Program-made: the position numbers and the translations under genes
Notes under the pieces: model-generated
Told to the model about the DNA's origin: nothing
Seen by the model: the letters and a program-made list of their open reading frames with translations, nothing else
The model's database searches: none
Source: Anaerolineae bacterium
GTDB lineage: Bacteria > Chloroflexota > Anaerolineae > UBA1429
Assembly (NCBI GenBank): GCA_963675785.1
Contig: OY776562.1
Location: 2,944,001 to 3,008,000, forward strand
Direction: 5' to 3'
DNA: 64,000 nucleotides
Part shown: one piece after another, positions 1-64,000 of the stretch
How the letters are laid out: the number at the start of each line of letters is the position of its first letter
How positions within the stretch are numbered: position 1 is the first letter of the stretch

Positions 1-2
1 TT

Positions 3-1259
3 TTGCCTGATAAGGCGATCGACCTTGTCGATGAAGCGGCATCCCGAGTACGCGTTTTCAAACATTTTGAAGGAGAGCGCTCCGAAAGCGAAGATGATTT
101 GCTTTCGCTGGAAACCATCTACCGCCAGGATTCACTACTCGCCTCGTTTGATCAGGGTGAGGATATTAAATTCGAATTCAGCGAGCAGGTTGTGCGTGCT
201 GAAGATATTGCCGAGATTGTCGCCATGTGGACTGGTGTTCCTGTGGCATCCATGGCCGAATCCGAATCCGAACGCTTGTTACATATGGAAGATGAACTCC
301 ACAAGCGGATTGTTGGGCAGGATAGAGCGATCAAGATTCTGGCGCGCGCGGTCCGCCGGGCTCGGGCAGGATTGCGTGATCCGCGTCGCCCCATTGCTTC
401 GCTTATTTTCCTTGGCCCCACTGGCGTAGGCAAGACCGAGCTCTGTAAGGCCTTGGCAGGATTTATGTTTGGCAGCGACGATGCTTTGTTGCAGCTCGAT
501 ATGTCCGAGTTTATGGAAAGGCATACACTCTCTCGGCTCGTAGGTGCGCCTCCTGGGTATGTGGGTTATGATTCTGCTGGCCAGCTTACTGAGGCTGTCC
601 GCCGTCGACCCTATACGGTAGTTTGTTTTGACGAAATCGAAAAGGCCCACCCCGAAGCTTTTAATATGCTTTTGCAGATTATGGAAGAGGGACATCTTTC
701 TGATGCTCGGGGTCGTAAGGTGGATTTTCGTAACACCATCATCATCATGACTTCAAACATCGGCAGTGACGTTATTACCCGGGATGTCTCACTTGGATTC
801 GACACCGCACCAGAGGAACTTGCCGAGCGTCAGCGCTATAGCGATATGAAGGGTAAGCTCCTTACTGAACTAAAGCACTTGGTGCGTCCCGAGTTCTTGA
901 ATCGTGTGGACGATGTTGTCGTCTTTCATCAACTCAGTCGCGATGAAATATCGCAGATTATCGAGATTCAGCTTGCCGAGCTGAATCAGCGACTTGAACC
1001 CATGAATATTCAAGTTTCTTGCAGCGAGGCGGGCCGTGAGGCGTTACTTACCGAGGGGTACGATCCACAGTATGGTGCTCGGCCTATGCGCAGAGCGGTT
1101 CAACGCTTGATCGAAGACCCACTTGCCGAACAAGTTTTGGATGGTGTATTGCGCGCAGGGGATCACGTGCTGGTTGATAGCAAGGATGGCGAAATTATTC
1201 TGCAGCCAAATTATCCTATTACTGAATCCAGTCTTTTGCTATCTGGCGACCGGCAGTAG
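3..1259 (+). CDS. clpC: ATP-dependent Clp protease ATPase subunit (ClpC-like), 5' truncated by window edge
   Basis: PDKAIDLVDEA, D2 Walker A GPTGVGKT, Walker B FDEIEKAH, LVGAPPGYVGY, ClpP-docking LGF loop, YGARPMRR; sits directly before radA. Confidence 0.9.
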   Translation: MPDKAIDLVDEAASRVRVFKHFEGERSESEDDLLSLETIYRQDSLLASFDQGEDIKFEFSEQVVRAEDIAEIVAMWTGVPVASMAESESERLLHMEDELHKRIVGQDRAIKILARAVRRARAGLRDPRRPIASLIFLGPTGVGKTELCKALAGFMFGSDDALLQLDMSEFMERHTLSRLVGAPPGYVGYDSAGQLTEAVRRRPYTVVCFDEIEKAHPEAFNMLLQIMEEGHLSDARGRKVDFRNTIIIMTSNIGSDVITRDVSLGFDTAPEELAERQRYSDMKGKLLTELKHLVRPEFLNRVDDVVVFHQLSRDEISQIIEIQLAELNQRLEPMNIQVSCSEAGREALLTEGYDPQYGARPMRRAVQRLIEDPLAEQVLDGVLRAGDHVLVDSKDGEIILQPNYPITESSLLLSGDRQ

Positions 1260-1264
1260 CGCGC

Positions 1265-2620
1265 ATGGCCAAGCCAAAGACCCGATTTGTGTGTCGGGAA
1301 TGTGGGGCAGAGCAGCCCGGTTGGATGGGGCGCTGCCCCACTTGTGGTGAATGGAACACGCTAGAAGAGGTTATTCCTTCGCCTGGCGTGCGCATCGAAC
1401 GTTCTTTGGCCGGAGGTCAGGTATCCCGATTGGCCGAGATATCTCCCAGCGGGCGTGAACGTATTCAAGTGCCTATCGGCGAGTTTGCCCGTGTACTCGG
1501 AGGTGGGCTTGTGCCGGGCGCTGTGACGTTGTTAAGTGGCGATCCAGGCATTGGCAAATCCACGTTATTGTTACAACTTGCTGCCACCATGTCTGCACAG
1601 GGTCATAAAACACTATATGTTTCTGCTGAGGAATCTGCCCATCAGATCAAGTTACGGGCCGACAGGTTGAGCCTAAAAGCAGACGATCTTTATATCTCTT
1701 CAGAAATATGCATGGATACCATCTTGACCCAGATAGGCGACTTGAAGCCGACCATTGTGGTTGTGGATTCGATTCAAACAGTCTATCTCGAAGACGTATC
1801 GAGTTCTGCTGGCAGCGTGACCCAAGTTCGGGAGTGTGCAGCCGCTCTAGTCCGAGCCGCAAAAACAATGGATATGGCGGTGTTTCTGGTGGGCCATGTG
1901 ACCAAAGCTGGTAGTATTGCCGGTCCACGGCTCCTGGAGCATATTGTGGATACAGTGTTGTATATGGAGGGAGAACGGTTTCACGCCTACCGTTTACTGC
2001 GCAGCGTCAAGAATCGCTTCGGTTCCACAGATGAAGTTGGCGTTTTTGAAATGCGCGAAGAGGGTATGGTAGAAGTGCCCAATCCCTCGCAGGTTTTTCT
2101 CGAGGAAAGGCTCGGACGGGCGACGGGCTCGGCGATTGCTGTAACTATGGAAGGAACCCGCCCCCTTTTGGTAGAAGTTCAAGCGTTGGCTAGTACGTCG
2201 AATCTCCCCCACCCTCGACGTACTGCGAACGGTTTTGATATTAATCGTGTGCTTCTATTGGCGGCTGTATTGGCCAAGCGAGTGGGTCTTGGACTGAACG
2301 ATCAAGACATCTTTGTAAACATTGTCGGCGGATTGCGAGTGGGTGAACCCGCAGTGGATCTCCCAGCAGCTGTGGCCATGGCGTCTAGCCATTACAATCG
2401 CCCCGTTCGCGAGGGATTGGCCATGTTTGGCGAGGTTGGCTTGTCGGGTGAATTGCGCAGTGTTGGCCAGAGCGAACGTCGTATTAACGAGGCACGAAAA
2501 CTAGGTTTCGACCATATTCTCATGCCGCCTATCCGGAACAGTTCTACAAAGACTGATGGTGTCGCTATTCTGGGAGTGCGAACTCTGGCAGAGGCTGTTG
2601 ATTTGGCTTTGCAAAAATAG
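1265..2620 (+). CDS. radA: DNA repair protein RadA/Sms
   Basis: N-terminal C4 zinc finger, GDPGIGKS, KNRFG motif, Lon-like C-terminus. Confidence 0.97.
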   Translation: MAKPKTRFVCRECGAEQPGWMGRCPTCGEWNTLEEVIPSPGVRIERSLAGGQVSRLAEISPSGRERIQVPIGEFARVLGGGLVPGAVTLLSGDPGIGKSTLLLQLAATMSAQGHKTLYVSAEESAHQIKLRADRLSLKADDLYISSEICMDTILTQIGDLKPTIVVVDSIQTVYLEDVSSSAGSVTQVRECAAALVRAAKTMDMAVFLVGHVTKAGSIAGPRLLEHIVDTVLYMEGERFHAYRLLRSVKNRFGSTDEVGVFEMREEGMVEVPNPSQVFLEERLGRATGSAIAVTMEGTRPLLVEVQALASTSNLPHPRRTANGFDINRVLLLAAVLAKRVGLGLNDQDIFVNIVGGLRVGEPAVDLPAAVAMASSHYNRPVREGLAMFGEVGLSGELRSVGQSERRINEARKLGFDHILMPPIRNSSTKTDGVAILGVRTLAEAVDLALQK

Positions 2621-2683
2621 TTTTATCTTTTGTTCTCTTGGTGCATTCATATCATTTATCCAACAGTCATCTGGAGGATCAGG

Positions 2684-3739
2684 TTGTCCCTTTCAATCAT
2701 CATTCGAATTGTTGTTGTTATCATCAGTGGGGCGATCGCCTGGGAGATCGGGGTTCTGACGCCGCATGTGGCCGCCTTTATCGGAATGGGCATCGAGTTC
2801 TACGAGGCTATTCTGGCTCTTGTTGGCGCGGTCCTGGGATTTGTACTTGCTCCCCATCTCACTACCAAGCCGTTCAGAGCCGTCTATGACCGACTTGCAA
2901 GTACGCCGGTGCGGGTGTTAATCCAATCCACCATCGGCATGGTCATCGGCTTTTTGATGGGTGCTTTATTGGCCGGCCCACTTGGGAGATTACCAGGCAT
3001 TATCGGGCAGATTCTTCCCGGCATGGCTGCCTTGCTCTTGGGCTTTATCGGCGCGCGTATCGGCAGCCAGCGAGGCGATGAGGTTTTGGCTGTACTAGGG
3101 CTAAAGATGATCGAGTCCACCGAAAAGCGGCATGTGGTACTGTTGGATACAAGTGTCATTATTGATGGGCGAATTGCCGATATCGCCCGAAGCGGGTTCA
3201 TCCGTGAGATCATGATTGTGCCCCGGTTTGTGCTCAATGAACTCCAGTATGTGGCCGATTCGGCTGATGTACTTCGCCGTAACCGTGGTCGACGAGGGTT
3301 GGATGTGCTCAACCGCCTTGAAAAAGCCCCGGCTGTGTCGCTAGAGATCAGTGAAGAGATTATTGACGAGGTGGACGAAGTGGATTCCAAGCTGGTAACC
3401 CTGGCTCGACGCCTCGATTGTCCGATACTGACGAACGACTATAATCTTAACCGCATTGCCGAGCTTCAACATGTTCAGGTGCTCAATATTAATGAACTGG
3501 CCAACGCCGTCAAGGTTATTGTCCTGCCAGGCGAATCTCTTGAAGTTACCGTGATTCAAGAAGGCAAGGAAGTTGGACAAGGCGTAGGATACCTGGATGA
3601 TGGGACGATGATTGTTGTTGAGGATGGCAGGCGGCTCATTGGCCGCACTGTATCTATCAGCGTGACGCGCGTTCTGCAGACGGTCGCCGGAAGAATGATC
3701 TTTGGTCAGCCGGGTGCCGATTCAGCGACGCAGGATTAG
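2684..3739 (+). CDS. Membrane-anchored PIN/TRAM domain protein (YacL-like)
   Basis: N-terminal TM helices, LLDTSVIIDGRI PIN motif, TNDYNL, GKEVGQGVGYLDDGTM TRAM domain; TTG start at 2684 after GGAGG. Confidence 0.9.
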   Translation: MSLSIIIRIVVVIISGAIAWEIGVLTPHVAAFIGMGIEFYEAILALVGAVLGFVLAPHLTTKPFRAVYDRLASTPVRVLIQSTIGMVIGFLMGALLAGPLGRLPGIIGQILPGMAALLLGFIGARIGSQRGDEVLAVLGLKMIESTEKRHVVLLDTSVIIDGRIADIARSGFIREIMIVPRFVLNELQYVADSADVLRRNRGRRGLDVLNRLEKAPAVSLEISEEIIDEVDEVDSKLVTLARRLDCPILTNDYNLNRIAELQHVQVLNINELANAVKVIVLPGESLEVTVIQEGKEVGQGVGYLDDGTMIVVEDGRRLIGRTVSISVTRVLQTVAGRMIFGQPGADSATQD

Positions 3740-3743
3740 TGGA

Positions 3744-3882
3744 ATGACTCAGTTTGAGATCAGCGCCGTGCAGAATTGCGGCAAAAGTACAACGCTACAG
3801 TGCGTTTGTATCAAGGGGTACAGCCTATAAGCTGTGCCCCGTATCGGCTTGCCGCCATTCGAGTCTAGTTCTTGGGAGTCAT
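3744..3882 (+). promoter_or_regulatory. Structured 5' leader of cysS (candidate cis-regulatory RNA)
   Basis: Nested complementary segments 3778-3784/3849-3855, 3788-3795/3802-3810, 3815-3824/3831-3840 and 3744-3750/3876-3882 (the last overlaps the SD). Confidence 0.45.
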
Positions 3883-3885
3883 AAC

Positions 3886-5331
3886 ATGACGCTGTATGTT
3901 TACAATACGCTGATACGAGAAAAACAAGAGTTTGTGCCCCTACACCCCGGGCGTGTGCATATGTACGTCTGCGGCCCTACGGTCTATAACGACAGCCACC
4001 TTGGCCACGGCAAGACATATATTAATTTTGATACTGTTGTGCGCTATCTGCGTTATCTTGGTTATCAGGTTGTGTATGTTCAAAACATCACGGATGTAGG
4101 TCACCTCCTTGATTCGGGCGAAGACCGCATGCTCAAGGGAGCCCTCCGTGAGCATAAGCATCCCATGGCTATTGCCGAAACCTATACGCAGCGCTATTTC
4201 AGTGATATGGATCGGCTTAATGTACTCAGGCCGGATATTTCGCCGCGCGCCACTGGGCATGTCCCCGAAATGATTGAGATGATCGAAACCTTGATCGAAA
4301 AGGGCTATGCCTACGAAATGAATGGTTCGGTCTACTTTAGCGTGCGTAGCGATCCGGACTATGGCAAACTTTCAGGGCGCCACGTTGATAATATGATGAG
4401 CGGCACTCGGGTTGAGACTCGCGATGAAAAACGGGATCCAGAGGACTTTGCGCTTTGGAAAAAGGCCGAGCCCGAGCACATCATGCGATGGAAAAGCCCC
4501 TGGGGCGAGGGGTTCCCTGGTTGGCACATCGAATGCTCGGCTATGTCTTCCAAGTACTTGGGATTACCCTTTGATATTCACGGCGGCGGTGTGGAGAACA
4601 AGTTCCCCCATCACGAATGCGAGATTGCTCAAGCTGAATGCGCCACTGGCAAGGATTTTGCCCGCTACTGGCTGCATAACGGCATGCTCATGATTCGCGG
4701 CGAAGAGATGCACAAATCCTTGGGAAACTATGTCACTCTGGAGAAAGCATTTGAACGCTGGGATCCCATGGTCATCCGCTTTTTTGTGCTGCAAAGTCAC
4801 TATCGCGGGCCTATTGATTTGACCGAAGACGCCATAGAGGCCGCTGGCAAAGGACTAGATCGTTTGCTCAAGTCAGTTGGCGCGGTGCGCAAAGCCATGG
4901 CGGATGCGCCCGAGGGTGCTGCAAGTGACGCTGTTCTGGAGATGCTGATAGCCACCAGGGCCGAGTTTGAGCGCAGCATGGACGATGATTTCAACACTGC
5001 TGGGGCAACAGCAGCCCTCTTTGAGCTGAGCCGTCAGGTCAATGTGCTTTTTGCAGAGAGCGACATTGTTACACAGAGTTCTCTCCAAGAGATCGACAAT
5101 CTTTTTACCCTTTTACTCGAGAATGTACTGGGTATTCGTTTGGATAACCTCAAGGATAACAGCCTGGGCGAAAGTCTGGCATCCGGATTGATGGACTTGC
5201 TTATTGAGACGCGTGCGGCGCTGCGCCAGGAACGCCAGTGGGCTATGTCCGATAAGATTCGCGATGGTTTGGATTCGCTCGGCGTGGAGTTGGGAGATGG
5301 CCCAGAGGGGACGACCTGGTCGATCCGCTAG
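3886..5331 (+). CDS. cysS: Cysteine--tRNA ligase
   Basis: YVCGPTVY, HLGH, DFALWK, PGWHIECSAM, HHECE, EMHKSLGN; ATG at 3886 after GGGAG. Confidence 0.97.
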   Translation: MTLYVYNTLIREKQEFVPLHPGRVHMYVCGPTVYNDSHLGHGKTYINFDTVVRYLRYLGYQVVYVQNITDVGHLLDSGEDRMLKGALREHKHPMAIAETYTQRYFSDMDRLNVLRPDISPRATGHVPEMIEMIETLIEKGYAYEMNGSVYFSVRSDPDYGKLSGRHVDNMMSGTRVETRDEKRDPEDFALWKKAEPEHIMRWKSPWGEGFPGWHIECSAMSSKYLGLPFDIHGGGVENKFPHHECEIAQAECATGKDFARYWLHNGMLMIRGEEMHKSLGNYVTLEKAFERWDPMVIRFFVLQSHYRGPIDLTEDAIEAAGKGLDRLLKSVGAVRKAMADAPEGAASDAVLEMLIATRAEFERSMDDDFNTAGATAALFELSRQVNVLFAESDIVTQSSLQEIDNLFTLLLENVLGIRLDNLKDNSLGESLASGLMDLLIETRAALRQERQWAMSDKIRDGLDSLGVELGDGPEGTTWSIR

Positions 5332-6094
5332 TCGTGGCCAGCAACCAGTTGAATATCTTGCTGGACGAAACTCAGTGCGTGAAGCACTGTTCGCCAGGAG
5401 AAGAGCCATCCAGCGGGTGATTGTCGCTCATGGAACCGAAGCCAGTGGAACTCTGGGCGATATCCTTGCGTTAGCTGAGGAAGGCGATATAACGGTCGAG
5501 TATGATGACCGAAATCGCCTGGACCAGCTTTCGGAAGGTGTCTATCATCAGGGTGTTGTGGCAGAAACCAGCTCTTATCCATACGTTGAACTGGATGATT
5601 GCCTGGCCCGTGCCAGCGAACTGAACGAGATGCCCTTTTTGCTGGCCCTGGACTCTGTTCAGGACCCACAAAACGTCGGTTCTCTGTTGCGCACGGCAGA
5701 AGCTGTGGGGGTTCACGGGGTTATCATTCCAGGGCGCCGTAGCGCTAGCATTACGCCAGCTGTCAGTCGAGCTTCGGTCGGCGCGGTAGAGCATTTGCTC
5801 ATTGCAAATGTTACGAATCTGACGCGGACGCTCAACGCGCTCAAGGCTCAGAACCTCTGGGTTGTTGGTATCGAGGGGCTTGCTGAGGCTCAAGAGTACG
5901 ATACGGTAGATTTGGCCATGCCTCTAGTGCTTGTATTAGGTAGCGAGGGGCAGGGCATGGGCCGCCTGGTTTCTGAGACATGTGATATCCTGGTGCGTTT
6001 GCCCATGCGTGGTCAGGTGACTTCGCTCAACGTATCAGTGGCCGGTTCGATCGTACTTTATCGTGCGCTTGAAATGCGCCAGGCTCATAAATAG
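5297..6094 (+). CDS. rlmB: 23S rRNA (Gm2251) 2'-O-methyltransferase, SpoU family
   Basis: DPQNVGSLLRTA, LGSEGQG, SLNVSVA SPOUT motifs; follows cysS; ATG at 5297 after GGGAG. Confidence 0.93.
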   Translation: MAQRGRPGRSASRGQQPVEYLAGRNSVREALFARRRAIQRVIVAHGTEASGTLGDILALAEEGDITVEYDDRNRLDQLSEGVYHQGVVAETSSYPYVELDDCLARASELNEMPFLLALDSVQDPQNVGSLLRTAEAVGVHGVIIPGRRSASITPAVSRASVGAVEHLLIANVTNLTRTLNALKAQNLWVVGIEGLAEAQEYDTVDLAMPLVLVLGSEGQGMGRLVSETCDILVRLPMRGQVTSLNVSVAGSIVLYRALEMRQAHK

Positions 6095-6153
6095 GCAATT
6101 CAATGAGCTCGACACAGCGATGCGTATAAAAGCAGAGTAAGAGGAAAAACGGG

Positions 6154-7068
6154 ATGAAAGTACTTGTGACAGGTGGTGCAGGCTTTATTGGTTCACATGT
6201 GGTGGATGCATGTTTAGGCGCTGGCCATGATGTGGTCATCATTGATGATCTCTCCACAGGTAAGCAAAGCAACGTCAATGCGAATGCGCGGCTATATGTG
6301 GCCGATATTCGCGATGCGGCGGCCGTCGATAATGTTCTAGCGGCTGAAAGGCCGGATGCTATCTGTCATCTTGCTGCAAAAGCGAATGTGCGTGAGTCGA
6401 TGGAAAAGCCTGTGCTGTATGCTGAGGTGAATATCATCGGCTCTTTGAACCTGCTAGAGGCAGCTCGCAAGTATGGCGTGAAAAAGATCGTCTACGCTTC
6501 GACGGGCGGCGCCGTTTACGGTGAGCCCGAATATTTCCCGGTAGATGAAAAACACCCGGTGAATCCCCTGGATTGTTATGGCGCCAGCAAACACCAAGTA
6601 GAGCACTATTTATTCATTTACAAAAAGAGCTACGGACTGGATTACACCGTTCTGCGCTTTCCCAATGTCTATGGCCCACGACAAGACCCCTATGGCGAGG
6701 CCGGCGTGGTTGCTATTTGGACGGCTCAGATGATGGCGGGTCAACAGCCTGTCATTAACGGCACAGGCGAGCAGGTACGCGACTTTGTGTACGTTGGCGA
6801 TATTGCCCGGGCCAATGTGTTGGCACTCAAAGCAGGTTCTGGCGAGATTATCAACCTGGGAGCAGGCATTGGCACCTCTATCAACGAGGTCTTTTACGCG
6901 CTCCAAGAAGCTACCGGGGCAGCATGCGAAGAAAAACATGCCCCGGCCAAACTAGGCGAAGTGTTCAAGATATATTTGGATGCATCCAAAGCCAAGGAAC
7001 TGCTTGATTGGGAGCCACAAGTGCTGCTGAAAGATGGCATTCAACGTACGGTAGAGTATTTCAGATAG
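6154..7068 (+). CDS. NAD-dependent nucleotide-sugar epimerase (UDP-glucose 4-epimerase-like)
   Basis: TGGAGFIG, YGASK (YxxxK), NVYGPRQ, RDFVYV. Confidence 0.9.
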   Translation: MKVLVTGGAGFIGSHVVDACLGAGHDVVIIDDLSTGKQSNVNANARLYVADIRDAAAVDNVLAAERPDAICHLAAKANVRESMEKPVLYAEVNIIGSLNLLEAARKYGVKKIVYASTGGAVYGEPEYFPVDEKHPVNPLDCYGASKHQVEHYLFIYKKSYGLDYTVLRFPNVYGPRQDPYGEAGVVAIWTAQMMAGQQPVINGTGEQVRDFVYVGDIARANVLALKAGSGEIINLGAGIGTSINEVFYALQEATGAACEEKHAPAKLGEVFKIYLDASKAKELLDWEPQVLLKDGIQRTVEYFR

Positions 7069-7080
7069 ACTTTATCCAAG

Positions 7081-7108
7081 AGCGGCCCGAACACTCGGGC
7101 CGCTTTTA
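7081..7108 (+). terminator. Intrinsic terminator
   Basis: AGCGGCCCGA-acac-TCGGGCCGCT followed by TTT. Confidence 0.8.
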
Positions 7109-7230
7109 ATTCTTACAAACATGAAAGCTTGTAAAGCCTGGACATTCGTAAGCCAGTTCGTTAGAATGCGACCATGTTATACTTTTATTCGTACAGCAAC
7201 TAACGGCATTCATCCGTCAGGGAGTATTTT

Positions 7231-8409
7231 ATGAAGGATATCTTTGAAAAGTGTTGGGAATACACTCGCGCTGACGAAGCAAAGGCGAGTGGTGATTATC
7301 CCTATTTTATTCCTCTCGAAGACACTGAAGGCACCGAAGTGGTCGTCCAGGGCAAACACATGATCATGATAGGTTCCAACAACTATCTTGGTCTGACCAC
7401 ACACCCGCGTGTACGCGAGGCGGCCATGGAGGCTCTCAAACGTTACGGCCCGGGCTGCACGGGATCTCGCTTTCTCAACGGTAACTTGGCCTTGCATAAT
7501 CAGCTAGAAGAAGAACTGGCTGCCTTTATTGGCAAAGAGGCGGGTTTGGTATTCAGCACAGGAATGCAAACCAACATGGGCACGATTTCTGCTCTTGTAG
7601 GGCGTGGCGACGTGGTGGTGACCGATCGTGAGGATCATGCCAGCATCATCGATGGCTGTCGCCTTGGTTATGGCGAGATGAAGCGCTATCGGCATAACGA
7701 TATAGAGCACCTGGATGCTGTGCTATCTGGTATTGGAGATAAACCAACACTGGTGGTAGTAGATGGCATCTTTAGCATGGGCGGGGATATAGCACCGTTG
7801 CCCGCCATTGTTGAGGTTTGCAAAAAGCATGGTGCACGCTTGATGGTAGATGATGCACACTCGCTAGGTGTGTTGGCCGGTGGGCGTGGCACTGCTGCTC
7901 ACTTTGGTCTGACTGATGAGGTCGATATCACCATGGGCACCTTTAGCAAGTCTTTTGCATCCATCGGTGGCGTTATTGCTGCTGATAAAAAAGTGATTGA
8001 TTATATCAAGCATAATGGCCGTGCACTCATCTTTAGCGCCAGCATCCCGGCGGCAAGTGCAGCGACCGTTCTGGCTGCTTTGCATGTACTGCAAGAAGAA
8101 CCTGAGCGTGCCGAACGGGTGATGCAGATTGGCGAAAAGATGCGCCAGGGCTATCGTTCCATGGGCTTTAATGTGGGAGCTAGCGAGACGCCTATCGTGC
8201 CTATTTTCATTGGCGATGATAAAAAGACCTTTGCTATGTGGCATGCTCTGTTTGATGCGGGCGTATACGTGAATCCTGTGGTTCCGCCGGCGGTTCCGCC
8301 CGAGATGTCGTTGCTGCGTACCAGCTATATGGCTACTCATACCGATGAACAGCTCGATCGTGTGCTCGACATATTTGGCGACTGTGGTAGAAAAGTGGGT
8401 TTGATCTAA
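7231..8409 (+). CDS. PLP-dependent alpha-oxoamine synthase (serine palmitoyltransferase / AONS family)
   Basis: GSNNYLGL, GSRFLNG, DHASI, DDAHS, GTFSKS (PLP lysine), FSAS. Confidence 0.88.
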   Translation: MKDIFEKCWEYTRADEAKASGDYPYFIPLEDTEGTEVVVQGKHMIMIGSNNYLGLTTHPRVREAAMEALKRYGPGCTGSRFLNGNLALHNQLEEELAAFIGKEAGLVFSTGMQTNMGTISALVGRGDVVVTDREDHASIIDGCRLGYGEMKRYRHNDIEHLDAVLSGIGDKPTLVVVDGIFSMGGDIAPLPAIVEVCKKHGARLMVDDAHSLGVLAGGRGTAAHFGLTDEVDITMGTFSKSFASIGGVIAADKKVIDYIKHNGRALIFSASIPAASAATVLAALHVLQEEPERAERVMQIGEKMRQGYRSMGFNVGASETPIVPIFIGDDKKTFAMWHALFDAGVYVNPVVPPAVPPEMSLLRTSYMATHTDEQLDRVLDIFGDCGRKVGLI

Positions 8410-8420
8410 TCCCTGTAGCT

Positions 8421-8468
8421 AAACGGGGAGCGCTCAGCATTTGATGCTGTAGCACTCCCCGTTTTCTT
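8421..8468. terminator. Probable bidirectional terminator between convergent genes
   Basis: AAACGGGGAG...CTCCCCGTTT outer stem, inner CAGCAT/ATGCTG stem, T-tract downstream. Confidence 0.7.
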
Positions 8469-8477
8469 GTTTATGGA

Positions 8478-9140
8478 CTATTGATTGACCAAAAGACCCT
8501 GAATGCCGCTATCAAGTGCAATCATCAGCGACTCTATGGTCCAGGCCGGTTTTAGCCAGAGTTGTGTAGGTAGCTCTTCGTTTGCATATAGCTGCACACC
8601 GGGAAAGGCCAGCATTTGAGAAAGCTCGAGCTGTTTTGCCGCTAATACCCTCCGAACAAGGCCTGTGGGGATAGCCAACAATCCTAGGATATCCCTTGGC
8701 AGGGGCGTTTGGTTGAGATGAGCTAGGTATGTGGCGATGATTAATGTCTCAGCTAAAATGTTTTCCTGGCGATGCAGATTCTTACTAATGGTCAGCAAAG
8801 CGGGAGTGGGCTCTGTGCTTGTTTCAAAAGAGCTGACGGTGACGACTTTATGTTCGTATACCGCGCAGGTATGTTCGGCGTTGATGATCTCGACGGAACA
8901 CCCCACTTCTTCGAGGGCCTCACGTCGGAGAGTTTGCAAAAGAGTTTCTCCCGGCTCGATCGAGCCGCCAATAGCCCCCAGAGGTGCTATCAAGTCGCCA
9001 TCGATAACCTGCCAGTGCTTGCGTTTGCCTATCTCTATGTAAAAGTAATCATTGCTATGCAGCAACGCCGAAGCGCCTGTATACGCCCAAGAAGCTTTAC
9101 CACAGAGCTTTGAGATAACTTGGTCTAATGTGTTGGTCAT
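8478..9140 (-). CDS. NUDIX hydrolase
   Basis: Nudix box GGSIEPGETLLQTLRREALEEVG. Confidence 0.8.
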   Translation of the reverse strand: MTNTLDQVISKLCGKASWAYTGASALLHSNDYFYIEIGKRKHWQVIDGDLIAPLGAIGGSIEPGETLLQTLRREALEEVGCSVEIINAEHTCAVYEHKVVTVSSFETSTEPTPALLTISKNLHRQENILAETLIIATYLAHLNQTPLPRDILGLLAIPTGLVRRVLAAKQLELSQMLAFPGVQLYANEELPTQLWLKPAWTIESLMIALDSGIQGLLVNQ

Positions 9141-9155
9141 GTTTGATCTGCAGTT

Positions 9156-18866: not shown

Positions 18867-21506
18867 TTATTCCAGTTCGATCTCGACAGTGGTAACACCG
18901 GCGCCCTGGAGTGTCAACCGGTTGTAGAGCACAACCTCGACGGTGTAGGTGCCTGGTGTAAGCTCGCCATCGACGGATAGCGGCACACGATCGGCAAAGG
19001 TATCCAATGGCAGCCAGAGCGAGGTGGGATAACAGCCCAGCAAAGGCGGCAGATCGCGAGAGGCAAGGATGGTGCCGTCGGTCTGCTTGAGCCGTACAGA
19101 AAGCATATAGTTGAGTGTGGCCTGGCGTTCACTGCGCCAGGTCATTTCTATAGTCACCGTCGAAGCATCGTGGCGTTCCGCGGTCACACCAAGCAGCGAG
19201 ATCTCGATGGGCTTGCTCTCGGGACCGTACTGGCCGATGGCCTCGGCTTCGGATAAGGATCCGCCCATGGTTACCTGTATCGGCGTGAGCACTGGCGTGC
19301 TCATTTCGACACCGTCGGCAGTGGTAACAGCCACAGCTTGGCCATCTTGTAGCACACGTAGACGAATCACATAGGTGCCGGGGGCCAGTTCGTCGGGGAG
19401 TGTCAGTATTAGCATGTCATCAACAAGCGCGCCACTGACCTGTGCCCAGATCGGCGCAGGCTCATAGAGGTGGGCCGTCGTTGAGACCAGCGATAATTCG
19501 ACGGTATAAGCGGCATCCTCCGAGGATTCCCAGTCGAGCAGGACTTGCAGAGCTTCGCCGGGCTGCAGAGTAGTAGTGTTATAGCTGTAATCTACCAATC
19601 TGGCCTCGCCAAAGAAGACACCCTCGGGTTCGGCGTGCAGATAAGGCGCCCGTGAAAAATCGGCGATGCGTGCTCCTTCCAGAGCCTCTGTTTGGGGTAT
19701 GAATGGTGTAAGGGCGGCCCAAACCACAATGATCGCCCCTGCGCCCAGCCCAACCAACAGCTTGTTACGCTGTTTGCGGTTCTTGATGCAGGGAATAGTC
19801 AACAAAGCGGCAAGCACGATCAACGCCACCAGTGAAGCCCATTCAGCTACATTACGCACCGTGCTATTGGCGAAATAGAGGGTCACCTCATGGCTGCCCG
19901 GATCCAGCCGCAGCCCACACAGCCCCAACCCGGCCAACGGCTCGATACCCTGCGTCTGGCCATCCACAACGGCCTCCCAACCAGAGAAGAAGGTGGTGTT
20001 AAAAGCCAGCAGCACCTTTTCTTCGATGGTGATACGCCAGGTTTGTGTGGTCGAATCCCTTTCCACCAGTTCGGCGCTGCTCATGACGCCTTCGAGCACC
20101 AACGGAGAGATCGTCTCGTCACCCAAAGCTACGGCGGAGGTCTGCGGGCGCGGCACAAAATCCGCTGGCAGATATTCGTTGCGGATGGTAGTACCCGTAT
20201 TGCCTGAATAGGCCTCGTAGAACTGGAGCTGTTCGGCAGTGACATCGGTTTCGGTAATGGGTAAATAATCAAGATCGAGGCCCCCCATACCGGCAAAGGA
20301 TACAAGTGCTGCGATGGCTATGCCCCAAGCCCATTGCCACTTGTCACGTAAAAGTTCGAACAGGTTGGGGACGAGCAAGGCGATGCCCAATGCTTGAACC
20401 GACAGCAATCGCCAGGGGAACTGGGTGTAGGATAAGAGGGGCAGATTCTCCCATACGATCAAGGATGAGCTGGTCATCAACCAGGTATAGCCCAGTGTGG
20501 TTATGAGAATGAGGATATTGAGCCCGTCCGCTTTGTGTTGCTTGATCATTCCCCCGATGGTTGCAATGATGCCCAGAATGCCCAGTACGGCTTCAACGCC
20601 GCCCATGGCAAAGGGATCTTGATTTGCCGTGATGGTATAGTCGTGGATCAGGCTGGGCTGCACAAAGGTGTTGGTCAGGTGTCCGCGAAAGTCAAAGTAT
20701 CCTGTGGTTTGATCGGTGAGTTGAACCAGCGGCTGCTCCCATAGGGCGGGTACCCAAAACCAGGCACTGAGGGCCAGCCCGAGCAGAAGTGCGCCAGCAC
20801 CCAACGATAACGTTCGCCAGTTTTTCTCGCTACGCAGGGCTTGTACCAGAATCCACATGGCTACCAGCGGTGCAAAAAGCATCGCCGAGATGTTGTGCGA
20901 GAGCATGAGCGCGGCAAAAGAGGCCGCCAAGCCGCAAAAAGTCCAAAAACTCGGCTTTTTCTCCAGGCGCAATGCGGCATAGAGAATGATCGGAAATAGT
21001 GCCATAGCATAGAATTCGGAAAGCGAGTCGCCACGGACATAGATGTTGATGAGATGAAAGGGAGCGAAAGTATAGATAGCCGAAGCTGCCACGGCTGCGG
21101 GGCGTTTGTGGCCGAGTTCGAGTATCAAAGCGTAGGTGGCTACTGCGGCTATGAGAAAGCCGAGGATTTGTGTGGCCTGGATGCCGCCGATGACGCCCAG
21201 GCCCATCAGGTTAAGCGTTGAAGCAATATAGTAGGGCAGTGCGGCGTAATAATTGTAAAAAGGATAGCCCAAGCCCTGGGCGGCGCCCGCCATCCAGCGC
21301 ACGGGGAACTCACCATCGGCTAGCGATTGACTCATCTCGTAGACGCGCTGCAACAAAAAGGGCGAATCGCCGCCAGCACGGGTATTGATCATGCCTTGTC
21401 CGCTGACAATGGGCAGCGCGGCAAGCAGCCCGAACAAAAGAACCAGCAAGAGACTCCAATTGAGCCTCTTGCTGGTTGTCTTTTCCGAGCTTTGGGCCCG
21501 AATCAT
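18867..21506 (-). CDS. PTPS-related/YfhO-like GT-C membrane protein
   Basis: FPVRW, GLGYPFYNYY, APFH..YVRG, QFPWRLL, EYLP, FFSGW; C-terminal Ig-like repeats. Confidence 0.78.
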   Translation of the reverse strand: MIRAQSSEKTTSKRLNWSLLLVLLFGLLAALPIVSGQGMINTRAGGDSPFLLQRVYEMSQSLADGEFPVRWMAGAAQGLGYPFYNYYAALPYYIASTLNLMGLGVIGGIQATQILGFLIAAVATYALILELGHKRPAAVAASAIYTFAPFHLINIYVRGDSLSEFYAMALFPIILYAALRLEKKPSFWTFCGLAASFAALMLSHNISAMLFAPLVAMWILVQALRSEKNWRTLSLGAGALLLGLALSAWFWVPALWEQPLVQLTDQTTGYFDFRGHLTNTFVQPSLIHDYTITANQDPFAMGGVEAVLGILGIIATIGGMIKQHKADGLNILILITTLGYTWLMTSSSLIVWENLPLLSYTQFPWRLLSVQALGIALLVPNLFELLRDKWQWAWGIAIAALVSFAGMGGLDLDYLPITETDVTAEQLQFYEAYSGNTGTTIRNEYLPADFVPRPQTSAVALGDETISPLVLEGVMSSAELVERDSTTQTWRITIEEKVLLAFNTTFFSGWEAVVDGQTQGIEPLAGLGLCGLRLDPGSHEVTLYFANSTVRNVAEWASLVALIVLAALLTIPCIKNRKQRNKLLVGLGAGAIIVVWAALTPFIPQTEALEGARIADFSRAPYLHAEPEGVFFGEARLVDYSYNTTTLQPGEALQVLLDWESSEDAAYTVELSLVSTTAHLYEPAPIWAQVSGALVDDMLILTLPDELAPGTYVIRLRVLQDGQAVAVTTADGVEMSTPVLTPIQVTMGGSLSEAEAIGQYGPESKPIEISLLGVTAERHDASTVTIEMTWRSERQATLNYMLSVRLKQTDGTILASRDLPPLLGCYPTSLWLPLDTFADRVPLSVDGELTPGTYTVEVVLYNRLTLQGAGVTTVEIELE

Positions 21507-21510
21507 GTTC

Positions 21511-22758
21511 TTACTCTACTGGTTTCTTGAAGAATATGCGCGATAGCACAAACAGGGCAATAGCGACTATGACAACGATAATCCCAGTCCAGCCACCGAT
21601 CCCCCCGCCACTATCGCTTGAAGAGGTTTCTGTAGCCGTGGGCTCTGGTGTAGCTTCGGCGTCAGCTTCGGTAGGTTTGGCTGTCGGTTCTACGGTTGGG
21701 ATCGCCTTGACGGCGAAACTCACCTCTGCCGTTTCACCCGAAATCACAGAGACAATTGCCTCGTTAGGTGTAACTGAGGTGTATCCATCAGGGTTAATTT
21801 TGCTCACGGTATAAGTGCCAACGCTCAATCCTTCTGTAAGATTGATCTCAGCAGCATCATAGCTATCGACCACGACATCATCTGAATCAGTAATTTCAAC
21901 GGCGGCGCCGCTGATGGTGGCTTCATCGTCATCCATGATGCCGTTTTCGTTCAAATCGTCAAAGACAGTCACCGAAATCGAGCCGGGCACGGGAGTAGCA
22001 GTTGGTTCCGCCGTGGCAGTTGCTGTGGGTAGCGGTGTCTCGGTCGGGATGGTGGTAGCCGTAGGAATGGCGGTCGGCGCTGGTGTGTTGGTAGGCATGG
22101 GCGTCGGCGCTGTATAGGTCACGCAGATGTCGTCCCAGTAGCTATAGTTATATTTGATCTTCCACTCAGCACGGCCGCGCAGGAACACGGTGATAGTCGA
22201 GTTTTGTGCTTGAGCCGAAAGTGTCAGGTTGACCCAGCTATCGAGGGTTATGTTCTCGGCTGACCACACGACGCTGGAAGCTGACCAATCGGTGCCGCCA
22301 GTGGGGTCAATACCCACGGAGAGATAGTACTGGCCGCCGGTCGAGACATTGCTGTCATCGCCGGTTGAACTCCAGGCTAGGGCCCAAGCAGAGAGCGTAA
22401 CCTGGCTACCAGAAGACACTTGAACCTGCTGATAGATACCGGCATTATGCGTCGAATAGGTCATGCCAAAGGCCTGAGAAGTAGCTCCTTCACGAATACG
22501 GGAGCTGTTTTTCTCCTGGCCGAAGGTAGGCCTGACATTCAAACCGTCCTCTGAGAAGGGGCCATTTTGGTAAAAATAACCCCAACCATCGGCGACATAA
22601 ATCTGGCCGTCGGCACGGTCGGAGAAACTGCCTTCAAAACCGCCGTTGCTGAGCACATTGCCTGCGCAGTCGGCTGAGACAGAGGGGACGATGAGGCTCA
22701 AGCTGAGCATCATCACCAGCATATAAATAGCGAATCGGTTTAGGCGGTATGAATGCAT
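21511..22758 (-). CDS. Secreted surface protein: carbohydrate-binding-like beta-sandwich, Pro/Thr linker, SdrD-B-like domain, C-terminal TM anchor
   Basis: Signal peptide, NGGFE...WDD domain, PT repeats, VFDDLNENGIMDDDE, C-terminal hydrophobic helix followed by KK. Confidence 0.75.
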   Translation of the reverse strand: MHSYRLNRFAIYMLVMMLSLSLIVPSVSADCAGNVLSNGGFEGSFSDRADGQIYVADGWGYFYQNGPFSEDGLNVRPTFGQEKNSSRIREGATSQAFGMTYSTHNAGIYQQVQVSSGSQVTLSAWALAWSSTGDDSNVSTGGQYYLSVGIDPTGGTDWSASSVVWSAENITLDSWVNLTLSAQAQNSTITVFLRGRAEWKIKYNYSYWDDICVTYTAPTPMPTNTPAPTAIPTATTIPTETPLPTATATAEPTATPVPGSISVTVFDDLNENGIMDDDEATISGAAVEITDSDDVVVDSYDAAEINLTEGLSVGTYTVSKINPDGYTSVTPNEAIVSVISGETAEVSFAVKAIPTVEPTAKPTEADAEATPEPTATETSSSDSGGGIGGWTGIIVVIVAIALFVLSRIFFKKPVE

Positions 22759-22771
22759 GGTATCTCCTGTG

Positions 22772-24733
22772 CTATGGGTTTAACCCCTGTAATGGTATAT
22801 CAACCGCTGTTGCTTCTGTGTCATCATAAGCCACAGCCAGACGTTCGAGCGTATCCCAGTGATAGAGCCCTACTCGGAGAATCAAATTGTCGAGTGTTTG
22901 GTCCGGATCGAGTGTAAGCCTATGGACATCCTCAACGACGTCACCAGAACGCCAAAGTTCCGTCCCATAATACCCCAATGCTAGCGGGCCGTCATCTTGA
23001 ACAAGAATACTATCCGATTCAAGGACGTGGACAAAGACGTTCAAACTTGAACCCAGCGATTGTGTGCAGTGCCAATACAGCCTGACGATCAGTTGGTCAT
23101 CGATGGTTTCACAGCTATAGCCTACGAGTTCAATGCCGTCTTCAAATGTAGCCTGTAGGTTATCAGGCGTTTCGATGGCAGAGGTACTGATAGACACGTT
23201 GAGCAAGCGCGATTCCGTCTCCAAATCGCCCTGCTCATAACCACCCTCGGACACGGTGATCAGGCGATTTTCGGGCAAATAAGTCATCAGCTCTTGCCAC
23301 GACTCATAAGGCCAAAACACCATCATAGCATCTTTGGCATTGGTCAGTTCTTGTGGATTGTTTGTGATGAATCCGGCTTTTTGGGCGGCATCGGTCAGAT
23401 AGGTGATGGATTGCCAGCTATCATAAAAACGCGGTGCGATGTAAACCAGCCGTTCTGACTCAGGTTTGTCGTTGGAGACGCTATACCCTTCTCCTTGCCA
23501 GCCTATACCCAGGTACTGGTTGACCCCGACGGCTAGCTCGGTGGCAGCGCTTTCGAACTGGTAATAAACGGTCTCGCTTTGCAGGTGGGGTAAATATGCG
23601 GTGAGGCTCAGCGTGGCCGATACGGCGATGATGCCCACTGCCGTGCCTCGCATCAGCCGCATTTCGTCGAGGCGCCTGACCAAGGTGTCCAATCCGTAGG
23701 CGGGCAATAGGTAGAGCACCGGCAGCACACCGCTGGCCCGCAAAAAGTGGGGGGCATCCTCGGCGATGACGGTAGGAACTAGCATGATGGCAAACCAGAT
23801 GAGAACGATAGCGCCTTGGGGGTTACGGCGAAAGCGCCGCAGGAGAACGATAATCCCCAGAGCAAAGCAGATGGCGATGAGTGGATCGAACACGGGACGC
23901 AACGGTACGTTGTGCCGAGGGATGAAATCTCCCTGCCAGAAAAAGGCCAGTGCCGTTTTGAGCAGGTTTTGCCCCAACATAGCTAGGGGCTGGCCGTTGC
24001 CTATAGCGGGATTGAGAATCGAGACCTGGCCGGCTCGGCCAAAGGTCTCTTGCCAGTGTGTGACGAAATATATGCCTAGTGGGGCAAAGATGATGATGGC
24101 GCTCAGGCAGGCAATGAGCAGACCACGCCAAGTTTCTTGGCGGTGCCAGATCAAGAGATAGAGCAGGATAAGGCACAAGGCGACGATACCCACGCGTGCG
24201 GACAGATAAGTGTAGAGCGAAAGACCCAACAATACGCCGCCGCCAAGAGCCGCCCAAAGGGATCTTTTCTTTTGAGAGTGTACCAGTAGCGCCAGAGCAC
24301 TGGTAATGATGGGCAGATAGGCAATGGCGCGAAAACCCACCCGGCTGAGATTGATGGCCCACACACTGCTTGTTGCTAGTAGGGCGGCATAGGTGGCCAC
24401 CCTACGATTGGCTAGTTCACGTCCCAGCCAATAAACACAAGGTATGAAAAGCGTACCCAGCAGCGCCGATACGAGGCGAATGGCAGCAGGGGTAGCCCCC
24501 AAAAGGCGAATGCTCAGTGCTATGAGATAAATATAGAGTGGCTCGCGGCCATTGTTTGCCTCAAAATAGAGGGGATGATCGCCATCCAACACAGAGAGTG
24601 CATCGATGCCGTTGACGGCTTCGTCGTGGTATAGACCAGTAGGTAGGGTATCGAGCTGGTAAAAGCGAATCAACGCGGCTGCAAGGATGATGGCCAGCAG
24701 CACAAACCATTCATTTTGCAGTAGGCGTTTCAT
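22772..24733 (-). CDS. ArnT/PMT_2 (GT39/GT83-like) GT-C membrane glycosyltransferase
   Basis: PTGLYHDEA, NNGREPLY, SRVGFR, APHFLR; C-terminal Ig-like domain. Confidence 0.82.
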   Translation of the reverse strand: MKRLLQNEWFVLLAIILAAALIRFYQLDTLPTGLYHDEAVNGIDALSVLDGDHPLYFEANNGREPLYIYLIALSIRLLGATPAAIRLVSALLGTLFIPCVYWLGRELANRRVATYAALLATSSVWAINLSRVGFRAIAYLPIITSALALLVHSQKKRSLWAALGGGVLLGLSLYTYLSARVGIVALCLILLYLLIWHRQETWRGLLIACLSAIIIFAPLGIYFVTHWQETFGRAGQVSILNPAIGNGQPLAMLGQNLLKTALAFFWQGDFIPRHNVPLRPVFDPLIAICFALGIIVLLRRFRRNPQGAIVLIWFAIMLVPTVIAEDAPHFLRASGVLPVLYLLPAYGLDTLVRRLDEMRLMRGTAVGIIAVSATLSLTAYLPHLQSETVYYQFESAATELAVGVNQYLGIGWQGEGYSVSNDKPESERLVYIAPRFYDSWQSITYLTDAAQKAGFITNNPQELTNAKDAMMVFWPYESWQELMTYLPENRLITVSEGGYEQGDLETESRLLNVSISTSAIETPDNLQATFEDGIELVGYSCETIDDQLIVRLYWHCTQSLGSSLNVFVHVLESDSILVQDDGPLALGYYGTELWRSGDVVEDVHRLTLDPDQTLDNLILRVGLYHWDTLERLAVAYDDTEATAVDIPLQGLNP

Positions 24734-24794
24734 ATGCGGAATAGGCTCCTGTGTGGACGTTCGCTCCGAGTATAGCAGAGCTGGCCTGAGCGTC

Positions 24795-24825
24795 AACGGG
24801 GCACCGATATGCTCGATGCCCCGTT
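24795..24825 (-). terminator. Hairpin terminator after serS
   Basis: AACGGGGCA/TGCCCCGTT inverted repeat. Confidence 0.55.
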
Positions 24826-24836
24826 ATTTGTGTTAC

Positions 24837-26111
24837 CTAAAGCTCGGGAATAGTAGTTTGGCCCCCCATGTAAGGGCGCAGCACCTCGGGGATGACGATG
24901 CTGCCATCGGCTTGCTGATAGTTCTCGATGATAGCGATCATGATGCGGGGCAGGGCTAGTCCTGAACCATTTAGGGTGTGCACGAATTCGGGTTTGCCGC
25001 CCTCTGCCGGGCGGTAGCGGATACCCGCTCGCCGTGCTTGAAAGTCTTTGAAATTGCTGCAGCTCGATACTTCAAGCCATTCCTTGCAACCTGCCGCCCA
25101 AACCTCGACATCGTATTTGACGGCGGCGGTAAAGCTGAGGTCGCCTGTGCACATTTGTACCACGCGGTGAGGCAGGCCCAAGCGTCGGCAAACATCTTCG
25201 GCGTTGTCCAGCAGGGACATCAGTTCGTCCATCGAAGTCTCTGGCTTGACGAACTTGACCATCTCGACCTTGTCGAACTGATGACCGCGCTTGATGCCAC
25301 GTGTATCTTTGCCAGCCGACATCTTTTCGCGGCGGAAGCAGGCCGTATAGGCGGTGTGATAGATGGGCAAATCGGTTTCGTCCATGATCTCGTCGCGGTA
25401 CATATTGGTGACGGGAATCTCGGCCGTGCCGATCATCCACAAATCGTCTTCGTCGTCGTGATACTGGTTATCGGCGAATTTGGGCAGCTGGCCAGTGCCA
25501 TAAAGACATTCGCGGCGCACCATATAAGGCGGATATACTTCGATATAGCCGTGCTCGCGGGTATGCAGGTCCAACATAAAGGCGATGATAGCACGCTGCA
25601 GACGGGCGCCGTCCTTCTTTAGGATGTAGAAGCGGGTTCCCGAGATTTTCACGCCGCGCTCAAAGTCGATGATACCCAATTCCTCGCCCAGCTCCCAGTG
25701 GGGTCGCGGCTCGAAATCGAACTGGGGTAGATTCTCAGCCTGCCTGAGGATGAGGTTTTCGCTTTCATCGAGCCCTACTGGCACCGATTCATCGGGCATG
25801 TTGGGCACCTGCATCATCAGAGTGTCCAGCTTTTCCTGGGTGGGCCCCAGTTCGACCTCGATGATCTTGATCTCATCGCCGACTTGACGCATTTTAGCGA
25901 TGAGGGACTGTTTTTCATGCGGGTCCTTGATGTGCGGAATTTCTTTCGAGACCGTATTGCGCTCTGCCCGCAGTGTCTCTACCCGAGAGAGCATCTCGCG
26001 GCGCTTTTCGTCGAGTTCGAGAATCTCATCAATGGGCGCCGTGGTGTTTAGCGCCTTCATTGCTTCCCGAACCTGATCTGTATTGCTGCGGATATAGGAC
26101 AGATCGAGCAT
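24837..26111 (-). CDS. serS: Serine--tRNA ligase
   Basis: MLD start, N-terminal coiled coil, GTGQLPKF, TAE, FRRE, HQFDKVE, EVSSCSN, HTLNGSGLA. Confidence 0.97.
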   Translation of the reverse strand: MLDLSYIRSNTDQVREAMKALNTTAPIDEILELDEKRREMLSRVETLRAERNTVSKEIPHIKDPHEKQSLIAKMRQVGDEIKIIEVELGPTQEKLDTLMMQVPNMPDESVPVGLDESENLILRQAENLPQFDFEPRPHWELGEELGIIDFERGVKISGTRFYILKKDGARLQRAIIAFMLDLHTREHGYIEVYPPYMVRRECLYGTGQLPKFADNQYHDDEDDLWMIGTAEIPVTNMYRDEIMDETDLPIYHTAYTACFRREKMSAGKDTRGIKRGHQFDKVEMVKFVKPETSMDELMSLLDNAEDVCRRLGLPHRVVQMCTGDLSFTAAVKYDVEVWAAGCKEWLEVSSCSNFKDFQARRAGIRYRPAEGGKPEFVHTLNGSGLALPRIMIAIIENYQQADGSIVIPEVLRPYMGGQTTIPEL

Positions 26112-26134
26112 TTCTCTTCCCTCCCATAACAACG

Positions 26135-26392
26135 AAAACAAAAAGCGCCCTCCATCCCATAGGACGAAGCGCGCTTGCCTTCGTGGTGCCACCCTGGTTT
26201 GCCAACGCCTTGCGGCCGTCAGCCTTAGGCCCCTTGATGGGGCGATGCTCTATATCGGGAGCGCCCGGCCTGCTTAGCATCATGGTTTGCAGGCGGCTCT
26301 GGAGCGGAATTCGCCGATTGCTGTACCCTCTTTCCACCATCGAGGGCTCTCTGTGGCAGCCAGATCGATTACTGCTCTCCTTCAATGCCTTA
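26135..26392 (-). ncRNA. T-box riboswitch (Ser, specifier UCC)
   Basis: T-box AACCAGGGTGGCACCACG (26182-26199), AGTA and AGAGAG stem-I motifs, UCC specifier at 26306-26308, terminator with U-tract before serS. Confidence 0.9.
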
Positions 26393-26424
26393 TGCCAGTA
26401 TCATAGCTTTAGGCTCGGCTTTGG

Positions 26425-26793
26425 TCAAACGACTGCTTTTTCGCGTGATGCCAAGGCAGCTGCGATGAAAAACAGACCTGGCGCGGCAACCAAAAGGAAC
26501 CAGGGGCCTTTTGCTATAGTGCCACTGCTGATGAGCTCGACAATATAAAAGATGATCAGCGAACCAAGGGCAATGATGCCACCGCGCATTTCCTGCCAGA
26601 ATCCCAGTAGAACCCCGGCCAGTACGCCGACGGGGAAAAAGGCGAAAGCCAAGAGTTCTTCGGATTGGAATTGGTAGGGATCGGTTTCAAGGAAAATATT
26701 GCCGATGAACATAACTAGGATAAAGGCGATGCTGAGGATACCCCAAATGCGGGCAATCCAGCGCAAGACGGTTGCAAGCGAGTTCTTCTTCAT
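26425..26793 (-). CDS. Small 4-TM membrane protein, function unknown
   Basis: AGGAGG SD; four hydrophobic helices. Confidence 0.75.
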   Translation of the reverse strand: MKKNSLATVLRWIARIWGILSIAFILVMFIGNIFLETDPYQFQSEELLAFAFFPVGVLAGVLLGFWQEMRGGIIALGSLIIFYIVELISSGTIAKGPWFLLVAAPGLFFIAAALASREKAVV

Positions 26794-26888
26794 GGATCCT
26801 CCTTTTGCTCTTTATGTTACAACCCCCTGGCAAGTCTAAGGATTCACCAGAGGGTTATTTCGTTTATAGCAGCTCAACCGCAAATATG

Positions 26889-27839
26889 CTAGTCTTGCAG
26901 GATTGTGATAGAGCCAGTTCCAGTACGCAGAATGAGCTTTCCTACAGGTTCATCGCCTACCGCACCAGAAAGAGAGTCATTGGGCCCCATACTTGTGTCG
27001 GTCTCGCCATCGACATTGAATTCACAGTCAATATCGCCAATGCCGGTTTCTGCATCAATCTCAAAGCTCAGTGAGCGGTCCAATTCGACCTCAATGTCAC
27101 CGACACCCGTCTCCACACTCGCATCATTGGTCATGGTCCAGCTGTTTACGACCACGTCGCCAACGCCGGAATAAGCCTGCAGTTCACCCTTCAAGCTGTC
27201 GATCTTGATGTCGCCGACACTGGTGTTGACGATGATCTTGCCTTCAATGTCCGAGATACTTGTTGAGCCCACATCTGTGGTGATTTTGATATCTGAATTT
27301 GCTGGCACTGTGATTTCAAGGTTGATGCTTCCCGAATTGCTCGCAAGCCATTCTGAGGGAACTTGGCCTGTAATGTACAGCGTGTCGTTATCTTCTTCGA
27401 CAGAGACCTCGATTTGTTCAAGCCACTCATTGGCATTGGTGCCTGTGGCCTTGATAGTGGCGCTTACATAGACTTCATCGTTATTCCCGACGCGTATAGT
27501 GGTGTCTCCCACTTCATTGGTGATGACGATATTGGCCGAACCATCGACATCGAAACTCTGTTCCAGAGTGTCAATAGCCGTGTAATTACCACTTGTGCTT
27601 TCGGTTCTCAGTGTCTCAAAAGTGCCGCTTCCAATCACACTTCTGGAGATACTTGTGATAATCAGGGTTCCTACGCAGCACACGATGAGGCATAGTGCGA
27701 CAACGGCAAGAATGATCACAACGGTTTGATTGGTCTTTCTTTTAGCCTCATCAGGTGATGCCGCATCACCAAGGCTGGCCGGCTTTTCAATTTGATCGGG
27801 TTCGAGCACTTTTCGCTCGTTTTCTGGATTGTCAGACAT
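26889..27839 (-). CDS. DUF4097/adhesin-like beta-repeat membrane-anchored protein
   Basis: Single Cys-rich TM (CLIVCCV), repeated T.VGD/T.SG beta-strand motifs. Confidence 0.8.
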   Translation of the reverse strand: MSDNPENERKVLEPDQIEKPASLGDAASPDEAKRKTNQTVVIILAVVALCLIVCCVGTLIITSISRSVIGSGTFETLRTESTSGNYTAIDTLEQSFDVDGSANIVITNEVGDTTIRVGNNDEVYVSATIKATGTNANEWLEQIEVSVEEDNDTLYITGQVPSEWLASNSGSINLEITVPANSDIKITTDVGSTSISDIEGKIIVNTSVGDIKIDSLKGELQAYSGVGDVVVNSWTMTNDASVETGVGDIEVELDRSLSFEIDAETGIGDIDCEFNVDGETDTSMGPNDSLSGAVGDEPVGKLILRTGTGSITILQD

Positions 27840-28010
27840 TTCCCCCCCCCTTTGTCTTTTGGCAAACAAAAAGCGCAAACCTAAACCGCTTTCTGCTAAC
27901 AATACGCACTTTTCAGCACATGGTTTCATAACCGAAAGGCAGACAAATTCCATACTGTTGGAGTCAATCTATAGTGTGGATATACTGTAAGAACTAGTAG
28001 GGAGTAAGAA

Positions 28011-29072
28011 ATGGATGATACACTCGACAGAGCTACTCGAGCTCTTGCAGCACTACAACTAGACGAAGCAGCTAGCCTTTATCAGTCGTTGATTGATCAG
28101 GACGATGAAAATTACGAGGCCTGGATAGGCTTTGCCAAAACACTCACCAAACAACGCAAAACGGATGAGGCATTTGCCGCTGCGAACAAGTGCATAGCGC
28201 TCGATCCCGAACGATGGGATGGATATGCCTCGCTGGGCACGCTCTCTTTTCTGATAGACGAAAACGACCAGGCTATCGAAGAGCTGAAAAGGGCTGTCAG
28301 CCTGAATGCCTCAGAGCCAGAACCTCTCTTGACCCTCTCGCAAGTATATGCTGAGAAGGAAGAGTTTGAGCTAGCTGAAGATTCTCTTCGCGAAGGGCAG
28401 TCGCTCGTTGACCAGATGGAAGAGGGCACAGAAAAGCGAGCCATGCAGGCCTTTGCCCTACACGTCAAGACCTATCTTTTGCTCTCTAGGGGCGAAAACG
28501 ATGCCGCTTTTGAGACGGCTCAAGAGATCATTGCCTACAAGGATGCTAATCCTCACGCTGCTTGTCTGGCTTATTCGACATTGGGCATTCTCTCTTGGCG
28601 CGATAAAGATATGGACGCTGCCCAAGAGTATCTCGAACAGGCTCACGAGCTAAATCCCTACTTTAGCCGTTCGGCTGCAACTCTGGGACAATTGTACTAT
28701 ATGCGACAACAGTACGATAGGGCCGTAGAGGTTCTTGGAGATGCCGTGGCGCTCAACCCGCGGACAGATGGGGCAATTCACTATGCTTACGGCTCGGCGC
28801 TCGCCAAGGCCCGACGCCGGCAGGAAGCCCACGTGCAGTTCAAGGTGGCTATAGAGCAAGGCCTTAAAGGCTTGCCCAAATGGGTGGCTCGCTGGCAGCT
28901 CATCTGGTTGGGCACGGTAGGCAGAACGGTCATCATCATGTTGGGGCTTGCCTTGGTTGCCGCATGGCTTATCTGGGGTCAGCCAGACATGTCTACACTG
29001 ACTCTGTTTGGGGCTTTTGCCGTATTCTTGTTGCTCAGGCGTCTTTTTGGCAAAAAACGAACCAAACAATAG
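28011..29072 (+). CDS. TPR repeat protein with two C-terminal TM helices
   Basis: Multiple ~34-aa TPR-like repeats; hydrophobic C-terminus with basic tail. Confidence 0.82.
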   Translation: MDDTLDRATRALAALQLDEAASLYQSLIDQDDENYEAWIGFAKTLTKQRKTDEAFAAANKCIALDPERWDGYASLGTLSFLIDENDQAIEELKRAVSLNASEPEPLLTLSQVYAEKEEFELAEDSLREGQSLVDQMEEGTEKRAMQAFALHVKTYLLLSRGENDAAFETAQEIIAYKDANPHAACLAYSTLGILSWRDKDMDAAQEYLEQAHELNPYFSRSAATLGQLYYMRQQYDRAVEVLGDAVALNPRTDGAIHYAYGSALAKARRRQEAHVQFKVAIEQGLKGLPKWVARWQLIWLGTVGRTVIIMLGLALVAAWLIWGQPDMSTLTLFGAFAVFLLLRRLFGKKRTKQ

Positions 29073-29109
29073 TTGTCACTGTTCGGCCATCATGCTATAC
29101 TGCTCGCGT

Positions 29110-29386
29110 AAAGGCTTTGACGGAGACCGAAAGCAGCCAGAGCGTTCAGAGAGTTCACCATCTCGCTGCAAGGTGAACACGCGAAATCTGCTGGATATCA
29201 CTCTTGAGCCTGCATCCCAAAGGCTTTTGGCCCAGTAGGCTTGCACGGTTTCATCCACCGTTATCCGGATGCACGCATCGGATCAGTTCCTGTGGGTGTA
29301 AAGTGGGCCATTTTGGGCCAACAAGGGTGGTACCGCGGAAGCATCTTCGGCTTTCGTCCCTCGAGGACGAAGGCCGTTTCTTTTTA
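29110..29386 (+). ncRNA. T-box riboswitch (Ile, specifier AUC)
   Basis: AGAGAG and GCTG stem-I motifs, AUC at 29197-29199, T-box AACAAGGGTGGTACCGCG (29320-29337), terminator CGGCTTTCGTCC/GGACGAAGGCCG plus U-tract. Confidence 0.92.
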
Positions 29387-29399
29387 GGAGAATCTGTAC

Positions 29400-30134
29400 A
29401 TGACAGAACGCCTTTACCAACTCGATAGCTACCTGAAAGCATTTGATGCCGTGGTAATGGCTGTCGACAAAGAGCAGGCTGCCATCGAACTCGACCGTAC
29501 GGCCTTTTATCCCGGTGGAGGCGGCCAACCTTATGACAGAGGTACGCTTAGCTGGGATGGAGGAAGCAATTCAGTTGTCAAGATGAGCGGCCACGGCCAG
29601 GTGTTGCATTTTTTGGAAGGCGCCCTGCCGTCGATTGGTACGCTGGTTCATGGCGAGATTGATTGGCCGTTGCGTTTTGACCACATGCGCACGCATACGG
29701 CCATGCATATCCTTTGTGGTGTGGTTTGGCGAGATTATGGCGCCCAGGTGACGGGTGGCAACATGACGCCACGCCAGGGGCGGATGGATTTCGAGTTCGA
29801 GAACCTCAGCAAAGAGCTGGTAGCTGAGATCGAGGAAAAGGTTAACATCGAGGTTCAAGCAGATCGTCCGATTCGCGTGGCTATACATTCTCGAAAAGAG
29901 GCTTTTGCCATCCCCGACCTAATACGCACCAAGATCAATCTTTTGCCAGAAGGCATTGAGCAGATACGAACGGTGGAAATTGTGGGACTGGATTTGCAGG
30001 CTGATGGCGGAACGCATGTTTCTAATACAGCGCAGGTGGGCCCTATCACCATTGTAGGATACAAGAGCAAGGGACGTATCAACAAGCGTATCGAAGTCGC
30101 CCTTGATGAGGTTCAGTTGGAGGGACAAAAGTAG
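29400..30134 (+). CDS. Free-standing aminoacyl-tRNA editing protein, AlaX-M family
   Basis: T.FYPGGGGQP, HTAMH, QADGGTH. Confidence 0.9.
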   Translation: MTERLYQLDSYLKAFDAVVMAVDKEQAAIELDRTAFYPGGGGQPYDRGTLSWDGGSNSVVKMSGHGQVLHFLEGALPSIGTLVHGEIDWPLRFDHMRTHTAMHILCGVVWRDYGAQVTGGNMTPRQGRMDFEFENLSKELVAEIEEKVNIEVQADRPIRVAIHSRKEAFAIPDLIRTKINLLPEGIEQIRTVEIVGLDLQADGGTHVSNTAQVGPITIVGYKSKGRINKRIEVALDEVQLEGQK

Positions 30135-30136
30135 CG

Positions 30137-33100
30137 ATGGCCTTTAAAGAGGTACCTTCTCAGGTAGATTTTGTCGCCCAGGAACATAGAGTCCTGGATA
30201 TGTGGGCGCACGAGTGCTCTCATGAGCATCTTTGCGAGTTGCGCCATGGCAGCGAGCCCTGGTCTTTTATCGATGGTCCCATTACTGCCAATAATCCCAT
30301 GGGGGTGCACCACGGTTGGGGACGTACGTATAAGGACCTCTATCAACGTTATTGGGCCATGCGCGGTCGTGATGAGCGCTACCAGAACGGTTTTGATTGC
30401 CAAGGCCTTTGGGTCGAGGTCGAGGTGGAAAAAGAGCTGGGTTTTAAATCCAAAAAGGATATTTTGGATTACGGCCTGGCTAACTTTGTGCGCAAATGCA
30501 AGCAGCGCGTGCTGCGCTATGCCGCTGTACAGACCGAACAGTCTGTGCGGCTGGGCTATTGGATGGATTGGAACGACCCCGACACCTTGCGCCTGCTGGC
30601 CGACAAGCTGGACGAAGACCCCCAAGAAGTGATCACCGTCGAGGGGCCCAATGGCCCGGTAACTGATACGGTAGAGCGCATCGTCGGGCGCTTGGGTATG
30701 CCCGAACTGGGCGGCAGCTATTTCACGTTCTCTACTGAGAACAACTATATGATCTGGACCTTTTTGAAAAAATGTTGGGAAAAGGGCTGGCTCTATCGCG
30801 GTGCCGACGTGATGCCCTGGTGCCCTCGCTGTGCCACCGGCATTAGCCAGCACGAGATCGTCACCGATGGCTATGCCGAACTCACCCATCCCAGCATCAC
30901 ACTCCGTTTTCCGCTGCGTGAGAGGCCTGGTGAATCGCTGCTGGTGTGGACGACCACGCCTTGGACGCTCTCTTCCAACATCGCTGCGGCTGTGGGCCCT
31001 AATTTGATCTATATCAAGGTCAAGAACGGCGACGATATCCTCTACCTCTCCAAAGCCTGCACACACATGCTGCGTGGCGAATACGAGATACTGGCCGAGC
31101 TCAAGGGCTCGGAGATGGTTGGATGGACATACGATGGTCCCTTTGACGAGCTGCCTGCGGCCAACCAGCCCGGTGGTCTGACCGAGGTTGCCGAGTTAGC
31201 CCATACCACCGAGTTGACGGCTGTCCAGGCTCACCGCGTCATTCCCTGGGATGAGGTGGGTGAGGACGAGGGCACCGGCATTGTACACAGTGCGCCGGGC
31301 TGTGGCGCCGAGGACTTTCAACTTGGTAAGGAGAACAATCTGCCGCTCATCGCCCCGCTGAACGAAGAGGGCTATTTCGTCGAGGGGTTTGATTGGTTGA
31401 CGGGCATGAACGTGCACGAGGTGCGCGACGCCATCTTTGAGAACCTTGAGGAAAAGGGTGTTCTCTATCGTGTCAAGGATTACACCCACCGTTACCCGGT
31501 GTGTTGGCGCTGCAAGACCGAACTAGTCTTTCGGTTGGTGGACGAGTGGTTCATCAGCATGGATGAACTGCGCAACGACATGATCGAGGTGACCAAGCAG
31601 ATTCGCTGGATTCCCTCCTTTGGCCTGGACCGCGAGCTGGACTGGCTGCGGAACATGCACGATTGGATGATCAGCAAAAAGCGATTTTGGGGGCTGGCAT
31701 TGCCCTTTTGGGAATGTCCTGAATGTGATCATTATGAGGTTGTTGGCAGCGGCGAAGAGCTGCAAGAACGTGCCGTCGAGGGTTGGGAGATTTTTGAGGG
31801 GCACACGCCTCACCGACCATACGTCGACGAGGTCAAGCTCCGCTGCCCCAAGTGCGGTGCAGTGATGAATCGCGTCATTGATGTGGGTAACCCCTGGCTG
31901 GATGCTGGCATCGTTAGTTTTAGCACTTTGAGCTATCGCGCTGACAAAGAATACTGGGACAAGTGGTTCCCCGCTAACTGGATCAGCGAATCCTTCCCGG
32001 GACAATTCCGCAACTGGTTCTACAGCCTGCTGGCCATGTCCACCGTGTTGGAAAACAAGCCACCATTCCTGGAGAATTTTTCCTATGCCACGCTGTTGGC
32101 CGAGGATGGCAAGCCCATGCACAAGAGCTCGGGTAACTCGATCGAGTTTAACGAAGCTGCCGACCAGATGGGCGTGGACGTGATGCGTTGGCTCTATTGC
32201 CGACAAAAGCCAGAGAATAACCTGATTTTTGGCTATAACCGGGCTAATGAAGTGCGTCGGCAGTTCCTCATCCCGCTTTGGAACGTCTACAATTTCTTTG
32301 TGACTTATGCGCGACTCGATGGTTGGGAGCCAGAGCAAGCCGGGTTCGACCCCGATATGCCTGAAGGTCCGACGCCATGTAGCGATAATCTGCTGGATCG
32401 CTGGATTCTGGCTCGTATCAACGCCGTAGCAGAGGCTGTACGGGTGGCTTTGGAGAACTCGGACGCCTATACGGCCACATTGGCCGTAGATGGGTTCATC
32501 GATGACCTGACCAACTGGTACGTTCGCCGCAGTCGCCGCCGTTTCTGGAAGAGTGAGCATGATGCCGACAAGACCACAGCTTATGCCACGCTGTATCATG
32601 TGTTGGTCAAGCTGATCAAGGTATTGGCACCATTTACGCCTTTTGTTACCGAGATCATGTACCAGAATCTGGTGCGAGAACTGCAACCAGAAGCGCACCC
32701 CAGTGTGCACCATTGCCTGTGGCCGCTGACGGACAAATCGGCATTGGATCCCGAGCTCATCGCTCAAATGGATCTGGCTCGACAGGTGGCTAGCCTGGGG
32801 CTGGGAGCGCGCAGCCTTGTCAACATCAAAGTACGCCAGCCATTGGCCAGGGCACTGGTCTATGCTGGTGACAGACAAGTTGCCCTGTTGCCCGAGCTGA
32901 TGGATATCATCATGGACGAACTCAACGTCAAGATGGTTGAGTTTGTCCATGATGAGGGAACTTTGGTCAACTATCGCGTGGTAGCTGACGGCAAGGTTTT
33001 GGGGCCTCGCTTTGGTAAGAGCTTCCCACTGGTTCGCGCTGTTTTGGGGGCGATGCCAGCGGCTGAGGTGGCAGCAAAGGTCAAGACTGGTCGGTCGGTG

Positions 33101-33502
33101 CTGGTAACTATTGCTGGTGAAGAGGTCGAACTTTTACCCGAAGAGATCATCATCGATACCGAATCAGTAGAAGGCCTTTCGGTGCAATCGGACAAAGGCA
33201 TCACTGTGGCCATTGATAGCGTCATTACACCCGAACTGGAGGCCGAGGGATTGGTGCGCGACTTGGTGCGCTATGTGCAGACACTGCGCAAAGAGGCGGA
33301 TTACGATCTCTCTCAGCGAATTACCGTGGGACTGTTTGGCTTGGATGAGGCAGCACAGGCTGCCGTGGTCTCCTTCAAAGCCTATTTGCAAGGTGAAACG
33401 CTCTGCAACCAGGTCCTTTTTGAGGATGACGGTGCCGAATGGAACGCGCGAGGCGAATCCAAGCTGGCTGGCGCTACTATTGAGGTTGCTGTTCGGGCTT
33501 AG
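30137..33502 (+). CDS. ileS: Isoleucine--tRNA ligase, type 2
   Basis: DGPITAN, GVHH, WTTTPWTL, GTGIVH, DWMISKKRFWG, PMHKS, IleRS2-type C-terminus without zinc finger; Ile T-box upstream. Confidence 0.96.
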   Translation: MAFKEVPSQVDFVAQEHRVLDMWAHECSHEHLCELRHGSEPWSFIDGPITANNPMGVHHGWGRTYKDLYQRYWAMRGRDERYQNGFDCQGLWVEVEVEKELGFKSKKDILDYGLANFVRKCKQRVLRYAAVQTEQSVRLGYWMDWNDPDTLRLLADKLDEDPQEVITVEGPNGPVTDTVERIVGRLGMPELGGSYFTFSTENNYMIWTFLKKCWEKGWLYRGADVMPWCPRCATGISQHEIVTDGYAELTHPSITLRFPLRERPGESLLVWTTTPWTLSSNIAAAVGPNLIYIKVKNGDDILYLSKACTHMLRGEYEILAELKGSEMVGWTYDGPFDELPAANQPGGLTEVAELAHTTELTAVQAHRVIPWDEVGEDEGTGIVHSAPGCGAEDFQLGKENNLPLIAPLNEEGYFVEGFDWLTGMNVHEVRDAIFENLEEKGVLYRVKDYTHRYPVCWRCKTELVFRLVDEWFISMDELRNDMIEVTKQIRWIPSFGLDRELDWLRNMHDWMISKKRFWGLALPFWECPECDHYEVVGSGEELQERAVEGWEIFEGHTPHRPYVDEVKLRCPKCGAVMNRVIDVGNPWLDAGIVSFSTLSYRADKEYWDKWFPANWISESFPGQFRNWFYSLLAMSTVLENKPPFLENFSYATLLAEDGKPMHKSSGNSIEFNEAADQMGVDVMRWLYCRQKPENNLIFGYNRANEVRRQFLIPLWNVYNFFVTYARLDGWEPEQAGFDPDMPEGPTPCSDNLLDRWILARINAVAEAVRVALENSDAYTATLAVDGFIDDLTNWYVRRSRRRFWKSEHDADKTTAYATLYHVLVKLIKVLAPFTPFVTEIMYQNLVRELQPEAHPSVHHCLWPLTDKSALDPELIAQMDLARQVASLGLGARSLVNIKVRQPLARALVYAGDRQVALLPELMDIIMDELNVKMVEFVHDEGTLVNYRVVADGKVLGPRFGKSFPLVRAVLGAMPAAEVAAKVKTGRSVLVTIAGEEVELLPEEIIIDTESVEGLSVQSDKGITVAIDSVITPELEAEGLVRDLVRYVQTLRKEADYDLSQRITVGLFGLDEAAQAAVVSFKAYLQGETLCNQVLFEDDGAEWNARGESKLAGATIEVAVRA

Positions 33503-33503
33503 G

Positions 33504-33541
33504 AAAAATAAGGGCCGCCGAGTATTCGGCGGCTCTTTGTT
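33504..33541. terminator. Bidirectional terminator
   Basis: AGGGCCGCCGA/TCGGCGGCTCT stem flanked by A- and T-tracts, between convergent genes. Confidence 0.8.
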
Positions 33542-33549
33542 ATTAAAAG

Positions 33550-34611
33550 TCAGAGTGTTTTGAGCTGAGCAACGCCGTATTGAGCGCTCAGTTTGTTCAT
33601 AATGTTCATTACATCTTCACTGAGTGGTATGCCTTTTTGACGGTTCTCAGCTGCCCTGCGTTGCTCAGGCTCGCCAGGAATGAGGATTTCCTCGACATCT
33701 GGCTCTAGGGGTGTGGCTTTGATGCGGCGAATGACCTCATCGATGCGTTCTCTAAAGGCATCGATAGGCATAAAGCGGCTCACGTCCAGGGCTCCGACAA
33801 AATGCCCCAGACTCTGCGGCTTGGCCAGGTTAGAGAACAAACCACCAATGTCACTGGTCATCATGGCGCCGGTCAACACAGAGCTAAAAACCTCGGCAAT
33901 GAGACCCAGTCCATAGCCCTTGTAACCACCGAGGGGCAACAGATAGCCATTGCTTCCAGCTTGTGCGTCCGTCGTCGGTTGGCCGTCTTTGGTTACAGCC
34001 CAGCCCAAAGGGATATCGTGTCCTTCCAGAGCGGCCAATTGCACTTTGCCGCGAGCTACTACACTGGTGGCCATATCTAGCATGATGCCGCTCGTTTCTC
34101 CGCCGGGCACCCCAATGCAAAGCGGGTTGGTGCCCAATGCGGGCGCAATGCCACCGGTTGGCAGCACCATAGGCACGGCCGCTGTGGTGGCAAAGCCGAT
34201 CATCCCCTTGGCTACAGCCCGCTGCGCAAAGAAAAAGGCGGCGCCAAAATGGGCGCTGTTGCGTACGCCCACCATGCCGCAACCGTTTTGGCCAGCCATA
34301 TCGATGGCCATGTCCATGGCCGTTATACCCACAAAAGCACCGGGCGAATCGTCGGCATCAATGAGCGCTGTGGTGTTCGATTGGGCCAGTACCACGGGAT
34401 GAGGGTCACCGTTCATGCCCCCATGTTCAATGCGTTGGCAATAGTTCTGCAAGAGACGAGAAACACCGTGACTGCCCAAGCCGTGTAATTCACCCTGGAC
34501 TAGGCTTTCAGTGACCGATACGGCTACATCACGCCGCATCCCGGCCTTGGTCAGAACTGCCAGTGTAAAACGATCCAGTTCGTCTGCCGCAATGCGTACA
34601 TAGTCGGTCAT
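33550..34611 (-). CDS. Ldh_2 family oxidoreductase (malate/L-lactate/sulfolactate dehydrogenase-like)
   Basis: SHGV, NSAHFG, GTNP, LDMATS, GGYKGYGL, IPGE. Confidence 0.9.
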   Translation of the reverse strand: MTDYVRIAADELDRFTLAVLTKAGMRRDVAVSVTESLVQGELHGLGSHGVSRLLQNYCQRIEHGGMNGDPHPVVLAQSNTTALIDADDSPGAFVGITAMDMAIDMAGQNGCGMVGVRNSAHFGAAFFFAQRAVAKGMIGFATTAAVPMVLPTGGIAPALGTNPLCIGVPGGETSGIMLDMATSVVARGKVQLAALEGHDIPLGWAVTKDGQPTTDAQAGSNGYLLPLGGYKGYGLGLIAEVFSSVLTGAMMTSDIGGLFSNLAKPQSLGHFVGALDVSRFMPIDAFRERIDEVIRRIKATPLEPDVEEILIPGEPEQRRAAENRQKGIPLSEDVMNIMNKLSAQYGVAQLKTL

Positions 34612-34748
34612 ATCTTGTCTCCGTTCTCGTTGCCAATATTCCATGTGGGTATCATACCGAGTTGCCTCTCTCTGTCCACTTGTTTTTCGCGCTCTTACTT
34701 TGCGGCGGTATCGCTAACCCCGTACAATGACAATACTTTATTGAAAGG

Positions 34749-36968
34749 ATGATCCCTTTGGATCTCTTTGCTCATGCTCGAAATGAACAGAATGAACATG
34801 AGGCCCCCTTGGCCGCACGGATGCGCCCTCGCAACCTGGATGAGTTCATTGGCCAGGAGCACGTGGTGGGCCCTGGCCGCTTGCTGCGCCGCGCCATCCA
34901 GGCCGACCAGCTCTCGTCGCTGATCTTTTACGGGCCGCCAGGTACGGGAAAAACCACGTTGGCTATGGTAATTGCCAACACGACCAGTTCTCGCTTTGTA
35001 ACGCTGAATGCTGTATTGGCTGGCGTGCAGGATATTCGCAAAGTGACAGCCGAGGCACGTGAAGACCGCGATCTCTATGGACGTCGCACCATCCTTTTTG
35101 TGGACGAGGTACACCGCTGGAACAAGGCCCAGCAGGACGCACTGCTGCCCTGGGTAGAGAACGGCACCATTGTCATGATTGGTGCGACGACGGAGAATCC
35201 CTGGTTTTCGGTGAATAAAGCGCTGTTGAGTCGCAGCCGTGTCTTTCAACTCGTGCCCCTCAGTGAGGGCGATTTACTCAAGATCGCCGAACAAGCTATT
35301 GCTGATGCCGAGCGCGGCTATGGCAAGTTGAATGTCATCATCCAGCCGGATGCTATGGACCATCTGGTGAATGTGGCTAACGGTGATGCGCGCTCGCTAC
35401 TCAATGCTTTGGAATTGGCTGTCGAGACCACCGACCCTGATAACCAGGGGCGAACCATCATTAGTCTTGCTGTGGCTGAAGAATCTATTCAACGCCGCGC
35501 TGTGCTTTACGATCGTGAAGGCGATTATCACTTTGATACCATTAGTGCTTTTATCAAATCGATTCGCGGCTCTGATCCAGATGCGGCCCTCTATTGGCTT
35601 TCTAAAATGGTTTATGCTGGCGAAGACCCGCGTTTCATCTTTCGGCGGCTGCTCATTTCTGCCAGCGAGGATATCGGTTTGGCCGATCCACAGGCTTTGC
35701 GTGTGGTAGAGAGCGCTGCTGCCACCTTTGATCGTGTCGGATTGCCAGAGGGCCAGTTTCACTTGGCGGAGGCTACGCTCTACCTGGCCACTGCGCCCAA
35801 GTCCAATTCGACAATGGGCTATTTCGATGCTTTGGAGGTGGTTCGCACCGAACGTAGTTCGGATGTGCCAGCACATCTCAAGGATGCTAGTCGCGACAAA
35901 GAGGGTTTTGGCCACGGTGAGGGGTATTTGTATCCCCATGCTTATCGTGATCACTGGGTAGCTCAGCAATATCTACCCTCCTCGCTGCAAGGGCGTCTGT
36001 TCTACGAGCCCGGCGATCAGGGCTATGAAAAGAGTATTCAGGTACAGGTTCAGCAACGCCGCGAGGCCCAATTGGCAGCAGTGGTGGATACCTCCGATGC
36101 CGCTGATGTGCTCACCTTTTCGCCGGTGAATGCGAACGAGAGCCACTGGCTGACGCGAGCCATCGGTTCTGTCGGTCAGGAATTGGCCAATCTTCGCGAG
36201 ATCGTCTTTGGTCAGGAGCGCTGGGAACGCCATTGGTTGGTTTTGGATCTCAACGCCGGTTCTGGTTTGCTTACCTGGGAAGCACTGCGCCGGGTGCCCG
36301 AAGGTGGTGTATGGGTTTTGGTGGACAATGAATCGACGGCACAGGCACTCATCGAACAATCCCAACATCTTACCCAGTTGTCCCGACCGCAGGTGTGGGG
36401 GGGAGCAATCCCCGATGTGACTGAACATGCGGATGTGCGTTTCGACCGCATCATAGGGCGAAATGCGCTAGGCTCACTTCAGGACAAGGCGAGCGCTTTG
36501 AAGGCGATTGCAGATATATTAGCTGCTGAAGGTGCGCTAAGCCTGGTAGAGGCCATTCCCTCGCGGGCACAACGTCTATCCGATCTGTTGAACACTTCCG
36601 CCTGGCCCCAGGGCCTTGCTGGCGCCTTTCGCGAACTGGAAGAAGAACTCTATAACGATCCCACCAGTCCTTTGACCAATTGGAAGGCAGATGATCTGGC
36701 CGCATTTGCTACGGAAGCGGGATTGCGCCTGGTTCAAGTGACCACTGTACCTCTTGAACGTCAGGTGCTCATCAATGCCAAAACAATTGAGGGCTGGTTT
36801 GGCGAGGGAAGCAAAAAGGGAGCTCCGTCTTTGGGACAGCGCCTTAGGAGCACCTTGAGCGACGATCAGGTGGGTACTATTGAATTGGCTTGCCGAACTC
36901 AGCTTGTTGGTGATCCTGTGCCCTGGCATGCCGAATATGTCCATCTCCAGGCTGCGCGGGGCCGCTAG
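34749..36968 (+). CDS. rarA: Replication-associated recombination ATPase RarA/MgsA with C-terminal methyltransferase-like domain
   Basis: [48 protein letters not shown]; extra ~280 aa containing VLDLNAGSG. Confidence 0.88.
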
Positions 36969-36971
36969 GAA

Positions 36972-37703
36972 TTATTCTGCTGTTCGCAGACCACCCCGCA
37001 AATAAATATGGCTAACAATGGCGTCGGTGCAGCCGGCCACATCGTTTAAGATGCTTTCAGGTCTAAAAATGAGAATATCCCACTCCTGAGGTTGCTCATT
37101 GGATGGATCTACGAGTTCGCAGAGAACACCCACGCCGCCACTCGCGCAAGGAATCGCGAGATCAACCTGAATGGCGTGATTCTCCATGGAAATGGTATAG
37201 GGGGAGGCGCAGGGTACTTCGCGAATTTCCAAAGCTTTCTTGAGTCTGTCCACAGCGGTTTCGCGATCCCACAACTGGCCGATTTCGGTGCTGCTGTAGA
37301 GTAGAGATAGGCGTGTGGGGATAAAAGTGATGCGCCGCAGGTTTTCACTGATGATAGGGTGGGGCAGTTCTTCAAGCTTAGCCAGGTCAAAGCGATAGTA
37401 TAGTTCGCCGGCGCGCGGGTGTGCGGCTTCTTCGGGCAATAATTCGCGGCGAGGCATCACGTGCACTTGCTGCACGTGGGCCATGTATCTGACAGAGTAC
37501 TGCCAATCCTCAAAAATGTGAGGGTGATAAAAAGCTAAATAGGCCACATGAATTCTGCTTGGTGCACGTTTGACGGGGATGCGGTACCAATGTTCGGTTG
37601 TAATGTGCCCCCAATCTGTCACAGTAGGGACAATAACCACCAAGGCGGCGGGGTCACTTTCGGCATATTCAATGCTTTCGATATCGGCTGGCTCATCCCA
37701 CAT
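36972..37703 (-). CDS. Hypothetical protein: WYRIP (PUA/EVE-like) domain plus degenerate DUF559/Vsr-like domain
   Basis: WYRIP, YLAFY, RRELLP, RRITFI; C-terminal VDLAIP...W.ILIF pattern. Confidence 0.6.
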   Translation of the reverse strand: MWDEPADIESIEYAESDPAALVVIVPTVTDWGHITTEHWYRIPVKRAPSRIHVAYLAFYHPHIFEDWQYSVRYMAHVQQVHVMPRRELLPEEAAHPRAGELYYRFDLAKLEELPHPIISENLRRITFIPTRLSLLYSSTEIGQLWDRETAVDRLKKALEIREVPCASPYTISMENHAIQVDLAIPCASGGVGVLCELVDPSNEQPQEWDILIFRPESILNDVAGCTDAIVSHIYLRGGLRTAE

Positions 37704-37787
37704 GGCGCATCCTCATGTTGTTTTCGCCTAGTATGCCAGAATAGCAAAACGGGTGCCAGTGTACTGGCACCCGTTTCTCTAATAGGA

Positions 37788-38870
37788 TCAGCCGCCGAAG
37801 ATGCCGCCCAATGTAGACCAGAGGTGATCCCACTGTGGTGTCGAAGCATCCGTGGGGAAGAGCAAATATCTGGGGATGAGATAGACTAGATACAGCCCCA
37901 TGAGATAAAAGGCGTGTGCCTTTTTAAGCTTGCCCTTGGTGAACCAGAGAATCAGCCACAAAATGATGCCTGTGATGGTTTCCCAAGGAAGATCCCAGAG
38001 CACAAGAGGCTCGGGAACATAGTAAGTCGAGATCAAAGCACCGCCACCGATGGCTACCAAAGGGTTGGTGATGTTGCTGCCAACCAATGTGCCCAGTGAG
38101 ATACCATGGGCCTTTTTGCCAACGCCAGAAAGCGCTGTGGTGAGTTCGGGAAGTGCCGAAGCCAGACCCAACGTGACAACGCCGATAAGCGAACCACTAA
38201 TGCCTGTCTGTACGACAACAGTCTCAGTTGCGTGAAGCACAACTTGGGCTGCACCAACCGTTATAGCCATGGCCAATAGCGAGATGAAAGAATACTCCCA
38301 GGCCTCTTTTTTGTTTGCAGGCGCCTCAGTATCGTCATCATCGGTCTCAGGTTGACCATCAAAGTGCTTGCGCTCATCCCAATAAAGGTACCAGGTGTAA
38401 AGGATGAACGTGCCAAACAAAATGAGACCATCAATGCGGGAAAAATTTCTGTCCCAGCCAAGGATGATACACATAACCGTCGTGCCAATCATGGGGATCA
38501 TGCTCTTCCAGAGGAAGTAACGCCGGAAGTACAACGTGCCTGCCAAAAAGACAACAAGCCCCAGAATGACGGTCTGCTGTACCACATCTGAGCCAATGTT
38601 TGCGCCCAGGACAACGGAGGATAGAACTTCTCTGCGTGAGGGATCACCCAGAATGCCCACGGATGCTGTCAGGTGAGAAGTGATTTCTGGGATACTTGTG
38701 GCCAGTGATACAACGGTCATGCCCATAAATGTCGTTGATAAATTGAAATACTTTGCCAGACCAATGAGCTTGCCGACGGCCTTGTCAGCTGCAAGAACGA
38801 GCACAACAAGTGCACCCACGCCGATTAGTGATACTACCCAGAGACTTTGTGACTGAAAAAACGCTGCCAT
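37788..38870 (-). CDS. Sodium:calcium antiporter (CaCA family)
   Basis: Alpha repeats ATSIPE...GSD and ASALPE...GSN; about 10 TMs. Confidence 0.9.
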   Translation of the reverse strand: MAAFFQSQSLWVVSLIGVGALVVLVLAADKAVGKLIGLAKYFNLSTTFMGMTVVSLATSIPEITSHLTASVGILGDPSRREVLSSVVLGANIGSDVVQQTVILGLVVFLAGTLYFRRYFLWKSMIPMIGTTVMCIILGWDRNFSRIDGLILFGTFILYTWYLYWDERKHFDGQPETDDDDTEAPANKKEAWEYSFISLLAMAITVGAAQVVLHATETVVVQTGISGSLIGVVTLGLASALPELTTALSGVGKKAHGISLGTLVGSNITNPLVAIGGGALISTYYVPEPLVLWDLPWETITGIILWLILWFTKGKLKKAHAFYLMGLYLVYLIPRYLLFPTDASTPQWDHLWSTLGGIFGG

Positions 38871-38964
38871 TCCCCGACCATCCAAGCTAGTGAGTGGGCT
38901 CCGCGATACGTTTTTAGGTCTGTGTATGCGATATGAGCAAACTCTGCCAATAATACGACATGGT

Positions 38965-38993
38965 ATTCTACCAACCCCTAAAATAGCTGTCAA
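38965..38993 (-). promoter_or_regulatory. Sigma70 promoter for the antiporter
   Basis: TTGACA-17 nt-TAGAAT on the minus strand. Confidence 0.7.
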
Positions 38994-39558
38994 GCAGTGC
39001 TAAAATGCATGTTTGTGCAATGTGCCCTCTTGTTCTTAGGGTTTCAATTTCAGGGGATTTAGAGAGATTGTGCTACTTTTAACCGTGCCATTCGATTTAG
39101 TTCTAGGGTGAAAGGCCCCAGTGTTTTAGGAGCAAAGTCAGAGCTAGTGTTGAAACTTGAACTAGATTTAACGACTATTCTTTTACTATAATCACAAATA
39201 GAGTCTTTGGATGCAACTATTTGGTCAGGAGACGTGGTTCGCGCCGTGGACTTTGGCATCGAGGCAGGTTAGGAGCAAGATAGTTTCTTTATAGTTAATT
39301 GAAATAACCACATCATTATTGACTGCAGTTCCTGATGGGGCGTGAGCATGCGCCGAGAGTCGTTTGTTTGGTGCTATGTGCACAAAGTTTTGAGCTACGG
39401 TGCCTGCTGCGAGGAAAGGCTCTTCTAGCAGAACTGTAAAAGTGCGGCATCATTTGAGAACTGGCTAAGCAGCATCAAGAGATTTTTCAGAATAGCAGCT
39501 TCTAATCTGGATTGGTACGATAGCCGTGGAGATGAATGCGTCACAAGGGCATGACCAC

Positions 39559-39597
39559 AAAATAAGAGGACATCCTACAGGGATGTCCTCTTATTTT
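39559..39597. terminator. Perfect 17-bp bidirectional terminator
   Basis: AAAATAAGAGGACATCC-tacag-GGATGTCCTCTTATTTT. Confidence 0.85.
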
Positions 39598-39925
39598 ATG
39601 ATTCTAGCGCTTTGCGTACAGCCTGAATAATTTGGAATCCATCAGCTGTGCCCACTGCTGCCAGTTGATTGTTTACAAAGGCGAGGGGATAAAATACGTA
39701 TCCTCGCTCATGCTCTGTTTGCTTGATAAGCTGAGCATATTCTTGCGGAAGCTCACCATTGTCTATGTCAAAGTAGGTCAAGCTGACCTGGTCGCCGAAC
39801 ATACGCTCGAGTTGAAGCCGTGTGATCTCGCTAGTCTCCGCCGAAGACCTGCGCGGGCCTCAACCACCGCCGCAGAACTCGGCACCGGTCTGGCCGAGAA
39901 TGAGCACCTTAACTTTTTCCGCCAT
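39596..39925 (-). CDS. Putative selenoprotein, thioredoxin-fold YuzD/DUF1462-like (CGGGU), 109 aa
   Basis: ATG at 39925 with GAGAGGG SD; codon 22 is TGA (39862-39860) after C-G-G-G; frame continues into the 68-aa track ORF; SECIS-like hairpin follows. Confidence 0.8.
39829..39853 (-). promoter_or_regulatory. Candidate bacterial SECIS element
   Basis: mRNA CGC-A-GGUCUUC-GGC-GGAGACU-A-GCG; apical loop begins with G 18 nt after the UGA. Confidence 0.65.
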
Positions 39926-39966
39926 GTATACCCTCTCATACCTTTATACCCAGGGTGGGTACGCAA

Positions 39967-39995
39967 AATATACCATTGATGGTCTCGTCAGTCAA
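39967..39995 (-). promoter_or_regulatory. Sigma70 promoter for the putative selenoprotein gene
   Basis: TTGACT-17 nt-TATATT with TG extended -10. Confidence 0.7.
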
Positions 39996-40003
39996 TCGGC
40001 CGG

Positions 40004-40032
40004 TTGACACCTGTACCCCTCAACCATATAAT
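40004..40032 (+). promoter_or_regulatory. Consensus sigma70 promoter for the HAD gene
   Basis: TTGACA-17 nt-TATAAT. Confidence 0.8.
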
Positions 40033-40122
40033 CCACACGAATTGTCTTCTGTGTGCAACCCCTGGCTATGAAACTGCGTCTTATCATTGTCTCAAATCCT
40101 GATTTAGGAGTTTGACTGAGCG

Positions 40123-40737
40123 ATGCCTATCAAGGCCTTTGTCTTTGACTGCGGAGGCGTGCTTTTTCGCGATGGTGACCTGACGCCCTATGACGTCTGG
40201 GCAGAGCGTGCTGGAATTACACCAGAGGCGTTACGTCAGCTTTTATGGGCCAGTGATTTTTGGCGTCAGGCCGAGTGTGGCCAGATTACAGATGCACGTT
40301 ACTGGGAATTGATTCTGCAAGAGCTGGGCCTCGACGATGAGACTTCACCCCAGGATCTTAAGCAGGATCTTTGGACAACGTGGGAGCTTGATTCTGCCCT
40401 GATAGAAACGATTGACGAGCTCCGAAAGCACTATTCCGTTTCAATGCTTAGCAATGCAACTGATGATCTGGAGTGCATTCTCGATACGTTTGGGGTTTCG
40501 GATCGTTTTGAGCATATCATCAATTCTGCACGGGTAGGCACTGCCAAACCCGATAAAGCGATTTTTGCCCACACGCTCGAACGAATTGGCTTTGAACCAG
40601 ATCAAGTTGTATTTATTGACGACCGCGCTGAGAATATCACTGCAGCTTCGGGTGTGGGGATGCATGTCATCTGGTATGTTGGTCTAAATGAACTGCGTCG
40701 CCGCCTCTCCTTGTTCGATCATAACCTCTCTTTTTAA
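40123..40737 (+). CDS. HAD-superfamily phosphatase (subfamily IA)
   Basis: FDCGGV, LSN, KP, FIDD. Confidence 0.9.
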   Translation: MPIKAFVFDCGGVLFRDGDLTPYDVWAERAGITPEALRQLLWASDFWRQAECGQITDARYWELILQELGLDDETSPQDLKQDLWTTWELDSALIETIDELRKHYSVSMLSNATDDLECILDTFGVSDRFEHIINSARVGTAKPDKAIFAHTLERIGFEPDQVVFIDDRAENITAASGVGMHVIWYVGLNELRRRLSLFDHNLSF

Positions 40738-40826
40738 TTCTTCTTCGTCTGTCGCACGTCCTGCTCCTGGAACGTCTGTAACGACCGTTACGTCGTACAT
40801 AGGTTGATACTCTGTGAGGTAGACCA

Positions 40827-43259
40827 ATGCGCTTTACGCGTATTCTTTTTGTATTTCTCTGTATTCTGATATGTATAGCTCTTCTTGGGACTATTGGCAT
40901 TCTAGGGGTATACGCTTATTTTGCGCGAACTTTGCCCGCGCCGAGTGAGTTGTACGAACTGGCCAGCAGCTTTCAGAACACGCGCATTATGGATGCTGAT
41001 GGACAGCTTCTCTACGAGTTCTACGATCCCTCTGCCGGGTTACGTGTTGTGACAGCCTATGAGAATATCTCTCCGCTTCTTATTGATGCAGTTGTCGCCA
41101 CCGAGGACCCCACATTTTTCAGCAATGTTGGGGTGAATCCTCTATCTATTGCCCGTGCTTTTTATCAGAACTTGCGCGCGGGTTATGTGGTTTCTGGCGC
41201 TAGCACTATTACCCAGCAGGTGGCGAAAAACGTGTTTTTGAGCACCGAGAGAACCTACACACGTAAGATCGAAGAAGCTATCCTTGCTACAGAGCTGACG
41301 CGCACCTATTCCAAAGAACAGATTCTGGGGGTCTATCTTAATGAGAGTTACTTTGGAAACATGGCGTATGGTATAGGCGCTGCTTCAGAGACCTACTTTG
41401 GCAAGACACCCGATGAACTGACCCTTGCAGAGGCTGCGCTGTTGGCTGGCTTGCTGCAATCCCCCGTAGGGTATGACCCCTACACCAATCCGGATGTGGC
41501 TATAGCGCGTCGGGCTACGGTGCTTTCTCTGATGCAGCGTCGGGGCTATATCACAGCTACAGAAGCTGTTGAAGCATCGGCTGCACCACTTGGCGTGGTC
41601 GAATCACAGACAAGCCTCAAAGCTCCCCATCTTGTCATCGAAGCGCGCTCGTGGCTAGAGAAAGAATATGGTACAGAGTACGTCTATGAAGCCGGTTTGC
41701 AGGTTCAAACCACCATCGATAGCGATTTGCAGGAGATGGTCGAGCGTGATGTGACCGAGGGCATTGCTCAATTGGACGGCTATAACGCCAATAATGCATC
41801 TGTCGTGGTTCTGGATCCGACAACGGGCGATATCTTGGCTATGGTGGGCAGCGCCGATTTCTATGATGCTTCGATTAACGGCCAAATCAACATGGCTACC
41901 ACAGCGCGACAAACAGGTTCGGCGATCAAACCCTTTACCTATCTTGCGGCACTGGAACAGGGTTATACGGCGGCTTCGCTGTTGATGGATATCGAGCAAG
42001 AATTCCCTGATGGCGTGAATTCTCCTTATGTACCCACAAACTATGATCTCGAGGAATGGGGGCCCATTTCATTGCGAACAGCCCTGGCTAACTCTCGCAA
42101 TATCCCCGTTGTTCAGGTTTTGAATGATATCGGCGTAGATTCTCTTTTGGAGATTTGTGATCGACTAGGCATCGAGCTTGAAGATCGCGACGATTATGGA
42201 CTATCGCTTACGCTAGGCAGCGGTGAGGCTACTTTGCTAGATATGACCCAAGCGTTTGGCGTTCTGGCGAATGGTGGTGCCTTGGTACGGGCTCATTACT
42301 TGAGCAGCATAAGCGATAGTGCGGGGCAAATCATTCTGGATCAGTCGAATTTGCAGGCAGAGCAAGTGGTAGATGCCCGTCTGGCCTACATCATTACCGA
42401 TATTCTCTCGGATGATGAGGAACGCATGCGCGCATTCGGCACGGTGAACAATTTGGATGTTGGCTTTACGGCAGCAGTTAAAACGGGCACAACCAATGAC
42501 TATCGCGATAGTTGGGCTATTGGGTATACGTCTGATATAGTCGTTGGTGTATGGGTGGGGAATGCTGACAATTCCGAGATGACCGAGCTTTCTGGCTCTC
42601 GTGGCGCTGGCTTGATCTGGAACATGATCATGAGTGACTATTATGCAGTCAGTGAGCCAACACCCTTTGCTGAGCCAGAGGGGTTGGTTACTGTGGCAGT
42701 TTGCCCCGTTTCCGGCGAGCTACCAGGTGCTTATTGCCCGGATGCTGTTGAAGAGTTATTCACCACTGAGACAGCGCCGACAATGACTTGCACGGTGCAC
42801 AAGACGGTACAATTATGCAATGTTACGAACAAATTGGCCCTTTCGTATTGCCCTAACGATCAATTGACTGAATTGCTCGTTACCGATTTTGGCGAGGAGT
42901 GGGACGAGTGGGCAATTTCTCAGGGGTACACTGTGCCCCCGCGAGAGTACTGTGATGTTCATACATCGCCGTCTTTGGTTGAGTTGAGTGTGCCCTCTGT
43001 GGTTTCTGGGGTTGTCGACATCTACGGAACGACGATGTTGGATGATTTTTCCTATTATGTGGTCGAGTTAGGGTATGGTTCTTCTCCTGGTTACTGGAGC
43101 CCTATTAGCCCTTCGATTCACGCTGCGGTTAGCCATAGTGTGTTGTACCGCTGGGATACGCGCAGTTTGAGTAGTGGTGACTATTCATTGCGCCTGGTGG
43201 TGTATAACGCCAGTGGCTGGCAGCAAGCGACAACCACAACCTGCTATGTGCAGAACTAG
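40827..43259 (+). CDS. Class A penicillin-binding protein (transglycosylase-transpeptidase) with Cys-rich and Ig-like C-terminus
   Basis: EDPTF, GASTITQQ, RKIEE; SAIK (SxxK), SRN, KTGT. Confidence 0.93.
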   Translation: MRFTRILFVFLCILICIALLGTIGILGVYAYFARTLPAPSELYELASSFQNTRIMDADGQLLYEFYDPSAGLRVVTAYENISPLLIDAVVATEDPTFFSNVGVNPLSIARAFYQNLRAGYVVSGASTITQQVAKNVFLSTERTYTRKIEEAILATELTRTYSKEQILGVYLNESYFGNMAYGIGAASETYFGKTPDELTLAEAALLAGLLQSPVGYDPYTNPDVAIARRATVLSLMQRRGYITATEAVEASAAPLGVVESQTSLKAPHLVIEARSWLEKEYGTEYVYEAGLQVQTTIDSDLQEMVERDVTEGIAQLDGYNANNASVVVLDPTTGDILAMVGSADFYDASINGQINMATTARQTGSAIKPFTYLAALEQGYTAASLLMDIEQEFPDGVNSPYVPTNYDLEEWGPISLRTALANSRNIPVVQVLNDIGVDSLLEICDRLGIELEDRDDYGLSLTLGSGEATLLDMTQAFGVLANGGALVRAHYLSSISDSAGQIILDQSNLQAEQVVDARLAYIITDILSDDEERMRAFGTVNNLDVGFTAAVKTGTTNDYRDSWAIGYTSDIVVGVWVGNADNSEMTELSGSRGAGLIWNMIMSDYYAVSEPTPFAEPEGLVTVAVCPVSGELPGAYCPDAVEELFTTETAPTMTCTVHKTVQLCNVTNKLALSYCPNDQLTELLVTDFGEEWDEWAISQGYTVPPREYCDVHTSPSLVELSVPSVVSGVVDIYGTTMLDDFSYYVVELGYGSSPGYWSPISPSIHAAVSHSVLYRWDTRSLSSGDYSLRLVVYNASGWQQATTTTCYVQN

Positions 43260-43263
43260 GGGT

Positions 43264-43301
43264 AAAAAAACGCGGTACGGTTGGCAAAGTCAACCGTACC
43301 G
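43264..43301 (-). terminator. Intrinsic terminator
   Basis: CGGTACGGTTG/CAACCGTACCG stem with A7 on the plus strand (U-tract on minus). Confidence 0.75.
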
Positions 43302-43319
43302 TAGTAGTTGGCCTTGTAA

Positions 43320-43685
43320 CTAATCGAACTCGTCAAATTCAATGATATTAGCCAAACGTTCTGGCATAGGGGTCATGTTTTTGATAGAAAAATCACCATA
43401 AGGTGTAGAAAGAATCTCATCTTCAGTCTTGAATAAAAAGAACGCAACTCGTGTTGGCATATTTTCTTTTTTTGGCACATCATATGTTCCACATAGCTTT
43501 TCTGTGCCTTCTAAAGACAAGTACTGTTCCATATACGGGCATTGCCAACGCATACGATCTAATTCTGCATTCGGAACTACGAAACCTGCCCAGTCGATGC
43601 TTTGAGGTGTATCATCGAGGATCATTTCGACTAGAACGGCGTCTTTGTTGAAATCATAACAACCATGCAAGATAGCTTTTTTCAT
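43320..43685 (-). CDS. Hypothetical protein (AT-rich gene)
   Basis: 121-aa ORF with GAGGTG SD; WQCPYMEQYL, RVAFF, TPYG motifs. Confidence 0.7.
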   Translation of the reverse strand: MKKAILHGCYDFNKDAVLVEMILDDTPQSIDWAGFVVPNAELDRMRWQCPYMEQYLSLEGTEKLCGTYDVPKKENMPTRVAFFLFKTEDEILSTPYGDFSIKNMTPMPERLANIIEFDEFD

Positions 43686-43809
43686 TGTGGAATTCACCTC
43701 AGAAGTAGGGATTCTGATCAATGAAGATAGTTTAGCATTGAATTATTAGCAGGAGAAGGCAAGGTCGGCTTTGATTCTGAGACAAGAAAAGAACGCATCG
43801 AGGTAATTT

Positions 43810-43845
43810 AAAAGGGGCTCACCTTTAGGTGAGCCCCTTTTTTTT
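43810..43845. terminator. Bidirectional terminator
   Basis: AAAAGGGGCTCACCT-tt-AGGTGAGCCCCTTTT. Confidence 0.85.
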
Positions 43846-43854
43846 ATATTGTAA

Positions 43855-44940
43855 CTAGGGTAGATAGACTAATGGGTTACGTTGAACACCATTGACGATA
43901 ACCTCAAAGTGCAGGTGAGGCCCGGTGCTGTTTCCTGTGCTACCGCATGTGCCGATCTGCTGGCCCTTGGCGACAGATTGTCCAACTTGAACCCAATAGG
44001 AGGTCATGTGGGCATAGAGTGTTCTATAGCCGTTACCATGATCAATAATGGCCATGTTGCCGTATCCCACGGTACTCCAGCCCGCTGCTACCACATATCC
44101 TGCATCTGCAGCATAGATTGGTGTGCCAGCCGATGCTGCGATGTCGATGGCAAGGTGCCCCGCCCAATAACCCTGACTAATATAGCCACTCATCGGCCAA
44201 GAAATGACTCCTGAGCCTTTGACAGCGCTGCTAGGAGCGCTTGAGGCAGTTGCTATCACTGCTCTGGGAGTATAAGGCTTGATACCGCCGGGAACAATGA
44301 GTCTTTGCCCCACCGTGAGTTCGTAAGGCTCGGTCAGGCCGTTTTCCTCAAAGCTGGTAATGGCTTCAGTTTCTACCTGATACTTTTTGGCAATGGATTC
44401 AAGGGTGTCTCCACTCGCAACCGTGTGATAGGCACCATCGACCGGCAAGATATAGAGTACGTCCCCAATCTGCAGCAAGTCAGGTGTGTCTTCAAGTTCA
44501 TCGTTTGACCACAGTATTGTGTTGGCATCCAGGCCAAATTTGTCAGCAATGCCCAGCACGGTGTCGTGTGCCTGGACTGTGTATTCGATGACAGAATTGC
44601 GAACCTGGCGTTCTGCAGAGACTACCGGCAAAATGCTGCGAATGGAAAGCTCAGTGGAAGGCACAGCCGCAGCCGTTAAAAAGCCCGTCTGTGTCTCAGA
44701 GGTGAACGAAGCGGTAGTGATTTGAGACGTTTCTGTGGACTCTACTATCTGTCCGGCAATGATGCTGCTGGAGGGGTTGATGGTGAAAGCGAGTACGAGA
44801 ACCAGGAAAGCTATAAACGCATGACTCAAATACCTGACCCAATCCTGTGAATCGGGTCGGTGAAGCTTTCGCACTCTAGTTTTAGGTATTGTTCGATCCA
44901 GATGGCCCTTGGCGAGGCGAGACCGCCAGGCAATATCCAT
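43855..44940 (-). CDS. LysM x2 - M23 peptidase (cell-wall hydrolase)
   Basis: TM, two LysM domains, HLAID (HxxxD), YAH, STGPHLHFE. Confidence 0.92.
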   Translation of the reverse strand: MDIAWRSRLAKGHLDRTIPKTRVRKLHRPDSQDWVRYLSHAFIAFLVLVLAFTINPSSSIIAGQIVESTETSQITTASFTSETQTGFLTAAAVPSTELSIRSILPVVSAERQVRNSVIEYTVQAHDTVLGIADKFGLDANTILWSNDELEDTPDLLQIGDVLYILPVDGAYHTVASGDTLESIAKKYQVETEAITSFEENGLTEPYELTVGQRLIVPGGIKPYTPRAVIATASSAPSSAVKGSGVISWPMSGYISQGYWAGHLAIDIAASAGTPIYAADAGYVVAAGWSTVGYGNMAIIDHGNGYRTLYAHMTSYWVQVGQSVAKGQQIGTCGSTGNSTGPHLHFEVIVNGVQRNPLVYLP

Positions 44941-44945
44941 GAGAC

Positions 44946-46193
44946 TTAGATATCCTTATTCAAGGTGTTTAAAAAGTCAGTATTGGTAGTAGCTCGTCGA
45001 AGCCTTTCAAGGATGGGCTCGACACTTTCAACTCCACCGATTGTATCAACCATTCGCCGCAATGTCCAGATTCTCTGAAGCGTAATAGCGTCGAGAAGCA
45101 ATTCCTCGCGACGTGTGCCCGATCGCTGAATGTCGATGGCAGGGAAGACGCGTCTTTCGGCAAGGCGGCGCACCAGATGTAGTTCCATGTTGCCTGTGCC
45201 CTTGAATTCCTCATAGACCATGTCATCCATTCTGCTGCCCGTATCTATAAGGCAGGTGGCGATGATGGTCAAGCTGCCGCCTTCCTCCATGTTTCTGGCT
45301 GCACCGAAAAAGCGCTTTGGGGGATATAGCGCAGTGGGATCCAAGCCACCAGAGAGTGTTCGACCGCTAGGCGGGACCACCAGGTTGTACGCTCTGGAAA
45401 GCCGTGTGATGCTATCCAACAGGATAACGACGTCCTTGCCCATTTCCACAAGCCGTTTTGCTCGCTCTAGCGCCATTTCTGCTACACGAGCATGGTCTTT
45501 GACTGGTTCGTCAAATGTCGAGCTAAAGACTTCGGCCTCTACGGAGCGGTCCATATCAGTTACTTCTTCAGGGCGTTCGCCAATGAGGACAACCATAAGA
45601 TGGACGTCACTGTGATTGGCTGAGATGCCGTTGGCGATATCTTTGAGGATGGTGGTTTTACCAGCTTTTGGAGGAGAGACGATCAATCCACGTTGGCCGC
45701 GCCCGATGGGTGAGAGCATGTCGATGAGTCGAGTAGAGTAAATGCCGGGGGCGGTTTCGAGACGGAGTTGTTCTTTCGGAAAAATGGGCGTTTGGCGTTC
45801 AAATCGAGGTCTTGATTTGGCTAACTCTGGATCGCCGTTGTTAATGGCCTCTACGCGTAACAAACTATAATATTTTTCCGAATCCTTGGGCGCTCGAACT
45901 TGGCCAACAACCATATCGCCTGTACGCAGTGCAAACCGCCGGATTTGAGACTGTGATACATAAACATCGTCCTGCCCGGGCAGCAGGTTATGGCTTCGGA
46001 GAAAGCCAATGCCATCCTGAACGATCTCTAGCACACCGCCTCGGAAGGTGTGGCCCTTTTCTTCAGCCTGCGATTGAAGCAGGCGGAATATCAGATCGCC
46101 CTTTTTCAGGCGACTGTAACCGCTAATTTCGCGGGTACGCGCGATTTCTCGCAGCTCTGGCAGGGTCATGGTATCGAGTTGGACAATATTCAC
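44946..46193 (-). CDS. rho: Transcription termination factor Rho
   Basis: GIGFLR, YVSQSQIRRF, PPKAGKT, ERPEEVTD, DSITRL, FGAARN, SGTRREELL; GTG start. Confidence 0.97.
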   Translation of the reverse strand: MNIVQLDTMTLPELREIARTREISGYSRLKKGDLIFRLLQSQAEEKGHTFRGGVLEIVQDGIGFLRSHNLLPGQDDVYVSQSQIRRFALRTGDMVVGQVRAPKDSEKYYSLLRVEAINNGDPELAKSRPRFERQTPIFPKEQLRLETAPGIYSTRLIDMLSPIGRGQRGLIVSPPKAGKTTILKDIANGISANHSDVHLMVVLIGERPEEVTDMDRSVEAEVFSSTFDEPVKDHARVAEMALERAKRLVEMGKDVVILLDSITRLSRAYNLVVPPSGRTLSGGLDPTALYPPKRFFGAARNMEEGGSLTIIATCLIDTGSRMDDMVYEEFKGTGNMELHLVRRLAERRVFPAIDIQRSGTRREELLLDAITLQRIWTLRRMVDTIGGVESVEPILERLRRATTNTDFLNTLNKDI

Positions 46194-46367
46194 ACGAAAC
46201 GCTCCATGTGGTGTTGCTGTTTTTACGCACAACAACAGCAAGATGAGAACAAATAAGGGAATTTAAGTCTGGGGGAATCCGAGAAATTGGAAGAATACCG
46301 ATAAAGATTACCGCAGTGAATGATAAAAGAGGTCATAGGAGCAGATTTGCCTGCTCCTACTTGCCCT

Positions 46368-46396
46368 ATTATATGGAGGCTTTCTTGCAGCGTCAA
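46368..46396 (-). promoter_or_regulatory. Sigma70 promoter of rho
   Basis: TTGACG-17 nt-TATAAT. Confidence 0.75.
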
Positions 46397-46408
46397 ATGT
46401 CTTTAAAA

Positions 46409-47368
46409 CTAGGCCGATATGGGTTCCCCTGTAATGCCAGGAACCGGGACGTTCATTAGAATATCTTTGACAACCGTGCGGGTATCAATGTCTCGAATAC
46501 GGGCGGATGGGCTAATGATCAATCTATGCGCCAGTACCACCGAAGCCAATTTCTTGATGTCATCTGGGATGACATACGTACGCCCGTTAATGGCTGCCAG
46601 CGCCTGGCCCGTACGGTAGAGTGCCAGCGAGCCGCGCGGACTAGCCCCAAGGTAAATATCCGGGTAATTTCTGGTCGCTGTAACAAGGGAGATGATGTAC
46701 TCTTTGACGAGTGGATCAATATAAATGTGTTTAACAGCCTCTTGAGCAGCTAGCAGCTCTTGAATTGTTACAACCTGAGGGATGGAGTCCAGCGGATGTT
46801 TGTACTGCTGAGAATCCAGAATAAGCAACTCATCTGCTTCTGAAGGATGGCCGAGGCTTATTCTCATGAGGAACCTATCCAACTGCGCCTCTGGCAGGGG
46901 AAAAGTTCCTTCATACTCAATGGGGTTCTGGGTTGCTAAAATGATAAAGGGATCAGGCAGCGAATAAGTTTGTTCATCCACTGTGACCTGGTGTTCTTCC
47001 ATCGCTTCCAGTAAGGCAGATTGAGTCTTTGGGGTTGCCCGGTTGATCTCGTCTACGAGGACGAGTTGAGCCATTATCGGGCCAGGGCGATACTCGAATT
47101 CGCGCGTTTTTTGGTTGAAAATAGAGACGCCGGTGACATCGCTGGGCAAAAGGTCGGGTGTAAACTGAAGGCGACGAAAACTGGCACCAATTGACTTGGA
47201 TAAAGACTTGGCGAGAACTGTTTTGCCAACGCCGGGGACATCCTCAATTAGAACATGGCCACGGCATAGCAAAGCGACGATGGCCAGCTTGATTTCGTCG
47301 GTTTTGCCAAAGATGACCTTTTCTACGTTGCCGGCAATGCGCTCAGCAACGCTCTGTACCTCGCCCAT
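46409..47368 (-). CDS. MoxR family AAA+ ATPase
   Basis: [44 protein letters not shown]. Confidence 0.94.
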
Positions 47369-47459
47369 GCTGCCTCCTAAACTTTTATTGTTATGAGCTT
47401 ATGCAAGCAAACAAACTCTGTCAAGGGCTCTTTACAAACTTGGACAGGTGCAAGCGGTT

Positions 47460-47488
47460 TTGACATGCTGATATCAGCATGATAGCAT
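47460..47488 (+). promoter_or_regulatory. Promoter of the MFS gene with an 18-bp perfect palindrome (operator candidate)
   Basis: TTGACA-17 nt-TAGCAT; CATGCTGATATCAGCATG at 47464-47481. Confidence 0.7.
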
Positions 47489-47530
47489 CCGCAAACTATA
47501 CGCAGTTCATCTTGGGATTCGGGTGGGAAT

Positions 47531-48817
47531 GTGATTGATCAATCGTATCAAGATTTCATAGAGAGCAATCATCGCTGGAACTTTGTTGTAAACGTTCTTG
47601 ATCTGACATTCTACAATTTAGCGTTGAGCTTTATTTTTGGTTCAACAGTCCTTTCTCTTTATACCAGCTATCTAACCAGCTCTGCTATACTGATAGGCCT
47701 TATCCCTGCCGTTCAAAGTGTGGGCTTTTACTTGCCGCAACTCTTGCTTGCACGCAAGTCCTCGATGATGCCTCGAAAGAAACCGTTCTTGGTGCGTATC
47801 AGTGTTTTCGAGAGAATGCCCTACATATTCGTGGCCTTGATAGCCTTGCTTTGGCCCCAGGCACCGAATTACATCGTTTATACTGTTTTGGCGGTTAGTT
47901 TAGCTTCTGCGACGCTTGCTGGTGGATTAGGTGGGCCTGCCTGGCAAAGCATGCTGGCCAAGGTTATCAAGCCAAATCGTCGAGGTTTGCTCTTTGGTCT
48001 TTCAAATGCCCTGGGGGGATTTCTGGGCATATTGGGGGCGATGTATTCCGCTCATGTTCTCAATACGGAACTTTATCCTCGCTCCTTTGGGATTTGTTTC
48101 TTGTTGTGTTTTATTTTTCAGCTAGTTTCATGGGTGTGCCTGAATCTTGTGCGCGAACCGGCACTAGAGCCCATCCATATACCGCCTCCTGCTCGTGAGT
48201 ATTGGCGGCAGCTTCCTCAGGTTTTTCACAAGAATCCTAATTTCGCACGCTATTTGGTCGGGCGCTCTCTGATTGTGCTGGGCACGATGGCAACAACGTT
48301 TTACATCATTTATGCCCGCAAGATTTTCGCTGTGGATGATGCTTTTGCAGCCGACCTAACCATGGCAGCGCTTGTGAGCCAGACGATTGCAACGCCACTT
48401 CTTGGGGCGCTTTCTGATAAACTGGGCCACAAGTGGCTAACTGAGGTTTCCGCATTCATTGGTGCACTGGCAGTGCTTGCAGCTTTGTTCGCACCATCAG
48501 GGCCTTGGTTCTATTTGGTGTTCATTTTGATGAATGCTTCGACATCGGGGGCAATGGTGGCCAATCTCAGCATGACCATGGATTTCTGCGATGTTGACGA
48601 GATGCCCACTTTTATCGCTCTGGCCAACACGGTGATTGCATTGCCAGTATTGTTAACTCCGGTTATTGGCGGTTGGCTCGTTGATTTAATTGGCTATACG
48701 GCTATGTTTGCTATTGCTTTTGTAATAACGCTGTTGGGTATGGCTACCATGCATTGGTTTGTCAAGGAGCCGCGGAATAATACTAAAGCTCAGGCCGAGC
48801 CCGTTGCTAGTGAGTGA
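47531..48817 (+). CDS. MFS transporter
   Basis: About 12 TMs; GALSDKLGHK motif A. Confidence 0.88.
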   Translation: MIDQSYQDFIESNHRWNFVVNVLDLTFYNLALSFIFGSTVLSLYTSYLTSSAILIGLIPAVQSVGFYLPQLLLARKSSMMPRKKPFLVRISVFERMPYIFVALIALLWPQAPNYIVYTVLAVSLASATLAGGLGGPAWQSMLAKVIKPNRRGLLFGLSNALGGFLGILGAMYSAHVLNTELYPRSFGICFLLCFIFQLVSWVCLNLVREPALEPIHIPPPAREYWRQLPQVFHKNPNFARYLVGRSLIVLGTMATTFYIIYARKIFAVDDAFAADLTMAALVSQTIATPLLGALSDKLGHKWLTEVSAFIGALAVLAALFAPSGPWFYLVFILMNASTSGAMVANLSMTMDFCDVDEMPTFIALANTVIALPVLLTPVIGGWLVDLIGYTAMFAIAFVITLLGMATMHWFVKEPRNNTKAQAEPVASE

Positions 48818-49563
48818 TGCAGCCTTTTCATGAGACTCGCAAATTCAGGTGTGTACAGGTTCTCTCTAATTCGCGGTCGGGCTATATGAATATCAAGAGA
48901 TTCTGTGATATAGCCTGGTCGCGACGACATGACTAAAACACGATCAGATAGATAGATCGCTTCTTCGATGTTGTGCGTAACCATCAGAACCGTTTTTCGA
49001 TCTACAGACCAGATTCGTAACAGCTCGTCATTCATGTGTTCACGGGTTAGCGCATCCAGAGATCCAAAAGGTTCATCCAATAGTAATGCGCGCGGCTCAT
49101 GAACCAAGGCCCTCGCTAGGGCAACCCGTTGCTGCATTCCCCCGGAGAGCTCTCGCGGCAGGGCTTGCTCAAACCCACTCAAGCCCACCAGATCGATGAC
49201 AGCTAGGGCCTTTTCTCTGGCCAGTTTTTCGTGTGTACCGCGTAATATGAGCGGCAACTCGACATTTGCGATGGTTGTGCGCCAGGGCATGAGGTTGGGA
49301 TGTTGAAAAACAAAGCCAATGCGAGGTCGTGGTGCAGTAACCGGTGTGCTCTCAAAAAAGACCTCGCCGCTAGAGGGTTGAACTAACCCCCCGAGGATGC
49401 GTAATAGCGTAGATTTGCCGCATCCTGAGGGGCCGATGATACTTACAAATTCGCCGTCATCCAGCGCCAATGATGTCTCGCCCAATGCCTCTAGGTGGCG
49501 ATCGGGGCCATCGTAGAAGGTCATGGAAACGTTTTGCGCTACGAGTACAGCGTTTGGGTTCAT
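48790..49563 (-). CDS. ABC ATP-binding protein (NitT/TauT type), probable riboflavin uptake
   Basis: GPSGCGKS, LSGGMQQR, LLDEPF; in the FMN-riboswitch operon. Confidence 0.9.
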   Translation of the reverse strand: MNPNAVLVAQNVSMTFYDGPDRHLEALGETSLALDDGEFVSIIGPSGCGKSTLLRILGGLVQPSSGEVFFESTPVTAPRPRIGFVFQHPNLMPWRTTIANVELPLILRGTHEKLAREKALAVIDLVGLSGFEQALPRELSGGMQQRVALARALVHEPRALLLDEPFGSLDALTREHMNDELLRIWSVDRKTVLMVTHNIEEAIYLSDRVLVMSSRPGYITESLDIHIARPRIRENLYTPEFASLMKRLHHSLATGSA

Positions 49564-50534
49564 GGTAGAAATTCGTTTGTGTATGCAGTCTGTGGATCAA
49601 TCGTACCTGCTAGCACGTCCAGTTCTTGCATCAGGGTTACCGACTCATCCCAGGCAGCAGCATCATATTTGCCAAGCTCGTCTGCCTGCCAAATGGTCAA
49701 ACATGCCTCTAGTACCTGTCGTTGTAGTACTGCAGATTCATCATCCATCTCGGGGATTGCCGCGCGTGTGATCTCAAAGGCAGCATCAGGATCCTCAAGC
49801 GTGTCTTGTAATCCTTTTTGAAAGGCGGCAAGCATATGCTGTATCAATTCGGGGCTCTCTTCAATGATGCTTTCGCTAGTGACAATACCATTGGAGGGAA
49901 GCGACGTGTATTCCTGTAGATCGAATACGTTCACCTCATAGCCCATGCTTGCCAATTGCACGGGTTCGTTCATGGTGTAGCAGATGGCGGCGTCAACTCG
50001 TCCTTCTGTAAGGCTAGCAACTTGGGTATAGCCAATGACCTGAAGATTGACATCCGCATCATCAAACCCCATCTCTTTCGCCAGAGCCAACCAACCAATA
50101 TAGCTGGCGCCATAATTCGATGGTGTTCCCACAGTTTTCCCTTCCAAATCAGCCGGTTCTGAAATGCTACTGGATTCCAGACTCACGACACATACGGGAA
50201 AGTGTTGATACCAATTGTATACACACTCGACCGGCAAATCATTGCTTCTTGCCAGAATAACCTGATCACCACTGGTGATAGCAAACTCGACTTCGTCTGC
50301 CGCCAGGCGCTGCAATAGATCGGTCTCCATGCCATAGTCTAGCGTGAGCTCAATGCCTTCATCCTCAAAATAGCCGCGTTCGATTGCAACATAAACCGGT
50401 GTGAATTGCACACTGGGTATGTAACCCATTGCCATTGTAACTGGGGTCAGTTCTTCTGGTGCAGGGGTGCTGGTTTGGGCACAACCGGACAGTAAGAGCA
50501 GGCAGACTAACGAAAAGTATAACGCACGTCGCAT
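49560..50534 (-). CDS. ABC substrate-binding lipoprotein, NMT1/THI5-like (RibY-like)
   Basis: Lipobox LSGC; GYIPSVQF; under FMN riboswitch control. Confidence 0.85.
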   Translation of the reverse strand: MRRALYFSLVCLLLLSGCAQTSTPAPEELTPVTMAMGYIPSVQFTPVYVAIERGYFEDEGIELTLDYGMETDLLQRLAADEVEFAITSGDQVILARSNDLPVECVYNWYQHFPVCVVSLESSSISEPADLEGKTVGTPSNYGASYIGWLALAKEMGFDDADVNLQVIGYTQVASLTEGRVDAAICYTMNEPVQLASMGYEVNVFDLQEYTSLPSNGIVTSESIIEESPELIQHMLAAFQKGLQDTLEDPDAAFEITRAAIPEMDDESAVLQRQVLEACLTIWQADELGKYDAAAWDESVTLMQELDVLAGTIDPQTAYTNEFLP

Positions 50535-50594
50535 AATTTTATTCCTCCAGGATTGCCATCTATTCAGCCAGATATTGGCTTTATCTGTTTCATA

Positions 50595-51407
50595 TCAACG
50601 CCGGGATAACAGCCGTTTTTCCAGGGTGTCTACGGCAAAGTAGAGTATCAGGGCGACTATCATGAGGGTGATCAAGGCGACAAAAAGCAACGAGGTATCA
50701 AAAAGCCCCCGTGCCAGATTGATCAGGTAGCCAAGGCCGCGGTCGGCAGCGACAAATTCACCGACGACGGCGCCAATAACTGACAGCGTAACCCCTACTT
50801 TGATGCCCGCCAGCAACACGGGTAGTGCCGCGGGGATTTCCAAGAGCCTAAAACGTTGCCATCGTGTTGAGCCTAGCGAGCGCATCAGCTCATCTAATTC
50901 TTGAGGGACTGATCTCACGGCTACCACGGTATTGATCAACACGGGGAAAAAGAGCGTAAGTGCACAAACCAGCACTTTGGAGAGACTGCCGGTGCCGAAC
51001 CAGATAACCAACAAAGGAGCCAAGGCCACGATAGGGATGGCCTGCGACGCTACGAGATAGGGCGAAAGGATTCTTTCAACAAGTGGGGATTTCGCCAGCA
51101 CATAACCTAGAAAAAGAGCAACAGTAAGCCCCAGTGCCAAACCTTCTAGCACTTCGGTAAGGGTTATCGATATGTGATACAGCAAAGTGCCGTCGCTTAG
51201 CACGTCGGAAAAGCGTTCAACAACGTCACGAGGAGAAGGCAACAAAAACGTAGGATAGTTCTGCCAGCGAACTAGCAGATCCCAGAGCACTAGAGCGATT
51301 AATAGGGTAATGGGGATAATCGCATATTCCCAACCTGCGATGCCAGGGCGATGAGCGGCAGTATTCTGTTTGTTGTGGTATCTTGAAGAGTGCTTGAAAA
51401 AAGCCAT
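50595..51407 (-). CDS. ABC permease (RibX-like)
   Basis: LPSP, PIVALAPL, GAVVGEF; first gene after the FMN riboswitch; start codon uncertain. Confidence 0.85.
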   Translation of the reverse strand: MAFFKHSSRYHNKQNTAAHRPGIAGWEYAIIPITLLIALVLWDLLVRWQNYPTFLLPSPRDVVERFSDVLSDGTLLYHISITLTEVLEGLALGLTVALFLGYVLAKSPLVERILSPYLVASQAIPIVALAPLLVIWFGTGSLSKVLVCALTLFFPVLINTVVAVRSVPQELDELMRSLGSTRWQRFRLLEIPAALPVLLAGIKVGVTLSVIGAVVGEFVAADRGLGYLINLARGLFDTSLLFVALITLMIVALILYFAVDTLEKRLLSRR

Positions 51408-51408
51408 A

Positions 51409-51450
51409 AAGAAACCCCGCACTGCATGAAATGCACAGCCACGGGGACGT
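51409..51450 (-). terminator. Expression-platform terminator of the FMN riboswitch
   Basis: CCCCGTGGCTGTGCATTTCATGCAGTGCGGGG hairpin followed by TTTCTTT on the minus strand. Confidence 0.6.
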
Positions 51451-51461
51451 AAACACTTTTT

Positions 51462-51592
51462 ACCTTCTCTTATCCGGACTATACCGTCGGTTCTGGAATC
51501 TCACCAGATCAGCTTTACGCTCGCGGACTTGCCATTTGGCTTACCGCCGATCGGGAATTGACCTCTCAGTCTCACCCTGCCCCGAAGGCTGT
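51462..51592 (-). ncRNA. FMN riboswitch (RFN element)
   Basis: CTTCGGGGCAGGGTGA...AATTCCCGATCGGCGGT...AGTCCGCGAGC...GATCTGGTGAGATTCCAGAACCGACGGTATAGTCCGGATAAGAGAAG. Confidence 0.95.
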
Positions 51593-51607
51593 TCAATTGT
51601 GAGCATT

Positions 51608-51636
51608 ATTATAATGTCGAGAAGGATGACTGTCAA
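51608..51636 (-). promoter_or_regulatory. Consensus sigma70 promoter for the riboswitch operon
   Basis: TTGACA-17 nt-TATAAT. Confidence 0.8.
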
Positions 51637-52697
51637 TTGATGGTGCGATCATAGATAAGCTGAAGGTTTACCTCGGGCAAAAAGGCAATTCTGCCTGAAG
51701 AAAGCCTCACTTCAGCACCAGCTACAACGGTACTGTTGTGGTGTGCAAGCCGCTGCTTTCCGGGCGCGACGATTGTAGCTGTTTCTCCATGATGCGGTCC
51801 CCGAAGAATTCGGACCAACGTTCCAGGGCGCATCTCAAACCGTAGTTCTATAGTGTTTGCGGGAGCAGATTGATCTACAGGGATGATGATAGCATGATCG
51901 CTATAGGGCGGAGCTGCTTCGATATAAGCCTGCATGCCCTCCAGTTCTTGCAGGGTTTTGAGCAGAGGACCCGATAAGGTGTGTTCGCCGAGCCCTACGA
52001 TGAGCATAAGGGGAGTGTGGTACTCGGCAAAGCTTTCTACCATGTTTGGGGGCATACTGCTGGCAACGACCCCCGCAAGATGGAACATCTGGGCTCGTTT
52101 GAGAACAGCAATGTCTGACAAACACCCACCAACGAGAATACAACCCTCGTGTTCCTCGCTTATATCCTCAGGTAACATACAAGGTCCCGGAAGATTTTGG
52201 GCTAGCAAAAGCTTGCCAGCGGCTGATCCTCTTCGCCATGCTCCCGAGATGAAGGCAGCTTTGGTTTCAATGGTGATATAGTTCCTTTCGGACACACTGA
52301 CAACAAGGCCGGGGAGGGCAGCTACAGCACTTGTCGGCTCGTGTTGTTTGTGCAGATAAAGAGTGCCTCGATCATAGTGCCCTACAACGATATCTGCAGG
52401 GGATACAATCTGATGATTGGTGAACCAACGCCTGTGGGAGGCGAGCAGCTCTCCTTGGAGGACCTGCTGACCAGGGCGAACACGCAATGTTTTGATCGCT
52501 GCAGTGGGCGAGACATGGAAACTTTGGGCAATGGGGATGGATAGAATATCCAGCGAAGGGAGAACTGTCTGGATGATCATCTGATTCTCTTGAACCAGTT
52601 CCCCCTCGCTAACAAGTACCCTGGTTTCTCCAGGAAGCTGGTAATGTCTTTGGATGCGGGCACTTTTGAGCAGTGCAGGACTAGCCGAGTGGTTCAT
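51633..52697 (-). CDS. Conserved hypothetical protein with barrel-sandwich hybrid-like motifs and a C-terminal KOW-like motif
   Basis: VLVSEGELV and VRPGQQVLQGELLA hybrid-type motifs; PGTLVRILRGPHHG; overlaps the GlmL-like gene. Confidence 0.7.
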   Translation of the reverse strand: MNHSASPALLKSARIQRHYQLPGETRVLVSEGELVQENQMIIQTVLPSLDILSIPIAQSFHVSPTAAIKTLRVRPGQQVLQGELLASHRRWFTNHQIVSPADIVVGHYDRGTLYLHKQHEPTSAVAALPGLVVSVSERNYITIETKAAFISGAWRRGSAAGKLLLAQNLPGPCMLPEDISEEHEGCILVGGCLSDIAVLKRAQMFHLAGVVASSMPPNMVESFAEYHTPLMLIVGLGEHTLSGPLLKTLQELEGMQAYIEAAPPYSDHAIIIPVDQSAPANTIELRFEMRPGTLVRILRGPHHGETATIVAPGKQRLAHHNSTVVAGAEVRLSSGRIAFLPEVNLQLIYDRTIN

Positions 52698-54405
52698 CGA
52701 GTGCCCTCAGCCAGCCCTCGATTTTCTCCTGTTGCGTGGCCTGGCGTACATTAGCAGAATTGCTGTGGCGTGTATCTACGACAAGACCAAGCCCTCCTCC
52801 ATATACGGCGGATCTTCCACCACGGCCAGGTCTTCCAAGCCCAATATCGACACCGCGATGGGGAAGGACCTTTATAACCGCAGTTTGTGATCGTTCCAGC
52901 GCGATTCGTGCGATTGTGCCTGTACTAATCTGCATCTCTGCGCTTGTACCCGAATCCAAAGAATATTCGAGTTTCATGGCGCGGTCTCCACGAGGTTTCC
53001 CTTGTGAGGAAATCACTGTGGCCATAGGTGTCAGGGCGTCATTTTCTAGCACTTGAAGTGCTGCGAGTGGGGCAATCCTGGCTAGTGCGCCAAGCTGAGG
53101 CAGCAGGGCTTGATCATCGATCAAGAATCTCGAAAGCCCGGTGGGCTGCAAGGCTTTGAGAATGGAGAGCAACGCAGCCCCGCTTTTTTCAGCGCCGGAA
53201 AAGGCCTGGCTCTGAACAACATAGAGATCAGCAGAATTGGGCGGTGGTGCCTGAGTGTGCTGTCGAGCATGGATCTCTACAAAATTATCCCGCGCTTCTT
53301 GAATGCGTATGGATGCCCAAGTAAGCATCGCTAGGTGTTCTTCAAAGGTTTGGGCCATTGATGAGGGATTGGCCAGAGCGTCGGTCAACATCTGGGCAAT
53401 CTCTTCTCGGCTGATTGGTTTAGGCCAGGCTTCCAGAATGCGTTCCACGTCTTGTTCGAGCATCAAATCCGTTAGTTGGGTTCTCTGCCATAACCACTGG
53501 TAATCATCGTCGTGGGCTGCCGCAATCACGACCTCCATTGGGCTGGCTGCTGTAATCAGGACACCTCTTCGGTTCGTATTAGAATGGGCTATAAAGCGCG
53601 CAGTGAGACCTATAGCTCGTGGCGTTGAGATGATGGGGGCATCCGCCCATTCCTGGACACGTGCAAAACCAGTGCACCGGCTGGCACACTGGTTTTCATA
53701 GCAACTCAATACCTCTCTCTGCAATTCTGAGGGGGCCTCGGTATCGGGAGTGGGCCTCACGTTATCGACAACAGAAAAGGGCAAAAAGCCTTCGATGTTG
53801 CGAATGACGGTTCTCCTAGCCTCAAGATTACCTGCATAGATAAGATGAGGCACACGGGACGGTGAGGCTTGGTAGAGCATGGCCAACGATCTGGCAGCTG
53901 CCTGAATGGGTTTGGTACTGCCCTGGTCGGTTCCCCCTGCCAGAACGATCAAATCTGGAGGATCCTGAGCAAGCGCAGTCAGTGTATCTCCGGTCCATGG
54001 TGACGAGGATTCTCCGATGCCCAGGGTCATTTCGATAATTGCGCCGGAGGCTTCAACTGCTCGTCGTGCACTATCTAGCGAATACGCGTTGGTGAGCCCA
54101 ATTACAACAGTACGCAGTGCTGGCGCGGCGCTAGTCGTTACGATCAAAGAATCGATTCCGAAACCGCTCTCTTGTCTGGGTTTGATGGGACCGGTGTCTC
54201 CCCAGAGTCGCCGTTGTATAACTTCTTCTAGCGCGCTCACCGAATTTCTCAAGCTGGATTCCAGATCGGGATTCACGCCAGACCAGATCGTGGCACTTTG
54301 TCCCTTGGCTACAAAGCGATAGACTCCCTCGACGGGTTCGATGAGAGCAGTATGCGTTATAGTTTGGCCAATATCGGCAACGAGAATGGAAAAAGGACTC
54401 TGCAT
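52681..54405 (-). CDS. Glutamate mutase L (GlmL)-like ASKHA/actin-fold protein
   Basis: VADIGQTIT, SAAPALRTVVIGL, PDLIVLAGGTDQG, IYAGN, DNVRP, TPRA. Confidence 0.8.
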   Translation of the reverse strand: MQSPFSILVADIGQTITHTALIEPVEGVYRFVAKGQSATIWSGVNPDLESSLRNSVSALEEVIQRRLWGDTGPIKPRQESGFGIDSLIVTTSAAPALRTVVIGLTNAYSLDSARRAVEASGAIIEMTLGIGESSSPWTGDTLTALAQDPPDLIVLAGGTDQGSTKPIQAAARSLAMLYQASPSRVPHLIYAGNLEARRTVIRNIEGFLPFSVVDNVRPTPDTEAPSELQREVLSCYENQCASRCTGFARVQEWADAPIISTPRAIGLTARFIAHSNTNRRGVLITAASPMEVVIAAAHDDDYQWLWQRTQLTDLMLEQDVERILEAWPKPISREEIAQMLTDALANPSSMAQTFEEHLAMLTWASIRIQEARDNFVEIHARQHTQAPPPNSADLYVVQSQAFSGAEKSGAALLSILKALQPTGLSRFLIDDQALLPQLGALARIAPLAALQVLENDALTPMATVISSQGKPRGDRAMKLEYSLDSGTSAEMQISTGTIARIALERSQTAVIKVLPHRGVDIGLGRPGRGGRSAVYGGGLGLVVDTRHSNSANVRQATQQEKIEGWLRALDEPLG

Positions 54406-54407
54406 AG

Positions 54408-55106
54408 CTACAGCCCCACTTGTTCAATGATCAGAGGTATACCCACAGTTAAGAAATCGATGCGTTCGAGCAAGAGAGTGTAAAAAGTTAACAATGCACC
54501 ACTCAAGAGAGCTCCAAGTACTATGGCGATGACGGCTTTTCCCATCCTGCCCAGGCCGCTAGAGATGCGCTCCAAAGCATTAGGCAAGCCTCTGCCATGT
54601 AACGAGATATAGTGAAAGGCTGCCAGCGTCGAGATGGTGCACAGAATCATGATGACGGCGTCCAATGCAAAGCTGGTCCCTGAGAGTCCCGATCCATACG
54701 CGTCGGGCGAAAGTGATTTGATCGTTGCCTCTGTTTGAGGCAATAACGTACCAGAAAGCGTGCCCCCCAGCGCCAACCCTGCCCCGACACTTACAAGCAG
54801 TATGAGGGGGATGCGAGCAAGTCCTGATATCCCCGGGGTGGTCCTGACAAAAAGAGCTAGACCAATGAGGATGAACACCCCGTAATACCAGTATGCAGCA
54901 GGTTCCTGAAGGAACAGGGCCAACCGTGTAATGAGAACCTGCCGCCAAACGACTGCTCCCACATAGCCTGCTGTGATTCCTACCAAGATGTGTTGTGAAA
55001 ATAGCGAGACTTTGCGGTTGATCAGACCGATGAGAACAAGAATGGTCAGCGCACAGGCAACGATCAACCCGATCGTACCCGGTTCCGTGGTTAGTGTGAT
55101 TAGCAT
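54408..55106 (-). CDS. Conserved multi-TM membrane protein of the GlmL-like operon
   Basis: 6-7 TMs; HILVGITAGY; ATG at 55106. Confidence 0.72.
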   Translation of the reverse strand: MLITLTTEPGTIGLIVACALTILVLIGLINRKVSLFSQHILVGITAGYVGAVVWRQVLITRLALFLQEPAAYWYYGVFILIGLALFVRTTPGISGLARIPLILLVSVGAGLALGGTLSGTLLPQTEATIKSLSPDAYGSGLSGTSFALDAVIMILCTISTLAAFHYISLHGRGLPNALERISSGLGRMGKAVIAIVLGALLSGALLTFYTLLLERIDFLTVGIPLIIEQVGL

Positions 55107-55110
55107 AGCA

Positions 55111-56445
55111 CTAGCGTCCGACGCTTTCGTGCGATTTAGTCCATGTTCCCCATATTGCCAGCACAAGCACACCAACGAGCAAAAACAGGCTCGCATCACT
55201 ACCACGGATTTGCGATTCCTCGTCTGGTGTTGCCGATACGCCACTTACTAAAAGATCCAATTGCCCCGAATCCTCATAGGGCAGCAGAAGAGGGTAGATT
55301 CTTTCGGTAACGACCATCTGAATGGGAATATCTACCTGCGAGCCAAACAGCTCAATCCAAGCCAGAGATGTTTCCAGACTATCGCTGAATACCAAAACGC
55401 GACTTACCTGGGTGGCGTTTTGGGTGCTCTCGGTCGTGCAAAGGGGAAAGGCAGCTTGCCAAGACTGTGCCAACAGACGCAACCCTGTCTGCCCAGGTGT
55501 ATAGCCGAGGTCTGTCCACTCTACACTGAGTGTGTCTGCCTCCAGGCTCGAAAGCACAAGTGCAGACATATCGGCGGCCGTGGTACGAGTTGTCATGGTT
55601 AGCACTGGGACCTGACGAACGACCAACGTATTCAGCACGTTCTTTGCGACGGGTAAAAGCTCACCGGCGTAAGAGGCATCATAATCAAAAGATATGAGCA
55701 CGGGCTGGTCTGTAGGAACGATGGCTAGCTCCGAAGCTAACAATCCGCTTGCTGATTCGTCTGTGGTCAGCGCATCAGTGATCTGTCCTTTGGTTAAAAA
55801 AGGCAGTAAAGCCAGGGCAAAAGTAAGAATATAGATGAGAAAGCGCTGTCGAGGCGTTGTGCGCTTTTCCTGGCTTTCCGAAAGGTTGTGTCTTCCCTCG
55901 TCCATTGGTGCATGTTTAATGCCGATCTGTTGCCAGAGTCTGGCTAGCTGATTTTCTCGCGAGGTAGGGCGACGGTACCCCGGAGCGGATGAATCTGGCT
56001 GTTCCATTGTTCGTGTATTGATGTCGAGAATATCATCAATGTTTCCCAGCTCATCATCTGGAGAGGGCACGAGTTGGGGCCAGGATGATTCCTCTGTGCT
56101 TGAGATAGATGTAATGGGCAACTGCTCTTGGGCAAAGTCATCCTCAATTGGCGCTGCAGGGTGCATAGCTTGTTTGTCGGTCTGATCATCAGTGAGCTCC
56201 GGCTCGGATGCTTTTTCCTCAGTCTGATCAGGTTCGGCCGAGATAACTTTGGGACTCGCAGCCAAGGCCTTTTCCGTCTCAGCTGTGGGGTGCAAAAGGC
56301 TAAAGCAGCTTACGCAATAGAGGTCTTGAATCGAATTTGTCGCGCCGCAGTGAGGGCACTGCATCGTCGTGAGATGCCGCCCACAAGATTTGCACTGCTC
56401 AGCTCCCGGTTTATTACTGGCCTGACAAAATGGACAGATTGTCAT
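55111..56445 (-). CDS. Double zinc-ribbon, acidic linker, TM, extracytoplasmic alpha/beta domain, TM
   Basis: Four CxxC pairs; VLISFDYD...GEL, DLGYTPG, WIE, SGQL. Confidence 0.75.
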   Translation of the reverse strand: MTICPFCQASNKPGAEQCKSCGRHLTTMQCPHCGATNSIQDLYCVSCFSLLHPTAETEKALAASPKVISAEPDQTEEKASEPELTDDQTDKQAMHPAAPIEDDFAQEQLPITSISSTEESSWPQLVPSPDDELGNIDDILDINTRTMEQPDSSAPGYRRPTSRENQLARLWQQIGIKHAPMDEGRHNLSESQEKRTTPRQRFLIYILTFALALLPFLTKGQITDALTTDESASGLLASELAIVPTDQPVLISFDYDASYAGELLPVAKNVLNTLVVRQVPVLTMTTRTTAADMSALVLSSLEADTLSVEWTDLGYTPGQTGLRLLAQSWQAAFPLCTTESTQNATQVSRVLVFSDSLETSLAWIELFGSQVDIPIQMVVTERIYPLLLPYEDSGQLDLLVSGVSATPDEESQIRGSDASLFLLVGVLVLAIWGTWTKSHESVGR

Positions 56446-56452
56446 TTAGATG

Positions 56453-57064
56453 CTATTCCTCCGCTTCAGCGATTGTGTTCTTGCCAGCCAGAAGACGAAT
56501 TGATGATGTGGCAACACCTATAGCCGTGCCGATGAGAATACCCCGGGCTCCGTACGCGATTGGAGAGGCGTATAGCCACTGGCGTAGTGAGACAAAGATG
56601 GGCGATATGGATGCGGAAATCGGCAATTGTATGAACAAAAGCACAAGGCATGTGCCCAGCATGAGTGCGGCTTCGATACCCTTGGTATGAAAATGCAAAA
56701 AGGCAGTCTCCATAACATAAAAAATGAGAATAGCGGTAAAGGTCGATTGCAGCGGGATTAGCACATATTCATAGGTCCAAAGACGTGTACTGGCATTGGG
56801 CAATACACCCATGACAAATGTACCAAGGAGGCAAATCAGTGTGATAATTGCTCCCGGCCGGCTGCTTTTCTCTTCCAATCTTTCGGCGTTGTGATACAGC
56901 AGATTGATGACGCCAGCCAGAACAGCCATTCCTCCGATGATGATGGTCCCTTCTAAAAGGATGTGCCCTATTTCGTCGAGCCAAGGTATGGAAAGGAACA
57001 TATCTGCGACGATTATCAGGCCGCAGATCAATCCCAAAATGACAAGGATTCGTTTCTTGATCAT
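56453..57064 (-). CDS. Conserved multi-TM membrane protein of the GlmL-like operon
   Basis: About 6 TMs; PLQSTF, EAALML, GARGILIGTAIG..SIRLLAG. Confidence 0.72.
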   Translation of the reverse strand: MIKKRILVILGLICGLIIVADMFLSIPWLDEIGHILLEGTIIIGGMAVLAGVINLLYHNAERLEEKSSRPGAIITLICLLGTFVMGVLPNASTRLWTYEYVLIPLQSTFTAILIFYVMETAFLHFHTKGIEAALMLGTCLVLLFIQLPISASISPIFVSLRQWLYASPIAYGARGILIGTAIGVATSSIRLLAGKNTIAEAEE

Positions 57065-57813
57065 GTAAAAGATACCACGATTGAACCAACAATGATGATT
57101 GCAGTAATGGCCATTCTTACAAGATCGTGCCAGACAAGCCTACTCTCGCCATTAGAATCTTGTTCTGTGTTTGCCGAATAAGCCAATACATCTTCTCCCA
57201 TAACGCAGATATCGCTCACGGGACTAAGCAGAACCCAATCTGCGGGGTTTATCGCGCCAACGATACGAACGTGAGCTTGTGGGTGGTTATTTATGAAAAC
57301 AAGACTTTCGGTTGGCGTGTCACCCCACATGATAATTGATTCAGCACCGGATTCTCGAGCCTCTTGTGCTGACTCTAGTCCTGCTACGATAGGCGATGAT
57401 CCAGAAGCTAGAACGCTTGTAGGAGAAAGAATGCGGCCGTTTTTCTCATTCTCATCCTGGGCAATCGCGTCTATTGCGCAATAGAGCGATGCTGCGCCGA
57501 TCGCCTGTCGGACTGGCGCTTCTGCCATCGCAGCACGTTTGGCCAGCTTTTTGCCCAGCTCCAATGTGGCAGCATCCTGCGGCTTGATGATTAAAGCATC
57601 TGTACGCCCTGCACTTAGGAACACGGGGATATCCTGCTCGGCAGCTTCGGCGGCAATGAAAGGCAAGCCCCGGAGCGGATTAGCATGTGTCAAACGGATG
57701 GAGCGCCGTGACCTTGATAAAGGCACTGCAGTGGCACAAAGAACCAGCAAAACACCGATTGCCAGCGCTATTTGCCAGCCGTTTGTGTATTCCCACATCC
57801 AAATATCCGTCAT
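57061..57813 (-). CDS. DUF6754-like membrane protein
   Basis: N- and C-terminal TMs flanking an alpha/beta domain; AEAAEQDIPVFLSAG and VMGEDVLAYSA resemble the recalled family pattern. Confidence 0.6.
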   Translation of the reverse strand: MTDIWMWEYTNGWQIALAIGVLLVLCATAVPLSRSRRSIRLTHANPLRGLPFIAAEAAEQDIPVFLSAGRTDALIIKPQDAATLELGKKLAKRAAMAEAPVRQAIGAASLYCAIDAIAQDENEKNGRILSPTSVLASGSSPIVAGLESAQEARESGAESIIMWGDTPTESLVFINNHPQAHVRIVGAINPADWVLLSPVSDICVMGEDVLAYSANTEQDSNGESRLVWHDLVRMAITAIIIVGSIVVSFT

Positions 57814-57992
57814 GATCTGTTTCCATGGGGGATGAGACTATCGTCTTTTCCATCGGGTATTTTGTCTGCGTCGGCCTGAATTCCCAGTTTGGGGAATAGG
57901 GGCTCAAGAAGATCACAAAGCCCTTGAATGATTGGCGAAATGCGATCATCCGCAAAGACGAGTTTTGACTCTTTTTGAGGCATTGTCTTCAC
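57810..57992 (-). CDS. Small hypothetical protein, first gene of the operon
   Basis: GAGGAG SD before GTG at 57992; ATGA overlap with the next gene. Confidence 0.5.
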   Translation of the reverse strand: MKTMPQKESKLVFADDRISPIIQGLCDLLEPLFPKLGIQADADKIPDGKDDSLIPHGNRS

Positions 57993-58057
57993 GGGTTTTC
58001 TCCTCATTACCGACAGCGTTGGCGCGAGTATACCATTTGCAAGGGAGCGTCGCAACC

Positions 58058-58134
58058 GCTTGACAGGATCCGTCAAGCTGGTTATCTTTTGTACGCATAA
58101 TCATTCGGTAACGAAATATTCGGTTCCTAACGAA
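58058..58134 (+). promoter_or_regulatory. marR promoter with operator-like inverted repeats
   Basis: TTGACA(58060)-17 nt-TATCTT; GCTTGAC-N7-GTCAAGC; tandem TTCG/CGAA palindromes at 58104-58134. Confidence 0.6.
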
Positions 58135-58150
58135 CCCCGGAGGTCTCAGC

Positions 58151-58621
58151 GTGAATCAGAATGGTCCTCCTGTCGACAAACAGGAACTCGTGCAGGAAGT
58201 TATACAGAATCTGCTGGGCTTTAAGCGTGAGTGGCGAGTACAAAATCGCCGCTTGCAGGAAGAATTTGGACTTTCTTCACAAAAGATAGCCATATTGCGG
58301 CGTCTTGCTTCAGATGGCCCGACAACAGTTGGGCAGGTTGCCAAGCGGTTTTACGTATCGTGCCCAACTGCTTCGGAAGTTCTTGATGGATTGGCGTCTC
58401 TGGGATATGTAACCAGCCGCGTCGGTACGCAAGATGCAAGAAGGAGATGGATTGAGGTAACAGAACAGGGCCGTGCTATCGCGGAAAACGCTCCGTTGAC
58501 CACCGTCGAACGTGTACGGATTCACCTGTCTTCTCTAGAGACAGATGAGATAGAGCATATTGGCAAGGCGATTGCAGAGATCACATCATGCATTAGCTCG
58601 GGGGAGAGAGATAGCGACTGA
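58151..58621 (+). CDS. MarR family transcriptional regulator
   Basis: Winged HTH; DARR..I..T..G motif. Confidence 0.88.
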   Translation: MNQNGPPVDKQELVQEVIQNLLGFKREWRVQNRRLQEEFGLSSQKIAILRRLASDGPTTVGQVAKRFYVSCPTASEVLDGLASLGYVTSRVGTQDARRRWIEVTEQGRAIAENAPLTTVERVRIHLSSLETDEIEHIGKAIAEITSCISSGERDSD

Positions 58622-60378
58622 TGAAAGCTTCTCTACGCGTACTCAAATACATGAAGGATTTTTGGTTCCTAGAGGTTACGGCTTATCTCTGTATGTTGGG
58701 AATCAACTTTGTACAGATATACCGCCCACAGCTTACCAAGCAAATCATCGACATTGGCATTACGGAGAATCAACCGGATGTTCTTACATCGTCTGTGCTG
58801 ATGCTTCTTGTACTCACTCTTGTGCAGGGCGCTCTTCGGTTTGGTGAGACGTACCTGACTGAGCGGGTTTCGCAGGGCATTGCTTACAAATTGAGAAATC
58901 AGCTCTACCAAAAGATGCAAAAGCTCTCTTTTAGCTATCACGATAAAACGCAGACGGGACAGCTACTTAGCCGGACGACACGAGACGTGGATAGATTGCG
59001 ACGGTTGACCGGGCGCAGCATCCTGGGACTTGTGCAGGCGGTCATCCTGGTCATCTCTACAGCTGTCATTCTTTTTCGAATGAACGTTACTCTTGCGGCC
59101 TTTTCTCTGTTGGTTATGCCAATCATCGTTGTATACATGAGCAAGTACGTCAACGTAGTGCATCCCATGTGGCACCATCGCCAAGATATCATGGGAGATC
59201 TGACCACGCGATTGGAGCAAAACCTCTATGGGCTCAAGGTGGTTCGTGGTTTTGCCCAAGAAGACGCGGAAAAGGAGCGCTTTTCTCAACCTAACCAGCA
59301 GATTTTCGATATCTCGATGGATCTTGCCCGCAAAGAGGCCGTGGCCATGCCACTGACTGTACTCTTGGCCAGCTCAAGCGCGGTCTTTATCCTCTGGCTG
59401 GGCGGTTCTTTTGTCATCCAGGGCAAGCTTACGTTAGGCGAAATGATTGCCTTTAACTCGTATGTTCTGCAACTTGTTGCGCCGATGCGGCGTCTTGCCA
59501 ACGTTGCGGCAATGCTTGGTGAATCCGAGGCTAGCGCTGAGCGCGTCTTTGAGGTGCTAGATGCTGATGTCGAGATACACGATGACCCCGATGCCAAAGA
59601 GCTGGGCAAGATTCAAGGGCGTGTGGAATTCGAGCATGTGGATTTTTCTTATGTCGGTGGAACATCGGTGCTGACGGATATTTCTTTTGTGGTTGAGCCG
59701 GGTCAGACGGTGGCGCTTTTGGGGCCAACTGGCTCAGGGAAGAGTACGATTATTAATCTCATACCACGTTTCTATGATGTCACTGGTGGTGCCATCCTGG
59801 TCGACGGACAAGATATTGCCAAGGTTAAGGTAGAATCGCTTCGGCAGCAGATTGGCATTGTGTTGCAAGAGACAACTTTGTTTGGCAACACTGTGCGTGA
59901 AAACATCGCTTTTGGGCGCCCTGATGCGACACCTGAAGACATCGAGAATGCGTCCAAGGCAGCTGCCGCGCACGATTTTATTATGCAGATGCCCAATGGA
60001 TATGAAACCATAGTAGGAGAACGCGGGCTGACGCTTTCTGGTGGACAGCGACAGCGCATTGCCATTGCCCGGGCCCTTTTGTTGGATCCCCGCATCTTGA
60101 TTCTCGATGATGCCACTTCCAGCGTCGATACCGAGACGGAGCAGCTCATTCAGGGAGCGTTAGATAATCTTATGAAAGGGCGCACCAGTTTTGTCATTGC
60201 TCAGCGCGTATCGACTGTTCGCAATGCCGATCTGATTCTTGTTATTGACCGGGGACACCTTGTTGCCCGCGGGCAGCACAATGAGCTGATTCAGGAATCA
60301 GGCATCTATGCATCCATTTATCATCAGCAGCTCAGATCGAGCGAGGTTGATGTTGATAGTGGGAGGTCAATAGGATAA
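58621..60378 (+). CDS. Heterodimeric ABC exporter subunit A (permease + ATPase)
   Basis: 6 TMs, GPTGSGKS, LSGGQ, degenerate Walker B DD and Q in place of the switch His. Confidence 0.92.
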   Translation: MKASLRVLKYMKDFWFLEVTAYLCMLGINFVQIYRPQLTKQIIDIGITENQPDVLTSSVLMLLVLTLVQGALRFGETYLTERVSQGIAYKLRNQLYQKMQKLSFSYHDKTQTGQLLSRTTRDVDRLRRLTGRSILGLVQAVILVISTAVILFRMNVTLAAFSLLVMPIIVVYMSKYVNVVHPMWHHRQDIMGDLTTRLEQNLYGLKVVRGFAQEDAEKERFSQPNQQIFDISMDLARKEAVAMPLTVLLASSSAVFILWLGGSFVIQGKLTLGEMIAFNSYVLQLVAPMRRLANVAAMLGESEASAERVFEVLDADVEIHDDPDAKELGKIQGRVEFEHVDFSYVGGTSVLTDISFVVEPGQTVALLGPTGSGKSTIINLIPRFYDVTGGAILVDGQDIAKVKVESLRQQIGIVLQETTLFGNTVRENIAFGRPDATPEDIENASKAAAAHDFIMQMPNGYETIVGERGLTLSGGQRQRIAIARALLLDPRILILDDATSSVDTETEQLIQGALDNLMKGRTSFVIAQRVSTVRNADLILVIDRGHLVARGQHNELIQESGIYASIYHQQLRSSEVDVDSGRSIG

Positions 60379-62189
60379 TGGGATTTACATTTGCTCCCCC
60401 GGTAGGTGGTGGCCCACGACATGCTCTCAGGCAATACTCTGAAGAGACTCAGGGTAAAGCATTCGACCCCCATGTGATGCGAGCCCTGTTGACCTATCTT
60501 CGTCCCCATCGAAAAGGGATGATTGAAGGTACCCTTTTGATGATCCTTGAGGCGGGCATGGCCTTGCTTGCTCCCTACCTGATCGAAATCGCTATCGATG
60601 ACCACATCTCGAATGGTAACTATCAGGGGCTGGCGACAATTGCGTTGGCAGCATTTGGTGCCTATGTCGTGACTTTTGTATCTAGCTGGCGTCGTACTAT
60701 TGTACTGAACCGCGTTGGTAATGGTGTCTTGTTCAAGATGCGCAGTGACCTTTTCGACAAGTACCAGGTGCTATCCATGCGTTATTTAGATCAAAACGGC
60801 ACTGGCTCGCTCATTTCACGTATGCTCAGCGATGTCGGCGTGATCAACGAACTTCTCTCTCAGGGCCTCATATCGTTGTTGAGCGATATGTTTGTGGTAA
60901 TTAGCACCGTCATCGTTATGCTAGTTATCAATTCTCGCCTTGCTGTGCTTAGCTTTTCTGTATTTCCCTTGGTAATTCTGGGTTCCTGGTGGTTCTCACG
61001 ACGGGCGCGCACAGCTTACCGAGCCACACGTGAAAAGGTGAGTATTCTGACCGGGCGCTTAGCCGAGGACATCAGCGCGGTGCGCGTGATCCAGGCTTTT
61101 TCGGAAGAAGACAGGGCCAGCCAAGAGTTTGACACGGTCAATAGGCAATCTCGGGACGCCAATATCAACGCCATTACGTTGGCGGCCATCTATAACCCTA
61201 TGATGGAGATGCTGACCATGGTAGTTACCGCCATCATTTTATGGTTTGGCGGCAAAAGTGTCATAAGCGGCGGGGTAACCATCGGTGTGTTGGTGGCTTT
61301 TACGAGCTACTCCAGCCAGCTATTCCGACCCCTGTTGGAGATGAGCACGATTTTCAACAACTGGCAGGCGGCTATGGCAGGCGGTGAGCGCGTCCTCGAA
61401 ATCCTAAATCTAGAACCCGATATCGTGGATGCACCCGATGCAGTTGCTCTTGAGAATGTACACGGCGATATTGTTTTTGATGACGTGAGTTTTGCTTACA
61501 AAAAAGATGTGCCAGTTCTTTCTCACATCGATGTACATGTGCAATCGGGAGATACCGTGGCATTGGTTGGCCCAACAGGTGCGGGCAAGACGACTTTTGC
61601 CAGTCTGCTGATGCGCTTTTATGACGTAGATGAGGGGTCTATCTGTGTGGATGGCAAGGATATTCGCGATGTCACCATTCAGTCTCTGCGTCGGCAACTA
61701 GGTGTAGTTCCGCAGGAACCTTTCCTCTTTCAGGGAACGATTGCTTACAACATTGCCTATGGCGATGTGACCAGATCGCGTGAGAGTATTATCGAGGCGG
61801 CCCAATCAGCCAATGCCCACGAGTTTATCACGCGTTTGCCGAACGGGTATGACACCGAAATATACGAAGGCTCGACGAATCTCTCGTTGGGGCAGCGTCA
61901 GCTGGTGTGTTTGGCTCGTGTGATTTTGGCGCAACCCAAGATACTGGTTTTGGATGAGGCGACGTCTAGCGTGGACTTGCGGACTGAGGGCCTGATTCAG
62001 GATGCTCTGGATCGGCTGATGGAGGGGCGTACCTCATTGGTAATCGCCCACCGTTTGGCCACTGTCCAGAGGGCTTCGACCATTCTGGTAATCGATCACG
62101 GGGAGATCATCGAAAGGGGTTCGCACAAAGAGCTCTTGGCGAACCAGGGTCTTTACAGCCAGCTCTACAAGAGTCAGTTTATCGACTAG
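60378..62189 (+). CDS. Heterodimeric ABC exporter subunit B
   Basis: 6 TMs, GPTGAGKT, LSLGQ, DEATS, IAHR. Confidence 0.92.
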   Translation: MGFTFAPPVGGGPRHALRQYSEETQGKAFDPHVMRALLTYLRPHRKGMIEGTLLMILEAGMALLAPYLIEIAIDDHISNGNYQGLATIALAAFGAYVVTFVSSWRRTIVLNRVGNGVLFKMRSDLFDKYQVLSMRYLDQNGTGSLISRMLSDVGVINELLSQGLISLLSDMFVVISTVIVMLVINSRLAVLSFSVFPLVILGSWWFSRRARTAYRATREKVSILTGRLAEDISAVRVIQAFSEEDRASQEFDTVNRQSRDANINAITLAAIYNPMMEMLTMVVTAIILWFGGKSVISGGVTIGVLVAFTSYSSQLFRPLLEMSTIFNNWQAAMAGGERVLEILNLEPDIVDAPDAVALENVHGDIVFDDVSFAYKKDVPVLSHIDVHVQSGDTVALVGPTGAGKTTFASLLMRFYDVDEGSICVDGKDIRDVTIQSLRRQLGVVPQEPFLFQGTIAYNIAYGDVTRSRESIIEAAQSANAHEFITRLPNGYDTEIYEGSTNLSLGQRQLVCLARVILAQPKILVLDEATSSVDLRTEGLIQDALDRLMEGRTSLVIAHRLATVQRASTILVIDHGEIIERGSHKELLANQGLYSQLYKSQFID

Positions 62190-62191
62190 GG

Positions 62192-62620
62192 CTACTCTTT
62201 GGGTGCATTTTTGGCGAGCAATCGCGCGTGAGCGCCATCCCAGGTGGATGAAGACCGGGTCAACTTGGCGATTTTTATGTCACCAAAATGCGGTGCTAAC
62301 GCTCCCAACTCGCGCGGCAGCTCGCTCCAACGATTACCGAGGACGATACGCTCCAGACGGTCGGCTGATGGTTTGGCCCAGTCCCACTCGCTACGAAATC
62401 GATCTGCCTTGAGAAAGTAATTGCGATCTTCCCAAGCTCGAGTAGTAGTTTCGATGGTGTTATCGATCTCTCGCAAGTAATAGACAATGGCTGCTGCCAT
62501 GTCTTTGGTCTCTTGATCGACCTGTTGTTTCATCATCAGTCGGCGGAGCATCTCAGCGATGCTTCGCCGACAGCCATTTCTTATACTTCCGGGACTCGAT
62601 GTATTAACAATACGACTCAT
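62192..62620 (-). CDS. Conserved hypothetical helical protein
   Basis: GGAGGGAG SD; AWEDRNYFLKADRFRSEW motif. Confidence 0.75.
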   Translation of the reverse strand: MSRIVNTSSPGSIRNGCRRSIAEMLRRLMMKQQVDQETKDMAAAIVYYLREIDNTIETTTRAWEDRNYFLKADRFRSEWDWAKPSADRLERIVLGNRWSELPRELGALAPHFGDIKIAKLTRSSSTWDGAHARLLAKNAPKE

Positions 62621-62805
62621 AATCTCCCTCCAAACGTTGTGAGTTTACAGACCAAGGCCAAAATCGTCAAAGAAGTAATCAACGCCTTGACCGGGACATG
62701 CGGAGAGGTTAGTATTCTTTGGATTATGCTTTTCCCCACAACTTTATTCTCCCGACTCTTGATAGCTAGCCGGTTAACGGACCCGATTCATTCCCGGAGA
62801 TTAGA

Positions 62806-64000
62806 ATGAACAAGCCTGGGCCTTTTGTTTCCTTTTTTCTTGTTCTCACCCTAGTTGGCTGTACGGATGCTGAGCTTACGCCAACAACTCTGACGCCTAC
62901 ACCTACAGAAGCATCAACAGCAACAATTGCTGCAACGGATACGGCTCCTGCTATTCAAGAGGCGTCGCTTACTCCTTCTGCAACTGCTACGCGTACACCT
63001 TTGCCAGCGACAGTTGGTGAGGTCATGATGCAGGCCCAGCAATTATATGCTGAAGGTGACTTTGCTGCGGCTGTGGATTTGCTTCAGTCTGCCGAAAGCA
63101 TGGCAGATAAAGATGAATGGGCGGTTATGCAGCTCCTTATGGGGCGCATCTTGCTGGATGATGACCAGCCTGTAGCGGCTGTTGAGGTTTTGGAGGCTAT
63201 CCAAGTCAGGCAGCTATCAGATGATGATGCATTGCTGCGCCTGGGTTTGTTGGGCATGGCCTATCAGGGGGCAGGAGATACGGCCGCGTCAGCTGCAAGC
63301 TATGACGATTATCTCGATCAAGGCGGTGCCGGATCAGCCGAGATTCAGAAATTGTTGATCGAGGTATATCAGCAGGCAGGCGAGTACGAACAGGCCGTTG
63401 CCGTGCTCGAATCAATGGATCTATCCTTGTTTGATACCTCAGACCGTGCCGATCTGTTAGAACAGATGGCTTCTCTCTATTTAGAGTTGGACGAGTATGA
63501 TGCAGCCTTGGCTGCCTATGAAGAGATTCTCTCTTTTGCCCAGTATGCTTCTTATCGCTCTCTGGTCATGTTCTACAAAGCTCAAACATTACTGCTTGCT
63601 GAGGATGAAACCGGGGCGGTTACGGCTTTTGGGCAAGTACTGACTGATTATCCTTATAGCTACGGCGCATATTTGAGCCTTGTCTCTTTGGATGAACTAG
63701 AGCAGCCGGTCGAGGATAATCTCATTCGCGGCAAGGCACTGCTGGCCGGCGGCCAATCGGTTGATGCAGCGAATGTTTTGCTTGAGGCACTAAACGTGTC
63801 TACAGGCAGTTGGGATGAGATCTATTACTATTTGGCTTTGGCCTATGAGGCTGTTGGCGACGACACGTCTGCCGATATCTGCTATGCCCAAATCATCGAC
63901 GGCTATTCCAACAGCGGTTATATCGTATCCGCTTGGTTTGGACGAGCAGAGTTGGCCGATTCTTTGGGGCAAAGTGCGGCTCAAATCTACCAGGACTTTG
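62806..64000 (+). CDS. TPR-repeat lipoprotein, 3' truncated (possibly the N-terminus of a soluble lytic transglycosylase); not in ORF track
   Basis: ATG at 62806 after GGAG; lipobox LVGC; Thr/Pro linker; TPR repeats; frame open to the window end. Confidence 0.8.
   Translation, partial: MNKPGPFVSFFLVLTLVGCTDAELTPTTLTPTPTEASTATIAATDTAPAIQEASLTPSATATRTPLPATVGEVMMQAQQLYAEGDFAAAVDLLQSAESMADKDEWAVMQLLMGRILLDDDQPVAAVEVLEAIQVRQLSDDDALLRLGLLGMAYQGAGDTAASAASYDDYLDQGGAGSAEIQKLLIEVYQQAGEYEQAVAVLESMDLSLFDTSDRADLLEQMASLYLELDEYDAALAAYEEILSFAQYASYRSLVMFYKAQTLLLAEDETGAVTAFGQVLTDYPYSYGAYLSLVSLDELEQPVEDNLIRGKALLAGGQSVDAANVLLEALNVSTGSWDEIYYYLALAYEAVGDDTSADICYAQIIDGYSNSGYIVSAWFGRAELADSLGQSAAQIYQDF

Follow-up and report, generated by a model that had tools for sequence, protein, structure and literature searches.

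The stretch of DNA examined here (the window) comprises 64,000 nucleotides of a contig (OY776562.1) from an Anaerolineae bacterium, and on its minus strand one reading frame of 110 codons is interrupted by a single TGA. The question raised by this locus is whether the TGA is the mark of a broken gene, is read as a standard amino acid or is decoded as selenocysteine (Sec), and, if the last, what the resulting protein does. The reading that we prefer, to which we give a probability of roughly 0.85, is that positions 39925-39596 of the window hold a monocistronic gene for a DUF1462/YuzD thioredoxin-fold protein of 109 residues in which UGA22 is decoded as Sec. That the codon would be decoded in this way is well supported by the comparison of related sequences. 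Codon 22 would be read via the ordinary bacterial route, in which a hairpin within the coding sequence, with a G-G/U apical loop, would bring SelB, loaded with Sec-tRNA(Sec), to the ribosome.

The reading frame and its flanking elements

The full coding sequence, 109 residues and a TAA stop, occupies positions 39596..39925 (minus strand), with the TGA codon at 39862-39860. The frame translates as MAEKVKVLILGQTGAEFCGGG-[TGA]-GPRRSSAETSEITRLQLERMFGDQ...ALES*, which confirms the proposal of an earlier first-pass annotation that the 68-aa ORF reported by gene callers (39596..39802, minus strand) is the C-terminal part of a 110-codon frame. The short ORF is best regarded as a truncation artefact; its start codon, Met42, is rarely kept and is found in only 6 of 26 aligned relatives. 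Gene callers do truncate the gene, as had been suspected: the 68-aa form (P0002) is the sole form of the window gene in a public collection of 5.8 billion proteins.

To obtain these relatives, 61 related genomes were searched with the protein, and the gene was located in 27 of them, at 28 places. At 26 of the 28 places the gene has exactly one in-frame TGA, and the encoded proteins are 29–46% identical to the window protein in this search and 27–44% identical in the alignment of the 26 relatives. One match at 99% identity in the same search is the own copy of genome G000.

Upstream of the frame, a sigma-70-like promoter is predicted by consensus alone at 39967..39995 (minus strand; TTGACT-17-TATATT with a TG extension, 10 of 12 consensus matches), and a Shine-Dalgarno-like GAGAGGG can be read from the sequence at 39931..39937 (minus strand), with the ATG at 39925 following 5 nt downstream. 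At the other end, folding predicts an intrinsic terminator at 39556..39600 (minus strand), consisting of a 20-bp stem between A and U tracts that overlaps the TAA stop; its hairpin has a free energy of −30.5 kcal/mol (z = −8.6), and equal stability was reached in 0 of 200 shuffles. The promoter-like site, Shine-Dalgarno sequence, start codon and terminator are thus present at the sites first described. Taken together with a divergent upstream gene and upstream neighbours that vary among the relatives, the promoter-like site and terminator support the earlier suggestion of a single-gene unit, and the gene looks monocistronic on this predicted layout.

Protein family and fold

The protein matches PF07315 (DUF1462) with 28.7 bits, above the Pfam cut-off of 25, and all 26 members of the Sec family match the same model at E ≤ 0.01 (best 2.2e-10), so the family named on first pass holds. 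The AlphaFold2 (AF2) model has a pLDDT of 90.5 and the order beta-alpha-beta-alpha-beta-beta-alpha. Its top match in the PDB by Foldseek is 1XG8 (E 7.2e-6, TM 0.69), with thioredoxins next. The loop that carries the Cys-Sec motif is modelled with lower confidence (pLDDT 72–75), and the motif itself is in coil, 6 residues ahead of helix 1. Thioredoxin carries a CGPC-type motif at a helix cap, and the window protein differs from thioredoxin proper (PF00085) in that its motif sits in the coil before helix 1 and does not cap the helix.

The structure 1XG8 is that of a DUF1462/YuzD family protein from Staphylococcus aureus (SA0798), which is the best solved match by sequence (E 1.5e-6) as well as by fold. 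Both proteins have S-S-x-E-T past the active-site loop, as well as Y-x-D and a Y-P-L motif whose Pro is invariant; in the window gene this Pro is codon 80 (CCC, 39686..39688, minus strand), which falls at the cis-Pro position of the thioredoxin fold and is invariant in 26 of 26 relatives. They differ in three respects. The window family has Sec in place of the second active-site Cys, with CxxxU spacing compared with the CxxC of the YuzD-like homologues that score 97–140 bits on DUF1462; its own DUF1462 scores are marginal next to theirs; and its mRNA carries the putative SECIS within the codons for S-S-x-E-T. The name ‘disulfide oxidoreductase YuzD’ has been given to the family by JGI/IMG, and our literature search found no experimental work on YuzD.

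Of the models PF00085, PF00462, PF10262 and PF13192, none was matched by the window protein at E ≤ 1; a single one of the 26 members scores on PF13192 (E 0.006), and an NCBIfam scan of the window protein matched no selenoprotein model. Thioredoxin-fold selenoproteins listed in a published catalogue include Trx (PF00085, UxxC), Grx (PF00462, UxxC), SelW-like proteins (PF10262, CxxU) and the ‘Thioredoxin-like selenoprotein Sec.1/Sec.2’ (PF13192, CxU/UxC) (PMC13188914). They resemble the window protein in being small, in having Sec in a Cys/Sec motif, in having a bSECIS in the coding region and in having Cys homologues. The window family differs from them in belonging to another Pfam family and in its CxxxU motif, with Sec at the C-terminal position and the motif in a loop before helix 1.

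Exchange of Cys and Sec among homologues

A profile search of 1.84 billion representative proteins returned 291 matches at E ≤ 0.001, and 151 homologues were examined, namely the best 150 of the 291 (P0002 included) and P0003. The Sec column is covered by 84 of the 151, with Cys in 76, Trp (W) in five and alignment slips with an adjacent Cys in three. The solved DUF1462 protein 1XG8 also has Cys at this column. The TGA therefore stands where the first-pass annotation had expected the second redox Cys, a position at which 76 of the 84 covering homologues have Cys.

The window motif is C-G-G-G-U, in which the second residue is Sec and the spacing is one residue longer than the CxxC of YuzD-like homologues. 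This spacing had been described as unusual, a description that does not hold: CxxxC is the commonest arrangement among the Cys homologues (48 of 76), whilst CxxC is found in 10 of 76, a set that includes four YuzD-like homologues scoring 97–140 bits on DUF1462. Among Sec members the spacing varies (CU, Cx3U, Cx4U and Cx5U). The partner Cys of the window gene is codon 18 (TGC, 39872..39874, minus strand), which is Cys in 25 of the 26 aligned relatives; only L044 departs from this, with His there and a Cys immediately before the Sec.

Sec and Cys forms were also compared in a tree of 123 rows, made up of 46 Sec forms (the five W forms included) and 77 Cys forms, with database proteins shorter than 99 or longer than 135 aa omitted. 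The Sec label requires 7 changes on this poorly resolved tree, compared with 37.4 in shuffles, which is compatible with a single origin of the Sec forms as well as with several, and one Cys form, P0015 (motif C-C-S-S-G-C-C-G-P), pairs with a Sec form.

Redox centre or binding loop

In the model, Sec22 and Cys18 lie in the Gly-rich loop that leads from strand 1 to helix 1, and on balance we lean towards the two forming a selenenylsulfide that is redox-active. This would make the protein a small thiol/selenol-disulfide oxidoreductase. Against a redox role stand the variable Cys-Sec spacing, the lower-confidence loop off the helix cap, the fold match of ArsD structures, which is about as good as that of thioredoxins, and the gene surroundings, in which none of the neighbours conserved across the 26 loci encodes a redox partner. 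The convergent neighbour in 19 of the 26 loci is a LonB-like protease, which is absent from the source genome, where the gap holds no remnant; it is therefore not treated as a functional partner.

A different role, which we consider unlikely, would be that of a genuine selenoprotein that is no oxidoreductase, in which the Cys...Sec loop serves as a selenium-based pincer that binds As(III), Sb(III), Hg(II) or selenium, as in an ArsD-like chaperone or carrier. ArsD (PF06953; 3kgk, 3mwh) has a thioredoxin-like fold of similar size (TM 0.52), and in the Foldseek search the ArsD structures 3kgk, 3mwh and 3ktb reach TM-scores of 0.52–0.54, compared with 0.46–0.54 for thioredoxins. For the Sec members the resemblance is in fold only: Pfam ArsD is matched by 0 of the 26 at E ≤ 0.01, and it is the Cys form P0015 that touches this model, with a score of 24.7 bits (E 3e-5) that falls short of the cut-off (27). 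A Cys-Sec spacing that ranges from 0 to 5 residues, together with the position of the loop, would be expected of a loop that binds a ligand more than of a redox site, but Pro80, which is invariant and stands at the cis-Pro position, agrees with thiol-disulfide exchange. ArsD uses three cysteines, located in the loop after strand 1, whereas only two soft ligands are conserved in the window family. Nor do the surroundings point to metalloid handling: a scan of 47 neighbour ORFs (of 66 listed at the 26 loci) and of nine ORFs at window positions 30137-46241 turned up neither ars nor mer genes. If the loop were such a pincer, the protein would be the first ArsD-type chaperone to use selenocysteine, and the whole DUF1462 family would be metal(loid) or selenium carriers and no disulfide oxidoreductases.

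The hairpin downstream of the UGA

Decoding as Sec in bacteria would call for a SECIS element, and a candidate begins 11 nt past the UGA as a hairpin of 6–7 bp whose first loop G is 18 nt past the UGA. The upper stem-loop, GGUCUUC-GGC-GGAGACU (39833..39849, minus strand), spans codons 26–31 (R-S-S-A-E-T) and is conserved. The extended hairpin (39829..39853, minus strand; −9.8 kcal/mol), CGC-A-GGUCUUC-GGC-GGAGACU-A-GCG, adds a lower stem CGC/GCG, whose pairs 13-37, 14-36 and 15-35 form in 18, 11 and 8 of the 26 relatives respectively. The hairpin first described, with its loop G at +18, is thus upheld in its upper stem of 6–7 bp, whilst the lower stem is not conserved.

Among the 26 relatives, the entropy of the third codon position is 0.00 at codons 26–30 and 0.62 at codon 31, compared with 0.5–2.0 at every remaining codon except the TGA; even the invariant residues P24, P80 and G92 have values of 1.59, 1.46 and 1.11. 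The residue at codon 29 varies (E10/A9/S4/L3), yet its third base is G in all 26. Codons 26–31 appear to be synonymously frozen (less strictly at codon 31) because they form the stem of the SECIS.

Covariation was assessed in 39 sequences, the 26 relatives and 13 from the phylum level, all of which had been collected solely for their similarity as proteins. The seven stem pairs form in 96.3% of cells, compared with 40–58% when the partners are slid, and compensatory changes occur in five of the seven pairs (18 cells), values that 0 of 500 shuffles reached, the shuffles ignoring relatedness. The stem is invariant within the 26 close relatives, which show no compensatory change; the changes come from the 13 distant sequences, which fall into three related groups, and therefore represent few independent events. 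The register of the hairpin is the same in 39 of 39 sequences, with an invariant loop G (39 of 39) followed by G or U (39 of 39), and it is kept where the peptide is W-S-Q-x-E-I or M-P-S-L-K-V and not R-S-S-x-E-T. The locus is a clear example of dual coding, as the register of the stem outlasts a complete change of peptide.

Folded on its own, the window sequence is no more than ordinarily stable when compared with shuffles (z = −1.35 for 71 nt and z = −0.09 for 43 nt), and since these values are not significant, single-sequence folding was not counted as evidence. It is the comparative data that place the hairpin beyond chance, and as judged from the alignments they demonstrate that selection acts on the candidate element at the level of RNA. 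In the main clade the codons for S-S-x-E-T make up the stem, and as this motif is also found in Cys-form YuzD, the SECIS seems to have arisen on top of a peptide motif that was conserved beforehand.

The published bSECIS model has an upper stem of 4–16 bp, an apical loop of 3–9 nt, a distance of 16–37 nt from UGA to loop, a G within the first two positions of the loop, after which G or U is usual, and an MFE threshold of −7.5 kcal/mol (PMC13188914). With a stem of 7 bp, a loop of 3 nt and a spacing of 17 nt, the window hairpin lies within the limits on these three features, and the comparison with a bacterial SECIS suggested on first pass therefore comes out in its favour on stem, loop, G and spacing. 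The MFE is −9.8 kcal/mol for 25 nt and −11.4 kcal/mol for 43 nt; the conserved core of 17 nt by itself reaches −5.7 kcal/mol, weaker than the threshold, and the remainder comes from the unconserved lower stem. Relative to the bacterial consensus, the stem of the window hairpin is short (6–7 bp), its core is weak and its lower stem is unconserved. Neither a SECIS nor any other credible family came out of an Rfam search, judged by E-value, over window positions 39000-40500.

Selenocysteine machinery and the genetic code

The source genome encodes the machinery on which Sec decoding depends, and which the first-pass annotation had named as a test of its reading: selA (556 bits), selB (319 bits) and selD (386 bits) are all above curated cut-offs, and ARAGORN calls a tRNA-SeC with anticodon TCA. 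The selD gene of this genome itself has an in-frame TGA, with a hairpin GGGUC-CUGA-GACCC 11 nt past its UGA. Scanning the whole genome for TGA-N(8-14)-GGTC...GAC[CT] gave 14 candidates, among which selD and the window gene alone looked real, and the scan yielded no SECIS consensus specific to this genome. Across the relatives, selA is above its cut-off in 56 of 61 genomes, so its co-occurrence with the gene does not discriminate; one genome (G008) has the gene with no selA match, and has selB and tRNA-Sec.

We regard it as very improbable that the UGA is instead read through or recoded without Sec, by a near-cognate Trp or Cys tRNA or through a genome-wide reassignment of TGA. The W at the TGA codon in five database proteins would suit such recoding. 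Each of the five, however, has the G-G-U-G-P context, and they are probably the same TGA translated as Trp; they come from short contigs (546–1067 bp), for which gene callers would therefore sometimes have picked a code with TGA as Trp. Homologues with a sense codon at this column have Cys in 76 of 76 cases and never Trp. TGA is otherwise an ordinary stop in the source genome, with 411 of 1333 long frames ending in it, and 9 of the 26 family genes terminate in a second TGA. The presence of the full Sec machinery speaks for Sec, and a conserved hairpin with a SelB-type G-G/U loop would have no role in simple read-through.

Conservation of the TGA codon

Codon 22 (39860..39862, minus strand) is TGA in all 26 aligned relatives, and each of the 27 related genomes in which the gene was found has the TGA at this position, 26 in an intact gene and one (L046) in a gene that is frameshifted by a 1-nt deletion just past the TGA. 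An even draw of 401 genomes from across the phylum gave 16 with a match, 14 of them new, and 13 of these have one TGA whilst the other (G343) is a Cys form. The carriers found are nearly all Anaerolineae and other Chloroflexota MAGs. Contigs from four sequencing runs of four studies keep both the TGA and the hairpin, and two of the four differ from the window at other positions. Ahead of the TGA, 21 codons are conserved as protein in the 26 relatives, with G11, E16, C18 and G21 at ≥90%.

By this comparison, which answers the two doubts raised on first pass, the TGA is conserved at codon 22 and is neither a sequencing error nor a private nonsense mutation. That the locus is a pseudogene or an assembly error, with the 68-aa ORF or nothing expressed, is exceedingly improbable: the L046 deletion means that copies are sometimes broken or misassembled, and public proteins include the 68-aa form only, but the TGA recurs in the 26 relatives, 13 distant genomes and four independent run assemblies, the codons before it are conserved as protein and Met42 is seldom present.

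Probable place among bacterial selenoproteins

DUF1462/YuzD is absent from the May-2026 table of 119 selenoprotein families and subfamilies (PMC13188914). We found no literature linking DUF1462/PF07315 or Anaerolineae to such a selenoprotein; supplementary tables of selenoproteome studies might list the family. If Sec decoding is true, it would add the DUF1462/YuzD family to the bacterial selenoproteins and point to the residue that is catalytic in this domain of unknown function. Since the decoding mechanism would be the ordinary bacterial one, the result extends a known kind and overturns nothing.

The locus also documents a systematic annotation error, which takes the form of the 68-aa stub, the W readings and gene calls that start past the Sec column. 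The last of these account for 67 of the 151 homologues examined from the library of 1.84 billion proteins, which look like truncated gene calls.

Reading frame and genomic setting

The selenoprotein gene is genuine and systematically mis-annotated. Translation of the minus strand at 39925–39596 yields the single 110-codon frame described in the first-pass annotation, MAEKVKVLILGQTGAEFCGGG-TGA-GPRRSSAET...ALES-TAA, in which the TGA of codon 22 (39862–39860, −), the proposed selenocysteine (Sec) codon, is the sole in-frame internal stop. Only the C-terminal tail from Met42 is present in the ORF list, as an annotated 68-aa ORF (39802–39596, −), and a 5.8-billion-protein collection holds the gene solely as this 68-aa tail (P0002), together with one 68-aa relative that is 75% identical. 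The flanking signals are present as originally described and comprise a promoter-like site, TTGACT-17-TATATT extended by TG (39995–39967, −), which is a consensus match only, a Shine-Dalgarno-like GAGAGGG seen 5 nt before the ATG, and a terminator with a 20-bp stem (39600–39556, −; z = −8.6).

The gene stands alone. The upstream HAD hydrolase gene (40123–40737, +) is divergent and has its own perfect promoter match, a sigma-70 consensus TTGACA-17-TATAAT (12/12; 40004–40032, +) that faces it, back to back with the selenoprotein promoter-like site. Downstream, beyond the terminator, lies a Na/Ca-exchanger gene (37788–38993, −); the intervening 560–600 bp or so (38994–39555) contain no long ORF and no Rfam match. 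The remaining genes between 30137 and 46241 are housekeeping (tRNA synthetase, Ldh_2, MgsA, PBP1, M23 peptidase and Rho). Upstream neighbours differ among relatives. Only one neighbour recurs, a gene for a LonB-like protease in convergent orientation, located 52–89 nt downstream at 19 of 26 loci. This gene is absent from the window's own genome (G000), with no remnant left in 38994–39555, and it was therefore rejected as a functional partner and read as inherited gene order. In one relative, a thioredoxin (PF00085) gene precedes the selenoprotein gene by 107 nt in the same orientation (L024, 1931–2407, −), and another relative has a divergent YqeC plus MobA-like gene (L049, 2317–3291, +); YqeC has a link to molybdenum hydroxylases that depend on selenium.

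Conservation of the in-frame TGA

When 61 related genomes, including G000, were searched at the protein level in all six frames, the gene was detected in 27 of them at 28 places, 26 of which contain exactly one in-frame TGA at identities of 29–46% (99% for G000's own copy). The other two are L050, a 37-residue partial second match, and L046 (G015:C6, about locus 220–330), which retains ...EICRGG-TGA-GP... and the hairpin with a 1-nt deletion between them; the resulting frameshift reflects either an error in the assembly or recent pseudogenization. In the comparison proposed in the first-pass annotation, the TGA is kept in relatives: its column is invariant in the alignment of the 26 read-through proteins, which share the motif C-x-x-G-U-G-P-R-R-S-S-x-E-T and, in 25 cases, the partner Cys18. 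At L044 (G008) the site reads ...V-H-R-G-C-U-G-P-T-R-S-S..., with His in place of the usual Cys and a Cys immediately preceding Sec, so that between 0 and 5 residues separate Cys from Sec across the family. An evenly drawn phylum sample of 401 genomes gave matches in 16, of which 14 were new; 13 of these have one TGA in the same place, and G343 has a Cys form (C-A-E-P-C-G).

Contigs from four sequencing runs in four studies cover the region, with TGA and hairpin unchanged in all. Two of the contigs have almost the same sequence as the window, which may have come from them; the other two differ from it at other positions. Together with the relatives, these contigs argue against the sequencing error or private mutation considered at the outset. 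TGA is an ordinary stop in G000, where it ends 411 of 1333 long frames, and a second TGA terminates 9 of the 26 family genes.

Selenocysteine machinery

G000 encodes selA (556 bits), selB (319 bits) and selD (386 bits), as well as a TCA-anticodon tRNA identified by ARAGORN as tRNA-SeC, and the machinery presupposed by a selenoprotein is thus present in the genome. The Rfam tRNA-Sec model matches one further locus (G000:C1:69106-69191; 47.6 bits vs a gathering score of 47), which is probably an ordinary long-arm tRNA. As selA is above cut-off in 56 of the 61 relatives, the Sec trait is general in the group and useless as a correlate; G008, which carries the selenoprotein gene, has no selA match, but selB and tRNA-Sec are present. 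The selD of G000 (G000:C1:352208-353143, outside the window; L011) is itself a selenoprotein gene with one in-frame TGA (...TTAAG-U-AAKTGPE...), and its hairpin, GGGUC-CUGA-GACCC, 11 nt after the UGA, resembles that of the selenoprotein gene studied here.

The hairpin downstream of the UGA

The hairpin originally proposed 3′ of the TGA (39853–39829, −) is conserved in its upper stem and loop G, but not in its lower stem, whose three pairs form in only 18, 11 and 8 of 26 relatives. The core GGUCUUC-GNN-GGAGACC is nearly invariant among these close relatives, and hence no compensatory change is seen among them. Across the 26 genes, third-position entropy is 0.00 at codons 26–30 and 0.62 at codon 31, and 0.5–2.0 at all remaining codons except the TGA, including those of invariant residues (P24 1.59, P80 1.46, G92 1.11, Y51 0.93, E16 0.71). 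Ser27 is TCT in 26/26 and Ser28 is TCG in 25/26, and codon 29 varies in amino acid (E/A/S/L) with G as its third base throughout.

Thirteen phylum-level sequences, picked up through protein similarity alone, contain the stems GGUCUC/GAGAUC, AAUCUC/GAGAUU, GCCUUC/GAAGGU and GCCCUC/GAGGGC in an unchanged pairing register, which is kept despite the peptide being W-S-Q-x-E-I or M-P-S-L-K-V. Across the combined alignment (39 sequences, seven pairs), 96.3% of cells are paired, vs 40–58% with slid partners, and two-sided changes occur in five of the seven pairs (18 cells), although the 13 added sequences belong to three related groups and thus represent few independent events. None of 500 shuffles, a control that ignores relatedness, reached the observed values. 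Synonymous sites, alternative stems and pair counts show that the hairpin RNA itself is under selection.

The hairpin, with its 7-bp stem, 3-nt loop and 17 nt from UGA to loop, fits the bacterial SECIS consensus as given in section 5 of PMC13188914, as does its loop, which opens with G followed by G or U in 39/39 sequences, in agreement with the loop G first noted. Folding energies are −9.8 kcal/mol (25 nt) and −11.4 kcal/mol (43 nt), and only −5.7 kcal/mol for the conserved 17-nt core alone.

Cysteine homologues, family and fold

A profile of the 26 proteins gave 291 matches among 1.84 billion representatives (E ≤ 0.001), of which the best 150 (P0002 among them) were examined together with P0003 from the 5.8-billion-protein collection. 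The Sec column is covered by 84 of these 151 sequences, with Cys in 76, W in five and one-column alignment slips with an adjacent Cys in three; the other 67 start downstream of it, as truncated gene calls would. The five W residues (P0004, P0010, P0011, P0014 and P0061; context G-G-x-G-P, public gene calls on contigs of 546–1067 bp) are taken, from protein context rather than record DNA, to be the Sec TGA translated as Trp. JGI/IMG names one W-form protein 'disulfide oxidoreductase YuzD'. Measured to the nearest upstream Cys, the spacing in the 76 Cys forms is CxxxC in 48, CxxC in 10, Cx4C in eight, CC in three and longer in three, with no upstream Cys within 8 residues in four; the CxxxU spacing, first regarded as unusual, is therefore typical of the family. 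Among the CxxC forms are the four YuzD-like homologues with 97–140 bits on DUF1462.

The window protein scores 28.7 bits on Pfam DUF1462 (cut-off 25), and every one of the 26 members reaches E ≤ 0.01 on this model, bearing out the first-pass family assignment; an NCBIfam scan of the window protein gave no match. AlphaFold2 on the 26-row alignment (pLDDT 90.5) predicts the topology β(5–11), α(28–46), β(47–53), α(61–74), β(81–84), β(87–91), α(96–108). The top solved match by both sequence (E 1.5e-6) and fold (E 7e-6, TM 0.69) is 1XG8 (S. aureus SA0798, DUF1462), followed in fold by thioredoxins and ArsD at TM about 0.5. The model places Sec22 and Cys18 in a Gly-rich coil joining strand 1 to helix 1, where pLDDT dips to 72–75, and the invariant Pro80 (Y-P-L) occupies the position of the thioredoxin cis-Pro.

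Proposed mechanism and alternatives

The gene combines one frame and a conserved UGA with Cys at the Sec column in homologues, a selected hairpin fitting the SelB-binding consensus, Sec machinery and a thioredoxin-like fold. SelB and Sec-tRNA(Sec) would bind the hairpin with the ribosome at the UGA, leading to insertion of Sec22, which may then form a selenenylsulfide with Cys18 that undergoes exchange with disulfides or thiols of substrates; we assign this redox exchange a probability of about 0.55. The main rival, an ArsD-like loop binding a metalloid or selenium, is unlikely: it is supported by a Cys-Sec spacing that varies from CU to Cx5U, the situation of the motif in a loop, fold matches at the level of ArsD and a sub-cut-off Pfam ArsD match of one Cys homologue, but no ars or mer gene is found among the neighbours scanned. 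The TGA conservation, the RNA element and the Sec machinery make it very unlikely that the UGA is read through without Sec, that the gene is a pseudogene or that the TGA is a sequencing error.

Novelty and distribution

Table 1 of the review PMC13188914 (May 2026) gives 119 prokaryotic selenoprotein families or subfamilies with Pfam or NCBIfam identifiers; neither PF07315/DUF1462 nor a CxxxU motif is in that table, whose nearest entries are thioredoxin-like with other Pfam models and the motifs UxxC, CxU or UxC. The passages of the deep-Sep paper (PMC12013277) that were examined do not mention the DUF1462/YuzD family, and a literature search over the main text of articles returned no paper pairing DUF1462 with selenoprotein and none on PF07315. 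Public sources call the read-through or Cys forms 'disulfide oxidoreductase YuzD' or 'YuzD family protein', and none labels them as selenoproteins. The family is thus a new selenoprotein family within a well-known kind, with an ordinary decoding mechanism.

In a poorly resolved tree of 123 rows, Sec forms cluster (7 changes vs 37.4 in shuffles) with a few close Sec/Cys sister pairs, a pattern compatible with one origin of the Sec forms or with several. A scan for the UGA-plus-hairpin DNA signature, in which each of 185,579 species was represented by one genome, by design finds the main hairpin type only and matched 67 loci, a set that overlaps the 26. Six of them, in other phyla, were rejected as chance matches, and 61 are in-frame family members (profile E ≤ 4e-17), 58 of which have Chloroflexota-type titles (Anaerolineae, Anaerolineales, Chloroflexia, Caldilineae). 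The other three (L053, L103 and L116) have Bacillota or Eubacteriales titles; these MAGs carry the Sec forms ...C-Y-S-G-G-U-G-P-A-K-S-L-E-E-T... and ...C-F-S-G-G-U-G-P-S-W-S-P-A-E-T... with the same hairpin signature, and the family therefore extends beyond Chloroflexota.
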